A stretch of DNA of 61,393 nucleotides, counting the filler, from Candidatus Woesearchaeota archaeon CG1_02_57_44 (GTDB lineage: Archaea; Nanobdellota; Nanobdellia; Woesearchaeales; CG1-02-57-44), in the NCBI GenBank assembly GCA_001871415.1. It is 4 parts of 4 records of this genome, joined end to end, with 100 filler letters (N's around TTAATTAATTAA, not from the genome) between each part and the next. Parts side by side here need not be neighbours in the genome. Positions count along the whole stretch, not along the records: positions 18,614 to 40,109 come from MNWW01000057.1; 3 more parts are not named here. One strand, written 5' to 3'. The position numbers and the translations under genes are program-made. Positions 1-61,393 of this stretch are shown piece by piece (positions within the stretch are counted from its first letter, which is position 1; each line of letters begins with the position of its first letter). The notes beneath the pieces were generated by a model, which searched no databases, was not told the DNA's origin, and was given only the letters and a program-made list of their open reading frames with translations.

Positions 1-293
1 AGGATGCTGATTTTTGTACCGGGTATCTTTCCTTTCTCAACCCCCTTCTCCCAGAGCGTGACCAGGTCAGCGTCGGACTTGGTGAGGGAGAAACCCCAGA
101 CAATCAGGTATCGGATGCTTGGGAACGCAAGCAGGGTCTGCAGCATGTAGTTGATGCCATTGCTGCTGTAGAGATTGCCGATGATATGGTACTTGCCCTG
201 CAGCTTTGGCATGAGCTTGGTCCTATCAGACCATAAGGTGACCACCGCGACCGTGCTTTTCGCATCACCAAAGTCTATGTCAGGCATTGACAT
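1..293 (-). CDS. 5' part of a protein with an MtrA-like N-terminal domain, probably an MtrA-like/thymidylate synthase fusion (runs off the window edge)
   Basis: Not in the ORF track. Manual translation from ATG at 293: MSMPDIDFGDAKSTVAVVTLWSDR...IIGNLYSSNGINYMLQTLLAFPSIRYLIVWG...LVTLWEKGV, resembling the MtrA-like pattern VAVxTL...GNLY...GI...P.IRYLIV.G. The ThyA part is not visible. Confidence 0.6.
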   Translation of the reverse strand, partial: MSMPDIDFGDAKSTVAVVTLWSDRTKLMPKLQGKYHIIGNLYSSNGINYMLQTLLAFPSIRYLIVWGFSLTKSDADLVTLWEKGVEKGKIPGTKISI

Positions 294-454
294 CCCAGAA
301 ACAACATTGGTTAAAAAGGGTTGCTATCAGTCCGTGACCAGACCGCAGGCTGATGACAAGATACATACAACCCTGTGGAAGGAAGGATAGAGATACTGTA
401 AGGATTGAAGATCGATACGCTAGGGAACAGAGAATCCCTCAGGATTGCACAGAA

Positions 455-712
455 TCACTCAACATCGCAACGGGTACCGAGCGCCTGACCCGGCATGCCA
501 CGCTCCCAGAGCACACGTACCGCGCCCTTGTTGCCATGCGGGCTTCGTATCTCGCCCTTGAGCTCCTTGCCTGCAGAGCTCTTCCAGACAATGCTCTTGC
601 CTATCAGTGCCTTGGCCGCCTCGCGCGTCTCTACGCCATCGATGACCGCAACCGCCTGGTTGCCGGTGATGGTATGTCTGCCACGCTTAAAAGAGGTAAT
701 CAGGGCTTGCAT
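455..712 (-). CDS. rpl35ae: 50S ribosomal protein L35Ae
   Basis: 85 aa; SFKRGRH, LIGKSIVW, GEIRSPHGNKGAVRV and MPGQALG motifs; TTTATAA box about 25 nt upstream. Confidence 0.93.
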   Translation of the reverse strand: MQALITSFKRGRHTITGNQAVAVIDGVETREAAKALIGKSIVWKSSAGKELKGEIRSPHGNKGAVRVLWERGMPGQALGTRCDVE

Positions 713-1046
713 GGTTCAGAGGGAACAGGGGTCGGTTTATAAAGCTTTTGCTGTCGTTGCAGCTACCTGAATCCCGCGATTGCGAGGGTCAATGTATGAA
801 GCTTTCTATAATCCATCGCGCGCCAAAGTCCTTCATAGAGCGGGTTGCCCGAATGAGGGGGTTAGTCATGAAGGCCCAGGCAGACTGCCAAGCGGGATGC
901 GCAGCGCGAAATACCTTGCCAACACGACGCGTTACGGCACCTAAGCCATTGTGCGCAGCTGCCCCATAGCTTGCCCCTCAATGCAATGATACGGACCAGC
1001 ATGCGGCCGATAGAATATCCGGGTCAGCATCATTGAAAGCCAAGAA

Positions 1047-1106
1047 TAAGGGGTGTTTTTGCGGAGGGGCGAAAACCCCTTTAGTCACCGCCCCTTCCGC
1101 AAAAAC
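1047..1106. repeat. Intergenic inverted-repeat structure with crossing stems
   Basis: GTTTTTGCGGAGGGGCG (1055-1071) pairs with CGCCCCTTCCGCAAAAAC (1089-1106, one bulge); AAGGGGT (1048-1054) pairs with ACCCCTT (1075-1081). Confidence 0.75.
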
Positions 1107-1142
1107 GTGGGTGGAATAGTGGGTATCATGATAGCGCAGGAA

Positions 1143-1529
1143 TCATGCTCCCTGCGCGCGCACCTGTCCTGCGACCCTGACGAACTGCCCTGACGTGTCC
1201 AGCACGCCCGCGAGCTCTGCGAGATAGCGATAGAATGTCGCCTTGCTCGCATAGCCCATCTGATCCACGATCATGAATTTCAGTTCAGGGACTGTCATCT
1301 GCTTCTCGCGGCACGAATCGACCATCTTCTGCTTTATGAGGTCTTTTCTGCTGCGACGGAACTTGAACATGACCTCCTGCTGAAGGCCGTCCCGCTTCTG
1401 TGTCTGGCTGAGGACCTCTTTCACGGTCTCCCGTATGACGTCCTGCTGACCCTGGAGGAGCTGCTTCTCGAGCACCGCAAGCTTCGCCTGCAACACTGCC
1501 AATTGTTCCTTTAGGTTCTCTTCCCCCAT
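1143..1529 (-). CDS. Small protein with N-terminal coiled coil and C-terminal (winged) HTH-like domain
   Basis: Start chosen at MGEEN, downstream of a TTTATATA box at about 1564-1572; heptad LKEQLAVLQAKLAVLEKQL; C-terminal MTVPELKFMIVDQMGYASKATFYRYLAEL. Confidence 0.7.
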   Translation of the reverse strand: MGEENLKEQLAVLQAKLAVLEKQLLQGQQDVIRETVKEVLSQTQKRDGLQQEVMFKFRRSRKDLIKQKMVDSCREKQMTVPELKFMIVDQMGYASKATFYRYLAELAGVLDTSGQFVRVAGQVRAQGA

Positions 1530-1583
1530 GGTCGCCAACCTTTGGATGTGTGAAGCATTGTGGTATATAAAGTTTTCTGTCTC

Positions 1584-1764
1584 TGAGACTAGTCTCATAC
1601 TGTATTGAGACACCCCCCCTCATTTCCTGTGGAACATCGCAGAACTGTAATATGCCACTGTAACCCCTATATCAGGTATATACTGAATAATCAGTATATT
1701 CTCAGTTTCCGATGCAGGACACCCCTGCGTTTCCTGTGGAAGCAAAATGAGACATAATTGAGAC
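1584..1764. other. Putative archaeal replication origin (ORB-like boxes, AT-rich spacer, TGAGAC repeats)
   Basis: Minus strand GTTCCACAGGAAATGAGGGGGGGT (1612-1635) and CTTCCACAGGAAACGCAGGGGT (1721-1742) match the ORB pattern TTCCAnnGGAAA plus G-string; AT-rich spacer containing the ATACTGA-ATAA-TCAGTAT inverted repeat. Confidence 0.65.
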
Positions 1765-1899
1765 TACTTAGAGGCCATATGCCTGACTGCCAACCCCGCA
1801 CACTGCCCAGGCAGATGCACGCCACGATGCCTTACCCCCATGGCCTGAAACGCGGCATCGACGCAACCCATAAATAGGCGCAGACAGTGCCAAACCCCC

Positions 1900-2580
1900 A
1901 TGCATAATGAATTCATCTGGCTGCTGATGCTTATCTTCAATTTCACCGCCATCCTGCTCGCCTACAAGTGGTTCGGCAGGACAGGCCTATACGCCTGGAC
2001 GGCTGTAGCGGTCATCATCGCCAACATACAGGTGCTCAAGATAGTGCCCTTGTTCGGCCTGGTCACTGCGGAAGGCAATATCATCTACAGCAGCACGTTT
2101 CTTGCGACAGATATCCTCAGCGAGAAATACGGCAAGAAGGAAGCAAGAAAAGCGGTCTGGATAGGGTTCTTCACGCTCATCAGCGCGACCATCCTGCTGC
2201 AGCTCACGTTGCTGATGACGCCACACGCGAGCGACACCATGAGCGGCTCTCTGTCGCAGGTGTTCAGCGTCCTGCCACGCATCGCATTCGCCTCACTCAT
2301 CGCCTACCTGCTCAGCCAGCTCCATGACATCTGGGCCTTTGAGGCCATACGCAAGCGGCTGCCCGACGACAAATGGCTCTGGGTCAGGAACAATGGCAGC
2401 ACCGTGGTCAGCCAGCTCATCGACAACACGGTCTTCACGCTCATCGCGTTCTGGGGTGTTCTTCCCTGGGGCATCATTGGACAGATATTCATCACATCCT
2501 ACATCCTAAAATTCGCTATCGCGGCGCTGGACACACCCTTCATCTATCTGGCGAAGCGCATGAAGCCGGCCCCTGAATAG
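1900..2580 (+). CDS. Queuosine/archaeosine precursor transporter (YhhQ/VUT family)
   Basis: Multi-TM; ANIQVLK, FLATDILSEKYGKKEARKAVWIGF, RIAFASLIAYLLSQLHD, WVRNNGSTVVSQLID and ALDTPF motifs. Confidence 0.9.
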   Translation: MHNEFIWLLMLIFNFTAILLAYKWFGRTGLYAWTAVAVIIANIQVLKIVPLFGLVTAEGNIIYSSTFLATDILSEKYGKKEARKAVWIGFFTLISATILLQLTLLMTPHASDTMSGSLSQVFSVLPRIAFASLIAYLLSQLHDIWAFEAIRKRLPDDKWLWVRNNGSTVVSQLIDNTVFTLIAFWGVLPWGIIGQIFITSYILKFAIAALDTPFIYLAKRMKPAPE

Positions 2581-2678
2581 GACCATACCAGCAGCAGGCC
2601 TCGCGCCATGCGAGCTTGGTGCACCAAGGATCCGTCAGATCTTTTGCGCAAGAGACCGCACCACGAGACACCCAACCA

Positions 2679-2972
2679 ATGGACCATATTGATGAATGGC
2701 ACTGGGCAAAGGCCCTTGCGGCCGAGGCGCGCGCCCGTAACGCGACGACGCTGCATCTTGCTGTCGGCGAGCGCTCGGGCATCCAAGAAGACCTTCTGCT
2801 TGAGGCATTACGCAAGCTAGGCATCACTGCCATTATCGAAGAACAGCACGCGCTGGCCAGCTGTGTGTGCGGCTACAAAGGACGACCGACCGCAGAAAGC
2901 AATTGCCCGCACTGCGGAAACGCGCTGAGGATAGCGTCAGGAACAGAGATCCGCGTCCTACGGTACGAATAG
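2679..2972 (+). CDS. HypA-like metallochaperone (divergent)
   Basis: LAVGERSGI, CxCG...CPHCG zinc site, and IASGTEIRV ending; N-terminus is MDHIDE rather than the canonical MHE. Confidence 0.65.
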   Translation: MDHIDEWHWAKALAAEARARNATTLHLAVGERSGIQEDLLLEALRKLGITAIIEEQHALASCVCGYKGRPTAESNCPHCGNALRIASGTEIRVLRYE

Positions 2973-3035
2973 AGCAGAAAGATTCAGCAATGCTCTCTCA
3001 AGCAGGACCCACCTGCACCGCACCCGAACAGCCCA

Positions 3036-4100
3036 TCAGCCCTTCTTGGCGTATATGGTGCGTGTCGGGAAGGCGAACTCGATACCCGCTTTGTTGAAGC
3101 GCTCCAGGATCTGGCTGTTCACTTCGTCCTGGGTCTCGAAGTATAACGTCGTGTCCTTCATCCAGTAGAGCACCTGGATGTTCAGGGAGAAATCCGCGAA
3201 CTCGGTGAACGCGACCTTGGGCGGCTTTTCGTCCTTGCTGGCGATATTCTTGTGCTTGCTGAGCACATCCAGGACTATCTCCTTGGCTCGCTTCACTTTC
3301 CCAGGCGGGGTGTCATAGGTGATGCCAAGCTTGAAGAGTATGCGCCTATACTGCTCGCGGCTGACATTCTCGACAAAAGACTCAGTCACCTTGCTGTTTG
3401 GCACGATGACCTGCGTGGACGCCAATGTCTCGATACGTGTCGTGCGCATGCCTATCTCGCGGACAAATCCCTCATGATCACCAATCTTGATGCGATCGCC
3501 CAGCCTGAATGGTTTGTCGAAGATGACGGTCAGACCACCGAAGATATTTGCCAGAAGGTCTTTTGCCGCAAGGGCGAATGCCAGACCACCGATGCCCAGA
3601 CCCGCCAGCAACGTACCCACGTCATAGCCCGCATTATCCAGTATGACGACAAGCGTCATCGCGACTATCAGGATCTTGATCAGCTTGCGCATAAATGGCA
3701 GGAGATGATCATCCAGGTCTGTCTTGGTCTTGGCCGTCAGCGGCTGGACATAGTGGACAAGCATCGCGTCGACCAGGCGCACCAGAAACCAACCGACATC
3801 CGCGGCGAGGAGCATCTTCACCACATTGCCCATGCGCGTGGCCATCGCCACAGACAACGTCAGCTGCTGGTCAGCGAACCATAGCGCGATGACCGTAATG
3901 AGAAAGACCAGCGGACCCTCCGTGACATCGAGCAGCAGATCATCGAGTTTTGTCTTGGTCTTTGCGGCCGCCTTGCGGATGATATTTGCGCTCACCCATA
4001 GGATCACCTTGCCAATAAGGAACGCACTTAGGATGATGCTGAAGAACAGCAGGTATTGACGCAGGGTATTGCCGAAATAGACACTTGAGAGCCAGGCCAT
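3036..4100 (-). CDS. mscS: Small-conductance mechanosensitive channel (MscS family)
   Basis: LLAGLGIGGLAFALAAKDLLANIFGG, DKPFRLGDRI, IGMRTTRI and GIEFAFPTRT motifs. Confidence 0.93.
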   Translation of the reverse strand: MAWLSSVYFGNTLRQYLLFFSIILSAFLIGKVILWVSANIIRKAAAKTKTKLDDLLLDVTEGPLVFLITVIALWFADQQLTLSVAMATRMGNVVKMLLAADVGWFLVRLVDAMLVHYVQPLTAKTKTDLDDHLLPFMRKLIKILIVAMTLVVILDNAGYDVGTLLAGLGIGGLAFALAAKDLLANIFGGLTVIFDKPFRLGDRIKIGDHEGFVREIGMRTTRIETLASTQVIVPNSKVTESFVENVSREQYRRILFKLGITYDTPPGKVKRAKEIVLDVLSKHKNIASKDEKPPKVAFTEFADFSLNIQVLYWMKDTTLYFETQDEVNSQILERFNKAGIEFAFPTRTIYAKKG

Positions 4101-4228
4101 GGGATTGTCGAGTTGTCGGATTTATATAAAGGTTTGGACAGCTCGCACGCAGCAACCCTGCAACATCAGTCGTCACTATTCATAGAAGGTGACACATGCT
4201 TTTATACGTTCCAAGGCCAAGCCCTGCC

Positions 4229-4645
4229 ATGGGACAAGGTAAGCGTGGCCAGGTGAGCATGGAGTATCTCTTTGTCGCGGGCCTTGCCTTCATCCTGGTC
4301 CTACCATTGACCATGGTGACGGTCTGGGAGTCACGCAACATCAACACGGATGTCGCCATCACCCAGACCGACCGCATCGGCGAGGAACTGATCAACAGCG
4401 TCCAGACGGTCTACTACCATGGATATCCCAGCACCCGGACCATACGACTGTATTTCCCGCAATACCTCAGCGATATCACCTTCGACGAGCACCGCATCGT
4501 ATTCACCATCACCGCTACAGGCCACGACCTCATCGTCATCCGCGAGGCAGTCACGAACCTCACGGGAAGCCTGAGCAGCACCGCAGGAATACACACCATA
4601 ACCCTGTCGGCCCAGAGCAATAACACCGTATCCATCACTGAATGA
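4229..4645 (+). CDS. Class III signal peptide (pilin-like) protein
   Basis: KRG|QVSMEYL followed by a hydrophobic helix; Glu at +5. Confidence 0.85.
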   Translation: MGQGKRGQVSMEYLFVAGLAFILVLPLTMVTVWESRNINTDVAITQTDRIGEELINSVQTVYYHGYPSTRTIRLYFPQYLSDITFDEHRIVFTITATGHDLIVIREAVTNLTGSLSSTAGIHTITLSAQSNNTVSITE

Positions 4646-4741
4646 GACGCAGGTGAATGAAACAGCTCAAGCAGAGCAACTGTACCATGCCCCTTGCATC
4701 AGGGAGCGCCAGAGCATGAACAATACCACACGAGCAATACC

Positions 4742-5143
4742 ATGAGACCAGCAAGACTAGCAAGCCACAAAGGCCAAGTGTCCATGGAGTTCATCTTGCT
4801 CTTCGGGTTCAGCATGCTGGTCGTCATTATGCTCATGGGCGTGACCAGCTCCCTGATCCAGGACACCATAACAGACAGGCAGTTTCTTGCCCTGCGCGAC
4901 CTTGGCGATAGGCTTCAGGGAGAGCTCACCCTGGCCGCAGGAGTCCATGAGGGCTACACCCGTAGCATCACGGTCCCTGACACCGTGGAAGGCTACGACT
5001 ACACCATCAACACCACGACCTCACAATTCACGCTTTTGACTCAGCAGGTCCAGCTCGTGTATCGCACGCCTCCGCTGAATGGAAGCTTGCACAAGGGCAC
5101 CACCATCATCACCCTCCACGGCGGACTACTGAGCTTGAGCTGA
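4742..5143 (+). CDS. Class III signal peptide (pilin-like) protein
   Basis: HKG|QVSMEFILLFG followed by a hydrophobic helix. Confidence 0.85.
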   Translation: MRPARLASHKGQVSMEFILLFGFSMLVVIMLMGVTSSLIQDTITDRQFLALRDLGDRLQGELTLAAGVHEGYTRSITVPDTVEGYDYTINTTTSQFTLLTQQVQLVYRTPPLNGSLHKGTTIITLHGGLLSLS

Positions 5144-5202
5144 CCGACGAGAGGATACCTCATCAAACCACCTACAGAGACCGAATCACGCGCACCATAC
5201 CC

Positions 5203-5715
5203 ATGCACAAGACCGCCCAGACCTGGACACTAGACTTCATCGTCAGCGTCGCCCTCTTCATGCTCACCTTGCTGCTGGTGGCAAGACTGTTGACGAACAC
5301 GCTGGAGGAGCCAACGTTTCCACGCATGTCGCGAGACGCCATGGTCATATCCTCCCACCTCATGAGCGAAGGCATACCAAGCAATTGGACCAATGACACG
5401 GTCATCATCCCGGGATTGCTCAGCAACGGCCAGCTCAACACCACCAAGTGGGCGCAATTGCATGACTTGCCATACGATACCCTCAAAGACCTGTTCCACA
5501 CACCTTATGACATCGCCTTGTACCTACAGAACGCTTCAGGCATCATCAATCTGAGCGTCTGCGCTCTTGGCCACGAGACAGGATATGGCTATCAGACGGG
5601 CTATGGAGACGCCTGCGCCATCTATCCGCCTGAAGCGCGCAACCTGGCCAGCGTCACCAGGCTCATGGTCTATCACAACGCCCTGGTGGAACTCCACCTC
5701 TATGTCTGGCAATGA
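5203..5715 (+). CDS. Minor pilin-like protein
   Basis: KTA|QTWTLDFIVSVALF; SEGIPSNW motif; stop overlaps the next ATG (ATGA). Confidence 0.75.
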   Translation: MHKTAQTWTLDFIVSVALFMLTLLLVARLLTNTLEEPTFPRMSRDAMVISSHLMSEGIPSNWTNDTVIIPGLLSNGQLNTTKWAQLHDLPYDTLKDLFHTPYDIALYLQNASGIINLSVCALGHETGYGYQTGYGDACAIYPPEARNLASVTRLMVYHNALVELHLYVWQ

Positions 5716-8561
5716 ATCCAATCCAGAACATCCGGAAAAAGCAGCCCGAACGGCCATCGCAGTCAGCAAGCCGCTCACGGAGCGGGAATAGTCAGTATCA
5801 GCCTAGCGCCCACCGACGCACGTGCATACTACCCGGCTCGCGCAAAGCGATGTATTTCACCATGGACGCCCTGATGGCGGCAGTCCTGCTTATCGGCACC
5901 GTCCTGCTCGTCAGCCAATTGACCACGCATCGCACAGGAACAGAACACATCAGCTTTGTCGCTGAAGACCTTCTCAACGCCCTGCAATCCGTGCCGGTCA
6001 AGGACCTGCAGAGCAGCTTCGTGCAGTCAGAGATAGCGTCAGGCAGCATCGTCGATCCCAACCGGAGCGTCATGGAGCAAGCTGGCGAATACTGGGCGAC
6101 CGGACAGCCAGGAAAGGCCCAGACGCTGCTCAGTGAATTCATCAACAACCAGAGCGTGGAATCCTATGGCGTGCTGGTATCCCTGACGTCAGACACAGGA
6201 AATGGAGTGCAGGCGGGAGACGGACTGCTCTATAACCGCACGCGCCAGAACACGCTGACCAGCATCGCGTCGCACCGTATGATATCAGGCGTCAAGCAGC
6301 TTGGCCCCAATGAGTCCATCCGCGGCACGACCAGCGTCGGACAGCTTCGCAAAGCGACAGGCCAGCGCACCTGCAGCTATCTCACCATCGGCGGATTCGC
6401 AGGGCAGGGCAACATCTCGGCGTTCCTGGACTTGCCATCTGACATCACGGGACAGACCCTCGCAGACCTGAGCCTGATGATCGACGCTGATGACCCCTAC
6501 CAGCTGCTCATCAACGGTCAGACCTGCCAGTGGATCACGCAGGTGAACACGAGCGCGCTGGGCGAATGGCATAACATCACCTCCTGCGCGCCGCTCATCC
6601 TCGGCGACCAGGTCAACCTCAGCATACGGTTCATGGACACGCTGGACACTGCCTATATCGCAGGAGGTCAACTGCGCGCCTGTTACCGCTCGCAGACCGT
6701 TCCCAACGCGAGCACCACCATCGTACGGCGTTGGCTTCCCTCGGTGCAAGGCATCGCCAACATCTATGACGGCATCGGCGTGCCTGGCACATTGCTCTCG
6801 CTCTCGGCACACCTGCATTTTTCCACGAACTACACATCATATCTCACCCTGGGCAATGAACCTGTATACACGGGCAGGGAAAACCTCAGCGAGCAGACCA
6901 TCATCCTGGATGACACGAATTTCAGCACGCTCAACTACACGGCGCTGAGCAATACCACCATACCCTTCCGGTTCGCTGCCTACAACACCACTTACAGCAT
7001 CATCAATGGAACGAGCGCTGACGTGGTGCTCATCACGGACACGAGCGGCAGCATGGACTGGCGCATCGGCTACGACAATACGGTCAGCGGCAAGAACATC
7101 AAGAACCTGAGCGCGTGCACAGACGCATTCCTGGGCAATGACACCTCAGCCCGTCTCGATGTCGCCGCATGCCTGGACGCGAACTTCACGCGCTTCATCA
7201 TGAACTACTCGGGCAACAGGCTCTGGCTCGTCGACTACGCCACGAGCAGCAATTACTATTACAGCAGCAACCTGAGCTTGCTGACCCCCAACAATCTCCT
7301 GGGACAGATAGAGCAGCGCTACATCAACGGGAGCGGGAACGGCAATACCTGCACGTGCTGCGCCATCAACAAGGCCTATGAGGTGCTCGCCGACCACAGC
7401 ACCACAGAACGATCCGTGCTGCTCATGAGCGACGGCGAGCCAAACTTATGCTGCGGGCGCACACAGGTGTGCCATCCCGTGTACTGGTGGTGGTGCTGGT
7501 ATGAGTGCGCTGACGGCAACAGCACCACCGGCTACTCAGCAAGCTGCCCAGGCGGAGGATCAGCGTGCTACAAGGACGCGGCGGTCAATGCGACGCGACG
7601 CCTGCGCCAGGACCTGAACGCGACCATCCATGCCGTCGGACTCGGACCTTTGGAAGATAACGCCTACGCCAATGCCACGCTGACGCAGATAGCCCAGGCC
7701 GGCAATGGCACGGTCTTCATCAGCCACAATGGCTCAGAGCTATCCGTGCACTACGCGGCCATCGCCTCGCAGATACTATCCGGTATCACCCAGAGCGCCC
7801 AGGTCGCCGTGGTCAGCAACGGCACGCTCATGCCCACGCACCTGTTTGGCGACAGCTACCTGGAAGCGGTCATCGATCCGGGCATCAGCGCCCAGCAGGC
7901 CAATGAGCTGGCGCTCACCTTGGAGACGCAATTCAGCGGCTGCGACGCCAGCATCGCGATACCACCTGGCGTCCGGGTACAGGACGCATCGGTCCTCAGC
8001 TTCAGCGGCATTCACTGGACTGACCTACTCATCGTCAATGACCAGATAGCCTATAACCTGAGCGCCTACGGCAATAACTATCAGGTCATGGGCGATCCTT
8101 CCCTCATCAGCATCCCTGCTGCGTTCCTGGGAACAGGAAGCAACACCATCGCGCTGCGCTTTGGTGACAGTCCCACCAACAGCACATCCTGCGGCCAGAA
8201 CAGCACACTCAGATACACTTTGCTCATATCCACGGCGACACCACGATCTGACGTTTTGCCACGGGCTGAGGGATGCACCTGGACGGTCGCGTATGAAGAT
8301 GGAAGCCAAGGCACGGTCCTTGTCCCAGCCGAATACAATGGCACGAATACCTGTCTGTATACACCGGCAAGCATCACGTATGACCACAATGACGCGTATC
8401 AGGCCATCATGGCAGACGTGCTCGACCAGTTCGACTTTGACGATGATGGTGAGGTCCTGGTCAATTTCGCCGCATACGACATCGTCATCAGCACCAATAG
8501 CATCAGCAATATCCCCTATCTCTGGGGCCCGTCATTGTTCACCATCGAGGTGGGCAGATGA
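5712..8561 (+). CDS. Large pilin-like protein with von Willebrand A domain (probable pilus adhesin)
   Basis: RKA|MYFTMDAL plus hydrophobic helix; MIDAS motif ADVVLITDTSGSM, VLLMSDGEPN, TIHAVGLG; many N-x-S/T sequons. Confidence 0.85.
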   Translation: MNPIQNIRKKQPERPSQSASRSRSGNSQYQPSAHRRTCILPGSRKAMYFTMDALMAAVLLIGTVLLVSQLTTHRTGTEHISFVAEDLLNALQSVPVKDLQSSFVQSEIASGSIVDPNRSVMEQAGEYWATGQPGKAQTLLSEFINNQSVESYGVLVSLTSDTGNGVQAGDGLLYNRTRQNTLTSIASHRMISGVKQLGPNESIRGTTSVGQLRKATGQRTCSYLTIGGFAGQGNISAFLDLPSDITGQTLADLSLMIDADDPYQLLINGQTCQWITQVNTSALGEWHNITSCAPLILGDQVNLSIRFMDTLDTAYIAGGQLRACYRSQTVPNASTTIVRRWLPSVQGIANIYDGIGVPGTLLSLSAHLHFSTNYTSYLTLGNEPVYTGRENLSEQTIILDDTNFSTLNYTALSNTTIPFRFAAYNTTYSIINGTSADVVLITDTSGSMDWRIGYDNTVSGKNIKNLSACTDAFLGNDTSARLDVAACLDANFTRFIMNYSGNRLWLVDYATSSNYYYSSNLSLLTPNNLLGQIEQRYINGSGNGNTCTCCAINKAYEVLADHSTTERSVLLMSDGEPNLCCGRTQVCHPVYWWWCWYECADGNSTTGYSASCPGGGSACYKDAAVNATRRLRQDLNATIHAVGLGPLEDNAYANATLTQIAQAGNGTVFISHNGSELSVHYAAIASQILSGITQSAQVAVVSNGTLMPTHLFGDSYLEAVIDPGISAQQANELALTLETQFSGCDASIAIPPGVRVQDASVLSFSGIHWTDLLIVNDQIAYNLSAYGNNYQVMGDPSLISIPAAFLGTGSNTIALRFGDSPTNSTSCGQNSTLRYTLLISTATPRSDVLPRAEGCTWTVAYEDGSQGTVLVPAEYNGTNTCLYTPASITYDHNDAYQAIMADVLDQFDFDDDGEVLVNFAAYDIVISTNSISNIPYLWGPSLFTIEVGR

Positions 8562-9535
8562 AAGGCCTGCTATCCCCCACACGCCTTGGCCGTAAGGGCC
8601 TTGCTTACACGACCATCGCCCTCATCCTGGTGACTGCCATGGCATTGCTCATGCGCAACCACGCGGGCAGGGAGCTGCTCGAGAATCCCGCGGAGGCTCG
8701 CGTGCGCAGCATGGACCAATTCATCACGGACCTTCACCAGGACGCGCCCCGGGCAACGGGCATCATCGCGTACCGCGCGTTTCTCGCCATGGACGATGAG
8801 ATGGCAAACGCGAGCGCTTATTTCTCCAGCCCCTCCGTTGCCATGCAGGAAGCGCTGCTCAATGGCACATTGCACGGCCACACCTCCTCATTGCTCGTCA
8901 ACAGCACCCTGACAGGCTATCTCTCCCGCGTCCAGGAACTCACCTCTGACATAGGCATACTGACAGCGCTTGCGGTCAGCAACATCTCACTCTCACAGGA
9001 ATCACCCTGGCACGTACGTGTCTCCTACCTGCTCACGGTCAATCTCACTGACGCGCGCGGCGTCGCCCGCTGGGACTACACGGAGGTAATCGTCGCCAGC
9101 ATACCCATCGTCGGGCTTCGCGACCCCTTGCACACGGTGGGAACAAAAGGGCTTGTGCCCGCGTTCATACAGCCGCACAATGGCAGCGCGCTGGTCAATG
9201 GCCTGGACACGACCGAGCTGCAGCGGCTCATCAACAATTCCCAGTACCTGGAGTCAGCGAACGCCCCGAGCTTTCTTGACAGGCTCTCGGGCAATTTGAC
9301 CTCGAGCGAGCAGGGCATACAGACCATTGTCAATATTGGAGCACTGCTCGACCAGGGCGTCACTATCCATGACGCCAGCCGTGTCGATTACCTCTACTTT
9401 GACAACGAAAGCATGGGCGCGATGGGATCATTGGCCTGCAATTTCGCCAACACCTCCCTTCCCTGGCTCGCGCTGGATATCGCGCACCTAGATGACTTTG
9501 AGCTGACTGGGCTTAACTATACATCCTGTGGATAA
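8558..9535 (+). CDS. Minor pilin-like protein
   Basis: RKG|LAYTTIALILV hydrophobic N-terminus; GLRDPL and APSFLDRLSG motifs; translationally coupled to the vWA gene. Confidence 0.75.
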   Translation: MKGLLSPTRLGRKGLAYTTIALILVTAMALLMRNHAGRELLENPAEARVRSMDQFITDLHQDAPRATGIIAYRAFLAMDDEMANASAYFSSPSVAMQEALLNGTLHGHTSSLLVNSTLTGYLSRVQELTSDIGILTALAVSNISLSQESPWHVRVSYLLTVNLTDARGVARWDYTEVIVASIPIVGLRDPLHTVGTKGLVPAFIQPHNGSALVNGLDTTELQRLINNSQYLESANAPSFLDRLSGNLTSSEQGIQTIVNIGALLDQGVTIHDASRVDYLYFDNESMGAMGSLACNFANTSLPWLALDIAHLDDFELTGLNYTSCG

Positions 9536-9706
9536 CGGGATAACGCGCGGATAACGCAGTCATTGATTCCATGGCAGCCCTCCCATGCCCACCACCCCAT
9601 GGCAACCATGCCTTGTCATCCACACAATCCGCCTCTGTCCTGAAAAAGCCACCATTGCCTCCCCGCAACGCCAAGATATAAATACCTGCAGGCCCTAAAA
9701 CAGGTC

Positions 9707-10882
9707 ATGGAGATACTTACCGGACCTGATAAATTGCTGGACCTGGTACGACGTGACAAGCGCGTCGCGGTATCCAGAGCAGCCAAGGAACTCAAGGTTG
9801 GCGCTGAGACCATCAAGGAATGGGCGCGGTTCCTGGAAGAGGGCGATATGATCAGCACAGAATACGGCCTTTCCCAGATGTTCCTTATCGAGCGTCAGCT
9901 CAGCAAGAAGGAAGTAGCCAAGAAGCTCAAGGACTATGAAGGCCATCGCGACGCGTTCCAACGCAAGATCGAGGCGAGCATCAGCGGCCTGCATGAGCAA
10001 TCAGGCCTTATCAAGGAGTTCCAGGACGAGTTTTCAGCGCTACGAAAGCGGCTTGGCTCTGAAATGGGAAAAGTGGGCAAAGAGCTCTCGCAGCTGCAGG
10101 CGTATCAGGATGCCAAGCGAGGACTGGAAAAAACCTGGCGGGAATCCCATAAAGCGCATGAGCAGGAAGCCAATGAGGCCAAAGCAGGACTCAAGGATGA
10201 TGTCATGCGCATCGAACAGTTGCTTTCCAGCCTTCGTGAAGAGCGCTCATCCATCACCAAGGACAACAAATCTGTGGCAGAGGACCTGAATGCCGAGGCG
10301 GCCATCATGGAGCGCATCAACGCCCTGGGCAAGGAACTCGCGCAGGCAGGCAAACGAGCGCAAGGAAAGAGTGAGGAGCTTCAAAGGATCGAGTCGCATC
10401 TGTCAGCGCTCGAGCAGCAGGCCGGCAAGCTACTGACTGGCCTGGAGCGACGCAAAGCCAAGACCCTAGACGCTATCGAAGAGAAACAAGCGAAGCAGGA
10501 TGAGCGCATCAAAGCTGCTGAAGAAGCACTGCTGACCAAGATGCGCGAAGCGGAGCAGGCATATGCTGCATCGCAGGGTAAGCTTGACGGCCTCGCGCAG
10601 GACGCGGAGCGCTTCCTCAAGCGCAAGCAGGACATCGAGCAGCTGCTCAGTGGCATAGACCATGATGAGCACGAGCTGGAAAAGGAGCTGACTGAACTGT
10701 TCAAGAAGACACAGATAGTCTCCTTCCTATCATCGAAGCAGGACGGCAAGAAATACCTCAAGGAACTCGACTCGCAGTACAATCGCCTGGACAAGAAGCG
10801 GGACTCGCTACGTGACAAGGTGCATGAGCTTCTCTCCCGCATCACCGACCATGGCAAAACGGACAGCAAAAAAAAGGGGTGA
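9707..10882 (+). CDS. Long coiled-coil protein with N-terminal wHTH-like domain, pilus-operon associated
   Basis: N-terminal AVSRAAKELKVGAETIKEWARFLEEGDMI, then about 300 aa of E/K/L-rich heptads; overlaps the ATPase start; TATAAATA upstream. Confidence 0.75.
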   Translation: MEILTGPDKLLDLVRRDKRVAVSRAAKELKVGAETIKEWARFLEEGDMISTEYGLSQMFLIERQLSKKEVAKKLKDYEGHRDAFQRKIEASISGLHEQSGLIKEFQDEFSALRKRLGSEMGKVGKELSQLQAYQDAKRGLEKTWRESHKAHEQEANEAKAGLKDDVMRIEQLLSSLREERSSITKDNKSVAEDLNAEAAIMERINALGKELAQAGKRAQGKSEELQRIESHLSALEQQAGKLLTGLERRKAKTLDAIEEKQAKQDERIKAAEEALLTKMREAEQAYAASQGKLDGLAQDAERFLKRKQDIEQLLSGIDHDEHELEKELTELFKKTQIVSFLSSKQDGKKYLKELDSQYNRLDKKRDSLRDKVHELLSRITDHGKTDSKKKG

Positions 10883-12380
10883 ACCAAAATCGGCGAAGTC
10901 GTCGAGCGTTCTAGACAGCTACAGCTTTCAGGCAGGCAACATCCCCATCAGCATACGCATCTCCCAGAAGCCAGGGGAGTACGTGCCTATCTACGAGGTG
11001 AACATCTCCCACATCAGCCCGACCACTGAGGGCATTCTTGAACGCATCCGCCAGGAGCTCATCAAACAAGTCAATCTAGGCATGGTCGATATCACTGATG
11101 AGAAAAAAGGCACCATCATCGAGGACCGTTTCAAGGAGACCATCACGGTCCTGGTCAGGAAATATTTTCCAGATGTGGACACGGAGACAGAAGGTTTTCT
11201 CATCACCTACCTTATCGCGAAAGCGCTTGGTCTTGGCTCGCTGGAACTGCTGATGCAGGACGCGAATCTTGAAGAGATAGTAGTCAATACCACTGATGAA
11301 CCGGTCTGGGTCTATCACAAGCGCTTCGAATGGCTCAAGACCAACATCACGCTCAGCAACGAGGAAGAGACCAGACACTACGCGGCCACCATCGGCCGCA
11401 AGATAGGCAGGCAGATAACTATCCTGCAACCGTTGCTTGACGCGCACCTCACGAGCGGCGATAGGGTCAATGCCACGCTGCATCCCATCAGCACCAAGGG
11501 CAACACCATCACCATCAGGAAGTTCAGCAAGGATCCTTGGACCATAACAAGGTTCATTGAATCTGGCACGATCTCGCCCAGGGCGGTCGCGCTCATATGG
11601 CTCGCTATCCAGTATGAGATGAGCATCCTCATCGCCGGAGGAACAGCCAGCGGCAAGACATCGACACTCAATTGCCTGGCCAGTTTTTTTCCACCTAACC
11701 AGCGCATCATCACCATCGAGGATACGCGGGAGATCATGCTGCCCGTATTTTTGCACTGGGTCCCCATGGTCACGAGGCTGCCTAATCCCGAGGGCAAGGG
11801 CGAACTAACCATGGGCAATCTGCTGGTCAATTCCCTGCGCATGCGCCCAGACAGGATCCTGGTCGGAGAAGTACGACGCAAGGCTGAATCAGAGACGCTC
11901 TTTGAGGCCATCCACACGGGCCACAGCGTCTACGCCACCATCCACGCCAACAGCGCCCAGGAGACGGTCGATCGGCTGACCACGCCGCCCATTGACGTCC
12001 CACCCATCCTGATTCCCGCCATCTCCCTTATCGTCGTGCAGCTGCGCAACCGCCGCACGGGCGCGCGCAGGACATTCCAGATAGCGGAAGTGCTGCCGGA
12101 CGCGAGTATCAATGTGCTCATGCAATATGACCCGCGGAAGGATGTGCTCGTAGAGAAGAGCAAGTCCAAGGCGTTCCTTGAAACATTGCGATTATTCACC
12201 GGGTATTCCGCTACGGATGTGGAAAAAGACCTGCAAGAGAAGATAAAAGTGCTCGAGTACCTTGTCAAGCAAAAGATAAGCAGCGTCAATGATGTCGGCC
12301 ACATCGTGGCCATGTACTATACGGACAAGAAGCAGCTGTTCTCCTGCATCAAGAACAATACGTGCATACGGAGGAGCTGA
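10851..12380 (+). CDS. Type IV pilus/type II secretion assembly ATPase (TadA/VirB11/ArlI family)
   Basis: Walker A GGTASGKT, TIEDTRE Asp box, LRMRPDRILVGEVR, TGH...TIHA His box. Confidence 0.93.
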   Translation: MAKRTAKKRGEPKSAKSSSVLDSYSFQAGNIPISIRISQKPGEYVPIYEVNISHISPTTEGILERIRQELIKQVNLGMVDITDEKKGTIIEDRFKETITVLVRKYFPDVDTETEGFLITYLIAKALGLGSLELLMQDANLEEIVVNTTDEPVWVYHKRFEWLKTNITLSNEEETRHYAATIGRKIGRQITILQPLLDAHLTSGDRVNATLHPISTKGNTITIRKFSKDPWTITRFIESGTISPRAVALIWLAIQYEMSILIAGGTASGKTSTLNCLASFFPPNQRIITIEDTREIMLPVFLHWVPMVTRLPNPEGKGELTMGNLLVNSLRMRPDRILVGEVRRKAESETLFEAIHTGHSVYATIHANSAQETVDRLTTPPIDVPPILIPAISLIVVQLRNRRTGARRTFQIAEVLPDASINVLMQYDPRKDVLVEKSKSKAFLETLRLFTGYSATDVEKDLQEKIKVLEYLVKQKISSVNDVGHIVAMYYTDKKQLFSCIKNNTCIRRS

Positions 12381-12381
12381 C

Positions 12382-13179
12382 ATGTTCCTCACGTCGCTGC
12401 TCGCGCGCCGCATCCCTGACCTGAAGCTTCGCCTGCTGCAGGCGCGCATGCCGGATACGCCAGAGCAGTATGTCGCCAAGTCGCTCAATGGCGCGTTCGT
12501 GTTCTCCTTCGCCCTCGCCATGATAGCCCTGCTGTTCACCAAAAGCCCGATAGCCCTGTTGCTGGCCGTGCTGCTCACGCCGTTGCTCTTCCTCTACTTC
12601 CTCAAGTACGTGGACATGCGCGTCTTGCAGCAGCAGCGCGCCATCGGACAGGAGATCGTGTTCGCCGGAAGGTTTTTGCTCATTGAACTCGAATCGGATG
12701 TGCCATTATTTTCCGCGTTCCAGAACCTGGCGCACAACTACAAGAACATCGGACAGTACTTCCAGGAGATAGTCGACAAGGTCAACCTTGGGACCTCGCT
12801 TGAAGACGCCCTCGCTGAGGCGCTTGAGACAAGCCCATCTGACGATCTTCGCAACCTGCTCTGGCAGACACTCAACAGCATCAAGACCGGCGCGAGCATC
12901 CGCGACAGCATGTCGGTAGCCATCGAGCAGATAGTGCGCGAGCAGCATATCCTGGTCGAGGAATACGGCAGAAAGCTCTCGCCGCTGGCCATGTTCTACA
13001 TGATGATGGCCGTCATCGCGCCCAGCCTTGGCGTCGCCATCCTCATCGTCATCGCCACCTTCATCGGCCTGCGTCTGCGCCTTCCGGTGCTGCTGACCAT
13101 GGCAGGCGGCATCGGATTCATGCAGTTCATGTTCCTTGCCATCATCAGGTCATCGCGGCCTCCGGTGGATTTTGACTGA
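12382..13179 (+). CDS. Type II secretion system F / TadC-like membrane platform protein
   Basis: Two TM helices, cytoplasmic T2SSF-like domain (FQEIVDKVNLGTSLEDAL), two C-terminal TM helices; follows the ATPase. Confidence 0.85.
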   Translation: MFLTSLLARRIPDLKLRLLQARMPDTPEQYVAKSLNGAFVFSFALAMIALLFTKSPIALLLAVLLTPLLFLYFLKYVDMRVLQQQRAIGQEIVFAGRFLLIELESDVPLFSAFQNLAHNYKNIGQYFQEIVDKVNLGTSLEDALAEALETSPSDDLRNLLWQTLNSIKTGASIRDSMSVAIEQIVREQHILVEEYGRKLSPLAMFYMMMAVIAPSLGVAILIVIATFIGLRLRLPVLLTMAGGIGFMQFMFLAIIRSSRPPVDFD

Positions 13180-13216
13180 ACCACGCCCACCTACAGGAAC
13201 CAGGAATCAACATATC

Positions 13217-14488
13217 ATGAAGCACACGACACGCAATAGAGCCCGCAGCAAACGGGCACGACCATCTGCTCGCGCAGGCAGCGCCCGCACCAGGCCAACT
13301 CGCGCGTCCACCACGACAGCCACCATACCATCACGCGCAAGAGGCACGAACAACAGGGAAGGGTCAGCTGCGCCGCCGGCGGATCCAGGAGCAGTCAGAG
13401 CACCAGAGATCGCGACCAATCAGGCAAGCGCGCAGTCCAATAGACAGAAGTATCATCACGATAGACGCGCCAAGCCCGCACGGAAAAAATCCCTGCTGCT
13501 TGACAGCGTCGCCCGGCGCAGAAGGCTCGCGTCCCAACTGGAGAAAGCGGGGCTTGGACATCTGCCCCCCGTGCGGGTGTCACTGCGGCTCTTCCAGCTC
13601 AGCGTCGGCATACTTTTTTTCCTGAGTGTCTGGATACTGATACAGGCAATCCCCTTCAAGCCAAACCCCTACGCCGCCGCATTCTTCATCCTGGGCCTGT
13701 GGACGGCCGTGCTCTTGCTCGTGCTCCTGATGGTCTGGTTCGTCTTCCTGGCGTACCTTGACGTGCGCACCTATCAGCGGACCAAAGCAGTCGAAGAAGT
13801 CTTACCTGATTTCCTGCAATACACGGCATCGAACATCAGCGCCGGCATGTCCATTGACCGCGCGCTCTGGTATGCGGTACGGCCACGCTTCGGCGTGTTC
13901 GCCAAAGAGATAGAGGATGTGGCCAAATCCACTATCTCCGGCGAGGAGCTCAGCTCTGCCTTGACGCGCTTCGCCAACAAGTATGATTCTGTCACGTTGC
14001 AACGCAGCATCAACCTGCTGCTTGAAGGCATGGCAGCAGGAGGCCAGCTGGCGGATCTGCTCAATAAGATAAGCATGAACCTGCGCGAGACGCGCATCAT
14101 GAAAAAGCAGATGTCCGCGAACATCACCACGTACGTCATCTTCATCAATTTCGCCACACTCATCGCCGCCCCCTTCCTGTTCGCGCTTTCGACGCAGCTC
14201 GCGACCATCATCCAGGACCTTATCGGCACGCTAGTCATCGACAAGAGCTCGTCGTCCATGAGCACGCTGCAGCTATCAGCCGACGTGGTATCGGTGCATG
14301 AGTTCCGCATCTTCTGCATGGTGGTGCTGACATTGAGCGCCGTCTTCTCCACGCTCATCACGGGCACCATCAAGAAGGGCAATGCCCGAGAGAGTATGCT
14401 GAACATCCCCACGAATATCGCCATAACCTTGGGACTTTACCTGATAGCCACCAAAGTGCTTTCCACCATGCTGGGCTCGTTTTTCTGA
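13217..14488 (+). CDS. Second T2SSF/TadC-like membrane protein with basic low-complexity N-terminus
   Basis: VEEVLPDFLQYTASNISAGMSIDRAL and FGVFAKEI motifs; about five TM segments. Confidence 0.85.
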   Translation: MKHTTRNRARSKRARPSARAGSARTRPTRASTTTATIPSRARGTNNREGSAAPPADPGAVRAPEIATNQASAQSNRQKYHHDRRAKPARKKSLLLDSVARRRRLASQLEKAGLGHLPPVRVSLRLFQLSVGILFFLSVWILIQAIPFKPNPYAAAFFILGLWTAVLLLVLLMVWFVFLAYLDVRTYQRTKAVEEVLPDFLQYTASNISAGMSIDRALWYAVRPRFGVFAKEIEDVAKSTISGEELSSALTRFANKYDSVTLQRSINLLLEGMAAGGQLADLLNKISMNLRETRIMKKQMSANITTYVIFINFATLIAAPFLFALSTQLATIIQDLIGTLVIDKSSSSMSTLQLSADVVSVHEFRIFCMVVLTLSAVFSTLITGTIKKGNARESMLNIPTNIAITLGLYLIATKVLSTMLGSFF

Positions 14489-14765
14489 GACCGTCTGATC
14501 GCGCCTGTCCTGACCAGAGAATGAGAGCGGATGCCCCCCCTTAAGGCATGGCAGACCATATGTCTGCACCTACGGAAGCATCCAGATGCCAGAAACTGCT
14601 GAATATCGCACCAATAATGCAACATAACACACCCTACCAGGACATTTATTTCGTAAAACTCTATGAAATCGACAGCACCACCACGGAAACGTATACTGAT
14701 ATACGAAAAGTTTATATAGTTCTGCCCCGAAAAAAGAGCAAAATATAACCAAAGAGGTGAAATTT

Positions 14766-15233
14766 ATGGATAACAAAGGCCAGGCAGCCATGGAGTTCCT
14801 CATGACCTATGGCTGGGCAATTATCGTGGTCCTTGCGGCCATAGGGGCTCTCGCGTATTTCGGAGTCCTGAGCCCGACCACGATACTGCCACAGCGCACC
14901 ACGTTTCCGTCACCTCTGCCCAACATCGACGTAGCATCCGTGAGCGCGCTGTCAGACAGTGTCGAAGTCGCGTTCACCAACAATGTCGGCTACACCATCG
15001 ATGTCATCTCGGCAGGGGCTGCGGCTACCGATGACTGCGGCGGAACAGTCGCGCTGGAGAACCCACCGACAAATGTAGTGAATGGCGCCAAGTTCAAGGT
15101 GAACTGGTCATGCGGCGGCGGTGTCACAGCAGGCAAGTTCAAGTCTGACTTGACCTTCTCGTACACCAACGACTACACCAACCAGACGCACCAGCATAGT
15201 GGCTCTGTCGCGGGCAACGCTGTCTCCAGTTAA
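14766..15233 (+). CDS. Probable major pilin
   Basis: NKG|QAAMEFLMTYGWAIIVVLAAIGALAYFGVLSP; own TTTATATA box (about 14711), GAGGTGA RBS and a T-rich terminator. Confidence 0.88.
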   Translation: MDNKGQAAMEFLMTYGWAIIVVLAAIGALAYFGVLSPTTILPQRTTFPSPLPNIDVASVSALSDSVEVAFTNNVGYTIDVISAGAAATDDCGGTVALENPPTNVVNGAKFKVNWSCGGGVTAGKFKSDLTFSYTNDYTNQTHQHSGSVAGNAVSS

Positions 15234-15246
15234 TCTGAGACAGTAC

Positions 15247-15276
15247 ATTTTTATTTTTCCTTCTCTTTTCTTTTCT
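15247..15276 (+). terminator. Oligo-T archaeal terminator
   Basis: TTTTTTATTTTTCCTTCTCTTTTCTTTTCT immediately after the pilin stop. Confidence 0.65.
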
Positions 15277-15277
15277 C

Positions 15278-16006
15278 ATGACAAAGCAAGCATCTCATCC
15301 TGACAAGCATCCATCGCACTTCTCGTCCATGACCGACGCATCCCATTCGCCTGCACCCACGGCAACCGCTGGCAAGCCAGACGCCAACCCTGACGCCGCA
15401 CGGTTCGCGCAACTGCAATCACTCATCCGACGGCTGCGCGGACCTGGCGGCTGTCCCTGGGACCGCGAGCAGACCCTGCAGGGCCTTGGCATCGACCTGC
15501 TCGACGAAGCCATCGAAGCTCAAGCCGCTATCGCCAATGACGATATGGCTGAGCTCAAGGAAGAGCTTGGCGATGTCATCTGGGCCGCCATCATGACCGC
15601 GGAAATCGCGCAGGAGCAAGGACTTTTTTCCGTGGATGAATCAATGGCAGCAGCCTGCGCAAAACTCGTGCACAGGCACCCGCACATCTTTGGGGATCAG
15701 AAGGCAGGCAACGCAGAGGAAGCACTCACCATCTTCTACGCGCAAAAAGCCAAGGAAGGCAGGAAGCCAAAGGAGCGGCTGAGCAGGGGAAGCGATGCTC
15801 ACCAGGACAGCATGGCCGCGGCGGAAGCGACGCTACGCGACGCTTTTGTCGCATACCTGAGGGACGGCACCATAGAGCAGCTGGCGGACCTGGCAGAGCT
15901 GTGCAATGTAGTGGCCGCCCACCATCAGAAAGACCTGAGCACGGTCAGGGATGAGCGCGCCAAGGACGCAGGAGCATACCCTCTGCCAGGCGCAGTGCGA
16001 CGATAG
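15278..16006 (+). CDS. mazG: MazG-family nucleoside triphosphate pyrophosphohydrolase with C-terminal extension
   Basis: LRGPGGCPWDREQT, LKEELGD and KLVHRHPHIFG motifs; the true start may be downstream. Confidence 0.85.
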   Translation: MTKQASHPDKHPSHFSSMTDASHSPAPTATAGKPDANPDAARFAQLQSLIRRLRGPGGCPWDREQTLQGLGIDLLDEAIEAQAAIANDDMAELKEELGDVIWAAIMTAEIAQEQGLFSVDESMAAACAKLVHRHPHIFGDQKAGNAEEALTIFYAQKAKEGRKPKERLSRGSDAHQDSMAAAEATLRDAFVAYLRDGTIEQLADLAELCNVVAAHHQKDLSTVRDERAKDAGAYPLPGAVRR

Positions 16007-16080
16007 GACATCCTTAGGAGACCATCCTTGGGAAACCATCATTGGCCCGTCCTACCTCCCCTGCACCGCATTTCAAACGC

Positions 16081-17403
16081 TCAATGCCTGCGATGCAAGT
16101 GGTCCCAGGCAAGTCTCATGACACTGCCCACTTGGTCCTCATCCCAGCCCTGCGTCAGCAACTGCTGCCTGGCCACATCCCAAGAATAGCCAACCTGTGC
16201 CGTCCTCACGACGTAGGTCACTGCTTGCCTCACTGCCGGGTCCTGTGCGTCAAGCAACGCCGTGCCCGATGCTGGCGCAGGAGCAAGCAGCTTTTGCACC
16301 AGCAACCCTCCCAACAGCATGGTGAAGCCGAACGCGATGAGGAAGAATACCCACGGATGTCCAGCAGGTGATGATAAGGATGCCTCTTGCCCATGCGATG
16401 ACCATGATGTCTCCTGCGCAGGCATCTGGGCTGAGGCCGACGCGGCATCGCCCTGAGGGAACTGCTGGGCAAGCGGCACTATCGCTGCCCGGGCAGGAGG
16501 GGAGGCCAACGGAGCATCGGGCTGCGGGAGCTGGGCAGATGCGCCGTCCTGCTCTGACGCGGCTCCTGGTTCAGATGGCGCGTCATATCGCGCAAACCCG
16601 CTGTACAGGTCATACTCATCAAGCCCCGTAGCCACAGCATCGGCATCCTGTGGGCCGTAACCATCTGACGATGACGCTGGCATGGTGGTCGATGCCGGGG
16701 CATCAGCAGGATCGCTTGCGCTGATACTCAGATCATCCCACACCATATTACCGTGCGCGTCCCGCGCAACAGCCCTGATGACATGCATGCCCGGGGCCTT
16801 GAACGTGTAGTCGACCTGCGCGCCGAACCGTACATCACTCGTATCGATATGCCACTCCACCCCTACCGCATCATTGTCCGGATCAGTGACCTGCGCGCTC
16901 AGATGCACGGTCAGCGGAGAGCTGCCTGACCGGGGCGATGCGTCTATCCGCAGGATTGGCGGGCGGTTAGGCGATACTACCTGCACCAGCAAGGACGCTG
17001 TCGCTGTCTGAACGCGGTCAGAGACAGCAAAGCGCAGGAGATGCTCTCCGATGTCCTGCTCTGCGGTCTGCCAATAGAATGCCCCGGTTTGCCCATCAAA
17101 TGTAGCGTCCTCTGGAAGATTATCGGAGACATAGGTCAATGCCTGCCCTTCCGGGTCAGCGGCCTGCACCTGGAACGCTAAGGGCTGGCCAGCGTCGATA
17201 CGCACATCAGCCAAAGGCCCGATGACCGGCGGGAGATTGATGGGTTCACCTTCCGGTCCCGCAGTCTGCACGGCGCTTCCGATGCTCCCCGGGCCCGCGA
17301 ACAGATACAGTGGAACGAGTGTCGAGAGCACCAGCAGCAAACCCACTACCTGCGTCCATACCTTGCCGCGTCCCTTGCTGAGGGGTCTGCTGCTTGCTGA
17401 CAT
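16081..17403 (-). CDS. Membrane-anchored Ig-like/PKD-domain surface protein
   Basis: N-terminal TM; AADPEGQALTY...FDGQTGAFYW Ig-like repeat; SGSSPLTVHL...YTFKAPG PKD domain; second TM; C-terminal GYSWDVARQQLLTQGWDEDQV. Confidence 0.8.
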   Translation of the reverse strand: MSASSRPLSKGRGKVWTQVVGLLLVLSTLVPLYLFAGPGSIGSAVQTAGPEGEPINLPPVIGPLADVRIDAGQPLAFQVQAADPEGQALTYVSDNLPEDATFDGQTGAFYWQTAEQDIGEHLLRFAVSDRVQTATASLLVQVVSPNRPPILRIDASPRSGSSPLTVHLSAQVTDPDNDAVGVEWHIDTSDVRFGAQVDYTFKAPGMHVIRAVARDAHGNMVWDDLSISASDPADAPASTTMPASSSDGYGPQDADAVATGLDEYDLYSGFARYDAPSEPGAASEQDGASAQLPQPDAPLASPPARAAIVPLAQQFPQGDAASASAQMPAQETSWSSHGQEASLSSPAGHPWVFFLIAFGFTMLLGGLLVQKLLAPAPASGTALLDAQDPAVRQAVTYVVRTAQVGYSWDVARQQLLTQGWDEDQVGSVMRLAWDHLHRRH

Positions 17404-17513
17404 CCATGCAATCCTGGGGTCGAAGATATATAAACATGACGGATGCGGGTGCGTGCTACGCTCCATGCACATCTGCGCAGGAGCGCACGGCCCCTGCCAG
17501 CGCAAACGTCGCA

Positions 17514-17567
17514 ACCTGAACAATCGACACCTAGACGATTGACACCTGAACAATCGACACCTGAACG
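17514..17567. repeat. 15-bp tandem repeat (about 3.6 copies) between divergent promoters
   Basis: ACCTGAACAATCGAC / ACCTAGACGATTGAC / ACCTGAACAATCGAC / ACCTGAACG. Confidence 0.8.
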
Positions 17568-17644
17568 CCTCATGCGGATACCGCGGGCTTTCACCGAAAC
17601 CTTTATATCATTCGCACCAATACGTCTCCCAGGGGGGAGTAGAC

Positions 17645-18283
17645 GTGAAAGCAGTTCTCTTTGACTTTTGGGGCACACTGGTGGAAAATGGCGTGTATCC
17701 TAGCCCGGTGCGGCAGGTACGACGCGTCATGGGACTACGGGACACGCCATTCCCTGAATTCATCACGACGTTCGAGCATAGTTTTATGACCAAGCGATTC
17801 GCCACGCTCAAGGACGCATTCGAGGAGTCAGCGAAAGCATTCGGCCTTGAGCCCAGTATACCGATGATAGAGAGCCTTATTGGCATGTGGAACAAGAACA
17901 CCTTGCTCGCCAAGCTCTATCCTGAATCAACCGATGTCCTGCTACGGCTCAAGGAGAAAGGGGTCAAGATAGGGCTGGTCAGCAACACGGACAGCTTCTC
18001 AGTCACAGCCGTGCTCGAGAAATACAAGCTGCCTGAGCTCTTTGACCACATCAATCTCAGCTGCGATGCCGGCATGCTCAAGAGCGACCCGGAGATGTTC
18101 GCTACCTCCCTAAAGGCCCTTGGCGTGTCCAAGGACGACGCCGTCATGGTAGGGGACTCCATGGAGTCGGACATCCTCGGCGCCCAGGCAGCAGGCATCA
18201 GAGCGATCCTCATCGACAGGCGCAACCGCAGGGAGTACGAAGACAAGATACTCAACCTGGCCGAACTGGAGCGCATGGCATGA
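17645..18283 (+). CDS. HAD-superfamily hydrolase
   Basis: AVLFDFWGTL, LVSNT, K.DP..F and MVGDSMESDILGAQAAG motifs. Confidence 0.92.
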   Translation: MKAVLFDFWGTLVENGVYPSPVRQVRRVMGLRDTPFPEFITTFEHSFMTKRFATLKDAFEESAKAFGLEPSIPMIESLIGMWNKNTLLAKLYPESTDVLLRLKEKGVKIGLVSNTDSFSVTAVLEKYKLPELFDHINLSCDAGMLKSDPEMFATSLKALGVSKDDAVMVGDSMESDILGAQAAGIRAILIDRRNRREYEDKILNLAELERMA

Positions 18284-18513
18284 GCTGCATCTTCTGCAAG
18301 ATAGCCAATGGAGATCTCCCCTCTGACATGGTCCTTGAGAGTGAGCAGGTCGTGGCGTTCCTGGACATCAACCCGTCAGCAAAAGGTCATGCGCTGGTAG
18401 TCCCTGTGACGCACGTGGAGGACCTGACAGCGCTCGACGATACCCTTGTCTCCGCGGTCTTCTCGACCGCTCGCGAGGTCGGCAAGGCGTTGATGGACAC
18501 CCTCGGCTGCGAG
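18280..18513 (+). CDS. HIT-family protein (truncated by assembly gap)
   Basis: MSCIFCKIANG, AFLDINP, GHALVVP. Confidence 0.88.
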
Positions 18514-18613
18514 NNNNNNNNNNNNNNNNNNNNNNNNNNNNNNNNNNNNNNNNNNNNTTAATTAATTAANNNNNNNNNNNNNNNNNNNNNNNNNNNNNNN
18601 NNNNNNNNNNNNN
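18514..18613. other. Contig-join spacer (artificial)
   Basis: Ns flanking the TTAATTAATTAA all-frame stop linker. Confidence 0.97.
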
Positions 18614-18717
18614 TTGCCCTGAGCAACCACCTTCGGCAAGTCATCGATAAGGCCCATCAGATACCCCCTACAATATTGTGAATCAGATTCTTTTATAAAG
18701 GTTCCTACAATATCGTC

Positions 18718-18990
18718 ATGGGGAAGCGTAGCCACTATGAGATCCAGAAGGGCATCGTCTTGTTATTGCGCGAGAAGCCACTTTCTTACACCAAGCTGCA
18801 GACAAAGCTAGGGACGAACTATAACACCATAAAGAACCATCTGGATGAGCTAGAGACGCTCGATATCATAAAAAAAATCGTCCAGCAAGAGCACCCGGAG
18901 AACGGCCAGCCATCAACCATAGCCGAGCTGACGCCTAGGGGCCAGGAGGCTGCGAAGAGGATGGAATCCAAGAGAACCAAGCAGCAGTAG
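18718..18990 (+). CDS. Winged-helix DNA-binding protein
   Basis: LSYTKLQTKLGTNYNTIKNHLDELE and ELTPRG; TTTTATAA box upstream. Confidence 0.8.
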   Translation: MGKRSHYEIQKGIVLLLREKPLSYTKLQTKLGTNYNTIKNHLDELETLDIIKKIVQQEHPENGQPSTIAELTPRGQEAAKRMESKRTKQQ

Positions 18991-19107
18991 CTCGGAAATA
19001 TTGCGGATTATTTCGGCAAACATTAATAAACGAGCATACAATTATCGTGCTTAATCATACCCGCTGGCGTTCAAAGGCTGGACGTCAGTTAATTATTTTT
19101 CAAGGCA

Positions 19108-19722
19108 ATGACAATGGAACGCGTAGCTATATTCATCGATAATGCCTATTTCAAGATTGTACAACAACAGGAAGCGATTCCTGTGGACTATGAAAAGTTC
19201 TGTGATGAGATCATAGATTCAACAGATCAGAGCAGCCGCTTCAGAACATATGTTTATGACTGCCCACCTTACCAAAGCAATCCACCAACGGCAGAGGAAA
19301 TGAAAAGAAAATCCGGATTCGACGCGTTCAAATACAACATAATAAGACTCTCCCGTTTTGAAGTACGAACAGGGCGATTGCAGATTCAGAGGGACGAAAA
19401 GGGAAACATATTGAAAAAAGCAGATGGAACACCTATCCTGCGCCAGAAAGGAGTTGATATGGCACTAGGCATCGACGCGGCGCTATTAGCAGCGACTAAA
19501 CAAGTCCAAAGGATCATCTTGGTTGCTGGAGACAGCGATTTCGTGCCCGCGATTCTTGCCGCAAAAGAAGAAGGAGTGATAGTGACCTTGTTTTTCTATC
19601 CAAAAGGCATTGTCCATGACAGCTTGTTTGAAGCCTGCGATGAGAGATTTCCCATCACTAGAGAACTGCTACAAAAAAGTGAAAGGAAGACAAGAGAAAA
19701 GAATAAAATAGGTCATAAGTAG
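19108..19722 (+). CDS. NYN (LabA/DUF88, PIN-like) domain protein
   Basis: AIFIDNAY, QKGVDMALGID, LVAGDSDFVP and LFEACD motifs. Confidence 0.9.
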   Translation: MTMERVAIFIDNAYFKIVQQQEAIPVDYEKFCDEIIDSTDQSSRFRTYVYDCPPYQSNPPTAEEMKRKSGFDAFKYNIIRLSRFEVRTGRLQIQRDEKGNILKKADGTPILRQKGVDMALGIDAALLAATKQVQRIILVAGDSDFVPAILAAKEEGVIVTLFFYPKGIVHDSLFEACDERFPITRELLQKSERKTREKNKIGHK

Positions 19723-19735
19723 GATTGTACGAGTT

Positions 19736-20455
19736 TCACTCCCGCTTCGCCTTCTTCGGCCGCGCCATCCACACGCCGATACCGATGGCAAGTGCCAGGA
19801 CGATGAGCACAGGCCAAAAGTCGCCGCTGCTTTCAGGGCTTTCCGGGACCGCGTCAGTCGCAGCGCCGGAGGCAGGCATCGTGTCTGTCGCCGCAGCAGC
19901 CGCATCAGATGTATCGCTCTCAGCGCCAGCAGCAGGGGCAGTGGTGCCCGATGCCGCATCAGGGTCATAGAGCTCAGGTGCCTGCGCATCCGCTCCAGCG
20001 GCCTCACCAGCATCAGCCGATGTCGGCTCAGGGACCGTGCCGCTCAGGGAATCGTCAGGCGCAACAGTAGCTCCCGCCAGCGTGAACGTGGCATCAGGCC
20101 GGTAGTTCTTGACAAAGCTCTGGCCGGTCTGCGTCATCGCAGTCACCTGGATTGTCGCGTCAGGTTCCACATTTTCGGTCAGGTAAGCCCCTTGCGTCTC
20201 GCCAGGCTTGACGAGCACATCATAGGGCCCGGGGATGAACCTGAAGCGTGCCTCGGTCGCGGTGGCCTGCACCAGACTAATAGTATAATCAGTATCAGCG
20301 ATTCTCACCCTGACACGGTCATTGACCCCCATCTCAGGGATGGAGACCGTATCGGTCAGATTGTAGTATGTATAATAGTCCTCGATATTGACAGCCGCGA
20401 CTATGGGCAATATCGCGATAGACGCCAACAACAGGAATAGCAGGGATTGTCTCAT
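19736..20455 (-). CDS. Secreted protein with acidic low-complexity linker and C-terminal membrane anchor
   Basis: Signal peptide MRQSLLFLLLASIAILPIVAA; A/D/T/P-rich stalk; TM followed by RPKKAKRE. Confidence 0.75.
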   Translation of the reverse strand: MRQSLLFLLLASIAILPIVAAVNIEDYYTYYNLTDTVSIPEMGVNDRVRVRIADTDYTISLVQATATEARFRFIPGPYDVLVKPGETQGAYLTENVEPDATIQVTAMTQTGQSFVKNYRPDATFTLAGATVAPDDSLSGTVPEPTSADAGEAAGADAQAPELYDPDAASGTTAPAAGAESDTSDAAAAATDTMPASGAATDAVPESPESSGDFWPVLIVLALAIGIGVWMARPKKAKRE

Positions 20456-20725
20456 AGGAACACCTCTTGCATGATTCTGAACAATGTCATTAATAAAGGT
20501 TTGGCCGATAGTATAGGTGCAGGACTGATATAGACAGCAGCGAGAGGTCCACGAGCGCGTGGTGCTTGCAGCCAATTCGCCCCCTACCCCCCGGATAACC
20601 ACAGCATAGCCAGTAGTAGCTGCAACTTGCCTTGCAGCCACCAACAAGTATTTTTAAGAGCGGCACCACTCATACCATGAGATACCTGACTGAGCTATCG
20701 GCAGGCGAAAAAGGAGGAGAATCCC

Positions 20726-22852
20726 ATGAACACGAAGAACCAACCGACCATGCAAGGAATACTGACAGCGACGCTAGCACTCCTGTTGGTGCTGGCAGGA
20801 TGCACAAGCGCGACCCAACCGGTCTGGAACCCTGCGACAACTTCGCCAGGAACCTACACCACAACATCCTTCACCCCGGACAGCACAGTCGAACCGCTCA
20901 GTTTCTCGAGTCCAGAGGAATTCGCGGCATTCGCTAGGAGCTACGAAGGTTATGGCGGCATCTACTATGGTGGAGGCATCATGACGCGCTCGATGACCGC
21001 GGGCACCTTGGGCGTTGCGATACCAGAGATGGCCATGGACACGACCAATGTGAAGCAGACAGTGCCCGTTCCGGCAGCGGATGGTGTATCTGCTTCCGCA
21101 GGGACTGATTTCAGCGATACCAACAACCAGGTCGAGGGCATCGATGAAGCAGATATCATAAAGACCGATGGGGAGTACATCTACACGGTCACGGGAACCA
21201 CCATATTCATCATCAAGGCATACCCCGGAGCAGACGCGCAGGTCATCAGTACCATCACGCTGGACAGCACACCGCGTGGCCTCTTTATCGACCACGACAC
21301 CCTGGTCGTGCTTGGCAACGTCGACAAGCTGGAAAAGATCGGAGATTTCACCCCGAGGAACGGCCTGACCTACACGAGCATCTATGACATCAGCGACAAG
21401 ACCGCGCCTAAGCTGCAGAAGCAGTTCAAGGTCGAGGGCTACTATGACGAGGCGCGCATGACCGATGGCATCGTGTATCTCATCACCACGTCGGGCATGC
21501 AGTTCTCGCCAGGATATCCTGTCCCGGTCATCATGGATGGAACCACGATAAGGTCCATGCCGATCGACAATATCAGATACTATCCCATCCCCTACAACTG
21601 GCCCCAGCTGGTGAGCGTGCACGCGATATCGCTTGGCGACGAATCCATCAACAGCGCGGCAGTGGTAGTAGAAGGAGGCCAGACTGTCTACATGAGCGAC
21701 CAGAACATCTACATCACCTACACGCAGAATATCAATGAGTATGACCTACAGCGCCAGATACTAAGAGATCTGCTCACACCAAAGCTGACAGATGGCGACA
21801 AGGCGCTCATCGAGAAGATAAAAGCGGTCGATAATGATATCCTCACACAGCAGGAGAAGGACAACAAGATAGACAACATCATCATGTCCTATGCTGCCTA
21901 CCTCCCGGAGGACGAACAGCAACAACTGCAGGATAAGGCGGACGAATTGCTCCAGCAGAAGCTCAAGGAGTACGAGTACATGGAGTGGACCATCATCAAC
22001 CGCGTCGCGGTCAGAGGCGACACCATCCAGGTAGCGGCCAATGGCAAGGTGCCAGGCCACATCACCAATCAGTTCAGCCTGGATGAGCAGGACGACGTGC
22101 TGAGGATAGCGACGACCTTGAGCCAGCGCTGGTACAAGGGAGAGAGCACAAAGTCCAGCAACAACGTCTTCACCCTGGACCAGGACCTGAAGCTTCTGGG
22201 AGGTCTCAAGGACCTCGCGGAGGGCGAGCAGATATACAGCACCAGGTTCATCGGCGATAGACTATACATGGTCACCTTCAAGCAGGTCGATCCGTTCTTC
22301 GTCATCGACCTGAGCGATCCAGCAAAGCCCAAGGAGCTAGGAAAGCTGAAGATTCCAGGATTTTCAAGATACCTGCACCCATATGACGACACGCATATCA
22401 TCGGCATAGGGCGCGACGCGTCCGAGACCGGAAGGCAGCAGGGCCTGAAGATATCCCTGTTCGACGTGAGTGATGTGACGCACCCGATAGAGACCGCCAA
22501 GTGGGTCAGCGACGCCCGCTACGCGAGCACCACTGCCGAATACGAGCATAAAGCGTTCTTGTTCAGCAAGGACAAGGACCTGTTGGTCATTCCGGCGTAC
22601 AGCTATGACTACCAGGGAACGGGAGGCTACAATGGAGCACTGGTCTTCAATATAACAGCAGACATCATCACGCTGCGCGGTCTCATCGACCACGGCCAGT
22701 CTGGCTACGGGCCTGCTGTCGAGCGCTCCCTGTACATAGAGGATCTGCTCTACACCAAGAGCGCGGGCCTGCTGCGCATCAACAGCATCGACACCCTGGA
22801 GAGCGTCAAGCGCGTGGACCTGGTGACCGACAGCAGCATCAAGAAGTACTAA
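20726..22852 (+). CDS. Secreted beta-propeller domain lipoprotein (COG4880-like)
   Basis: Lipobox LAGC; SDTNNQVEGIDEADIIKTDG, GEQIYSTRF, VTFKQVDPFFVIDL and GKLKIPGFSRYLHP motifs. Confidence 0.88.
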   Translation: MNTKNQPTMQGILTATLALLLVLAGCTSATQPVWNPATTSPGTYTTTSFTPDSTVEPLSFSSPEEFAAFARSYEGYGGIYYGGGIMTRSMTAGTLGVAIPEMAMDTTNVKQTVPVPAADGVSASAGTDFSDTNNQVEGIDEADIIKTDGEYIYTVTGTTIFIIKAYPGADAQVISTITLDSTPRGLFIDHDTLVVLGNVDKLEKIGDFTPRNGLTYTSIYDISDKTAPKLQKQFKVEGYYDEARMTDGIVYLITTSGMQFSPGYPVPVIMDGTTIRSMPIDNIRYYPIPYNWPQLVSVHAISLGDESINSAAVVVEGGQTVYMSDQNIYITYTQNINEYDLQRQILRDLLTPKLTDGDKALIEKIKAVDNDILTQQEKDNKIDNIIMSYAAYLPEDEQQQLQDKADELLQQKLKEYEYMEWTIINRVAVRGDTIQVAANGKVPGHITNQFSLDEQDDVLRIATTLSQRWYKGESTKSSNNVFTLDQDLKLLGGLKDLAEGEQIYSTRFIGDRLYMVTFKQVDPFFVIDLSDPAKPKELGKLKIPGFSRYLHPYDDTHIIGIGRDASETGRQQGLKISLFDVSDVTHPIETAKWVSDARYASTTAEYEHKAFLFSKDKDLLVIPAYSYDYQGTGGYNGALVFNITADIITLRGLIDHGQSGYGPAVERSLYIEDLLYTKSAGLLRINSIDTLESVKRVDLVTDSSIKKY

Positions 22853-23015
22853 GAAGCACTAGCCCAGGAAACGCCAAGACTCCCACAGGGTGCTCCCCGG
22901 GAAGGCCAAAGCCCTGCCGTGAGCGATATTCAGGACCAGGGATGGCTCGTAGTCATTACGGATACCGCGCCGTTCGCGGCAAAGCTTTTTCTTCTGTATT
23001 GTTTTTCCGGGATCC

Positions 23016-23747
23016 ATGCCAGAAGGATACCTTTCATTGGGAGTGCAGGGACCATGGTTCATGGACGATTTGGAGTTCGCTGAGCCTGATGCATATCAAC
23101 TCCATCATGCCTGCGTACAGGTATGGCGAGAGTTGCCGCAAGACCCGGTGCTCCAGGATTTGCTTCTTGGTACACGGATAGGGACAGCACGCCCTACAGA
23201 CTGGCTGAGCATCCCCGGAGACGTGGCATCCTCGGAGAATGGCGTAAGCGGTCGGGAGTGCTTGCGTATCGGCGTCGAGTATCTGGTACAGTCCATGAAT
23301 GTGGCTAGGGGGGCCCCACTTATGCCGATGAGCGCTCCAGATGGAAAACTGAGGACAGCGGTGTCATATGGCATCGATCAACAAGCGCAAGAAGCCATGC
23401 AGGCATGGTGGCAGGAGAATGAAGCAGGCGCAGAGCTGCTGAGCAGAGTCTGCTCGAACATGGAAGACGCTCTTGAGTATCAGAATCTGATCATGTGCGC
23501 AGGCCTAGTCGCGAAGGCTGCCGGGTTTATCGTACAGGAAGATGACAAGGCAGAAAGGTGGCGAAGCTTCAGTGAACATACCTACACGCCAGCTGCGTAC
23601 GTTGCTGCGACTCTCGCCTATGGCGAGCAGGTAAAAAATTACATGGACAGGTTCCATGTATGCTGTGATGCGTTATCAAAGATTCCAGGCTCAGAGAGAT
23701 TCATCAGGGACCCTGGCGAATTACTGGTGAGGATGCATGGATACTGA
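23016..23747 (+). CDS. Hypothetical protein, paralog of 23737-24522
   Basis: 243-aa ORF; shares blocks with the next ORF (LHHACVQVWRELPQDPVLQDLLLG vs MHELCLDIREQLPSDHALQDVVLG). Confidence 0.65.
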   Translation: MPEGYLSLGVQGPWFMDDLEFAEPDAYQLHHACVQVWRELPQDPVLQDLLLGTRIGTARPTDWLSIPGDVASSENGVSGRECLRIGVEYLVQSMNVARGAPLMPMSAPDGKLRTAVSYGIDQQAQEAMQAWWQENEAGAELLSRVCSNMEDALEYQNLIMCAGLVAKAAGFIVQEDDKAERWRSFSEHTYTPAAYVAATLAYGEQVKNYMDRFHVCCDALSKIPGSERFIRDPGELLVRMHGY

Positions 23748-24522
23748 CGCGAGCGGACAAAAGACAGACATAGACACTCCGAAGAGGGTGCCGGAGCGAA
23801 AGCCCATCGAAAACTATGCGCTGATGGGCGTCAGCTACGACGAAGCCCGTCCGATGCACGAGCTCTGTCTGGACATCAGAGAGCAGCTACCCTCTGATCA
23901 CGCGCTGCAGGACGTGGTCCTGGGATGGCGCCATCATGGAGAATACATCGATTCTTGGTCAGGAGTGCAGGGATACGCATGGCATCGTGCGACCGTGGAT
24001 ATCTCTCTAAGCTACTTGGAGCTGGTGCGCGGTCTTGCCAGAGGCCCAGGCATCATGACGATAGGTGAAGGCGTAGTAACTGCGACAGATTATGCCACCT
24101 TCGAACCACCGGTCAGGATAGACGGGTTTGACGCAGCAGCCATCCTCGAACTGCAGCAGTGGTGGGTAGACGCGCCTGATGCGGTGCGCGCGATAGAGTC
24201 CTACCATAGCGCGTTAGAGTCTGCCTGGGACGCGTTCAATCTGCAATCCGCCCTTACTCTTGCTAGCGACGGGACCAACGCCAACATGGAGTTTGATTAT
24301 CCAGAGTACGAGCAGTGGAGACACCATCTGACAGTCGAATGGTCACCAACATGCTACGTTCCACTGGACTCGGCCTACTATAGCGAAGCGAAGCGCCAGA
24401 TGCACGCATGTGGTATCGCCTACCAGGCCGCGGCAGGCCATCAGGGCGCAGACTTATTCCTGCTCACGCAGCAACAGGTGACAGAGACCGTCAGCCAGAT
24501 GCGTCGCGACCAATACTTCTGA
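23737..24522 (+). CDS. Hypothetical protein, paralog of 23016-23747
   Basis: 261-aa ORF overlapping the upstream stop; similarity blocks as above. Confidence 0.65.
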   Translation: MDTDASGQKTDIDTPKRVPERKPIENYALMGVSYDEARPMHELCLDIREQLPSDHALQDVVLGWRHHGEYIDSWSGVQGYAWHRATVDISLSYLELVRGLARGPGIMTIGEGVVTATDYATFEPPVRIDGFDAAAILELQQWWVDAPDAVRAIESYHSALESAWDAFNLQSALTLASDGTNANMEFDYPEYEQWRHHLTVEWSPTCYVPLDSAYYSEAKRQMHACGIAYQAAAGHQGADLFLLTQQQVTETVSQMRRDQYF

Positions 24523-24647
24523 GGCCATGACCCCTCAGCGTGCATACCATCCATGCACAGAGCATAAAGCACAGGCACACAAAGGAACCAGTGCGACTGC
24601 ACCCCATCTTCTCATCAGGAAGACAATCGCTTCGTTCTGCCAGCGGT

Positions 24648-25493
24648 CTATTCCTTCCCCTTCTTCATCTGCAGCACCATGAACCCGGCGACGACCACGA
24701 GCACCAGCACGATGATGCCGGCGATGAGTCCCGCGCTGCCTTTCCCAGGAGGAATAGTACCCGCGTTATCGGTTGCTGTCGGATCCGCACTGCCCGCAGC
24801 GTCAGTGGTATCACCGCTGTCCTGTAGCGCAGGGCTGCCGGGCAACGCGTCGCCGTCCCACTCCAGCTTCCATCCGTCGATCTTCACCGCGTTGGCGAAA
24901 TCTCGGGTGATATTGCTCATGACCACAGGTCGTGGATCGACGCGCGCTGTTGAGACCCCAAGCAGCGCTGCTGGAAGCGATCCTGTGAGCACCGCACGCA
25001 GCTGCCCGTCATCGCCCTCGCCGCCGTCGTAGAGCAGCACGCGATCGTGCGCCCAGACCTGCGGCACACCAGGGAGCATGGTGATGCGAAGCGACCCGAA
25101 GACAGGTCGCTCATCCACAAGCGGACAGGGATTGTCCTGCAACGCAGCCACTTTGCTGGCCGCGAGATCCTCGATACCCTTGTTGCCCGCGATGAAATCA
25201 CCAGGGCCGAGCACCAGCACCGGCATGCCATAGCCGATGGTGTACTTGAACCGGAAATCAGTACGCACATTCTCGTTCTGTGTCGCGGCATTGACATCAT
25301 AGACGATGACGACCGTGTCGGTGAGGTCCTGGATGATCTTGTCCGCCTGCACGCAGTCCTTGCAGCCGGTGAAGTACACGGCGCAGTTAGGGCCTGCCGA
25401 GACCGCGGGAACCACCAACAGCGTGACCGTGCTCAATGCGATAAGCAACAACCCTGAAGAGATTATCGATATGAATAATGTGTTTTCAACCAT
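24648..25493 (-). CDS. Membrane-anchored thioredoxin/glutaredoxin-like surface protein
   Basis: GGGGGTGA RBS; N-terminal hydrophobic segment; YFTGCKDC CxxC and MPVLV cis-Pro-like motif; C-terminal TM plus KKGKE. Confidence 0.7.
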   Translation of the reverse strand: MVENTLFISIISSGLLLIALSTVTLLVVPAVSAGPNCAVYFTGCKDCVQADKIIQDLTDTVVIVYDVNAATQNENVRTDFRFKYTIGYGMPVLVLGPGDFIAGNKGIEDLAASKVAALQDNPCPLVDERPVFGSLRITMLPGVPQVWAHDRVLLYDGGEGDDGQLRAVLTGSLPAALLGVSTARVDPRPVVMSNITRDFANAVKIDGWKLEWDGDALPGSPALQDSGDTTDAAGSADPTATDNAGTIPPGKGSAGLIAGIIVLVLVVVAGFMVLQMKKGKE

Positions 25494-25646
25494 ACAATCA
25501 CCCCCCTGTAGATGCGTTAGCGACACAGCATATAAAGCCTTGCCACGCAAAGGCCAAGTCAAGCACAAGACAACCCCAACCAAAGTCACCACACAGTGAC
25601 AACAAACAAAGTATTTATAAACCCACAAGAGTTTCTTGTGACCAAG

Positions 25647-26429
25647 ATGCCCCCGCCCCCAGACAGGTCATTGCTCGTTCGCGTGCGAGAACGTTTTGCG
25701 CACGACAATGAATTATGCGATAAGTTGACACATCTTCTATCGCACGAGATGGCCACCTTGCGCACGTTGCAGGATTCGCTGGATCAGCTCGCAGACCCAA
25801 GCTGCGACTGCAGGCCAGCGGAGTGGGAAGTGCTTAAACAACAGGTCGACGCGCAGGGCATCCTGCTCGCAGCGAAGGTGGAAGCACTGCTCATGTGGCA
25901 TCCTACGTACCAGGGCAATGGCACAGCAGAGCAACTCATCCCCACAGCCCAACCTCTGACGTGGGCATACAGTCTGGTGCACCCTGCCTATCCAGATTGC
26001 AGCATCCAATTGGCGCAGGACGACCAAGTCGCCCCTGCAAGAATCCCCGCCTATGCAGTGCAAGCAGTGACTATGTTGCTGGAGAATGCTGCGAAGTTCG
26101 GCAGAGCCGATGGTCGGGGTAATGAGCCCTACACGGTGCACGCAAGCAGTGATACGAGCGACGGACAGGTGACGTTCACGGTGTGCGATTATGGGCAAGG
26201 CATGGACCCTGCCTCATGCGTGCTGGCATGCCTGCCAGGATGGCAGGGCGAAGCCGACTATATGACACGCAGGCAAGGCGGCCTGGGTATGGGGCTCTAT
26301 ATCACAGAGCAGATAGCGCGCCACCATCACGGCGCACTGGAGCTTCGTAGCGAGCAAGGTCAAGGCACCATGGCGATGCTCTCCTTACCCGTAGCAGGCA
26401 TCGACGAATCATCGCACAGATCAGGATAG
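25647..26429 (+). CDS. Soluble histidine kinase (HisKA-like plus HATPase_c)
   Basis: H-box-like LSHEM, N-box LLENAAKF, G1 DYGQGM, G2 GGLGMGL, SEQGQGT; TTTATAA box upstream. Confidence 0.8.
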   Translation: MPPPPDRSLLVRVRERFAHDNELCDKLTHLLSHEMATLRTLQDSLDQLADPSCDCRPAEWEVLKQQVDAQGILLAAKVEALLMWHPTYQGNGTAEQLIPTAQPLTWAYSLVHPAYPDCSIQLAQDDQVAPARIPAYAVQAVTMLLENAAKFGRADGRGNEPYTVHASSDTSDGQVTFTVCDYGQGMDPASCVLACLPGWQGEADYMTRRQGGLGMGLYITEQIARHHHGALELRSEQGQGTMAMLSLPVAGIDESSHRSG

Positions 26430-26440
26430 AGGAGAGTAAC

Positions 26441-27223
26441 ATGAGACCAAAGATACTGCACGTTGGAGAATTGATATTCCTGGTGCCAGAGCTCGCCCGC
26501 ATGGATGAGGAGAGCGCGCGACTCGAGGATCTGCTCAAGCAGCCCTGGATGGACGACTGCATCAGCAGCGTCCCATGGGGAGCCGACACAGATGCTTCCC
26601 GTCATCCCGTCATCGTGCATCTGCACGGCATCATCGGCCCGAGCGAGAACAGGGGATGGCATCAGGCATTCTGGACAGACACTCCGGCCGAAGCAGGCAC
26701 CGCATTGCACCATGCATGGCTGAACGCGTACAAGCAAGACGGCGCTGGGACGCACATAAAGGTATACTCGCCGCTCGAATCCGATGTCGTCACCGCCATC
26801 ACCAGTTACTTCACGCGTCTGCCCATGGCCTTCCAGCAAGGAGACGAATTATGGGAGGACGGCGACTACTGCCCGCTCAAGTATGCATTATTGAGGAATG
26901 CTCAAGCGCCTGGACAGGCGATATTGGCATACCCCCACTGCCACGAATCAGCATTCACTGTGCTCGGCAAATCAGGAGGACTGCTAATAGAAACGCAGCA
27001 AGGTGGCTCACCCATGCCCGCAGAGGAATTGCACAGGTCACTCATGCGACGTTGCTATGGCGTGGCCGACATGACCGCGGCGCTTGCCCCGACAGCGGCA
27101 TGCATGAAGAGCGGTTGCGCCTATGGCGTAGCTAAGGAGTGCATGACAGCATCAGAGCATGATCACGACGATATGTTCCGTCGCCTGCGCACGAAGGATA
27201 TGCCCCGGTCGCCAGGCAGATAG
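26441..27223 (+). CDS. Hypothetical protein
   Basis: 260-aa ORF with GAGGAG RBS, 11 nt after the kinase stop; no family recognised. Confidence 0.6.
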   Translation: MRPKILHVGELIFLVPELARMDEESARLEDLLKQPWMDDCISSVPWGADTDASRHPVIVHLHGIIGPSENRGWHQAFWTDTPAEAGTALHHAWLNAYKQDGAGTHIKVYSPLESDVVTAITSYFTRLPMAFQQGDELWEDGDYCPLKYALLRNAQAPGQAILAYPHCHESAFTVLGKSGGLLIETQQGGSPMPAEELHRSLMRRCYGVADMTAALAPTAACMKSGCAYGVAKECMTASEHDHDDMFRRLRTKDMPRSPGR

Positions 27224-27331
27224 GAGATTTCTCAGCCAGCAACCGATCAGCACTGACAAGGGGCATCATCAAGAATCGGCCACGCTCGCGCAGGAAAGAA
27301 CCAATAGGGTCAGGAAACAATACCTAAACGT

Positions 27332-28633
27332 TCACATATCCCTTAGATATCCCCAATTATGCAACAGGTCCGAATCCTCCTGCCACCGATCACCGATATC
27401 CGTGCGATAGTACATGTTCGGGATGAGCACGTTCTGCACGCGTGTATACGCCTGCTTCTTTGCCTGGCGCATGGTGATGCCTGTGCCGCATACGACCAGC
27501 ACGACGCCACTGGTGCCGGTGACGACCCAGTTGCCGTCGCCATTGGTGCGCTTGACATCCACGATGTGCACGCCATCGGTGGGCTTCTTGAAGATGACAG
27601 CAGCATCCTTGCTGTAGGTATCAAAGGTCTCCTGATCCTTGAATGGATACGGTGAGGTGACGATGCGCACGCCCACCTGATAACCCGTCTTCACCTTCAA
27701 CTCCGGCTTCTCCCCGCGAGCAAGCGCAGCAAAAAACTGTCCCATGGGAACGCGCATGCCTTCCTGCTGGATGCTGATAGTGGGATAGCCAAAGCGCGAC
27801 GTCCACTCCAGAGGATAGATGCCGTTCGCATTGACGATAGTATTGATATCGATGTATCCAGCGTATCCTTCGGCGACCAGCTTAGCCTCCATCTTCTTGA
27901 GCGTGTTGTTGAATATCTTGTTGGGCGCGCTCCAGAACATGCTGGTACCCATCTCGCCTGTGGCAGGTCCAAGATTGCCGGGAAACAGTTTCTTGTGCTC
28001 AAAGTTGACATTGATTGGCGTGATGAACTCCTTGCCATTGAAGAACGCGCCGACCGCGACTTCAACGCCAGTCACCCGCTTCTGGAGTTGGAACACTTTG
28101 ATGTGATAAGCCCATGTCTTCTTGTAGGCCTCAAGCACGCGGACAACATCAGCGCCGTCGTCCTCCTGCCCGATGAACAGCAGGCGCTTGATGTTCTGTG
28201 CTTCTCCACTTGGCTTGATGACATATTTGTTGGGATTCTGCTTGACAAACGCGATAGCGTCATCAAAGCTCGTGAATTCCTGGTAGGGAAGGATATTGAT
28301 GCCTGCCTTCTTCATTTCTTCCTGGCCAAAGGTACGGTCGTCTTCAAGCATGTCGGTATAGGCAGAGCCGCCGATGACCGCCTTGCCCTTGGCGCGTAGC
28401 TCCTGGGCGAGTGTGCCCTGGCCAAGGACATCATCAAAGAGTATGACATCAGCCCAGTCGATATGCTCTTCCCAGTCCTCCACCTTCTCGACAAAGCCGT
28501 CGCCAATCTCCCTTTCAGCAGGTACTTTGACATAGTACTTGACATCATGCCCTTCCTTGGCAATGGTCCAGGCGAGATCAACACTCAATCCTTCCAGAGA
28601 AACAAAGAGGAATTTTTCCACGTTAGGTCGCAT
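27332..28633 (-). CDS. PurD-like ATP-grasp ligase (phosphoribosylamine-glycine ligase family, divergent type)
   Basis: LEDDRTFG, YVIKPSG, EHKKLFPGNLGPATGEMG, LEWTSRFGYP and YYRTDIG motifs. Confidence 0.8.
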   Translation of the reverse strand: MRPNVEKFLFVSLEGLSVDLAWTIAKEGHDVKYYVKVPAEREIGDGFVEKVEDWEEHIDWADVILFDDVLGQGTLAQELRAKGKAVIGGSAYTDMLEDDRTFGQEEMKKAGINILPYQEFTSFDDAIAFVKQNPNKYVIKPSGEAQNIKRLLFIGQEDDGADVVRVLEAYKKTWAYHIKVFQLQKRVTGVEVAVGAFFNGKEFITPINVNFEHKKLFPGNLGPATGEMGTSMFWSAPNKIFNNTLKKMEAKLVAEGYAGYIDINTIVNANGIYPLEWTSRFGYPTISIQQEGMRVPMGQFFAALARGEKPELKVKTGYQVGVRIVTSPYPFKDQETFDTYSKDAAVIFKKPTDGVHIVDVKRTNGDGNWVVTGTSGVVLVVCGTGITMRQAKKQAYTRVQNVLIPNMYYRTDIGDRWQEDSDLLHNWGYLRDM

Positions 28634-28656
28634 TTCAAAAGAGATTGCGGTGCTTC

Positions 28657-29148
28657 TTAAGCTTTTTGATGCTGCAGCCTCAGAAAGAACTCTTTCGTCG
28701 CCAAAAGCGACGCCACGGCAGAAGGCACCAGCGTGCGCCACTTCCCGTCAGGAGAACGCATCTCCCGGATGATGGTGCCGGATATATGGGGCAGCAGCTC
28801 CAGCCGAACAACGGTAATACCCGCGCCTTGTAATAATCCGGCAACATAGTCATTTCCCGTGTAGGCCGAATCAAAATCCAGCCCCTGCACTTGCGAAAGC
28901 CACGTATCATTATCAGGCATATCCTCAAGCAGGACGATGTCATAGGCAATGACCCCCGATTCCAGCAACGCTGCCCTGATAAGCAGCTCTCGCTGAGCTG
29001 CGCTCCAGGGATTTTCCTTCGTGCCCGCTATCTGTGCGCTGCCGATAGCGATGAGTGCCCGGTCACATTCCTGCAGGATGCGCCGGACATCCTCCAGATG
29101 ACCAAGATGAAACGGCTGAAACCGCCCAATGAACAATCCGGTGCGCAT
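28657..29148 (-). CDS. nadM: Nicotinamide-nucleotide adenylyltransferase
   Basis: FIGRFQPFHLGH, IGSAQ, ENPW, ISGTIIR and WRTLVP motifs. Confidence 0.88.
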   Translation of the reverse strand: MRTGLFIGRFQPFHLGHLEDVRRILQECDRALIAIGSAQIAGTKENPWSAAQRELLIRAALLESGVIAYDIVLLEDMPDNDTWLSQVQGLDFDSAYTGNDYVAGLLQGAGITVVRLELLPHISGTIIREMRSPDGKWRTLVPSAVASLLATKEFFLRLQHQKA

Positions 29149-29337
29149 GCGTAACGGACAGCACTTTGACTACTAAAGGCTTGCGGCCCTGCCTGCTCGC
29201 AGCGAACACAAGGCAGCATTCTTCACAAAAGACCAGCAGCAGCATTAACCAGTCCCCCGGACCACCAACGCCTGACCTGCTGAGCGCACAACCCAATATC
29301 GCAGCATTAATATAGTATCCGTCCAAAGAAGCAGGGT

Positions 29338-29598
29338 ATGCCAGCGTCGCGTAGGCAGGGCAGTTTATTCTACGTAGGGTTGCTCTTCATCATGGTGCTT
29401 TGCGTCATCGGATATTTCGCAGGAGCCGCGGCATTCACAGGATTTGCCGTCAAAGTGAACGACATGTTCGACCCCACGGTCTTCAACGCAGTGGACCAAT
29501 ACCTCAACGAGACCAACACCACACAGTGCCAAAATTGCACTATGCGCGACACCCTGCGCGACTATAAGAATTCTGACACGGCTGACTGGCTATCCTGA
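29338..29598 (+). CDS. Small membrane/secreted protein
   Basis: Hydrophobic N-terminus ending FTGFAV; CQNC; TTAATATA box upstream. Confidence 0.55.
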   Translation: MPASRRQGSLFYVGLLFIMVLCVIGYFAGAAAFTGFAVKVNDMFDPTVFNAVDQYLNETNTTQCQNCTMRDTLRDYKNSDTADWLS

Positions 29599-29703
29599 CA
29601 GAAGAACACCTCAGCAGCGATGTCCGAAATTTGACACAACCGTCATTTTTTGTCATGATGCCGCCGACACCCTTATAAATCCCCCGGAAGGCACTACTGC
29701 ATC

Positions 29704-30915
29704 ATGAAAGCCATCATCGCGTATTCAGGAGGCCTGGACACCAGCTACTGCGTCTTGTGGTTACTGGACCAGGGATATGAAGTCTACACGCTCACTGTGG
29801 ATACCGGAGGATTCACGCAGGAGGAGCTCACACAGATAGCGACCAAAGCAAAAGAGCTTGGCGCCTCAGAGCATCGCACCGTTGACGGCAAGCCGGAAAC
29901 ATATAAAGAGTTCGCGGCCTATGTCATCAAGGGCAATATCCTGCGAGGGGGAGTTTATCCCTTGTGCGTCGGCGCAGAGCGCATGGTACAGGCGCGTCAC
30001 GCAGCGCTGTACGCAAAAGAGATAGGCGCGCAGGCAGTCTGCCATGGTTCGACAGGAGCAGGCAATGACCAGGTGCGCTTTGACGTCGCGCTCATGGCGC
30101 TCGCGCCTGAGGTGAAGATAATCGCCCCCATCCGCGAGCTGGAGATAAGCCGCGACGCTGAGCTGGCCTATCTGAAAGAGAAGGGTTTTGATTTCCCAGC
30201 GAAGAAAAAGACTTACAGCATTAATCAGGGCATTCTGGGAACGACCATCGGCGGCGGCGAGACCCATGACCCCTGGCAGAGCGTACCCGACAGCGCGTAT
30301 CCGGCGACCGTGCCTGCGGCAAAGGCTCCGGACCAGAAACTCACATTGACAATCACCTTTGAGCATGGCCTCCCTGTCGCGCTCGACGGCAAAGCACCAT
30401 CCACCGAGGGAGCGGCGCTGCCAGGCCAGCACATCCTTCAGGAGCTCAACACCCTGGGCGCAAAGCACGGCGTCGGCCGCGGCATCCACCTGGGAGATAC
30501 CATCCTGGGAATCAAAGGCCGTATCGCTTTTGAGGCACCGGGGGCGACCATCCTGATAAACGCGCACCGTGAGTTGGAAAAACTCGTCCAAAGCAAGCGC
30601 CAGCAGGCGATGAAGCAGACGATAGCTGACGAGTATGGCCGGCTTCTGCACGAAGGCCTGTGGCTCGATCCGGTGATGCGCGACCTGGAGGCGGCGATGG
30701 ACAAGAGCCAAGAGCGCGTGTCCGGCGAGGTTCGCGTCTCCTTGTTCAAAGGGGCTATCACTGTCGAAGGCGTCAAGAGCCCGCATTCGCTCATGGACGC
30801 GAAAGCGACCTACGGCGAGGGCAGCAAGCTCTGGAACGGCAAAGATGCCGAGGGGTTCTGCAAGATATACGGCATACAAAGCAAACTGGCGATGCACCAT
30901 GCGAATAACACCTGA
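29704..30915 (+). CDS. argG: Argininosuccinate synthase
   Basis: AYSGGLDTS, HGSTGAGNDQVRF and GIKGRIAFEAP motifs; TTATAAAT box upstream. Confidence 0.95.
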   Translation: MKAIIAYSGGLDTSYCVLWLLDQGYEVYTLTVDTGGFTQEELTQIATKAKELGASEHRTVDGKPETYKEFAAYVIKGNILRGGVYPLCVGAERMVQARHAALYAKEIGAQAVCHGSTGAGNDQVRFDVALMALAPEVKIIAPIRELEISRDAELAYLKEKGFDFPAKKKTYSINQGILGTTIGGGETHDPWQSVPDSAYPATVPAAKAPDQKLTLTITFEHGLPVALDGKAPSTEGAALPGQHILQELNTLGAKHGVGRGIHLGDTILGIKGRIAFEAPGATILINAHRELEKLVQSKRQQAMKQTIADEYGRLLHEGLWLDPVMRDLEAAMDKSQERVSGEVRVSLFKGAITVEGVKSPHSLMDAKATYGEGSKLWNGKDAEGFCKIYGIQSKLAMHHANNT

Positions 30916-31978
30916 TAAGATTGCCTCGAGCACGCGTAACGCGAATCTGTCGAGCGAGTTGGAGCTCTCGGACAAGATCATCTGCAAGCAAGGCTATGTC
31001 ATAGCCGGCAAGATCCTGAATGATAAGAGCACCTACAACACGTTGGAGCTGCCCAGCGGACGTCAGAGCCGTGTGTGCAAGAATGACATCGTGGTAGGCG
31101 TGCTCGGCGCGCGAAACGCGCTGCGCGGCTATTCTGGGGTGGTGCCCGACACCCTCAAAGCAGGCGATGTCATCCAGGTGCTCAATCTGGGTGGCGTCAT
31201 GGGAAAGTTCACTTCCGGCAACCCAGCAATAGGATCGCCGTTCAACATCGAGGTGCTCGGCAGCGTGCTCTCCTTTCCGGATTTCACCGAGCGCATAGGC
31301 CATCCAGCGCACGTGCTCGATGGCACCGTGAAGCCACAGGACAGCCTGGGCAAGACACCACCGCTGGTCATCGTCACCGGAACCAGCATGCAAGCCGGAA
31401 AGACGACCGCCGCGTGTGAGATCGTCAAGCAGCTGACGCATCAGGGTCTCAAGATAAATGCCGCGAAGCTGACCGGCATCAGTCTGATGCGTGACATGCT
31501 CGAGATGAAGGACGTCGGAGCCAAACGGGTCGTGGACTTCACCGACGCAGGCATTGTATGCACCAACCCGGACAATGTAGTGCATGTCGCAAAAGGAATC
31601 GTCACCACGCTGGCCAAGGACGAGCCCGATTGCATTGTCCTGGAGTTCGGCGATGGCATCATGGGCCAGTATGGCGTCATGCAGCTGCTGCTGGACAAAG
31701 AGCTTATGTCCAATGTCAAAGCCCACATCCTGGCAGCTAACGACCAGGTGGGCGCGTGGGGCGCGGTGAAGTATCTGGAAGGAAAGTGCCCGGCAATTGA
31801 CGCCATAACAGGTCCTGCGACCGACAACACCGTAGGCACATCATTTGTGACAACCCTCGGCGTGCAGGCCGCCAACGCGATGATGCAAGGCGAGCTGCTT
31901 GGTAAGATTGCTGCAAGAAAACTCGGACTCACAATAAAGGTCATCCCGAGCACCACAAACAAAGGTGTAGCCCAATGA
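30899..31978 (+). CDS. Uncharacterised P-loop protein (DUF1611-like) inside the arg operon
   Basis: GTSMQAGKTT, AAKLTG, DFTDAG and VLEFGDG motifs; overlaps both argG and argC. Confidence 0.75.
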   Translation: MRITPDKIASSTRNANLSSELELSDKIICKQGYVIAGKILNDKSTYNTLELPSGRQSRVCKNDIVVGVLGARNALRGYSGVVPDTLKAGDVIQVLNLGGVMGKFTSGNPAIGSPFNIEVLGSVLSFPDFTERIGHPAHVLDGTVKPQDSLGKTPPLVIVTGTSMQAGKTTAACEIVKQLTHQGLKINAAKLTGISLMRDMLEMKDVGAKRVVDFTDAGIVCTNPDNVVHVAKGIVTTLAKDEPDCIVLEFGDGIMGQYGVMQLLLDKELMSNVKAHILAANDQVGAWGAVKYLEGKCPAIDAITGPATDNTVGTSFVTTLGVQAANAMMQGELLGKIAARKLGLTIKVIPSTTNKGVAQ

Positions 31979-33030
31979 GCCAGAGCAATCCAGTGAAGAT
32001 CGGCATCATCGGCGGCTCTGGCTATGTGGGAAAGGAACTCCTACGCATCTTGCTGCAGCATCCTGGTGTCGAGATAGCGGCAGTGAGCAGCCGAAGCAGC
32101 GCAGGAAAATCAATTGCCGACGTCCATCGCTCACTGGCAGGGCTCACTACCCTCACCTTCACGGGCGACATCAAGGCCATGGCGAACCTGGACCTCGTCT
32201 TTGTCGCAGTCAGCCATGGAGATTCCATGGCCATGGTCAAGGAGCTCCACGATACGAATCCAAAGCTCAAGATAATCGACTTGGGCGCTGACTTTCGCCT
32301 CACGCCAGAACGGTTCGAACAGACATACAAGCAGCAACACTGCTGCCCTGATATCAAAGCAGTGCCTGGCCTGCCCGAGCTCAATGCGGAAGCGATAAAG
32401 CATGCGACCATCGTCGCGAACCCCGGCTGCTTCGCCAACACCGCCATCCTGGGATTGGCGCCCATAGCCGCGCACATCCTGCCCACGGTGCAGGTCACAG
32501 CCATAACGGGCAGTTCCGGATCCGGCGCTCAGCCAAAGCAGGCAACGCATCATCCAGAGCGCGACGGCAATGTGGCAGCGTACATGATTCTGTCGCATCG
32601 CCATGTCCCTGAGATAGAGCAGGCGCTCAACGACGTAGTGCAATCTGTGCCACAGTCCCCTGACAGCCAACCGCAGCCCTTCGCCATCCAATTGGTCCCC
32701 CAGTCAGGACCCTATGCCCGCGGCATCCTCGCCACTTGCTTTGCCACGCTCAAGGACCCCTCAGTGGACGCCAAGAAGCTATACCAGGAGTGGGCTGATC
32801 CGACAACGCGCCCGTTCGTGCGCATCCGCGACGATTCGCCAAAGCTCAGCGATGTGCGCGGCTCCAACTTCATAGACATCGCCGTGCACCAGCAAGGCAA
32901 CACCGTGGTGATACTGTCAGCACTTGACAACATGGTCAAGGGAGCCGCAGGCAACGCCGTGCAGTGCATGAACCTGATGCTGAAGCTGCCAGAGACGACC
33001 GGTCTGCTGCAGGCGCCGCTTTCGCCCTGA
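31975..33030 (+). CDS. argC: N-acylglutamyl-phosphate reductase
   Basis: GGSGYVG, IDLGADFRL, VANPGCF, GSSGSG and DNMVKGAAGNAVQ motifs. Confidence 0.94.
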   Translation: MSQSNPVKIGIIGGSGYVGKELLRILLQHPGVEIAAVSSRSSAGKSIADVHRSLAGLTTLTFTGDIKAMANLDLVFVAVSHGDSMAMVKELHDTNPKLKIIDLGADFRLTPERFEQTYKQQHCCPDIKAVPGLPELNAEAIKHATIVANPGCFANTAILGLAPIAAHILPTVQVTAITGSSGSGAQPKQATHHPERDGNVAAYMILSHRHVPEIEQALNDVVQSVPQSPDSQPQPFAIQLVPQSGPYARGILATCFATLKDPSVDAKKLYQEWADPTTRPFVRIRDDSPKLSDVRGSNFIDIAVHQQGNTVVILSALDNMVKGAAGNAVQCMNLMLKLPETTGLLQAPLSP

Positions 33031-33135
33031 TATCACGATAGACATCAGACCGCATCAAGCAGGAACATGAGACGCTGTCCAACGCACGAATCAGAACCCA
33101 TCGTAAGACATCCAGAACCCCATGAGCTGATACCC

Positions 33136-34380
33136 ATGCCAGGAACAAACGAGCAGAAACCATCATCCGCCACACAGGACATCATGTCCATGGAGGACGA
33201 GCACCAGCTGTACACCTACAGCAAGTACCCTATCGCTATAGAGAAAGGCGAAGGAGCATTCGTCTATGACATAGACAGCAACCGCTACCTTGATTTCTAC
33301 GGCGGCCACGCAGTCGCATTAACGGGCCATTGCCATCCCAAGGTCGTGCATGCCATCCAGAACCAGGCAGCGACACTCATCTTCTATAGCAACGCGGTCT
33401 ACAACAGCACGCGGGCCAAAGCCGCTGAAGCGCTCGTGAAGCTCACACCAGAAGGTATCACCAAGGTATTCTTCTGCAACTCCGGCGCTGAGGCGAATGA
33501 GACAGCTATCAAGGCCGCGCGCCTGCATACCGGACGCACACAGATAATCGCCATGAAAGAGGGATTCCATGGACGAACCTACGGATCTATGAGCGCGACC
33601 GGCATTGACAAATATCGCATCTTCCCGCCATTGGTGCCCGGTATAGATTTCGCGGAGTTCGGCAGCCTGGAATCCATCAAAGCGCTCGCGTCACAAGAGA
33701 CCGCGGCGATCATCCTTGAGCCTATCCAGAGCATGGCAGGCGTCCGTGTCGCGGCGAAGGAGTATTTTATCGCATTGCGAAATCTCTGCGACGAGCTGGG
33801 CATCCTGCTCATCTTCGATGAAGTGCAGACCGGCATGGGCCGCACTGGCGCGCCCTTCTACAGCACGCTCATCGGCGTGACGCCTGATATCATCACAAGC
33901 GCGAAAGGCATCGCGTCGGGAGTCCCCATGGGCGCATGCTTCCTGCAGGAGAAGATAGCAGCAGGCATCAAGCCAGGCCAGCAGGGCTCGACCTTCGGCG
34001 GCGGACCGCTCGCGTGCGCAGCTGCGCTTGCCACTGCAGAGCTGTTGCAAGAGCAGCGTCTGCCAGAGAACGCCGCGGCGATGGGAGACTACTTGATGCG
34101 AAAGCTCGTCAGCATGCCACACGTCAAGGACGTGCGCGGGCAGGGGCTGCTCATCGGCATAGAGTTCGGCCAGGACGCGAAACCATTGGTCAAGCAGCTG
34201 CTCAAGCACCAGGTGCTGGTGAGCGGCTCCGAGGATCCCAAGACCATCCGCCTACTGCCTCCGCTGGTCATCAGCCAGGAGCACGCGGATATCTTCCTCG
34301 CGGCGCTCAAGAGCGCGACAGACGAAGTCTTTGGAGCGAAGGATACAGTAAAGCAATCCACTGCAGGTGATGCGCAATGA
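33136..34380 (+). CDS. argD: Acetyl/succinylornithine aminotransferase
   Basis: NSGAEANE, FHGRT, DEVQTGMGRTG, SAKGIASG and STFGG motifs; start uncertain. Confidence 0.92.
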   Translation: MPGTNEQKPSSATQDIMSMEDEHQLYTYSKYPIAIEKGEGAFVYDIDSNRYLDFYGGHAVALTGHCHPKVVHAIQNQAATLIFYSNAVYNSTRAKAAEALVKLTPEGITKVFFCNSGAEANETAIKAARLHTGRTQIIAMKEGFHGRTYGSMSATGIDKYRIFPPLVPGIDFAEFGSLESIKALASQETAAIILEPIQSMAGVRVAAKEYFIALRNLCDELGILLIFDEVQTGMGRTGAPFYSTLIGVTPDIITSAKGIASGVPMGACFLQEKIAAGIKPGQQGSTFGGGPLACAAALATAELLQEQRLPENAAAMGDYLMRKLVSMPHVKDVRGQGLLIGIEFGQDAKPLVKQLLKHQVLVSGSEDPKTIRLLPPLVISQEHADIFLAALKSATDEVFGAKDTVKQSTAGDAQ

Positions 34381-35381
34381 ATTTCATCAGCACTGCCGAC
34401 GTGACCGGTAAGGAACTGGCAAGCATCCTGTCAGCAGCCACGCTGGGCAAGAAGCAGGGATGGAAACCCAAGCTCAAGGGCAAGACCGTCGGCCTCCTGT
34501 TCTTCAACCCCTCATTGCGGACACGCACATCGTTTCAGGCAGGGCTCATAAAACTGGGCTCAGTTCCGATTGCCCTGAGCGCGACGGATTCCTGGGCATT
34601 AGAGCTCATCGACGGCTCCATCATGGACGGCAGCACAGCTGAGCATGTCAAGGATGCGGCGCGGGTGCTCTCGACCTACCTGGATGCCATCTGTATCCGC
34701 TCGTTTCCTGGCATGAAGGACTGGGACGACGACAAGAAGGACGCGCTCATCCAGGGATTCGCCAAGCATGCCACGGTCCCGGTCATCAACATGGAGTCCT
34801 GCCTATGGCACCCATGCCAGGCGCTAGCGGACGCGCTCACCATGCAAGAGGTGCTGGGAAAGACTAAGGGTAAGACCTTTGTGCTGAGCTGGGCGAATCA
34901 TCCGCGACAATTGCCCATGGCAGTCCCCAATTCAGCGCTACTTATCGCAGCACAGATGGGCATGAACGTGCGACTCGCCTGCCCCAAGGGCTATGAGCTG
35001 GATAGTGATATCCTCAACCAGGTGAAGCAGACCGCGGTGAAGCAGGGAGGTTCATTCAGCACCCATAATGATCAGGCAGAAGCATTCAAGGGCGCGCAGA
35101 TAATCTACGCCAAGTCCTGGACCCCTCCGGTGCTGGTGGGCAAACCCGACGAAGACACTAAGCTCCGCAAGAAATTGTCCTGGACCATCACCAAGGAGAA
35201 GATGGCAATGACCAATAACGCTGCCTTCATGCACTGCCTGCCCGTGCGGCGAAATGTAGTGGTGACCGACGAGGTCCTGGACAGCAAGCAATCGGTCATC
35301 ATCCAGCAGGCCGAGAACCGCATGCACTCTCAGAATGCGCTGCTCCTCAAACTGCTGGGAGGCAAGAGCAAAAGCAAGTGA
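34377..35381 (+). CDS. argF': N-acyl-ornithine carbamoyltransferase (AOTCase/SOTCase type)
   Basis: FNPSLRTR, W.LE..DG.IMDG...EH insertion, HPCQ, HPRQLPMAVPNS, YAKSW and HCLPVRRN motifs. Confidence 0.92.
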   Translation: MNFISTADVTGKELASILSAATLGKKQGWKPKLKGKTVGLLFFNPSLRTRTSFQAGLIKLGSVPIALSATDSWALELIDGSIMDGSTAEHVKDAARVLSTYLDAICIRSFPGMKDWDDDKKDALIQGFAKHATVPVINMESCLWHPCQALADALTMQEVLGKTKGKTFVLSWANHPRQLPMAVPNSALLIAAQMGMNVRLACPKGYELDSDILNQVKQTAVKQGGSFSTHNDQAEAFKGAQIIYAKSWTPPVLVGKPDEDTKLRKKLSWTITKEKMAMTNNAAFMHCLPVRRNVVVTDEVLDSKQSVIIQQAENRMHSQNALLLKLLGGKSKSK

Positions 35382-35391
35382 GGTAACAACC

Positions 35392-36300
35392 ATGAACCGC
35401 GTCAATAATCTCAAGGAGATCTTACCGTATGTGCGCACCTTCCAGGGCGCCACCTTCGTCATCAAGATAGGCGGCGAAGTGTGCGGCGAGAAGTATCTGG
35501 ACGAGATTGCCCAGCAGCTCTCGCTCCTGCATCACATCGGCATCGCTGTCGTCGTCGTGCATGGAGGCGGTCCGCAGATGGACGCCTGGAGCAAGCGTAT
35601 GGGCATCGAGCGCAAGGTCGTCGCGGGACGGCGCATAACTGACCTGGAGACCCTGCAGGCTACCAAGATGATCTTCGCTGGGCTCATCAGCACTGATCTG
35701 GTGACCGCGTTGCGAAAGCAGGGAGCGCCCGCAGTGGGTCTGACAGGAGCCGACGGCTATCTGCTGACCGCCGAGAGGCGCGCACCCATCGACGTGCAGG
35801 AGAATGGAAAGAAAGTCAAGGTCGATTTCCAGCATGTCGGTGATATCACGAAGGTCAATACAACATTGCTGCTGGGGCTTATCGAACAGGGATTGATCCC
35901 CGTCGTGGCCTCGCTCGGCGCTGACGATGAAGGCAATACCTACAATATCAACGCCGACACCGTTGCCAGCAAGCTGGCCATAGCGCTGCAGGCGGAGAAA
36001 TACATCATCCTCACCGACGTTGCCGGGATATTGCGCAACAAGGATGACGCGAAGACATTGGTATCGTACGCGGATATCGATGCCTTGCAGACGATGCTCG
36101 ACAAGGGCTCCATAACGGATGGTATGCGTCCGAAGGTGACGACGTGCATGGACGCGGTGAAGAACGGCGTGCACCGCACGCACATCATCGACGGCACGCG
36201 CGAAGGGACGCTGCTCCAGGAGCTCTTTGTCAACGAGGGCTGCGGCACGATGATTGTGGACAAGAAAGAGAAGAAAGCATACGAGAAAGAGCTCAAGTGA
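35392..36300 (+). CDS. argB: N-acylglutamate kinase
   Basis: VIKIGG, VHGGGPQ, GRRITD, YNINADT and GMRPKV motifs. Confidence 0.93.
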   Translation: MNRVNNLKEILPYVRTFQGATFVIKIGGEVCGEKYLDEIAQQLSLLHHIGIAVVVVHGGGPQMDAWSKRMGIERKVVAGRRITDLETLQATKMIFAGLISTDLVTALRKQGAPAVGLTGADGYLLTAERRAPIDVQENGKKVKVDFQHVGDITKVNTTLLLGLIEQGLIPVVASLGADDEGNTYNINADTVASKLAIALQAEKYIILTDVAGILRNKDDAKTLVSYADIDALQTMLDKGSITDGMRPKVTTCMDAVKNGVHRTHIIDGTREGTLLQELFVNEGCGTMIVDKKEKKAYEKELK

Positions 36301-36340
36301 ACAGGAAGAAGAGACATAACGAATGCGAAAGGCGCGACCA

Positions 36341-37408
36341 ATGAAACTACTCAAGCAGCTGGTGGGGATCAAATCCCTCAGTGGCCATGAAGGCCCGATG
36401 GCGGATGAGGTAGAGTCATTCCTGAAGTTGCGGGGATTTTCACCCAAGCGCTGGAAGAACAACGTCTGGGCCATCAAGCAGGGCGCCATAAGTAATGCGG
36501 TCAAGGTCAAAGGAACCGACAACACACACAAGGCAAACGCAATACAATCCAAGACCATACTGTTCTGCTCGCATCTTGATACGGTCGAGACAGGCGCACC
36601 TGCCAAAGCGATGGCCAATGGAAAAATGCTCAGCGGCCTTGGCGCCGTTGACGCGAAGGCGAGCGTCGCCGCCATGCTGGAAGCGTTCATCGTAGCAAAG
36701 CCGAAGCCAGGAACAAACATCCTCATCGCGCTCACCCAGGAAGAAGAGACAGGTGGGAAAGGCATGCCCGTCATGGCAGCCAAGCTACCCGCGCATGCCG
36801 CTGCCATCGTGGGAGAGCCCACCAAAATGCAGCCATGCATCGCGCAGAAAGGCCTGCTCATCGCCAAGCTTACCGTCGCAGGCAAGACAGCGCACGCTTC
36901 GCGCCCGCAGCAGGGCAAGAACGCCATCATGCTGCTGGCAGAAGACATTTTACGTCTGCAAAAGCTTGCGTCTGGCAAGCTACCAAGCCACCCGCTGCTC
37001 GGCAAAGTCACCATCACACCCACGATGATGACGGGCGGCAGCGCGCGCAATGTGGTGCCTGCGCACGCCGAGGCGATTCTTGATATCCGCACCATACCCG
37101 GAGCGCATCAGGAGATTCTGACGTTGCTGAATAAGACCGTCAAGAGCACTATCACACCGCTGAGCATCCGCTTGGTGCCAAAGGCGACAGCCAAGACAGC
37201 AAACATCGCGAAGCTTGCGGCGAAGGCATCAGGCAAGAGATTCATCAGCAGTACAGGCATGAGCGACTGGGCGTTCCTCTCTTGTCCTGCGGTGAAGATA
37301 GGTCCAGGCGATCCCACGCTCTCGCATACCAAGCAAGAGCGCATCAGCGAAACCGAATATAAGAAAGCAGTCAAAGTCTATACCGCCATCATGGAGGAAT
37401 ACACATGA
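36341..37408 (+). CDS. argE: M20-family deacylase (ArgE-like, probably acyl-citrulline deacylase)
   Basis: SHLDTV, GLGAVDAK, EEETGG, VGEPT, GKTAHAS and SHTKQE motifs. Confidence 0.85.
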   Translation: MKLLKQLVGIKSLSGHEGPMADEVESFLKLRGFSPKRWKNNVWAIKQGAISNAVKVKGTDNTHKANAIQSKTILFCSHLDTVETGAPAKAMANGKMLSGLGAVDAKASVAAMLEAFIVAKPKPGTNILIALTQEEETGGKGMPVMAAKLPAHAAAIVGEPTKMQPCIAQKGLLIAKLTVAGKTAHASRPQQGKNAIMLLAEDILRLQKLASGKLPSHPLLGKVTITPTMMTGGSARNVVPAHAEAILDIRTIPGAHQEILTLLNKTVKSTITPLSIRLVPKATAKTANIAKLAAKASGKRFISSTGMSDWAFLSCPAVKIGPGDPTLSHTKQERISETEYKKAVKVYTAIMEEYT

Positions 37409-38730
37409 AGCCTCTCTGGGACAAGGGAAAGAAGCTGGACGCCACGGTGCTGGATTTCACCGCCGGCCAGGACGCTATCCTCGATACGCAGCTCGCCTAT
37501 TACGACGCTATCGCCTCTTGCGCGCATGTCAAGGCGCTGGCGAAAGCCGGACTGCTCAGCAAGCCTGAAGCAAAGACGCTGGTCACCAAACTTGCGGCTA
37601 TCGCAGATAAGGCAGCCGACGGTAAATTCGCCATCGACGCAGAGGATTGCCATTCAGCCATCGAACAGGCCCTGGGCGATATGGGCAAAAAAGTGCACCT
37701 GGGACGCTCGCGCAATGATCAGGCAGCGACAGCCATGCGCCTCTACCTCAAGGACATGCTGCTCGACGCAGGGTCTAAGCAAGCATTGCTCGCAGATATG
37801 TTGCAGTCTATGGCCCTGAAACATAAGGACACTCCTATGCCAGGATACAGCCACACGCGAAAGGCCATGGTCTCCAGTGTCGGGCACTGGCTTGGATCGT
37901 ACGCTGAGCTCTTGTCGCTGACCGTGCCGCGGCTCGGCGTCATCGACCTCTCTCCTTTAGGATCGGCGAGTGGCTTTGGCACTTCTGCCACCGTAGACCG
38001 GACGTTCGAGGCGAAGCTCCTGGGATTTGCCGGCGTGCAGCAAAACGCGCTGGGCTGTCAGGCTGGACGCGTCATGGCCGAGGCGCACGCGTGCCAGCAG
38101 ATGCTCTCGATCATGACAGTGCTCAGCCAACTGGCTGCGGACATCATCTTCTTCTCTGCCGAGGGCATCGGCTATGTGAAGATCAGCCCGGATATCGCGA
38201 CCGGAAGCTCGCTCATGCCAAATAAGCAGAACCCTGATGTCTTTGAGCTGGTGCGCGCGAAAGCGTCATCTGTGCTCGGCCACTGCACTGCGGTACAGTC
38301 CCTTGGTATAGGTATGCTCTCCGGCTATAATCGTGACTATCAGCAGGCAAAAGCGCACGTGATGCAGGCCGCCGCAGAGACGCTGGCAAGCCTGGAGATA
38401 CTGTCCCACGCGATGCGACACATCAGCATCGACGACGATGCATGCCTGAAGGCCTGCACATCAGACATGGCAGCGACGGATGTCGCGATCCAGTTGGCGA
38501 TAAAAGGAGTGCCCTTCCGCGACGCGTATCGTAAGGCCGTGCCCAAGGAAGTAAAGCCCCTGACCAAAACAGATGCATTAAGATTAGTGGATGCCCGAAA
38601 ATCTATCGGCGCGACAGGCAATCCGACCACTATGGCAAAGAACATAAAAACAGCGCAGGATGCGCTACTCACATTCAGTAAGCAATTGGAGGGATGTAGT
38701 TCATGGGATGCGGAACAATCGAAGGCATAA
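37405..38730 (+). CDS. argH: Argininosuccinate lyase
   Basis: HLGRSRNDQ, MPGYSH, TGSSLMPNKQNPD and GVPFRDAY motifs. Confidence 0.94.
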   Translation: MKPLWDKGKKLDATVLDFTAGQDAILDTQLAYYDAIASCAHVKALAKAGLLSKPEAKTLVTKLAAIADKAADGKFAIDAEDCHSAIEQALGDMGKKVHLGRSRNDQAATAMRLYLKDMLLDAGSKQALLADMLQSMALKHKDTPMPGYSHTRKAMVSSVGHWLGSYAELLSLTVPRLGVIDLSPLGSASGFGTSATVDRTFEAKLLGFAGVQQNALGCQAGRVMAEAHACQQMLSIMTVLSQLAADIIFFSAEGIGYVKISPDIATGSSLMPNKQNPDVFELVRAKASSVLGHCTAVQSLGIGMLSGYNRDYQQAKAHVMQAAAETLASLEILSHAMRHISIDDDACLKACTSDMAATDVAIQLAIKGVPFRDAYRKAVPKEVKPLTKTDALRLVDARKSIGATGNPTTMAKNIKTAQDALLTFSKQLEGCSSWDAEQSKA

Positions 38731-39878
38731 GAGTCGCCTCAAAGAGTTGCGGCACGAAAGAGACCGGCAGGGACCTGGCCATCTGGGTCGCTGACGGGCC
38801 CTGCCAGGCCGCAGGCGTCTTCACCCAGACCAGCATGCCAAGCTATGCCGTGACCAGCAACCGAAGGAAGATAGCAGGTGATGTGCAGGCCATCCTCGTG
38901 TCCGCAGGTGTAGCCAATGTCTTCACCGGAGCTGAAGGTGAGCAAGACGCTGATGAGATAGTCGCTCATGCAGCGGATGAGCTCGGTATCCCTCAGGAAT
39001 CAGTATTGTTCTTCACCACCGGCTTCATCGGATCACGTCTGCCGGTCGACGCCATCAAGGCATCATTGTCCGGCATCGCCGACGAGCTCGCGGACGATGA
39101 TGAACAGGCGGCGAGGGCGATCATGACCACCGACACCGTGTCCAAGACTGTGCAGGTGAAAGTATCGACCAGCGTGGGTGATGTGACCATCGGCGCGACA
39201 GCCAAAGGAAGCGGCATGGTCAATCCGAACATGGCGACGCTGCTCTGCTTCGTCTCCACTGATGCCGCCATATCCCATGACGTGCTCCAGCCCATGCTGA
39301 AGCGCTGCGTCGATAGGTCCCTGAACATGGTGGCCATCGATAATGATACGGCATTCTCAGACAGCTGCGTGATGCTGGCGACCGGCGCGGTGAAAGTGCG
39401 CGAGCGCGACCATGAGGCAGTGGAATCAGGATTGCTCGACTGCCTGACGCAGGTAGCGCGACTGATAGCCATGGACGGCGAGGGCTCTACACGCATGTTC
39501 GAGGTGCAGGTGACCGGGGGCCTCACCGAGGAGGACGCGCGCAAAGTGGCAAAGTCCATAGCGTCATCCATGCTGGTCAAGACCGCGGTGTTCGGCGAGG
39601 ATCCGAATGTCGGCAGGGTATTATGCGCCGCGTCGTACGCTGGAGCGAAACTGGACGAAAAGCGCCTGGCGGTGTCGGTTGTGCATGACGACCTGCAGAT
39701 CCCCATGGTCAAAGACGGCGTGGTGCTCAGCTATGACCGGCGCAAGGCCGCTGCGGTCATGAAGAGCGATTGTCCGGTATTTGTCTTGGAGCTGGGCATG
39801 GGGGAGGGAGCAGCGACCGCCTTCGGCTGCGATCTCACGGACCAGTATGTCAGCATCAACGCTGATTTCCCGACGTGA
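38703..39878 (+). CDS. argJ: Ornithine acetyltransferase family protein (divergent)
   Basis: AIMTTDT, KGSGMVNPNMATLL (autocleavage Thr), DGEGSTR, KTAVFGEDPN and GCDLT..YV.INA motifs. Confidence 0.88.
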   Translation: MGCGTIEGIRVASKSCGTKETGRDLAIWVADGPCQAAGVFTQTSMPSYAVTSNRRKIAGDVQAILVSAGVANVFTGAEGEQDADEIVAHAADELGIPQESVLFFTTGFIGSRLPVDAIKASLSGIADELADDDEQAARAIMTTDTVSKTVQVKVSTSVGDVTIGATAKGSGMVNPNMATLLCFVSTDAAISHDVLQPMLKRCVDRSLNMVAIDNDTAFSDSCVMLATGAVKVRERDHEAVESGLLDCLTQVARLIAMDGEGSTRMFEVQVTGGLTEEDARKVAKSIASSMLVKTAVFGEDPNVGRVLCAASYAGAKLDEKRLAVSVVHDDLQIPMVKDGVVLSYDRRKAAAVMKSDCPVFVLELGMGEGAATAFGCDLTDQYVSINADFPT

Positions 39879-39882
39879 GGAA

Positions 39883-40023
39883 GAATAACAAAAATCCGCC
39901 ACTCGGCGCTAACCGCGGCCTGAAGGCCGCGGTATTACCGCGCCTCGTCATTGCATGCGGATTTTTGAATTGCAAAGCACGTCCTGAAGGACGGGGTATT
40001 CAACCCCGTGCTTTGCAATAACA
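39883..40023 (+). mobile_element. 141-bp non-coding palindromic element, copy 1 (IS200/IS605-end-like or REP-like)
   Basis: Matches the reverse complement of 56241-56381 at all but 2 positions; two stem-loop modules, each with a CC-TGAA-GG hairpin. Confidence 0.75.
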
Positions 40024-40109
40024 TTTTCACTTGTAACCGAACAGCTTATCGTAGCCCTTATTGTCCACTATGCTGAGGACAAACAGGAAGATTTCGACTT
40101 GATCGCCTT

Positions 40110-40209
40110 NNNNNNNNNNNNNNNNNNNNNNNNNNNNNNNNNNNNNNNNNNNNTTAATTAATTAANNNNNNNNNNNNNNNNNNNNNNNNNNNNNNNNNNN
40201 NNNNNNNNN
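40110..40209. other. Contig-join spacer (artificial)
   Basis: Ns plus TTAATTAATTAA. Confidence 0.97.
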
Positions 40210-40277
40210 ACGGGCAGTGTCCGCCTATTAAAGCTTTGCTGCGAAACCGTTATAATATCTGATAGTATCACCGAGGC

Positions 40278-40946
40278 ATGCACCTGCCAGCAGGCGAGCG
40301 AGCGCCGGCATCAGCGCACCTTCTCGTCGGGACGGCCAGCGGCGCGGTCTTCCGCTATCAGGAGCCATGCGTGGATCCGCTGCGGCCGGTGTTCGAGGTC
40401 TATGGCCCCATCCTCGCCCTGGGCCATCACCGGGACGATGTGGTCGCCATGTATAAGACGGTCAGGAATGGCCATGAATTAGTGCTCTTGCGCAATCTCA
40501 CGCGCGCGTGCGAGCCCCATCCGTTCGCTGGCATCCCGTCCACGACCAGCGTGCAGACCTATGTCCTCTCGGAGGGCACCCTTGAGCTACGCACGAATGG
40601 AGGCCGACTCTCCTTCGACCTGAGCGAGGTGACCACGACCATGCGCTACCAGAACGGCTGGAGCACCATGGCGTTCAGGCAGCCCTTTTCCTGGAATGAT
40701 TATCACTGCAGACTGTATCCGAGGGCAACACCGGGATATGCTCCTGCGGGCGCTGGTGATAAGGCTCCTGTGCCCATGCGGATATCCGAGGGCCGGAGGA
40801 TATCCCTCGCATCCTTGGTGGTGCACCGGCAGGGATCTGACCTTGAGCGCATCCTGCGCAATGATGTCACCTGCGTGACCGTGGTCAGAACTGCTCATCA
40901 GCGAGCCGAAGGTAGTCTTTCACGCGTTGCAAGGTCTGTTCTATGA
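40278..40946 (+). CDS. Hypothetical protein
   Basis: 222-aa ORF with TTATAATA box about 25 nt upstream; overlaps the convergent gene by 62 nt. Confidence 0.55.
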   Translation: MHLPAGERAPASAHLLVGTASGAVFRYQEPCVDPLRPVFEVYGPILALGHHRDDVVAMYKTVRNGHELVLLRNLTRACEPHPFAGIPSTTSVQTYVLSEGTLELRTNGGRLSFDLSEVTTTMRYQNGWSTMAFRQPFSWNDYHCRLYPRATPGYAPAGAGDKAPVPMRISEGRRISLASLVVHRQGSDLERILRNDVTCVTVVRTAHQRAEGSLSRVARSVL

Positions 40947-41346
40947 GAAATTTCTCCACTTTCTGCTCAAAGAGTTCCGCGAGACCCTGACCTTCAGCAA
41001 TGCGGTATTTGGCACGCAACCGCTCGACCAGGAAAAGTTCCCGAAACCTACGCAACTGCCTGCGGATATTTGACTCGTGCACGCCTAACAAGGGCAGCCC
41101 AGCGTCCTTGCGCAGCACTTTCACCTGTTCCGTAAGGTCACGCGCGCTCAGCCATTTCTGTCCTTTTCGCGCCTCAAGAAGCGCGTGCAGCACGTCAACC
41201 ACGCTGTCTCGGGAGTCTCCTGGCTGCAAGAGCCCGATGGACAGGCAGATACGTTTGCACAGAGCGCGCTTGCTTATCTGATAGGGCTTCTCGTATCGCC
41301 GTATGACTATCTCAAACAACGGCGCTTCTTTGGCAAAGGTTCCCAT
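40885..41346 (-). CDS. Putative winged-helix protein
   Basis: IRRYEKP, CLSIGLLQPGDSRD and HESNIRRQLRRFRELFLVE (recognition helix/wing-like). Confidence 0.7.
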   Translation of the reverse strand: MGTFAKEAPLFEIVIRRYEKPYQISKRALCKRICLSIGLLQPGDSRDSVVDVLHALLEARKGQKWLSARDLTEQVKVLRKDAGLPLLGVHESNIRRQLRRFRELFLVERLRAKYRIAEGQGLAELFEQKVEKFLIEQTLQRVKDYLRLADEQF

Positions 41347-41481
41347 GATGACCACACACCCATGCATTGCAGGAGTATCCACACGAGCTGGTCCATTGCG
41401 CTGTATGCAACGCTCCCAACTTGTCCCTCAACAGCTCATACCACGGTAACGTCCCACGACAGGACGCAACCCCCTGCATTA

Positions 41482-41730
41482 TATGTTTAATCCTGATTCA
41501 TCCTATGTTTAATCCTGATTCATCCTATGTTTAATCCTGATTCATCCTATGTTTAATCCTGATTCATCATATGTTTAATCCTGATTCATCCTATGTTTAA
41601 TCCTGATTCATCCTATGTTTAATCCTGATTCATCCAATACGGTTAAGTCCTGATTCATCCTATGTTTAATCCTGATTCATCCTATGTATGTTTAATCCTG
41701 ATTCATTCAATACTGTTTAGTCCTGTTTCT
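41482..41730. repeat. 22-bp tandem array (about 11 units)
   Basis: Unit TATGTTTAATCCTGATTCATCC; seven head-to-tail copies 41482-41635, then variants; the last degenerate unit overlaps the tfe stop. Confidence 0.95.
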
Positions 41731-42241
41731 TGTCCACTTTGGCCAGGATCTTCTCAAGCTCAGCCACTTGCGCTTCTATGTTGCTGATGGTCTTATCATT
41801 CTCCACAGGCATGAGCAGCTTACCGCATTCTGGGCAACGGAAATCAAAGTTCATAGCGTGCTCAAAATCCATGCGTAGGGTAAGATCAGGACAGATATAG
41901 AACTGGCCTGTGCGCTCTTTCTCCAGCCTGCCGCGCAGTTTCTCTATCTTCTGGTGCTTGAGCGAGATGTAAAGGTCAGGGACCCGCTTCTTGTTAAATA
42001 TCCAGCTGTAGATGTACCATCCTTTCTGGCGGTCCTTGCGTCGCGTATAGGTGACCAGGTTCACATGGAAGAGCTTGTAGAGGATGTTGCGCACGGTCTT
42101 GATGTCCATGTCAGAAAGGGCAGCGAGTTTGAATTCCGAGACTTTCTTGCGGTTCTTGCGAAGGATGCCTATAAGTGCTACTGCCTCAGGACCACCAACT
42201 TCTTCCACTACCTCCGTGATGACGGACTCGGTTACACGCAT
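41717..42241 (-). CDS. tfe: Transcription factor E (TFE-alpha)
   Basis: VRNILYKL...LVTYTRRKDRQKGWYIYSW wHTH; YICP...AMNFDFRCPECG zinc ribbon. Confidence 0.92.
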   Translation of the reverse strand: MRVTESVITEVVEEVGGPEAVALIGILRKNRKKVSEFKLAALSDMDIKTVRNILYKLFHVNLVTYTRRKDRQKGWYIYSWIFNKKRVPDLYISLKHQKIEKLRGRLEKERTGQFYICPDLTLRMDFEHAMNFDFRCPECGKLLMPVENDKTISNIEAQVAELEKILAKVDKKQD

Positions 42242-42335
42242 CTATGTTTTGTTTCCGAGTGAATTTAAATACTTTATGCTTAAAAATTATGCGTAAAGGC
42301 CTCCGCCCTCCTGCTTTGGATCAGCACCAGTAAGA

Positions 42336-42382
42336 TTTAAATAGTTGACCTGTGTCCCATTCTTGTTGACCTTAAGTCAACA
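42336..42382 (+). promoter_or_regulatory. TATA box plus palindromic operator upstream of groES
   Basis: TTTAAATA (42336-42343); TGTTGAC-CTTAA-GTCAACA (42364-42382); extra GTTGACCT half-site at 42344. Confidence 0.55.
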
Positions 42383-42534
42383 GAAACCAGTATAGTGGCC
42401 AATGCTGTAGAATGGCCAATGGAATGACAAGGACCGATGGATTGGCAAGTGCGAAGTACTTGTGAAGCAGACGGTATGCAGATGTATACAAGTACGACGG
42501 ACTTGAGGTCAGGGTAGATACAGGGGGTGAAAAC

Positions 42535-44461
<1,927 letters not shown>

Positions 44462-44718
44462 GCCCTGCCGATTTTTTCTTTTTACCTATTTTTTCGTGCG
44501 ATACCACATCGATACCAATACGATACTTTGACAGCAACACGATTAAAGGTGCAGGAGTCGACATGCCATCAAGAAGCTATCAACCACAACCCTTTTTAAG
44601 GGAGCATGCATCCGCCCCATAAGAGTGCGATTGCAACGATTGAGTACCAGAGCGCATTGAAAAAAAAACAGTCCGAACACATTAACATCAATCAAAACAA
44701 ATCAACCTGAACACCACC

Positions 44719-46578
44719 ATGGAATTCAAGACCACAAGGGACATAGCCGTTCCCAAACGCATCATCGACCAGGTCATAGGCCAGGAGGACGCGGTCAATA
44801 TCATCCGCAAAGCGGCGGGCCAGCGTCGCCACGTTCTGCTCATCGGCGACCCTGGGACAGGCAAGTCCATGTTGGGCACGGCCCTGGCGGAGATGCTGCC
44901 AAAAGAAAAACTTGTTGACGTCATATCATTTGCGAACCCTGACGATGAGAACCAGCCGCTCATCAGGAGCATGCCCGCGGGCAAGGGCCGCGAGCTCATT
45001 ACGCAGGCGCGCCTGGAAAGCCAGAACGCGTTTCGCAGCCAAAGCGCCCTCATGCTCATCTTGGCCATCATCTCCATGATAAGCCCCTGGTGGGTGCGCT
45101 CCTACTACAACAGCGATATCATGTTCGCCGCGTTCTTCATCGGTGGCATGCTGTTTCTGGTCTCCTTCATCATGTTCCTCAATTTTGGTCGCCGTCAGGA
45201 AACGAAGGCCAAGGTGCCCAAGGTGATAGTTGATAATTTCAAGCGCAAGGAAGCGCCTTTCCAGGACGCGACCGGCGCGCACGCTGGCGCGCTGCTTGGC
45301 GATGTGCTCCATGACCCCTTCCAGTCTGGTGGCCTGGGGACGCCAGCGCACGAACGCGTTGTCGCGGGCATGATTCACAAGGCCAACATGGGCGTGCTCT
45401 TCATCGACGAGATAGCGACCCTCCAGCAACATACGCAACAGGAGCTGTTGACCGCGCTGCAAGAAGGAAAGTTCGCTATAACCGGCCAGTCTGAGCGCTC
45501 GGCAGGAGCCATGGTACGAACAGAACCCGTGCCCTGCAGTTTTATCCTGCTTGCCGCAGGCAATCTGGACACGGTCAAGCACATGCATCCTGCCTTGCGA
45601 AGCCGGATCCGCGGCTATGGCTACGAAGTATATATGAAAGATACTATGGAAGATACCCTTGACAACCAAGACAAGATTGCCCGATTTGTCGCCCAAGAAA
45701 TCGCTAAGGACGGCAGGATACCTGCCTTCTCGCACGCGGCTGTTGATACCATCATCATCGAAGCGCGGCGCATGGCGAATCGCAAGGGCCACCTTACGTT
45801 GCGTCTGCGCGAGCTCGGAGGCCTTATCCGCGCTGCGGGAGATATCACACTGGAGGACAAGGCCAAAGTCGTCGAGCCATCGCACATCCAGAAAGCAAGG
45901 ATGGTCGCAAGGACACTTGAGCAACAGATTGCTGACAAGTTCATTGAGCGCAAGCGTGAGTACGAGGTCATACGCGTCCAGGGAACGCGTGTGGGGCGCG
46001 TGAATGGCTTGGCGGTCATCGGTTCAGACCTCGCGTTCTCCGGCATCATCCTGCCCATCGAGGCGGAGATCACCCCTGGTGGAAAGGAGAAAGAGATCAT
46101 AGCCACCGGCAAGCTGGGGGAGATAGCCAAGGAAGCGATAAAGAACGTCTCGGCCATCATCAAGCGCTATTTCGGCGATGACATCAAGAAGTATGACCTC
46201 TACGTGCAGTTCCTGCAGACCTACGAGGGCGTGGAAGGAGACTCAGCGTCTATCGCTGTCGCAACCGCAATCATCAGCGCGCTCAAGAAGATACCGGTCA
46301 GGCAGGATACCGCGATGACCGGCTCATTGTCCGTGCGCGGCGAGGTGCTGCCCGTGGGTGGCGTGTCCAGCAAGGTCGAGGCGGCAATCGACGCGGGCCT
46401 CAAGCGCGTCATCGTGCCCAAGACCAACCTGCGCGACATCGTCATCGAGAAATCGCGGCTCGCCCGGATAGAGGTCATCCCGGTGTCCGGCGTGGCTGAG
46501 GTGCTCGAGCAGGCCATGGACTGGAAGAATAACACCGCGGTGCTCAGGAAGGTGCGGGCTGTGAACGGCAACAGCTAG
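44719..46578 (+). CDS. lonB: Archaeal membrane Lon protease (LonB)
   Basis: [15 protein letters not shown], two TM insert, [19 protein letters not shown] (Ser) and GGVSSK (Lys). Confidence 0.95.
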
Positions 46579-46732
46579 GCCGACCTTGCAGGCCCTGCTG
46601 GCTATGCGGCCATGAACTCCTGCAAGAATGAAATCCTGCGAGCCAATGCTCCAATCATCAAATACCAATCAGGAGGAAAACCGACAGTCCGTTCCATACA
46701 GTACCATCATGCCAGCACCTGCCTGAAGAAGG

Positions 46733-47482
46733 TCAGTACCCTCTCGCGCCGCCGCCGTCGATGAGGATGGCCTGCCCGGTGATGGCCGCGGCCTGCTCGC
46801 CGCAGAGGAACGCGACGAGCGCGCCGACTTCCTCTGGCCTGATGAGCCTGCCAAGGGGCATCTGCTTGGCCCAATCCTGCTTGACCATATCGGCATCGCC
46901 TCTTGCCCCGGCAAGCTCTGTCAGACGTCGGGTATCAGTCATGCCCGGGCAGACGGTGTTGAACGTGATGCCCGAATACTGCAAGGACAATGATTTCTGC
47001 ACGGCATGGATAGCGCTCCTCACCGCATTGCTCAGCAGCAGGCCGTCGATGGGCTCTTTCACGCTCTTGCTCATGAGCGCAACGATTCTGCCCTTGCCTT
47101 TCATGTGCGGCACAGCAGCTTTGACCAGCCGGACGTACGGCATCATCAATGCCTGCCAGGCTGTCATAAAATCCTGCTCTGTCAGTTCAGCCAGGTTTCC
47201 TGGTTTAGGACCACCAGTGTTAAACACCAGGATATCAACGCGTCCCTGCTGCGCGACGGTCGCATCAACCCAGCTCTGGCTGTCCTGCTCTAAATCAAGG
47301 ACACTCGCCTGAACGCTCGTATACCGTCCCAGTTTCATGGCAGCGTCCTGCAATGCGTCTTTCCCGCGCGCGCAGATGCTCAGCACACACCCTTCGCGCG
47401 CGAGCGCTTCAGCGATGGCAAAACCCATGCCACTGGAAGCGCCTCCGACCATGGCGACTTTTCCGCGCAGATGAAGGTCCAT
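46733..47482 (-). CDS. Short-chain dehydrogenase/reductase
   Basis: GASSGMG, NTGGP, LSNAVR, NTVCPG and ITGQAILIDGG motifs. Confidence 0.9.
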   Translation of the reverse strand: MDLHLRGKVAMVGGASSGMGFAIAEALAREGCVLSICARGKDALQDAAMKLGRYTSVQASVLDLEQDSQSWVDATVAQQGRVDILVFNTGGPKPGNLAELTEQDFMTAWQALMMPYVRLVKAAVPHMKGKGRIVALMSKSVKEPIDGLLLSNAVRSAIHAVQKSLSLQYSGITFNTVCPGMTDTRRLTELAGARGDADMVKQDWAKQMPLGRLIRPEEVGALVAFLCGEQAAAITGQAILIDGGGARGY

Positions 47483-47610
47483 TCCGCAGTGGGATGCACC
47501 AGAGTACAAATATGTTTGCAGGCCCGAGTGTCTGTCTGGATGATAACACCAGCATCGATGCTTTTTAGTCAACCCCAACATATTTATACCAACTTCCTCT
47601 CGGCCGAGTT

Positions 47611-50319
47611 ATGGGTCAATATAGCGCGCAATCAACTGCTGGCGAAGTCGATAAGGTCCCTCTGTCAGACGAGCACAAGATACCGCTCAAGGATCTGCTC
47701 AAGCGCCTGGACACAACGCAGGATGGCCTGTCCGAGCAGGAGGCGAAAGCGCGTCTGCAACAATACGGTCCGAATGTCCTCTCATCCAAAGGCAAAGCTG
47801 GACCCCTGATCAAATTTCTCAGCCAATTCACTAACTTCTTCGCCCTGCTCCTGATAGGCGGCGCGGCATTGGCGTTTGTCGCTGAGCGTTTGGACCCTGG
47901 CCAGGGCAACATCTACATCGGCTATGCCCTCGCGGTGGTGGTGCTGCTCAACGCGACCTTCACGTTCATCCAGGAATACCAGAGCGAGCGCATCATGGAA
48001 TCCTTCGCAAGGATGCTGCCAAAGATGGTGACCGTGCTACGCTCTGGTAAGCAAAAGGAGGTCGCCTCGCGCGACATCGTGCCTGGCGATATCGTCCTGC
48101 TCAACGAGGGCATGGCCATCCCTGCTGACGGCCGGCTGCTGGAGCAGAACGCGATGAAGATTGACCTCTCGCCCATCACGGGCGAGTCCGAGCCAGAGCT
48201 GCGAAAGCTTGTCTGCACGCATGAGAATATCCTCGAGAGCCGTAACATGGTCTTCTCAGGGACGAGCGTACAGACAGGCAACGGCAAGGCCATCATCTAC
48301 GGCACCGGCATGGACACGGAGATAGGCAAGATAGTGCGCATGACCCGTGAGACAGGCAGCGTCGATAGTCCTCTGCGAAAGGAGCTGCATCACTTCATCA
48401 AGATAATATCTGCCATGGCAATCGGTCTTGGTGTCACCTTCTTTCTTGTCTCTGTCCTGCTGGGCCAGCAACTTATAGGCAGCATCATCTTCGCCATCGG
48501 CATCATCGTGGCCAATGTGCCTGAAGGTCTTTTGCCGACCGTCACCTTATGCTTGAGCATCGCGGCAAAACGCATGGCCAAACGAAACGCGCTCATAAAG
48601 AATCTGGATTCTGTTGAAACGCTGGGAAGCACGACCGTCATCTGCACGGACAAGACAGGAACCATCACGCAGAATAAGATGACCGTCACGACCCTCTGCC
48701 TGGGGACTGAAGAGTTCCATGCCTACAGCCCGAAGCTGGGCCGGGAGCCAGCATTCAGCATGGCCCGAGACATCATGGCCTTGTGCAACAACGCGCGCGA
48801 GCAGGAAGGTCATCTGGTGGGGGACCCGACCGAGACCGCGCTGCTCGCCTTTGCAGGGAAGCATGCCTACCGCCAGCTCCCCCGGGTGCACGAGAGCCCC
48901 TTTGACAGCAAGACCCGGCGCATGATAGTGACGAGCAAAGACAAGGAACGCATGCTGGCATTCCTCAAGGGCGCGCCAGAGAAAGTAGTATCCATGTGCG
49001 ACAGCATCCAGTCCGGCAGGAAAAAACGCGCCCTCACCGTCAAGGACAGGAAAGAGATCATGGCCGTCTATGAGCGACTGGCCGCCAGGGGCGAACGCGT
49101 GCTCGCCCTCGGCGTCAAGCAGACCAGGACGGAGAAATCCAGCGAAGAAGGTTTCACCTATGTCGGCCTTATCGGCCTTATGGACCCTCCGCGAAACGAG
49201 ATCCCTGACGCGCTGGCCAAATGCCGCAGCGCCGGCATCCGCGTCATCATGATAACCGGGGACCATGGCACCACAGCAGAGGCCATAGCAAGGCAGGTCG
49301 GTCTGATCCTGCCCAAATCCGGCAGGGTCATCCGCAGCGAGGACCTGGACGCCATGCCCGAGGAGCGCCTGCGCAGGATACTCGCCGAGGACGGCCTGGT
49401 CTTCGCGCGGGCAAGGCCCGAGCAGAAACTGCGTATCGTCAAGGCCTTGCAGGCGAATGGTGAGGTCGTGACCGTGACCGGCGACGGTGTCAATGACGCA
49501 CCCGCGCTCAAGAACGCTGACATGGGCGTGGCTATGGGCCTGTCAGGAACAGAAGTGGCCAGGGAAGCCGCTGACATGGTGCTGCTCGATGATAATTTCG
49601 CGACCATTGTCAACGCGGTCGAGGAAGGCCGCACGGTCTTTGAGAACATCAAGAAATTCATCGCCTACATCCTGACCAGTAACATCCCGGAGATAATGCC
49701 GTTCATCGCCTTCGCGCTCTGGCAGCTGCCACTCGCGATAACCGTCCCGTTGATTCTCGCCATCGACCTGGGCACGGACCTGCTGCCGGCCATAGCGCTC
49801 GGCGTGGAGAAACCTGAATCCGACGTCATGCGCAACAGGCCGCGCTCCCGGTCAGAGCGTCTGATGAGCGGCAAGCTGCTGTTCATGTCCTATGGCATCA
49901 TCGGCATGATACAGGCAATGGCGGGATTCTTCGCGTTCTTCTTCATCTTGGTGAGAGGAGGCTGGACATGGGGCGCTACTCCTGATACCGTAGTCTATCA
50001 TACCGCGATCACGGCCTTTTTCATGAGCATCATCGTCTGCCAGGTCGCCGACGTGCTTATCTGCAGGACCCGACGCCAGAGCATCATCCACGCCCGGAAC
50101 AACCCGCTCATCTGGGCAGGCATCGCTGTGGAGCTTTGCCTGGTGGCCATCATCTCCTATGTCCCAGCGGCCAACGTATTCTTCCAGACCCAGCCGCTGC
50201 AGCTCTGGCACTGGCTGCTGCCTGTGCCCTTCGCCCTGGTCATTCTATTCGGCGACGAGCTAAGGAAATACCTGGCGCGCCGCGACAACGCGTTCGTGCT
50301 GCGCTATCTGACCTGGTGA
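47611..50319 (+). CDS. P-type cation-transporting ATPase, Na+/K+-ATPase-like (P2C)
   Basis: TGES, IVANVPEGL, DKTGT, KGAPE, TGDGVND, YILTSNIPE, IDLGTD and QVADVLICRTRR motifs. Confidence 0.92.
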   Translation: MGQYSAQSTAGEVDKVPLSDEHKIPLKDLLKRLDTTQDGLSEQEAKARLQQYGPNVLSSKGKAGPLIKFLSQFTNFFALLLIGGAALAFVAERLDPGQGNIYIGYALAVVVLLNATFTFIQEYQSERIMESFARMLPKMVTVLRSGKQKEVASRDIVPGDIVLLNEGMAIPADGRLLEQNAMKIDLSPITGESEPELRKLVCTHENILESRNMVFSGTSVQTGNGKAIIYGTGMDTEIGKIVRMTRETGSVDSPLRKELHHFIKIISAMAIGLGVTFFLVSVLLGQQLIGSIIFAIGIIVANVPEGLLPTVTLCLSIAAKRMAKRNALIKNLDSVETLGSTTVICTDKTGTITQNKMTVTTLCLGTEEFHAYSPKLGREPAFSMARDIMALCNNAREQEGHLVGDPTETALLAFAGKHAYRQLPRVHESPFDSKTRRMIVTSKDKERMLAFLKGAPEKVVSMCDSIQSGRKKRALTVKDRKEIMAVYERLAARGERVLALGVKQTRTEKSSEEGFTYVGLIGLMDPPRNEIPDALAKCRSAGIRVIMITGDHGTTAEAIARQVGLILPKSGRVIRSEDLDAMPEERLRRILAEDGLVFARARPEQKLRIVKALQANGEVVTVTGDGVNDAPALKNADMGVAMGLSGTEVAREAADMVLLDDNFATIVNAVEEGRTVFENIKKFIAYILTSNIPEIMPFIAFALWQLPLAITVPLILAIDLGTDLLPAIALGVEKPESDVMRNRPRSRSERLMSGKLLFMSYGIIGMIQAMAGFFAFFFILVRGGWTWGATPDTVVYHTAITAFFMSIIVCQVADVLICRTRRQSIIHARNNPLIWAGIAVELCLVAIISYVPAANVFFQTQPLQLWHWLLPVPFALVILFGDELRKYLARRDNAFVLRYLTW

Positions 50320-50330
50320 GCAATGACAGC

Positions 50331-51152
50331 ATGACCGATAAAGACAATGAGCATCTGGCCCTGAAGGGCCCGCGCTTCATGCTCGCGCCCATGGAGGGCA
50401 TCAGCGATGTGGCGTTTCGCCACTGGTGCCATCTGCATGGCGCGGAGGTGACCTTCACGGAGATGGCAAGAGTGGACGCTCTGCTGCGCGGCAACAGGGC
50501 GACGTGGCAGCGCCTTATGCGTGACAGCACCCCTACCATCCTGCAGGTGCTGGCGTCCAGGCCAAAGGACCTTGACGCGCTTCTGCGTGGGCTGCCCGAT
50601 CGATTCGACGGGATCAACCTGAATCTGGGCTGCCCGGGTCCGGAGATTGTGCGCTCAGGACAAGGTTGCGCCATGATAAAGCGCATCAGCCGCGTGCAGG
50701 AGCTGGTGCAGGTCATCAAGCGCAATGGCTATGAGGCCAGCATCAAGATGCGCCTGGGCCTGAACGCGTACGAGAAGGAGCGCAAGGCTTACCTGCATCT
50801 CATCGATGCGGTGGACGCTGAGTTCTTTGTCATCCACGCACGCCATGGCAGGCAGTCATCCGCGCAGCCGGCTGACTGGTCTGTGTTCCCTGAGCTGGTC
50901 GCGACAGGAAAGCGCATCATCGCGAATGGCGATATCAGCGAGCCCCTGCACCTGCAGCAGCTGGCAGGCGTGGCTGGCGTCATGATTGGGCGCGCGGCCG
51001 TGCACGACCCTTGCGTGTTCGCGCGGCTCCGGGGCAAGGAGTGCGACGCGGACCTTGACGAGTACCTTGCGCTCGCGAAGACATACAAGACCCCGCGCGC
51101 CTATGTCGATAGGGTGACGCGACATGCATCAACGGGTGTCATGCAGGGATGA
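50331..51152 (+). CDS. dus: tRNA-dihydrouridine synthase family protein
   Basis: LAPMEGISD, NLNLGCP, SIKMRLG, IHAR, ANGDI and GVMIGRAA motifs. Confidence 0.9.
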   Translation: MTDKDNEHLALKGPRFMLAPMEGISDVAFRHWCHLHGAEVTFTEMARVDALLRGNRATWQRLMRDSTPTILQVLASRPKDLDALLRGLPDRFDGINLNLGCPGPEIVRSGQGCAMIKRISRVQELVQVIKRNGYEASIKMRLGLNAYEKERKAYLHLIDAVDAEFFVIHARHGRQSSAQPADWSVFPELVATGKRIIANGDISEPLHLQQLAGVAGVMIGRAAVHDPCVFARLRGKECDADLDEYLALAKTYKTPRAYVDRVTRHASTGVMQG

Positions 51153-51205
51153 TGCGACAGCAGGCCCCAAAACCTTTAAATAACACGGCGCAAAAGCCCA
51201 TCTGT

Positions 51206-51892
51206 ATGCTACAAGAGCGCGATTTCATCGAATTGGACTACACGGGCACCACAGAGGGCACTGTCTTTGATACAACGTCCATGAAGGTAGCCAAGGAGCA
51301 TGGTCTTCCTGACAAGGGCCTCAAGCCCGCTGTCGTCTGCCTTGGCGAGTTTGGCATCATAACAGCCCTGGCGAAGGAGCTTATCGGCAAGGAGCCGGGC
51401 AAGGACTATACCATCACCTTGCAGGACGCGTTCGGCAAGAAGAGCGCAGCTGCCATACGCATGATACCAGCGTCAGCGTTCAGGCGCGACAAGGTCGTGC
51501 CCCAGCCGGGCATGCAGATAACGGTCGATGGGCAGATGGGCACCATCATGACCGCACGCGGTGGCAGGTTCATGGTCGATTTCAACCATCCACTGGCCAG
51601 CAGGATCGTGTCGTATCAGGTCAAGGTCAATAAGGTGCTCAGCGAACCAAGCCAGAAAGTAAAGGTCGTCATAGAGCACGCGCTCGGCACGGAGATACCG
51701 GCTGTGGAGATGGACGGCGAGACGGCAAGGGTCGTGTTGCCTGTCGATCTGCCAAAGGAGCTTCACGGGCCATTGGAAGCCAAGGCGAAGGAGCTCTGCG
51801 GCGTCTCAGCAGTAACGTTCACCAAAGTAGAGAAGAAAGAAGAGAAAGTCGAGAAGAAATCAGCAGATGGCAAAGAAACTGGGACAGCCTGA
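51206..51892 (+). CDS. Long-type archaeal FKBP peptidyl-prolyl isomerase (SlyD-like)
   Basis: DFIELDYTG, VFDTT, AFGK and VDFNHPLA motifs. Confidence 0.9.
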   Translation: MLQERDFIELDYTGTTEGTVFDTTSMKVAKEHGLPDKGLKPAVVCLGEFGIITALAKELIGKEPGKDYTITLQDAFGKKSAAAIRMIPASAFRRDKVVPQPGMQITVDGQMGTIMTARGGRFMVDFNHPLASRIVSYQVKVNKVLSEPSQKVKVVIEHALGTEIPAVEMDGETARVVLPVDLPKELHGPLEAKAKELCGVSAVTFTKVEKKEEKVEKKSADGKETGTA

Positions 51893-53078
51893 GATCAGCA
51901 TCGGCCTCGTTGGCCATGTGGATCACGGCAAGACGACACTCACCGAGCGGCTTAGCGGTAAGTGGACCGACACGCATTCTGAGGAGATAAAGCGAGGTAT
52001 CACCATCCGCCTGGGCTACGCTGACCTGGTCATCTACAAGGCAGAGGACGGTTCCCTGACCACGGATGAGAAGAAAGGCAAAGAGGCCGTGCGCAAGATA
52101 TCATTCGTCGACGCTCCTGGCCACGAGTCGCTCATGGCGACCATGCTGTGCGGCGCGACCATCATCGATGGCGCCCTGCTGCTGATAGCAGCCAATGAGC
52201 CCTGCCCTTTGCCGCAGACACGAGAGCACCTGACTGCCCTGGAGATAATCGGTGTCGAGCGCGTGATAGTAGTACAGAACAAGGTCGATCTGGTGAGCCC
52301 GGAGGACGCCAAGAAAAACCATCAGCAGATAGCAGCGTTCCTGGCTGAGACTCCGTACAAGGACGCGCCCATCATCCCCATCTCAGCGCAGCATGGCGTG
52401 AACATGGACTTCCTGCTGCAGGCCATCCAGGACACATTTCCCACGCCAAAGCGTGACGCCAAGAAGGAGCCGCTCATGTTCATTGCAAGGTCATTTGACA
52501 TCAACAAGCCCGGGACAGACCCACGCAAGCTGCAGGGCGGCATCCTTGGCGGCGCGCTGCGTCAGGGCGTGCTCAAGATAGGCGATACGATAGGGCTCTC
52601 GCCCGGTCACATGGTAGTCGAGAAGAACAAACAGATATGGAAACCGCTCACGACAAAGATAACAGGCATCACCACGGGCGGCGAGCAGGTGAAGCAGGCA
52701 GGCCCGGGCGGCAGCATCGGTGTCATGACAGAGCTTGATCCGGCAGTGGTCAAGGCAGATTCCCTGACCGGATGCCTCGTGGGCAGGCCTGACAAGCTGC
52801 CTCCTGTCTGGTACAGTTTCACGCTCGAGACGCACCTGCTGGAGCGCGTGGTCGGCAGCAAGGACGATCTGGTCGTCGAGCCCATCAAGCGTCAGGAGAT
52901 GCTCATGCTCAATGTCAATGCGGCCGCGACCGTGGGCATCGTGTCAGAGCTCGGCAAGAACCAGTTCACCTGCTCCCTGAAGATACCGGTGTGCGCTGAT
53001 CCCGGCAGCCGCGTGACCATATCCCGCCGCGTCGGCAATCGCTTCCGGCTCATCGGCTTTGGCATCATCAAGGAGTGA
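51867..53078 (+). CDS. eif2g: Translation initiation factor aIF2 gamma subunit
   Basis: GHVDHGKT, HSEEIKRGITIRLGYA, DAPGHE, QNKVD, RSFDINKPG and RLIGFG motifs. Confidence 0.96.
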   Translation: MAKKLGQPEISIGLVGHVDHGKTTLTERLSGKWTDTHSEEIKRGITIRLGYADLVIYKAEDGSLTTDEKKGKEAVRKISFVDAPGHESLMATMLCGATIIDGALLLIAANEPCPLPQTREHLTALEIIGVERVIVVQNKVDLVSPEDAKKNHQQIAAFLAETPYKDAPIIPISAQHGVNMDFLLQAIQDTFPTPKRDAKKEPLMFIARSFDINKPGTDPRKLQGGILGGALRQGVLKIGDTIGLSPGHMVVEKNKQIWKPLTTKITGITTGGEQVKQAGPGGSIGVMTELDPAVVKADSLTGCLVGRPDKLPPVWYSFTLETHLLERVVGSKDDLVVEPIKRQEMLMLNVNAAATVGIVSELGKNQFTCSLKIPVCADPGSRVTISRRVGNRFRLIGFGIIKE

Positions 53079-53433
53079 CCTGACCCAGTATCCTTCTACT
53101 CCATTTCGCCCCCATATTCTTCCATGGCGAGGGTTAACGTGTGAAGCATCTGTGCATGAGGCACGTTCCGCCTGCATGCGATACGACGTGGCTGATGGAG
53201 CATCCGCCGCATGCCGTCGAGCATCATACAAAGGCCTCCACACCTGAGCAGCTCAGCACCACAGCAGTCATGCGGCACTCGCCCCGCTGATTCAAGAGCC
53301 CTATAGCTTGACCATTTGCGCAAAGCAGCGAAATAAAACAGCAGGATAAGCCCCCCACACTCATTACGATTTCCTTCATCCCTGCCCGAAACGCTTTTAT
53401 GCTCAGCAGTGTTGCGTTGGCGCAGGTGATACT

Positions 53434-54186
53434 ATGAGAATCGCGGTCATCGGCTATGGCGTCATGGGGCATATCATCGCGGATTGCGCGCGCAAGAGAG
53501 GGCATGATGTCGTGGCGACCATAGACCCGGTGGCTGCTGATGCCACGCACAAGGATATCGCGTCAGGTGTCAAGGACGCTGAGGTGTGCATCGACTTCAC
53601 GCATCCTACTGCCGCGGTGGGCAACATCAAGGCCGTCATGGCCGCAGGCAAGCGGCTGGTCATCGGCACGACCGGCTGGTATGGGCAACTCGATGAGGTC
53701 AAGCCCCTGGTCAAGACTGCCCTGCTGTATTCACCGAATTTTTCCATTGGCGTCAATATCTTCTTTCGTATGGTCTCTGGCGCGGCTCAGCTGTTCAATC
53801 CCTTCCCCGACTATGATGTCTATTCCTATGAGCTGCATCACACGCGAAAGGCGGATTCGCCAAGCGGCACAGGCAAGCGCCTTGGCGAGCTGTTGCTGGC
53901 GGGCCTTGACCGCAAGGACACGCTTATTTTCGACAAGCTTGACAGGCCGCGCAAGGACAACGAGCTGCACGTCGCGTCGGTCAGAGCCGGTAACATACCT
54001 GGCACGCATGTCGTGGGGTTTGATTCCGACGTCGACAGCATCGAGATGGTGCATACTGCCAAGAACCGTGAGGGTTTCGCCCTTGGCGCGGTGATAGCCG
54101 CGGAATGGATACTGGACAAGAAGGGAGTCTTCTCCATCGACGACCTCATGGATGACGTGCTCAGGGGCAGGATGCCGTCATCGTAG
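53434..54186 (+). CDS. dapB: 4-hydroxy-tetrahydrodipicolinate reductase
   Basis: IDFTHP, IGTTGW, PNFSIGVN, ELHHTRKADSPSGT and HTAKNREGFALGA motifs. Confidence 0.93.
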   Translation: MRIAVIGYGVMGHIIADCARKRGHDVVATIDPVAADATHKDIASGVKDAEVCIDFTHPTAAVGNIKAVMAAGKRLVIGTTGWYGQLDEVKPLVKTALLYSPNFSIGVNIFFRMVSGAAQLFNPFPDYDVYSYELHHTRKADSPSGTGKRLGELLLAGLDRKDTLIFDKLDRPRKDNELHVASVRAGNIPGTHVVGFDSDVDSIEMVHTAKNREGFALGAVIAAEWILDKKGVFSIDDLMDDVLRGRMPSS

Positions 54187-54394
54187 CCTGAAATGAGCGC
54201 GTAGCAGGAGCAACAGCAGCCGTGCTCTCGATAGGCAACTCAACGCTCTGCTCTATAAGCGCGTTCACGTCAAACACAGGCATGACCAGTGACAGGTCAA
54301 CAGTCCATCATTGACCCATGGTCAGACAGGTGATAAGGATGTGTGAATAGTGATACCGTGAGTTCATTGCAGGAAGGTCGCGGCCCGGACCAGT

Positions 54395-54877
54395 CTATGT
54401 TGCGAGTATCCTGATGGTCTCTCGTTGTACAGTGAGGATGAGCTCTTTGAGGGTCTTGAGCTGACCGAGATCGATGCTGGTCTCGACGCCGTAGGTGGAG
54501 AGCTCTCTGCTTGCGCGTATGGTGGACGAAGACGCGTGCGTGTCAGGGTCTAGTGTGTCGAACTGTGCGATGAGGTCGCGCTCGAGGGTTACTGCTTTTT
54601 CTGCTATGAGGGTTTGCAGGGCAGTGATGGTGCACGCTTGGTTTCTGGATGCGTAGCCGTATTTCGCGAGGATGGCCAGAAAGCAGTGGTAGATAGCGTA
54701 GAATCCGGCATTGAGTGCCCAATCACGCATGTCATGTTCTTCAAGGGTCTGGAGTACGATATAGTTGTACTCTGATTTTTGTAGGTGTCTGCGTGCGAGC
54801 GTGAGGTTGGGTTTGACGCGTGAGAGGCGTTTTGGGTCTTTCATGCACCATTTGAGGTGTTCTTTGATTTGAGGCAT
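54395..54877 (-). CDS. HEPN-domain protein (putative toxin)
   Basis: HLQKSEYN, DWALNAGFYAIYHCFLAIL, SRNQACTI and RELSTYG motifs. Confidence 0.82.
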   Translation of the reverse strand: MPQIKEHLKWCMKDPKRLSRVKPNLTLARRHLQKSEYNYIVLQTLEEHDMRDWALNAGFYAIYHCFLAILAKYGYASRNQACTITALQTLIAEKAVTLERDLIAQFDTLDPDTHASSSTIRASRELSTYGVETSIDLGQLKTLKELILTVQRETIRILAT

Positions 54878-55473
54878 TGTTGGACCACCCGGACGTATGT
54901 CTCTGGATTATGGAAGATGATGTTCTCTGATAGCATGGAGTAGAAGGCAGGGTTGTCTTTGTTGGTGAGGATGTCGACGGGGGTGATGTCCACGTAGCGG
55001 ACGGGTTTGGTGATGAGTTGGGATCTTTGGATGGCTTGTTTTATGGAGCGGGTGTTCTTCGATTGGTCGGGCTCGTACATGAGGAGGACGTCGATATCGT
55101 GGTGTTGCTTGTTGTGGATGGATGAGCCGAAGATGATACCAAGCTCAATGTGTTGATTGAATTTTTGGAGGCTGTGAATCGGCACGGTCAACCAGGAGGG
55201 TGCATACCGGGCTTCTATGCTGAGCAGGTAGGTCATGAAGCTGATGGCTGAGGGGGAAGCATAGGCGAAGCTGTAGTAGTTGGCGTTGCCGAGGGATTTG
55301 ATGGTAAGGAGTGATTTGTTTACGAGAGATTGGCAAAGCTTATTGGTATGTGCGTGGTTGATGCCGAGGAGTCGTGCTATGGTTCTGGAGTTGAGTTCGT
55401 CGTTGTAGTGCTTAAAGAGGTAGGTGAGTATGCGAAGCTCTGCCTTCGTGAATTGTATGTTGCTGACATCCAT
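54841..55473 (-). CDS. wHTH plus minimal nucleotidyltransferase (MNT) antitoxin
   Basis: NSRTIARLLGINHAH HTH; IFGSSIHNKQHHDIDVL (GS...DxD); overlaps the HEPN gene. Confidence 0.82.
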   Translation of the reverse strand: MDVSNIQFTKAELRILTYLFKHYNDELNSRTIARLLGINHAHTNKLCQSLVNKSLLTIKSLGNANYYSFAYASPSAISFMTYLLSIEARYAPSWLTVPIHSLQKFNQHIELGIIFGSSIHNKQHHDIDVLLMYEPDQSKNTRSIKQAIQRSQLITKPVRYVDITPVDILTNKDNPAFYSMLSENIIFHNPETYVRVVQQCLKSKNTSNGA

Positions 55474-55904
55474 TCGTATGCTGATAGCACATATACTATA
55501 TTAAGGTTTCCCCGCCATCATGCTCCGACGTCAAAAGCGAGAAGTCCACCTGTCGCGTATGATCCGAAGAACGCTCAGCAATTCATCACCCGATACAAAT
55601 TCGTGCCCCCATACCGCCCGCCAATACCATCCTGCACGTCCCTGCCAGCACGCGCGATATTGCAGGGGGAGCCAGAGGTGGTATCAGTGAGCGTGGGCTG
55701 CTGGTTTAGCATGGTGGATTGACAGGCAAGTTTTCAATTTTTGCCTGTGATATAGTGATTGTGTATTGTGCTTGTTGTTAGAGCGCTTTTGAATTATTTA
55801 AAAAGCACAATGGTACGAGTTTCATTAAAATCATAACGAATTTGATTTACAGTTACTGTTTGATGACATCATGTTTAAATAATCAATACGGAATAGTCAA
55901 GGCA

Positions 55905-56036
55905 ATGGATGAGTCTGTTTCGCGTAGGGAAGCACTAAGAAGGGCATTGGGCCTTGCTGGAGGCGTAGCAGTCAACACAACAGGCCTGGCCGCTCTAGCT
56001 AGCCTTCTCGCGCCAGAACCAGCGCGAGCGGATGAC
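55905..56036 (+). CDS. N-terminus of a protein with a twin-arginine-like signal (truncated by gap)
   Basis: MDESVSRREALRRALGLAGG...PARA; TTTAAATA box upstream. Confidence 0.55.
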
Positions 56037-56136
56037 NNNNNNNNNNNNNNNNNNNNNNNNNNNNNNNNNNNNNNNNNNNNTTAATTAATTAANNNNNNNN
56101 NNNNNNNNNNNNNNNNNNNNNNNNNNNNNNNNNNNN
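56037..56136. other. Contig-join spacer (artificial)
   Basis: Ns plus TTAATTAATTAA. Confidence 0.97.
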
Positions 56137-56240
56137 CGAGAGGTAAGGGCGCGATGGTCCTGTCACCAGAGACGCAAGCGGAATTTCAGCGCCTTGTCGA
56201 AGGACACCGTCGTCTGCTTGAGGCGATAGGGAAGCTGTAG

Positions 56241-56381
56241 TGTTATTGCAAAGCACGGGGTTGAATACCCCGTCCTTCAGGACGTGCTTTGCAATTCAAA
56301 AATCCGCCTGCAATGACGAGGCGCGGTAATACCGCGGCCTTCAGGCCGCGGTTAGCGCCGAGTGGTGGATTTTTGTTATTC
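56241..56381 (-). mobile_element. 141-bp non-coding palindromic element, copy 2
   Basis: Reverse complement of 39883-40023 with 2 substitutions; starts immediately after a TAG stop at 56240. Confidence 0.75.
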
Positions 56382-56532
56382 GAAGCGCTTGCGTCAACGC
56401 GGGTTCGAGCAGCACCCAAAGGTAACGTCCGTGGCGAAGGATAGGAAGTCGGTTGAGATTGAGTTGTCCTGATGCCAGGAGTCATGAAATACTGCGTCTT
56501 ATCGTTTGAATAGTGTGAATATAAAGAAAAGG

Positions 56533-56649
56533 TGTGAACAGCTTTCTGCGGTTCCCGCGTAAAACGCAGTACAGTGCAAAACGTTGGCCTGCTTGACTTC
56601 CGAGTTCGAAATGGGATCGGGTAGGACCAGGCCGCTATGGCCGTTCACA
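56533..56649 (-). rRNA. rrf: 5S ribosomal RNA (stand-alone)
   Basis: Minus strand TGTGAACGGCCATAGCGG...ACCCGATCCCATTTCGAACTCGGAAGTCAAG...GTACTG...GGGAAC...GCTGTTCACA; paired termini; TTTATAAG box about 25 nt upstream and T-tract downstream. Confidence 0.93.
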
Positions 56650-56764
56650 GAGCCGAGAAACAGGGGTTGGCTTATAAAGCTTGCGGTCAGCGTCAAGGGC
56701 AGGAACGCATGAGCCAGACGCCCCAGACAAGTATCTCCCGACAGCCGCGAGCTCCTTCGTGACC

Positions 56765-57025
56765 TCACCGATGCGGGCAGCCGGGCCAGCAGCAGGGCCG
56801 ACGCTTGCCCTTGAGCAGGTCCTCGTGCAGCCTCTTGATATGCTTCTGCCGTGTCTCCGGCTTCTTGACAGAGATGGTCCAGCAGATCCACTCATTGCGG
56901 GCCAGGGGCGTAAGGTCGTTCCAGGCGTCGCGCAGTGCTGCTGAGGCGCTCAGTGCCTTGCGCAGGTCTGCGGGGATGTCATGCGCTACGCCTGTGGCGA
57001 GCGTCGGTGCTGGCATGCTGGTCAT
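56765..57025 (-). CDS. YdeI/OmpD-associated family protein
   Basis: IPADLRKAL...WNDLTPLARNEWICW..SVKKPETR...GKRRPCCWPGCPHR. Confidence 0.85.
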   Translation of the reverse strand: MTSMPAPTLATGVAHDIPADLRKALSASAALRDAWNDLTPLARNEWICWTISVKKPETRQKHIKRLHEDLLKGKRRPCCWPGCPHR

Positions 57026-57099
57026 GGGGGGTCTGGGCTTTTTTATAGGTTCCCCTTGATTGATAGACAATGGACAGCCGTGTGCTGATGGTGCGCGCA

Positions 57100-57522
57100 C
57101 TATATCACCGCGTAGACCTTGCAGATCTCCTTCATCTTCTGCCGCTTCTCGTCATCGCCAAGCGTCCTGCCCCGTGACCAGGGCTGGTTGCCATAGTAGC
57201 GGTCCCAGAGCGCGGGCGCGAGCGCATCAAAGCGTGCCAGGCATTCATCGTTCCAGGGGCGCGCCTCGCGCGAGAACGCGCCAAGCTCGACGCTCAGCCC
57301 CGGCATCTTGCGCGCAGCATGCCCGCGCGTCAGGAACTCATCCAGGATGTCCCCGGCGGTGCCGTCATACGCGATGCGCCATGCGCGGGGCATCTTGCCG
57401 ACATTGGTGATGTACGCGACGAGCACGGACTGTCCTTGGACCAGCGGCGGCTGCTCCATCAGGTAGTCGACGATACTCCCGCGCTCCGGCGCTCCTTCAG
57501 TGATGCCGACGATGTCTGGCAT
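57100..57522 (-). CDS. Hypothetical protein
   Basis: 140-aa ORF from MPDIVG; no family recognised. Confidence 0.5.
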   Translation of the reverse strand: MPDIVGITEGAPERGSIVDYLMEQPPLVQGQSVLVAYITNVGKMPRAWRIAYDGTAGDILDEFLTRGHAARKMPGLSVELGAFSREARPWNDECLARFDALAPALWDRYYGNQPWSRGRTLGDDEKRQKMKEICKVYAVI

Positions 57523-57705
57523 GAGGGGAGATGAATGCGCATGGAAATAATAATATTGTCTTTGGACAAGGGTGGCGCTCTGATAATCCAGCGCAACAAT
57601 GGCAGCGATGGCAATAATATCATGGCAATAATAGTATGGTCCTTGGACGTGAGGATTACTCTTGGACCATTTCACTTATATACCCCTTCGCGTTCCAGCA
57701 GGTCC

Positions 57706-58335
57706 ATGGGTGAGCCACTGCATGCCGAAGCTGAGGGTGCTGCTGATGCGCAGGCGCGAGTCGATGCCGCTATCAAGGCAGCGAGAGCGGGCATCCCTGT
57801 CATCATCCTCGACCATCGCGAGCTGGAAGGCGATTTCGTCATCCCGGCGCAGCACGCGACGCCGCAGGTCATCAATTTCATGCTGCAGCACGGCCGTGGC
57901 GTGCTCTGTGCGGCCATGATGCCGGAGCGCGCGCAGGAGATAGGCATCAGGCCTCCAGCAGAGCTCGGCTCTACCGAATGCCCGTTCAGCGACAGCATCG
58001 ACCTGAAAGAAGGCACGACCACTGGCGTCTCGGCGGACGACCGCAGCAAGACGATACGGGCAGTGGCCGAAAGCCGGATAGCGCGCCCAGACCTTCGCGT
58101 CCCTGGTCACGTGCGCACGCTCGTCGCGCGCCCAGGTCTACTCAAAGAGCGTCAAGGTCATACAGAATCTTCTATCGCGCTGTGCAAGGCAGCAGGGTGC
58201 TATCCTGCCGCTGCCATCATCGAGATACTCAATCCGGACGGCACGATGATGCGAGAGCAAGACCTCGAGAAGTTCGCAAAGGAGCTCAACCTGCCGCTGG
58301 TGCGGGTGGATGAATTGATGGCATATGTGTCCTGA
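57706..58335 (+). CDS. ribB: 3,4-dihydroxy-2-butanone-4-phosphate synthase
   Basis: RELEGD, INFM, TTGVSADDR, PGH, RQGHTE and EILNPDGTM motifs; TTATATA box upstream. Confidence 0.9.
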   Translation: MGEPLHAEAEGAADAQARVDAAIKAARAGIPVIILDHRELEGDFVIPAQHATPQVINFMLQHGRGVLCAAMMPERAQEIGIRPPAELGSTECPFSDSIDLKEGTTTGVSADDRSKTIRAVAESRIARPDLRVPGHVRTLVARPGLLKERQGHTESSIALCKAAGCYPAAAIIEILNPDGTMMREQDLEKFAKELNLPLVRVDELMAYVS

Positions 58336-58616
58336 TGGGATGCGTGCGATGTCTCTTATTGATGGCATAGGTGCACTGATGGAATGTATGCGGTGTCTCT
58401 TGTCGTCCGTCTTTGGACCTGACGTGTGTGGTGCTCAGCAGGAAGAGATGCCGGCCTCCGTGTGTTGTGAGTTCTGCTGGCCTTGCCAGCACTACTCCAG
58501 AGCTCGTCATCAGCCGGCAGGAGAGCGTAAGCGCTCGTCGCCTATAATCCTTGCGGTGGCGTGGGGCGAATGTAGTGTTGGATGAGGAAGGAACGGGCGC
58601 GATTCTCTTGCGTTCC

Positions 58617-59423
58617 TCATGCTTTTTTCGCATACCCTGCCGCGTCATCTGCCGTATGCACGTGACACTCCTTCTCGCTTGAGAGATATCCCTTGAGCAG
58701 CCTTTGTCCTGCCAGGGTCGGGAACACGTCCTTCTCCAGCGAGCTTCCCGGTACCGAGAGCATCGAGTCCTCGCACGCGAAGATGGGCGAGAACACGATG
58801 TACTGCTGGCTCTGCCGTGGTTTCTGCATGAATTCGAGTATCGTGCTGCCCTCTATCTTGGCAGTGCCCTTGGTGCTCGGCGCGAGCGACGTGGTGAGCA
58901 GCAGCGTCGCCTCCTTGCGATCGCGCATATGCTCTTTCCAGAGCTCATTGATGTGCACGTTCGAGAACATCAGGTCGCCGTACACGACAAGAAACGCGCC
59001 CTTGACCTGCCCCCTGACCAACCGAAGAGAATCCGCCGTGCCATGACAATTGCGCTCTTCGACATACACGACCGATACCCCCAGGTCCCTGCCGTCCTTG
59101 AGGATAGAGAACATCGCTGTCAATACAGGACCGCGCGCGACGACGATTATCTTGCTGAATCCTTCGCTGCGCAGCTTCTCTACGGCGTGCACGCACACGG
59201 GCTTGCCAGAGACGAGCGCTGTCGCCCGGTATGCCTCGCCGATCCGTATCTTCTCGACCGGGCCGCCTGACAGCAGCACCGCGGTCTTCGACTCACCAAG
59301 TGATGCTCTGACCAGATGCTCGATGGCTTGGCTTCTGTTGCGTACCGTCACGTTGTCTATGATGCCATCGACCTCACGCAGCAGCGCGCTGTCGACCGTG
59401 ATGCTTATCTTCTGGCGTGGCAT
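58617..59423 (-). CDS. Ribbon-helix-helix domain fused to a degenerate sugar-phosphate nucleotidyltransferase domain
   Basis: KISITVDSALLREVD...NRSQAIE (RHH); AVLLSGG, GTADSL, FLVVYGD, EFMQKP and SLEKDVFP (NTP transferase fold); no GxGTR. Confidence 0.82.
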   Translation of the reverse strand: MPRQKISITVDSALLREVDGIIDNVTVRNRSQAIEHLVRASLGESKTAVLLSGGPVEKIRIGEAYRATALVSGKPVCVHAVEKLRSEGFSKIIVVARGPVLTAMFSILKDGRDLGVSVVYVEERNCHGTADSLRLVRGQVKGAFLVVYGDLMFSNVHINELWKEHMRDRKEATLLLTTSLAPSTKGTAKIEGSTILEFMQKPRQSQQYIVFSPIFACEDSMLSVPGSSLEKDVFPTLAGQRLLKGYLSSEKECHVHTADDAAGYAKKA

Positions 59424-59459
59424 AGGGTTCTCCGGTTGCTCTTGATCATGTCTCGACCA

Positions 59460-59524
59460 GTATTCTCCTCTGACAGGTATTCTCCTATGGTAGGAAAAAG
59501 TAGGATATTGGTAAGATATTTATA
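59460..59524. promoter_or_regulatory. Repeated motifs abutting the ugd TATA box (candidate operator)
   Basis: GTATTCTCCT twice; TCCTA-TGG-TAGGA; GTAGGA/GTAGGA/GTAAGA at 59490, 59500 and 59511; TTTATA at 59519. Confidence 0.5.
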
Positions 59525-59547
59525 GGTTTTGTTGTTGCAGGACCATC

Positions 59548-60819
59548 ATGAACGTCAGCGTCTCCGGAACTGGGTATGTCGGCCTCATCCAGGGGGTCGG
59601 CCTCGCGAAGAAAGGTCACAGCGTCACCTGCGTGGATATCGACCGCGCCAAGGTCGAGTCCATCAACGCGGGGGTCCCTCCCATCTATGAGGACGGCCTC
59701 AAAGAGCTATTGGCTGAAGTAAGAAAGAATGGTTTCAAGGCGACGGACGACATCCGTCAGGCAGTCCTCAATTCGGACATCACCTTCGTCTGCGTGGGCA
59801 CGCCCAGCAGCCGTCACGGTGAGATAAAGCTGCATCAGGTGCGCCAGGTGGCGAGGGAGATAGGCGAGGTCCTCAGGGAGAAGGATTATCACGTCGTGGT
59901 CATCAAGTCCACGGTCGTGCCAGGGACGACCGAAGGCATGATAGAGCTGCTCGAGGAGCACAGCGGCAAGTCCTATCCAAAGGATTTCGGCGTGGCCATG
60001 AATCCGGAGTTCCTGCGTGAAGGCTCCGCGCTCGATGATTTCTTCAGCCCGGACCGCGTGGTCATCGGCAGCACGGACAAGCGCACGCGCGACCTTATCC
60101 GCAAGCTCTATGAGGGATTCGACTGTGAGGTCGTGGAGACGAATTTTCGCGAGGCGGAGATGATTAAGTACGCGAGCAACGCGTTGCTGGCGACCAAGCT
60201 GAGCTTCATCAACGAGGTGGGCAATGTCTGCAAGCGCATGGGCATCGACACGAACGTCGTCGCCAAGGGCGTGGGTCTGGACCATCGCATCGGTCCGAAG
60301 TTCCTGCGCGCGGGCCTGGGCTTTGGCGGCTCCTGCTTTCCCAAGGATGTCTCGGCCCTCATGCACAAGGCGACCGAGTCGGGCTACTACCCGCGCGTGC
60401 TGCGCGCCGTGCTCGATGTCAATCGCGACCAGCCAGGCAAGCTCCTCTACTTGCTGGACAACAAGCTGGGTTCCTTGTCAGGAAAGCGCATAGCCATCCT
60501 CGGGCTCACCTTCAAGGAGAACACGGACGACGTGCGCGAGAGTCCCAGTCTCACGATCATCAAGGACCTGCTCATGGAGCACGCGGATCTCGTCCTGTTC
60601 GACCCGATGGGCATGCCCGCGGTCATGCAGCTCTTCCCGCAGCTGCAGTACGCGCAGAGCGCGCAGCACGCGGTGCACGGCGCGGATGCGGTGCTGCTGC
60701 TGACCGAATGGCCTCAGTTTCAGGACGTGGACTACGGCGACGTGTATGTCCTGGATGGGAAGAACGTGTTCAATACGAAGGACAGGCGCCCGAAAAACTA
60801 TGAGGGTATCTGCTGGTAG
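59548..60819 (+). CDS. ugd: UDP-glucose/GDP-mannose dehydrogenase
   Basis: GTGYVG, VGTP, KSTVVPGT, NPEFLREG, GFGGSCFPKD and FKENTDDVRES motifs. Confidence 0.95.
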   Translation: MNVSVSGTGYVGLIQGVGLAKKGHSVTCVDIDRAKVESINAGVPPIYEDGLKELLAEVRKNGFKATDDIRQAVLNSDITFVCVGTPSSRHGEIKLHQVRQVAREIGEVLREKDYHVVVIKSTVVPGTTEGMIELLEEHSGKSYPKDFGVAMNPEFLREGSALDDFFSPDRVVIGSTDKRTRDLIRKLYEGFDCEVVETNFREAEMIKYASNALLATKLSFINEVGNVCKRMGIDTNVVAKGVGLDHRIGPKFLRAGLGFGGSCFPKDVSALMHKATESGYYPRVLRAVLDVNRDQPGKLLYLLDNKLGSLSGKRIAILGLTFKENTDDVRESPSLTIIKDLLMEHADLVLFDPMGMPAVMQLFPQLQYAQSAQHAVHGADAVLLLTEWPQFQDVDYGDVYVLDGKNVFNTKDRRPKNYEGICW

Positions 60820-60856
60820 GAAGGGGCAACGATGACAGTGAAAGCGAGGGAGCACC

Positions 60857-61393
60857 ATGAAACCGATTCTAGGATTGAAGAGAGAACCGAAGGCCGATAA
60901 CATCGCGGCTGATACGGTGGCCGATGCTGTTGTTGAAGGTGGCGGGCAGGAAACGCCAGAGCAGGGGGCGACGAAGGCACTGCCGCGCGATGAGACGCAG
61001 GCACCGGAGATACGTTCCGTGCGTCCCATACGCAAGGCGGTCATCACCGCAGGCGGCCTGGGCGCGGAGTTTCTGCCGGCGACCAAGGCACAGCCCAAGG
61101 AGATGCTGCCCATCATCAATACGCCCGTCATACAGCTCGTGGTAGAAGAAGCCGTCGAGGCAGGCATAACCGATATCATCATCATCATCGGCAAGGGCAA
61201 GCGTGCCATCGAGGACCACTTCGATCGCTCCTTCGAGCTGGAATACGAGCTCAAGCGCCGAGGCATGGTCGAGATGCTCCATCAGGTCAATCGCCTGCAT
61301 CAGCTCGCTGACATCCATTTCATCCGCCAGAACGACGCCGCTGGCTTGGGCGCCGCCATCCTGCGCGCACGCGACCACTGTGGCGATGAGCCG
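60857..61393 (+). CDS. GalU-like UTP-glucose-1-phosphate uridylyltransferase (runs off the window; altered active-site loop)
   Basis: Not in the ORF track. Manual translation: ...RKAVITAGGLGAEFLPATKAQPKEMLPII...EEAVEAGI...GKRAIEDHFD...RQNDAAGLGAAI. Confidence 0.88.
   Translation, partial: MKPILGLKREPKADNIAADTVADAVVEGGGQETPEQGATKALPRDETQAPEIRSVRPIRKAVITAGGLGAEFLPATKAQPKEMLPIINTPVIQLVVEEAVEAGITDIIIIIGKGKRAIEDHFDRSFELEYELKRRGMVEMLHQVNRLHQLADIHFIRQNDAAGLGAAILRARDHCGDEP

Follow-up and report, generated by a model that had tools for sequence, protein, structure and literature searches.

Arginine synthesis by the Xanthomonas and Bacteroides transcarbamylase routes does without an ordinary ornithine transcarbamylase (OTCase). 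ArgF' carbamoylates an acylated ornithine and an ArgE-type enzyme then deacylates the acylcitrulline, as appears to be the case for the locus described here. The first step is carried out by a fused ArgA/B type enzyme in Xanthomonas and by a GNAT enzyme in Bacteroides, both of which are unlike the protein encoded at this locus, termed X. The host is a small groundwater archaeon of the DPANN, a group that mostly does not synthesise amino acids and is thought to be host-dependent for them.

A closer likeness is found in operons of the ACG33_RS14135 family, from Steroidobacter denitrificans (bioRxiv 10.1101/2024.10.14.618325). These have a hypothetical P-loop protein with a remote fold likeness to DgcN 7XRJ among argB, C, D, F', E, G and H, an ArgF' with A, P, S or V at residue 92, and no ArgA. 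The X-type family is predicted in that preprint to be an alternative N-succinylglutamate synthase. The locus described here differs from these operons in its archaeal host and in the ninth gene, argJ, that is appended to it. Its first eight genes are an already known architecture, and the novelty lies in the DPANN host and in argJ. The locus is probably a bacterial-type operon within a Woesearchaeota-type (DPANN) chromosome, using an archaeal TATA promoter and an N-acyl, by prediction N-succinyl, route without free ornithine. The identities and order of the genes, the host, the distribution and the tree groupings are results of the analysis; the chemistry of X, the choice of succinyl over acetyl and the role of ArgJ are inferred.

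Organization of the arginine genes

The window, which is the whole stretch of DNA analysed (61,393 nucleotides, filler included), contains nine co-oriented arginine ORFs between 29704 and 39878, identified through ORF calls and profile searches (Table 1). The junctions from argG to argJ are -17, -4, +36, -4, -47, +22, -4 and -28 nt, with overlaps at 6 of the 8. In coordinates, families and overlaps this agrees with the co-oriented, mostly overlapping set of nine genes in the initial annotation. A second open ATG is present upstream of X, at 30845. ArgB is the kinase domain alone, without a GNAT domain. The argE-like M20 gene is under every NCBIfam equivalog cut-off, and occupies the identical operon slot in bacterial and archaeal loci, at 32–42% identity.

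Table 1. Features of the arginine locus, with positions in the window.
Feature	Position	Strand	Evidence or remark
TATA-like box TTATAAAT	29673..29680	+	31 to 24 nt 5' of the argG ATG
argG, argininosuccinate synthase	29704..30915	+	NF001770 370 bits (cut-off 334)
X, two-domain P-loop protein, 359 aa	30899..31978	+	outside Pfam/NCBIfam families
argC	31975..33030	+	TIGR01850 321 bits (cut-off 234)
argD, N-acylornithine aminotransferase	33067..34380	+	NF002325 372.5 bits (cut-off 372); Aminotran_3 368 bits
argF', N-acylornithine carbamoyltransferase (predicted N-succinylornithine type)	34377..35381	+	NF003384 429 bits (cut-off 288)
argB, N-acylglutamate kinase	35335..36300	+	TIGR00761 232 bits (cut-off 151)
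argE-like M20 deacylase (putative N-acylcitrulline deacylase)	36323..37408	+	Peptidase_M20 and M20_dimer
argH, argininosuccinate lyase	37405..38730	+	TIGR00838 271 bits (just below cut-off 279.5); Lyase_1 145 bits
argJ, divergent ornithine acetyltransferase-family gene	38703..39878	+	PF01960 391 bits; NF003802 387 bits (cut-off 351)
Structured high-copy repeat, ~140 nt	39882..40023	.	directly 3' of the argJ stop; contig breaks there

The host assembly is 82% complete, which is the scope of every genome-wide absence given here. Neither classical ArgA nor arcC was found in the window or in this assembly, the ArgA model TIGR01890 matching the kinase part of ArgB alone (positions 2–283 of 429). 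Searches with TIGR01206 likewise found no lysW in the window or the 82%-complete genome (the control was positive in 4 of 14 genomes). An ordinary OTCase was not found either, PF00185 returning ArgF' and PyrB alone in the 82%-complete genome. The initial annotation had listed the operon as lacking argA, a LysW carrier and an ordinary OTCase, and the window as lacking carAB, and these searches bear it out; carAB is found outside the window, as carA-carB-pyrB-pyrD on contig C18. At 82% completeness, an OTCase or other genes could sit in the missing part. With no OTCase found, the operon must run via an N-acylcitrulline route, which the initial annotation had given as known, through ArgF', from Xanthomonas and Bacteroidetes.

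Host of the operon

The contig carrying the operon (18614–40109) is archaeal, from a DPANN-type host, and not mis-binned. The ~140-nt repeat next to argJ has 46 matches on 38 of the 77 contigs, including C18 and contig C66, which carries the archaeal 16S-tRNAAla-23S operon. Most of these matches (38 of 46) lie no more than 300 nt from the end of a contig. Read depth over the repeat is 91–403, versus 1–43 for unique bins, and its predicted fold has a free energy of -70.4 kcal/mol (z -7.6). Of 40 same-order genomes, one has copies of the repeat, and these are diverged (72–74%).

In tetranucleotide profile the operon ranks at the 39th percentile among pieces of its own genome (Pearson 0.969, versus 0.39–0.69 for homologous bacterial loci), and all nine genes have a GC and a GC3 within the genome background. 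Read depth is even across the flank, operon and argJ in four runs. The junction of the flank with argG is spanned by a separate 8641-bp contig, and that of argH with argJ by independent contigs of runs X3 and X4. Estimated contamination is 0.1%. Of the TATA-like hexamers found 5' of 588 crude gene calls, 111 are at -35 to -26, versus 4–16 in each other 5-nt bin. The argG box is at this typical distance and fits an archaeal promoter with leaderless-type spacing, from which the operon would be transcribed.

A bacterial origin of the contig, as a mis-binned or chimeric fragment, is very improbable, even though the operon type is overwhelmingly bacterial and the flanking PurD-type gene is ~70% identical in Planctomycetes and Bdellovibrionales. 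The rRNA contig has the same genome-specific repeat, and the composition, depth, bridging contigs, promoter spacing and low contamination all fit the host. In addition, the operon is present in six further genomes of the same archaeal order, in each case at the GC of that genome (0.31–0.48). The DPANN-like host that had been suggested is upheld by these same observations.

Distribution and phylogeny

The order argG-X-argC-argD-argF'-argB-argE-argH is identical in 37 of 80 bacterial loci, where it is the commonest, and arg genes adjoin X in all 80 genome loci. Carriers of the X family include at least 588 bacterial species-level genomes, compared with 7 of the 401 genomes in the archaeal order of the host. 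The operon is therefore of bacterial type, as annotated initially, but its architecture is not the non-standard one that was claimed, the first eight genes following the order seen most often in an operon that is widespread in bacteria. This order has been described and its function predicted, so that the initial annotation's own proviso, that the gene order might already be a characterised pathway, applies in half. The six other archaeal carriers, labelled Woesearchaeota by NCBI, have the same operon order, and the operon argG of one of them, G126, has 64% identity to that of the window.

In the X tree seven archaeal and four Bdellovibrionota rows are a clade (support 95), and the window, G126 and Bdellovibrionota group together (99). 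The same grouping is present in the ArgF', ArgB and ArgG trees (99, 95 and 96, respectively). These trees are in keeping with the horizontal acquisition proposed in the initial annotation. The first eight genes would have arrived as a single block, one common to the Bdellovibrionota and to a small number of further lineages within this archaeal order.

Acyl-group specificity of ArgF'

The best PDB match to ArgF' is 3l02, the E92A mutant of the Xanthomonas N-acetylornithine transcarbamylase (AOTCase), and Ala88 of ArgF' aligns with E92 of that enzyme (DGSTAEH versus DGDTAEH). In 64 X-adjacent ArgF' proteins the equivalent residue is V (45), A (6), T (4), P (3), Q (3), S (2) or R (1) and in no case Glu (0 of 64); 56 of the 64 have A, P, S or V. 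These four residues at position 92 are associated with succinylornithine specificity (Shi et al. 2007, as cited in bioRxiv 10.1101/2024.10.14.618325). The Ala at this position therefore predicts succinyl (Bacteroides-type) rather than acetyl chemistry. N-succinylornithine, not N-acetylornithine, is accordingly the predicted substrate, an assignment that depends on a one-residue rule derived from mutants of one enzyme. By overall sequence ArgF' is nearer to the Xanthomonas clade, with a score of 300 bits against the AOTCase structures compared with 198 bits against the B. fragilis enzyme, although Glu92 of the Xanthomonas enzyme is replaced by Ala. A strict N-acetylornithine carbamoyltransferase was considered, as NF003384 is passed, but rejected because Ala88 replaces the acetyl-specifying Glu92.

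The beta subunit of succinyl-CoA synthetase was not found in the 82%-complete host genome, nor was there any above cut-off in 5 of 5 other archaeal X-operon carriers. POR_N also had no match above cut-off in the host genome. The source of succinyl-CoA is therefore not accounted for by the model.

The P-loop protein X

X belongs to no Pfam or NCBIfam family. Its sole match is to the DUF1611 P-loop domain, at 20.4 bits, and its more than 2000 homologues are, without exception, annotated as 'hypothetical'. The structure model of X (AF2) has a pLDDT of 93.7, and the motifs GTxMxxGKT (Walker A-like) and ExGDG are invariant in 30 of 30 sequences. For the C-terminal domain, the fold matches are DUF1611 (Z 17.4 and 16.0), BioD (15.8), CTP synthase (15.5), DgcN (7xrj; 15.4) and formyl-THF synthetase (13.1). 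The N-terminal all-beta domain has no solved fold match (best Z 3.1).

The C-terminal P-loop superposes on DgcN/DUF1611 structures (7xrj, 2g0t, 2obn) over ~176–180 residues, with Z of 15.4–17.4, and weak DUF1611 Pfam matches are present in 27 of 30 X-family members. Membership of DUF1611/DgcN was nevertheless rejected: X is under the PF07755 gathering score of 25, has no DUF1611_N match, lacks the two-domain DUF1611 architecture, and shows no fold match at Z >=5 for its N-terminal domain.

The likeness of the P-loop domain to DgcN is no better than that to the ATP-dependent BioD or CTP synthase. These and formyl-THF synthetase, together with the invariant Walker A-like and ExGDG motifs, are what would be expected if X were an ATP-dependent ligase, coupling glutamate to free succinate (or another acid) via an acyl phosphate. 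Such a ligase would also suit the six archaeal carriers in which no succinyl-CoA synthetase was found, although a missing sucC counts for little where genomes are incomplete. The highest-scoring folds, however, are those of DUF1611 proteins, as are the weak Pfam matches, and among these fold relatives the DgcN type is the sole one described as a glutamate acylator, with acetyl-CoA (PDB title; bioRxiv 10.1101/2024.10.14.618325). The ligase reading is considered unlikely.

Shared context, likeness to 7XRJ and the ArgF' residue pattern, rather than direct alignment, suggest that X belongs to the ACG33_RS14135 / A0A127FCT3 family. It is embedded among arg genes, between argG and argC, in an operon whose ArgF' has Ala at the position equivalent to 92, as in the X-type (non-GNAT) N-succinyl operon of GapMind 2026. 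X is predicted, from sequence and context, to be a non-GNAT N-acyl (N-succinyl) glutamate synthase. The initial annotation had left the first step unassigned; a function for the X family had in fact already been predicted (bioRxiv 10.1101/2024.10.14.618325), and argJ, bifunctional by NCBIfam score, is also in the operon.

In the favoured route, glutamate would be acylated by X, and the N-acylglutamate converted to N-acylornithine by ArgB, ArgC and ArgD. ArgF' would then carbamoylate N-acylornithine, with carbamoyl phosphate from the carAB enzymes encoded on the other contig. The M20 ArgE-like enzyme would remove the acyl group of N-acylcitrulline, leaving ArgG and ArgH to complete the route to arginine.

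ArgJ, the ninth gene

The argJ frame is open and full length, with a start that overlaps argH by 28 nt and a host-like GC3 of 0.73. The autocleavage site NMA/TLL is kept, the beta chain beginning at Thr179, as are the ornithine/glutamate-binding TTDT, K, E and N positions (compared with PMC13725253). The protein is otherwise divergent. Its best non-self match is 41–44% identical and its end branch in the ArgJ tree is 1.29, versus a median of 0.14. It departs at 11 of 68 near-invariant (>=95% conserved) columns (N43T, A48Y, P49A, S105T, I173V, S217A, T218F, F240V, A273G, G311S and Y389F), whereas the other sequences depart at a median of 0 and at most 4 of these columns. The Ser lost in S217A is conserved in every homologue compared (119 of 119).

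None of 27 other X-carrying genomes (22 bacterial and 5 archaeal) has ArgJ, although the same search was positive in 10 of 14 control genomes, and argJ is in none of 165 other loci. The window genome is the sole natural co-occurrence of X and ArgJ found. In a genome with an X-type operon, X would be expected as the only glutamate-acylating enzyme; here ArgA is absent, but ArgJ is present. The mutual exclusion of X and ArgJ in all other carriers is thus broken in this operon, and the model does not explain this presence of ArgJ.

Cyclic argJ-argB-argD-argC clusters with the same ArgJ family are present in 3 of 40 same-order genomes. X is missing from these clusters, and in at least one of them argJ is adjoined by an OTC-like gene. 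Their ArgJ proteins are mutually 54–62% identical, but only 38–41% identical to that of the window.

An acetyl pathway, with ArgJ supplying N-acetylglutamate (from acetyl-CoA and by recycling) ahead of ArgF' and ArgE and with X regulatory or accessory, is improbable. ArgJ is above the bifunctional NCBIfam cut-off and retains its nucleophile, Thr179, and both the lack of a detected succinyl-CoA synthetase and the closeness of ArgF' to the Xanthomonas AOTCase are consistent with such a pathway. The acetyl-specifying position of ArgF' is, however, Ala rather than Glu, and ArgJ itself departs at many near-invariant columns. The 27 carriers without ArgJ also indicate that the operon works without it.

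Within the predicted N-succinyl route, argJ was added in the window genome alone, and may transfer acyl groups to glutamate, release ornithine, or be an impaired relic. The long branch and the changed columns, S217A among them, would be expected of an inactive or degenerating remnant, or of a gene present by chance and without a role in the pathway, and Arg7 function is lost on alanine changes of four conserved residues near the nucleophile (PMC11947121, where no residue numbers are given). The full-length frame overlapping argH, the host-like GC3, the score above the family cut-off and the retained cleavage and binding positions make this an unlikely account. A change of function, in which the fast-evolving ArgJ, as an N-succinyl (acyl) transferase, returns the acyl group from N-acylcitrulline or N-acylornithine to glutamate, so that the route becomes a cycle that X just primes, is speculative and doubtful. 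If true, the acyl-citrulline pathway would here have a cyclic form for the first time, one that would suit a DPANN cell where no succinyl-CoA synthetase was found.

Implications

The presence of a complete bacterial-type arginine operon in one DPANN lineage and six same-order relatives, adjusted to the composition of each host, together with carAB in the window genome, points to biosynthetic autonomy gained via gene transfer. The arginine route is common to these DPANN carriers and the predatory Bdellovibrionota. It relies on the X family, which has hundreds of species-level members and a function that is predicted only. The window genome is therefore a useful test bed for the role of X, and for what ArgJ is capable of in a pathway without free ornithine.

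Gene content and setting of the operon

The window consists of four contigs, separated by stretches of N, of the 1.53-Mb, 77-contig assembly of Candidatus Woesearchaeota archaeon CG1_02_57_44 (G000). The assembly is estimated to be 82% complete with 0.1% contamination. The arginine operon is located on contig C41. It is filled by nine ORFs on the same strand, with gene overlaps at 6 of the 8 junctions, and the co-oriented, mostly overlapping layout described in the initial annotation is therefore correct. Eight of the ORFs were named by Pfam and NCBIfam as argG, argC, argD, argF', argB, an ArgE/DapE-type M20 deacylase gene, argH and argJ. Neither database assigns a family to the second ORF, X. 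The reported lack of argA, lysW and an ordinary ornithine carbamoyltransferase holds for both the window and the 82% complete assembly: the ArgA model reaches only the kinase part of ArgB, neither lysW nor arcC was found in either, and ArgF' and PyrB are the only carbamoyltransferases of the genome. As had been noted, carAB is outside the window; it is found on contig C18 as carA-carB-pyrB-pyrD, therefore carbamoyl phosphate is available.

Coordinates of the features described, in the window or in the contig or locus named.
Feature	Sequence	Position	Strand
Contig C41	window	18614-40109	
Arginine operon	window	29704-39878	+
PurD-like gene	window	27332-28741	-
X	window	30899-31978	+
argJ	window	38703-39878	+
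Folding repeat, about 140 nt	window	39882-40023	
23S rRNA match	L001 (C66)	2378-5972	
tRNA-like gene	C26	32007-32106	
tRNA-like gene	C53	74841-74936	
PLP-dependent decarboxylase gene	L191 (C22)	1177-2277	-
Deoxyhypusine synthase gene	L191 (C22)	3-665	+
X paralogue	L181	1336-2445	-
X paralogue	L182	1324-2397	-

Archaeal origin of the contig

Directly after the argJ stop codon there is a strongly folding repeat made up of two long hairpins (-70.4 kcal/mol, z -7.6). Within G000 this repeat has 46 matches of 94–100% identity on 38 of the 77 contigs, including C18 and C66, the latter of which carries the archaeal 16S-tRNAAla-23S operon. Depth over the repeat is 91–403, versus 1–43 in unique bins, and 38 of the 46 matches are no more than 300 nt from a contig end, which explains much of the fragmentation of the assembly. 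Among 40 genomes of the same order only one (G026) has copies, at 72–74% identity, and neither the repeat nor the operon leader has a match in Rfam.

The possibility that C41 is a bacterial fragment binned in error, raised in the initial annotation as one outcome that would refute its reading, is very unlikely, because the shared repeat, composition, depth, bridging contigs and promoter position all fit G000. The tetranucleotide profile of the operon is at the 39th percentile of the genome (Pearson 0.969), versus 0.39–0.69 for homologous bacterial loci, and all nine genes have GC and GC3 values inside the genome background. Depth is even across the flank, operon and argJ in four groundwater or aquifer runs, and the argH/argJ junction is bridged by contigs from two runs, neither of them the possible source. 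One more contig, deposited separately (8641 bp, 99.95% identity), spans the purD/nadM flank together with the genes from argG to argE. A TATA-like motif, TTATAAAT, is present at -31 of argG, exactly the position at which such motifs peak genome-wide.

Several other features of the genome were seen. Against a model of 2987 positions, the 23S rRNA match is 3595 nt long, which indicates insertion(s) of about 600 nt inside the gene, perhaps an intron. ARAGORN assigned the four-base 'anticodons' cccg and gggg to two tRNA-like genes, each about 100 nt long, which may be mis-modelled intron-bearing archaeal tRNAs. The PurD-like gene is of an unusual type, scoring only 112 bits with TIGR00877 (cut-off 288). 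It is common to DPANN archaea, Planctomycetes, Bdellovibrionales and Parcubacteria at about 70% identity, is present at 67–69% in 3 of the 40 same-order genomes, and appears to have been exchanged widely. Three runs contained an 84-nt 'skip' joint within argD, with only 21 letters on the short side and no direct repeat at the site; it was taken to come from another strain or organism.

The eight-gene order in bacteria and metagenomes

With X alone as the query no relative was found in genome contigs, and an alignment (A1) was used instead. Scanning one genome per species, this identified X relatives in at least 588 genomes. The best 80 of these loci are all bacterial, from the Gemmatimonadales, Acidobacteriota, Planctomycetota, Pseudomonadota, Myxococcota and Bdellovibrionota. 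The exact order argG-X-argC-argD-argF'-argB-argE-argH is present in 37 of the 80, and most of the remainder have this order broken by contig ends. The first eight genes should therefore be seen as a standard bacterial operon and not as a new layout, and the non-standard architecture proposed in the initial annotation does not stand.

A metagenome scan with a second alignment (A2) found the contig itself and relatives at 42–49% only; the X relatives at 60–65% (P0003–P0033) are not among them. The commonest order in the 79 metagenome loci (L088–L166) is the eight-gene order without argE. In these 26 loci the deacylase step has no assigned gene, as is likewise the case for Steroidobacter in the available text of a preprint (bioRxiv 10.1101/2024.10.14.618325). 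In the Bdellovibrionota loci L007–L010, argH and argG are divergent from X-argC-(argD)-argF'-argB, and argE is not nearby.

X and the first step of the pathway

There are more than 2000 homologues of X. Those with a name are all called 'hypothetical', and precomputed Pfam domains are lacking throughout. In a confident AlphaFold model from a 30-sequence input (pLDDT 93.7), the N-terminal domain is all-beta and the C-terminal one is a P-loop domain. The top fold matches of the P-loop domain are DUF1611 proteins (2g0t, Z 17.4; 2obn, Z 16.0), effectively tied with dethiobiotin synthetase (15.8), CTP synthase (15.5) and the N-acetyltransferase DgcN (7xrj, 15.4). Weak Pfam matches to DUF1611 are present in 27 of 30 family members. 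Against the PDB, Foldseek matched only generic P-loop proteins (SRP/HypB/BioD), and a profile search of PDB sequences gave BioD alone (E 1.4). The N-terminal domain folded alone (pLDDT 89.7) has no solved counterpart, with a best Z of 3.1 and none of 48,161 chains at Z ≥5. The literature search found no relevant paper on DUF1611 or DgcN, and none on DgcN with N-acetyl-D-glutamate.

In the available text of the same preprint, the hypothetical protein ACG33_RS14135 of Steroidobacter denitrificans is almost always encoded within arg operons, its family never co-occurs with ArgA, and it remotely resembles 7XRJ. The family is there predicted, without experiment, to be an alternative N-succinylglutamate synthase (bioRxiv 10.1101/2024.10.14.618325). 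X very likely belongs to this family, since the two share genomic context, fold match and the pattern of residues in the neighbouring ArgF'. The first step, which the initial annotation had left unassigned, has thus already been described as a prediction.

Predicted ArgF' specificity and the acyl donor

The best PDB matches of ArgF' are position-92 mutants of the Xanthomonas N-acetylornithine transcarbamylase, with E92A (3l02) first. The DGSTAEH sequence of ArgF' aligns with DGDTAEH of the Xanthomonas enzyme, therefore Ala88 corresponds to position 92. In 64 ArgF' sequences adjoining X this position is V (45), A (6), T (4), P (3), Q (3), S (2) or R (1), and never E. The available preprint text reports A, P, S or V in 90% of 70 neighbouring ArgF' and cites the position-92 rule from Shi et al. 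2007 (bioRxiv 10.1101/2024.10.14.618325). Based on Ala88 and this rule, N-succinylornithine should be the substrate of ArgF'.

The succinyl-CoA synthetase beta subunit gene, sucC, was not found in the 82% complete G000 or, above cut-off, in any of 5 other archaeal carriers of X, whose genomes are also incomplete. Pyruvate/oxoglutarate ferredoxin oxidoreductase (POR_N) had no match above cut-off in G000. Because the genomes are incomplete, these absences are weak evidence and not proof. They leave room for two suggestions: that X could work as an ATP-dependent ligase, in the manner of the BioD-type proteins related to it by fold, and that the acyl group may be recycled by ArgJ.

The ninth gene, argJ

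No argJ is found near X in the best 80 genome loci, the 79 metagenome loci or the 6 other archaeal loci. It was not found anywhere in the genomes of the 22 bacterial and 5 archaeal carriers searched, with the same search positive in 10 of 14 control genomes. This exclusion favours a role of X as the glutamate-acylating enzyme and makes G000 the single exception.

The window ArgJ looks whole (387 bits, cut-off 351), and the NMA/TLL cleavage site with Thr179 is retained. It is an orphan all the same: in a set of 5.8 billion proteins, the closest relatives share 41–44% identity with it. The ArgJ proteins of three same-order genomes are encoded in ordinary argJ-argB-argD-argC clusters and share 54–62% identity with each other, whereas they are 38–41% identical to the window ArgJ. 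Its tree branch is 1.29, versus a median of 0.14, and 11 of 68 near-invariant columns are changed, where other sequences differ at 4 at most (median 0). These changes include S217A, where all 119 homologues have Ser, and Y389F, affecting the C-terminal Tyr, which is part of the tail described as reaching the ornithine side chain (available text of PMC13725253). Four conserved residues around the Arg7 nucleophile are essential, their numbers being given only in a figure of the source (available text of PMC11947121). With this divergence, the window ArgJ may have a changed substrate or be impaired.

As a user of the ornithine that ArgJ might release, ornithine cyclodeaminase was sought and not found. 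On contig C22 a divergent PLP-dependent decarboxylase gene (LysA model 107 bits, cut-off 298) adjoins the deoxyhypusine synthase gene; its product is a candidate for the polyamine pathway and might consume ornithine or arginine, which is no more than a hint.

Archaeal carriers and transfer of the operon

The Woesearchaeota phylum is placed by NCBI in the Nanobdellati, the DPANN group. The 40 nearest genomes are all of the same order, each in another family, and are 0.6–2.1 Mb. Strong X matches are present in 7 of 401 genomes sampled from the order, G000 included, representing six families. A phylum-wide sample of 401 genomes gave no carrier outside the order, its 6 matches being G000 and five already known. 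All six other archaeal carriers have the same operon order, each at its own GC (0.31–0.48), and the X of one is identical to an NCBI protein labelled 'Candidatus Woesearchaeota archaeon'.

A paralogue of X, with weak matches of about 100 bits, is present outside arg operons in 6 of 401 same-order genomes (L181, L182, G047, G148, G064 and the unpublished G335, on which this count of six partly depends). It is 28–30% identical over both domains. In the two annotated loci an M20 deacylase gene follows it, and one of these loci also has an aldehyde dehydrogenase gene before it. These loci may represent another acylate-transform-deacylate pathway.

The unrooted tree of X unites the seven archaeal sequences with the four from Bdellovibrionota in a single clade (SH-aLRT 95), within which those of the window, the same-order genome G126 and the Bdellovibrionota cluster (99). 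The ArgF', ArgB and ArgG trees have the same grouping (99, 95 and 96), therefore the genes moved as a block. These gene trees agree with the horizontal origin of the operon proposed earlier. A single archaeal clade for X is marginally rejected by the AU test (p 0.041), and the trees, being unrooted, fit one or two transfers, in either direction.

Conclusions

The archaeal host and horizontal origin given in the initial annotation are thus upheld, while the architecture and the first step had already been described, as predictions. The literature search found no paper joining succinylornithine with DPANN and nothing relevant on arginine biosynthesis in Woesearchae-. The new findings are that several DPANN lineages have a complete acyl-citrulline arginine operon of bacterial type and that, in G000, a unique and divergent argJ is joined to it.

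Follow-up and report, generated by a model that had tools for sequence, protein, structure and literature searches.

To our knowledge, no enzyme for the step that commits to the pathway can be recognised in many bacteria whose arginine operons are of the argF′ type, a long-standing gap in pathway reconstruction. The locus described here raises the question whether a gene between argG and argC, referred to as X, supplies this step, on which fold and with which acyl donor. The window, the whole stretch of DNA analysed, comprises 61,393 nucleotides (filler included) from Candidatus Woesearchaeota archaeon CG1_02_57_44. On balance we consider it probable that X acylates L-glutamate, likely with succinyl from succinyl-CoA, as the arginine-committing enzyme of argF′-type operons, and that it does so by means of a P-loop rather than a GNAT fold. 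If so, the first step would be catalysed by an enzyme whose P-loop fold has no relation to GNAT or ArgJ, and auxotrophy calls in Gemmatimonadota, Planctomycetota, Verrucomicrobiota, Acidobacteriota, Bdellovibrionota and others would be corrected.

Gene X and its operon

The open frame at 30899..31978 (+) is a real gene, translated into 359 aa with no internal stops. It overlaps both neighbours as the initial annotation had described, the argG stop lying 17 nt past the ATG of X and the stop of X sharing the tetranucleotide ATGA with the argC start. The start at 30899 is preferred over an upstream ATG at 30845, since the N-termini of 29 aligned homologues agree with it (MKxxxDKIAS). Each of the three motifs noticed at the outset was located in the translation: GTSMQAGKTT at residues 161-170, AAKLTG at 188-193 and DFTDAG at 213-218. 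With its open frame, homologue-matched start and position next to argC, X is annotated as a predicted alternative N-acyl (succinyl)-L-glutamate synthase. The family is large and unnamed: of 7,998 candidates scored, at least 3,488 are homologous at E≤1e-3. A search at the level of 50%-identity clusters gave 1,887, with 393 at E≤1e-30, and an alignment of 30 sequences has 62 invariant columns. NCBIfam gave zero family matches to X at E≤0.01, and Pfam and NCBIfam searches found no GNAT, amino-acid-kinase or ArgJ domain. The earlier statement that X has no GNAT fold agrees with this and with the AlphaFold model, in which none is seen.

All genes of the operon lie on the plus strand. It opens with argG, encoding argininosuccinate synthase (29704..30915; NF001770 370 bits, cut-off 334; Pfam Arginosuc_synth and C domain), and X is followed by argC (31975..33030; TIGR01850 321 bits), argD for N-acylornithine aminotransferase (33067..34380; TIGR00707 406 bits; Aminotran_3) and argF′ for N-acylornithine carbamoyltransferase (34377..35381; NF003384 429 bits, cut-off 288), whose top PDB match is the X. 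campestris AOTCase. The N-acylglutamate kinase gene argB (35335..36300; TIGR00761 232 bits) has no GNAT domain attached, and its product covers only the kinase part of the ArgA model. An argE-like M20 deacylase, a candidate N-acylcitrulline hydrolase, comes next (36323..37408; Peptidase_M20 and M20_dimer), with the DapE/ArgE family models all matching below their cut-offs, and then argH for argininosuccinate lyase (37405..38730; TIGR00838 271 bits, cut-off 279.5; Lyase_1). The operon closes with argJ (38703..39878; PF01960 391 bits), which overlaps the end of argH by 28 nt, and the contig ends at 40109.

The initial annotation had presented the first step as missing in this genome, and this part of it was not sustained. 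Judged from its sequence, the terminal ArgJ is apparently intact, with NMATLL present and the Thr retained, and it scores 387 bits against the bifunctional ArgJ equivalog NF003802 (cut-off 351). Because such an ArgJ ends the same operon, it is not evident that the first step lacks an enzyme here, and the logic of gap-filling does not apply to this particular genome. The argH-argJ junction was found again on a separate metagenome contig (L107). Among metagenome contigs, one relative of this ArgJ is identical, on a contig of 1.7 kb, and the others share at most 43% identity; no X was found near the latter. No ornithine carbamoyltransferase was found alongside the coexisting X and ArgJ. The coexistence means that X is kept even where ArgJ is available, which makes the window a natural test case and leads one to ask which function ArgJ has in a succinyl-type pathway. 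In this genome X may prime the pathway, and ArgJ would then have another or a redundant role. The host of the operon looks like a small-genome archaeon, and the window shows that the X family occurs in a reduced genome that is apparently archaeal. Adjoining the operon is an archaeal-type NMNAT, to which 16 of 25 relatives have homologues (22-40% identity); this fits an archaeal contig and is not decisive.

Distribution of X and the acyl group

The 80 genome loci compared represent seven phyla or more; argC directly follows X in 76, and the remaining four loci end within 347 nt. On the same strand argG precedes X at 75 of the 80, and argF′ lies within the flank at 58. Of the 51 loci with 7 kb or more of downstream sequence, 47 have an argE-like gene; at four loci (L001-L004) no argE-like gene is nearby. 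These operons have genes for all steps of the pathway but the first, and argJ is present in none of the 80. None of 6 X-bearing genomes had classical ArgA (TIGR01890) above cut-off; what matched was the ArgB kinase part only. The co-occurrence of X homologues with argF′ operons lacking argA, proposed as a check, is supported to this extent. Weak GNAT-region matches occur in two genomes (G002 and G003), where short GNAT-type synthases may be encoded. The bioD gene was present in two of five genomes, one copy being split across two frames.

ArgJ was found in only two of 35 X-bearing genomes, the present one and G002, where it is in three pieces. Among 101 Gemmatimonadota genomes 25 carry X, 43 carry ArgJ and one carries both (Fisher p 3e-6, kin not being independent), and ArgF′ is above cut-off in 21, every one of which has X; one unpublished genome (G058) is included in these ArgJ, X/ArgJ and ArgF′ counts. 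Descent confounds the exclusion between X and ArgJ, and so does the close tie of X to pathways of the argF′ type. Near-exclusive distribution would also be expected if X were an acyl-recycling transferase analogous to ArgJ, moving succinyl from N-succinylornithine or N-succinylcitrulline to glutamate, a role that clusters without an argE-like gene would suit, including the Steroidobacter case without ArgE (Price et al., GapMind 2026). We regard this as very unlikely, however, since the M20 deacylase is kept in nearly all X operons with enough flank, X and ArgJ are both present in this genome, and a priming synthase would still be needed and would stay missing.

A 626-aa protein (P0188), found on four contigs, joins X to an ArgB-like kinase domain, and as argB is not a neighbour of X this fusion gives weak support for a role in the pathway. 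A search for longer forms returned four proteins, one X-ArgC, two ArgG-X and one of 758 aa without families, and P0227 is an additional X-ArgC fusion; the X-ArgC and ArgG-X forms carry no weight because they join adjacent genes and may be products of frameshift or gene calling. A complex prediction of X with ArgB scored 0.19 against a mark of 0.32, a result that counts neither way as to binding. In two of three loci with divergent X paralogues an M20 deacylase of the ArgE/DapE family is adjacent, which suggests an acylate-then-deacylate pairing.

The acyl group can be approached through the carbamoyltransferase. Residue 88 of the ArgF′ in the window, an Ala encoded at 34638..34640 (+), corresponds in the PDB alignment to position 92 of the X. 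campestris AOTCase, in the context MDGSTAEH as against MDGDTEEH in the PDB chain carrying Glu; other PDB variants have A or S there. According to Price et al. (GapMind 2026), A, P, S or V rather than Glu at position 92 marks the succinyl type. Across 59 X loci the residue is V in 41, A in six, P in five, Q in three, T in two and S in one, with one gap, so that A/P/S/V account for 53 and Glu for none. Where N-acetyl- or N-succinyl-L-glutamate had been proposed as the product of X, these residues make succinyl the more likely group and acetyl the less likely one.

Fold of X and candidate chemistries

The AlphaFold model of X (pLDDT 92.2) consists of an all-beta N-domain and a P-loop alpha/beta domain. 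The N-domain (residues 1-150; 30899..31348, +) reached pLDDT 90.4 when folded alone, and DSSP gave almost wholly strands. A wide VIA search with it peaked at Z 3.0 (Tudor, LexA C-domain and EF-Tu domain-II-like barrels), assigning no fold, and Foldseek gave zero matches at E≤1e-3; its invariant residues are S10, N14, Y46, E50, R55, D63, R72, N96 and R132. The C-terminal domain (residues 151-359; 31349..31975, +) is BioD/DUF1611-like by VIA-align fold matches. Among 48,161 chains the DUF1611 chains 2g0t_B (Z 17.4, 179 aligned, rmsd 2.8) and 2obn_A (Z 16.0, 183 aligned, rmsd 3.0) ranked first and second, and 7xrj_A (Z 15.1, 177 aligned, rmsd 3.1) ranked fifth. The last we take to be DgcN, the D-glutamate N-acetyltransferase, its PDB title naming an N-acetyltransferase. 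BioD (3of5) had Z 15.6, less than 2 Z units below the top DUF1611 chain, CTP synthase, ApbC and HypB had Z 14.5-15.0, and the SIMIBI-class metallochaperones HypB, UreG and ApbC Z 13.7-14.9. CTP synthase, ApbC and HypB are ATP or GTP users or metal carriers. The ranking with DUF1611 first comes from VIA-align alone, not Foldseek, which with the whole model placed SRP54/Ffh, HypB and BioD on top (E 4e-7 to 4e-5, TM about 0.38), with no DUF1611 chain among the matches listed. As modelled, the C-domain is nearest in fold to DUF1611, BioD and DgcN, and its likeness to DgcN is at the level of fold only and no better than that to BioD.

Membership of DUF1611, which had been assigned to X from motifs, was not upheld by profiles. 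PF07755, the C-terminal P-loop domain of DUF1611, is a model of 201 positions with a gathering score of 25 bits, and X scored 20.4 bits in a 377-aa form and 19.9 bits in the 359-aa form, over 38-42 residues of the P-loop; a Geothrix homologue of X scored 15.8 bits and true members 248-253 bits. DUF1611_N (PF17396) had no match in X at E≤1, with 87-99 bits in two true DUF1611 proteins. Alignment by hhalign of 30 X sequences to 10 true DUF1611 proteins gave a probability of 17% over 39 P-loop columns; as the DUF1611 set is shallow, with a mean column identity of 70%, the two may still be remotely homologous. X-bearing genomes have true DUF1611 genes (240-260 bits) elsewhere, outside the arg operon. 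By these scores X is not a member of the Pfam family, and the sequence-profile link is confined to the P-loop; what stands of the proposed relationship is the fold of the C-domain, shared with solved DUF1611 structures at Z 15.1-17.4. A literature search found no paper pairing DUF1611 with arginine.

The P-loop of X, an extended Walker A loop GTSMQAGKT at residues 161-169 (31379..31405, +), is alignable to those of both BioD and DUF1611, and G161, T162, M164, G167, K168 and T169 are invariant in the 30 sequences. In the same alignment Lys190 of AAKLTG (31466..31468, +) is invariant, as are E249, G251, D252 and G253 of the Walker-B-like stretch E249-F-G-D252-G253 (31643..31657, +); E249 is retained in the divergent paralogues as well. 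When the X profile was aligned to E. coli BioD chains the stretch stopped at Lys190, facing the BioD lysine, a column occupied by Gln in true DUF1611. These BioD-like features, GTxxxxGKT, Lys190 and E-x-G-D-G, would suit the same pathway role with other chemistry, in which X is a BioD/CTP-synthase-like, ATP-dependent amide ligase that takes free succinate (or another acid) and phosphorylates its carboxylate for attack by the amino group of glutamate, with no acyl-CoA. The top fold matches include BioD and CTP synthase (Z 14.5-15.6), and BioD chains were the sole PDB chains found by the X profile, over 33-41 residues and at non-significant E-values (0.13-0.42). Since DUF1611 keeps the conserved P-loop residues too, these alone do not show ATP turnover, and DUF1611 proteins, with the DgcN acetyltransferase among them, head the fold matches; we hold the ligase to be unlikely. 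An extended version is slightly less likely again, in which X joins free succinate and L-glutamate as a BioD-type ligase and the divergent ArgJ of the same operon recycles succinyl from N-succinylcitrulline or N-succinylornithine to glutamate, giving a cyclic succinyl-type pathway; the host, a small-genome archaeon, would have taken up the operon from bacteria.

The closeness in fold to HypB, UreG and ApbC, the M20 enzymes adjoining X-like paralogues and the persistence of X here despite ArgJ could also be read as signs of an accessory protein, which might insert metal into the M20 deacylase or help to assemble it in a nucleotide-dependent way, or else might regulate or scaffold the pathway, with an unrecognised GNAT elsewhere as the true first-step enzyme. 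This seems improbable, as the constant partner of X is argC and not the M20 gene, the operons at L001-L004 have X with no argE-like gene nearby, near-exclusion with ArgJ and ArgA is predicted by replacement and not by a chaperone, and the invariant Arg, Asp and Asn of the N-domain are typical of a small-molecule site.

For X as the committing acyltransferase, we infer the reaction and the acyl donor as follows. L-glutamate would be N-acylated, most likely with succinyl from succinyl-CoA, and the resulting N-succinyl-L-glutamate would pass through ArgB, ArgC, ArgD, ArgF′ and the M20 deacylase. The chemistry would take place on the BioD/DUF1611-like P-loop domain together with the family-specific all-beta domain, the P-loop holding the acyl-CoA by its nucleotide part, in the manner assumed for DgcN, and the conserved N-domain arginines presumably binding carboxylates.

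Relation to known systems

The initial annotation had seen in X a new class of first-step enzyme. The same reasoning has already been put forward, independently, as a prediction by Price et al. (GapMind 2026) for the Steroidobacter protein A0A127FCT3, a predicted alternative synthase of N-succinyl-L-glutamate that their table marks as having no experimental backing, and the window therefore adds no new enzyme class. In the available text of that work, the family of A0A127FCT3 consists of hypothetical proteins that are almost always in arg operons (argB, C, D, F′, G, H, often argE), never alongside classical ArgA, with a remote structural resemblance to PDB 7XRJ, and position 92 of the adjacent ArgF′ is A/P/S/V in 90% of 70 cases with a few Gln exceptions. 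X shares the operon position, the lack of classical ArgA, the likeness to 7XRJ, the ArgF′ residues and the few Gln exceptions, and appears to belong to the same family, the two being equated by matching descriptions and not by sequence comparison; cluster look-ups of 14 X homologues returned no Steroidobacter name. Unlike that family as described, the copy in the window lies in what seems to be an archaeal genome of small size, with argJ in the same operon, and ArgJ is not discussed for A0A127FCT3 in the available text. The argJ closing an X operon and the apparently small-genome archaeal host are what is new here.

DgcN and the other DUF1611 proteins (PF07755 with PF17396; 7XRJ, 2G0T, 2OBN) resemble X in the fold class of the C-terminal P-loop domain (177-183 residues, rmsd 2.8-3.1) and in the order of motifs, GTxxxxGK(x)T, a strand ending in TG, and E-G-x-G. 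They differ in having the Rossmann-like DUF1611_N, whereas X has an all-beta N-domain without a solved relative, and Gln in place of Lys190; DgcN shares glutamate as substrate with the proposed X but uses the opposite enantiomer. BioD (1A82, 3OF5, 3FGN) is similar to X in fold (Z 14.9-15.6), and its extended P-loop and later lysine align with those of X, but it lacks a significant sequence match, and it is a single domain that closes a ureido ring, whereas X has an additional 150-residue domain and lies in an arginine operon. The known N-acetylglutamate synthases, ArgA with its kinase-like and GNAT parts, the bifunctional ArgJ and the short GNAT forms, share the pathway step with the proposed X and are nearly exclusive with it in distribution, but their folds are unrelated to that of X, whose acyl group is probably succinyl.

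The X gene, its operon and its host

The unnamed gene X occupies an open frame at 30899-31978 (+), confirming the initial annotation, and the three motifs listed there are all found within its 359-aa translation. An alternative form of 377 aa starts at 30845; the alignment of 29 homologues shows a shared N-terminus (MKxxxDKIAS) at the ATG at 30899. X is part of a single tightly packed operon consisting of argG, X, argC, argD, argF' (N-acylornithine carbamoyltransferase; NF003384, 429 bits), argB, an M20 argE-like deacylase gene, argH and argJ. The argG stop is located 17 nt past the X start codon, and the X stop and argC start overlap as ATGA. The argJ gene (38703-39878; NF003802, 387 bits), which closes the operon, had been absent from the initial account. 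Upstream, close to the operon, are a divergent gene of the purD-like ATP-grasp type (27332-28741 (-); 112 bits, cut-off 288) and a gene for an archaeal-type NMN adenylyltransferase (28657-29148 (-)); the two share about 85 nt. On the strand opposite argB and the M20 gene, a 557-aa open frame (35422-37095 (-)) has probably arisen by chance in coding DNA rich in GC.

The window joins four contigs by N runs, and the operon is on that at 18614-40109. The host looks like a small-genome archaeon, because the other contigs (1-18513, 40210-56036 and 56137-61393) carry archaeal aIF-2 gamma (51867-53078; 575 bits), archaeal-type LonB (44719-46578) and a FlaI-like ATPase (10812-12380). A bacterial-type GroEL (42809-44461; 820 bits) shares one contig with LonB and aIF-2 gamma. 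The source genome, 82% complete, measures 1.53 Mb, and the other 120 genomes of the phylum sample all belong to the same order, with listed sizes of 0.6-2.1 Mb. The arg operon is bacterial in type, and X is closest to Bdellovibrionota/Oligoflexia copies, being 62-65% identical to these versus 42-47% to the X proteins of the phylum sample, where full-type X occurred in only 3 of 121 genomes (G000, G225 and G205). This distribution, with the identities, points to acquisition of X from bacteria by gene transfer, a binning error being less likely.

Fold and family of X

The AlphaFold model of X (pLDDT 92.2) has two domains. When the C-domain (residues about 150-345) was searched against 48,161 representative chains, independently of Foldseek, the top two fold matches were the DUF1611 structures 2g0t (Z 17.4) and 2obn (Z 16.0), followed by BioD (Z 15.6 and 15.3) and the D-glutamate N-acetyltransferase DgcN (7xrj, Z 15.1), with CTP synthase, ApbC, HypB and SRP GTPases ranking lower. 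Foldseek alone placed SRP54, HypB and BioD on top, with no DUF1611 chain among the matches listed. From the fold-search rankings the modelled C-domain is classified as a BioD/DUF1611-like SIMIBI P-loop domain, DUF1611 being the nearest solved family by a margin of only about 2 Z units. The N-domain (residues 1-150) folded alone is predicted to be all-beta (pLDDT 90.4) and had no convincing relative among solved structures, with a best Z of 3.0 and no Foldseek match at E≤1e-3.

X was previously assigned to DUF1611 from its motifs. The likeness of the C-domain fold to DUF1611/DgcN upholds one part of that assignment; membership of the sequence family is not upheld, and X is not a DUF1611 protein. 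Its match to Pfam DUF1611, over 38-42 residues around the P-loop, reached 19.9-20.4 bits where the cut-off is 25, Pfam found no DUF1611_N domain in X, and when the X alignment was compared by hhalign with ten true DUF1611 proteins, the probability was 17% over 39 columns. True DUF1611 proteins of Gemmatimonadota genomes reach about 250 bits and have, in addition, the Rossmann-like DUF1611_N. Many of these genomes hold such a gene and X at separate places, and in the DUF1611 search their X genes gave only sub-threshold P-loop matches of 20-24 bits.

Among 7,998 candidates scored, 3,488 were X homologues at E≤1e-3; in the matches listed every name was "hypothetical" and no precomputed Pfam domain was attached to any of them. 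When 1.84 billion representatives were searched with a profile, 1,887 clusters matched, of which 393 reached E≤1e-30. X has no NCBIfam model. In an alignment of thirty diverse members 62 columns are invariant, including G161-T-x-M-x-x-G-K-T169, K190, D199, D216, E249-x-G-D-G253 and T308-D-N310 in the C-domain and the polar or charged S10, N14, Y46, E50, R55, D63, R72, N96 and R132 in the N-domain.

Searched against all PDB sequences, the X profile matched BioD chains only, non-significantly (E 0.13-0.42), in an alignment that starts at the P-loop and extends to Lys190, an invariant residue placed opposite a BioD lysine. In the equivalent strand Gln is invariant in DUF1611, which lacks the BioD-type lysine that X keeps. 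This lysine speaks for X as a BioD-like ATP-dependent ligase joining free succinate, which we consider an unlikely but serious alternative; by analogy with DgcN, succinyl-CoA would be the favoured donor.

Divergent X-like paralogues, 24-26% identical to X and retaining the P-loop, K190, D199 and E249, were seen in three related small archaeal genomes (L097 7662-8720 (+), L098 2133-3242 (-) and L099 8270-9343 (-)). Two of these paralogues, both outside any arg operon, overlap or directly adjoin a gene for an M20 deacylase of the ArgE/DapE family; pyrB is the next gene in L098, and an aldehyde dehydrogenase gene is upstream in L099.

Genomic company of X

With one genome per species, 502 relatives were confirmed, and the best 80 of these loci were surveyed. 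They came from Bdellovibrionota, Gemmatimonadota, Planctomycetota, Verrucomicrobiota, Acidobacteriota (including the isolate Geothrix campi SG10), Elusimicrobiota and proteobacterial or myxobacterial MAGs. In 76 loci argC immediately follows X, the remaining four running out within 347 nt of X, and a same-strand argG precedes X in 75 (exceptions L001-L004 and L068). Of the 51 loci whose downstream flank extends 7 kb or more, 47 have an argE-like gene; argJ was in none of the 80.

Co-occurrence of X with argF' operons, which the initial annotation had proposed as a check, was supported. In 101 evenly drawn Gemmatimonadota genomes, including the unpublished G058, ArgF' was above cut-off in 21, all of which had X. 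X was found in 25, ArgJ in 43, both in one and neither in 34 (Fisher p 3e-6, overstated since related genomes are not independent). Classical ArgA (TIGR01890) was above cut-off in none of six X-bearing genomes, the matches covering the ArgB kinase part only. In a 626-aa metagenomic protein on four contigs (P0188), X, matching the family profile from about position 42, is fused to an amino-acid kinase domain resembling ArgB (TIGR00761, 127 bits, short of its cut-off of 151), an arrangement recalling the kinase-plus-synthase of classical ArgA.

Two of the 35 X-bearing genomes surveyed (G058 included) have ArgJ (PF01960), and only that of the window has it unbroken. The other, a Gemmatimonadales MAG (G002:C8:10295-11410, with locus L026), has a match split in three, with a TGA inside one of the pieces, which could be gene decay or long-read assembly error. 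The window's ArgJ is apparently intact and divergent, keeping the Thr of the NMATLL site and sharing no more than 43% identity with any other ArgJ found; its argH-argJ junction is also present on a separate 1.7-kb metagenome contig. In the phylum sample ArgJ was found in 3 of 121 genomes, together with X only in this one. As ArgJ coexists with X, the first step described as missing is not demonstrably so here. Ornithine carbamoyltransferase was not found in the 82%-complete genome, whose sole other carbamoyltransferase is PyrB, beside pyrD and carB, and ornithine from the classical ArgJ reaction would thus lack an obvious route to citrulline.

Acyl group and relation to known enzymes

By a rule quoted in GapMind 2026 (bioRxiv 10.1101/2024.10.14.618325), Glu92 in N-acetylornithine carbamoyltransferase confers acetyl specificity, and A, P, S or V at this position shifts it to succinylornithine. 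The window's ArgF' aligned best with chains of X. campestris AOTCase; where PDB variants carry E, A or S it has Ala, which makes it of the succinyl type. Across 59 loci whose ArgF' could be read the residue was V in 41, A in 6, P in 5, Q in 3, T in 2, S in 1, a gap in 1 and E in none, in close agreement with the GapMind 2026 counts (90% A/P/S/V, two Gln). Synthesis of N-succinyl-L-glutamate by X is the most economical reading, and we regard it as reasonably probable. Less likely than such synthesis are an accessory or chaperone role, which seems improbable, and a role in acyl recycling, which seems very improbable.

The proposal that X is a first-step enzyme replacing ArgA is partly supported, and is already in print as a prediction. 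Price et al. (GapMind 2026, bioRxiv 10.1101/2024.10.14.618325; PLoS Genetics PMC13759103) describe a hypothetical protein that nearly always sits in arg operons, never co-occurs with ArgA and is weakly similar to DgcN (7XRJ) by Foldseek, and their published table flags the predicted enzyme as without experimental evidence. The DgcN-DgcA pathway is mentioned in PMC10845958. From the matching descriptions we infer that the X family is the GapMind 2026 family; the coexistence of X and ArgJ is neither for nor against that family-level prediction. X belongs to an already predicted kind of enzyme, and what is unusual is its host and its argJ partner.
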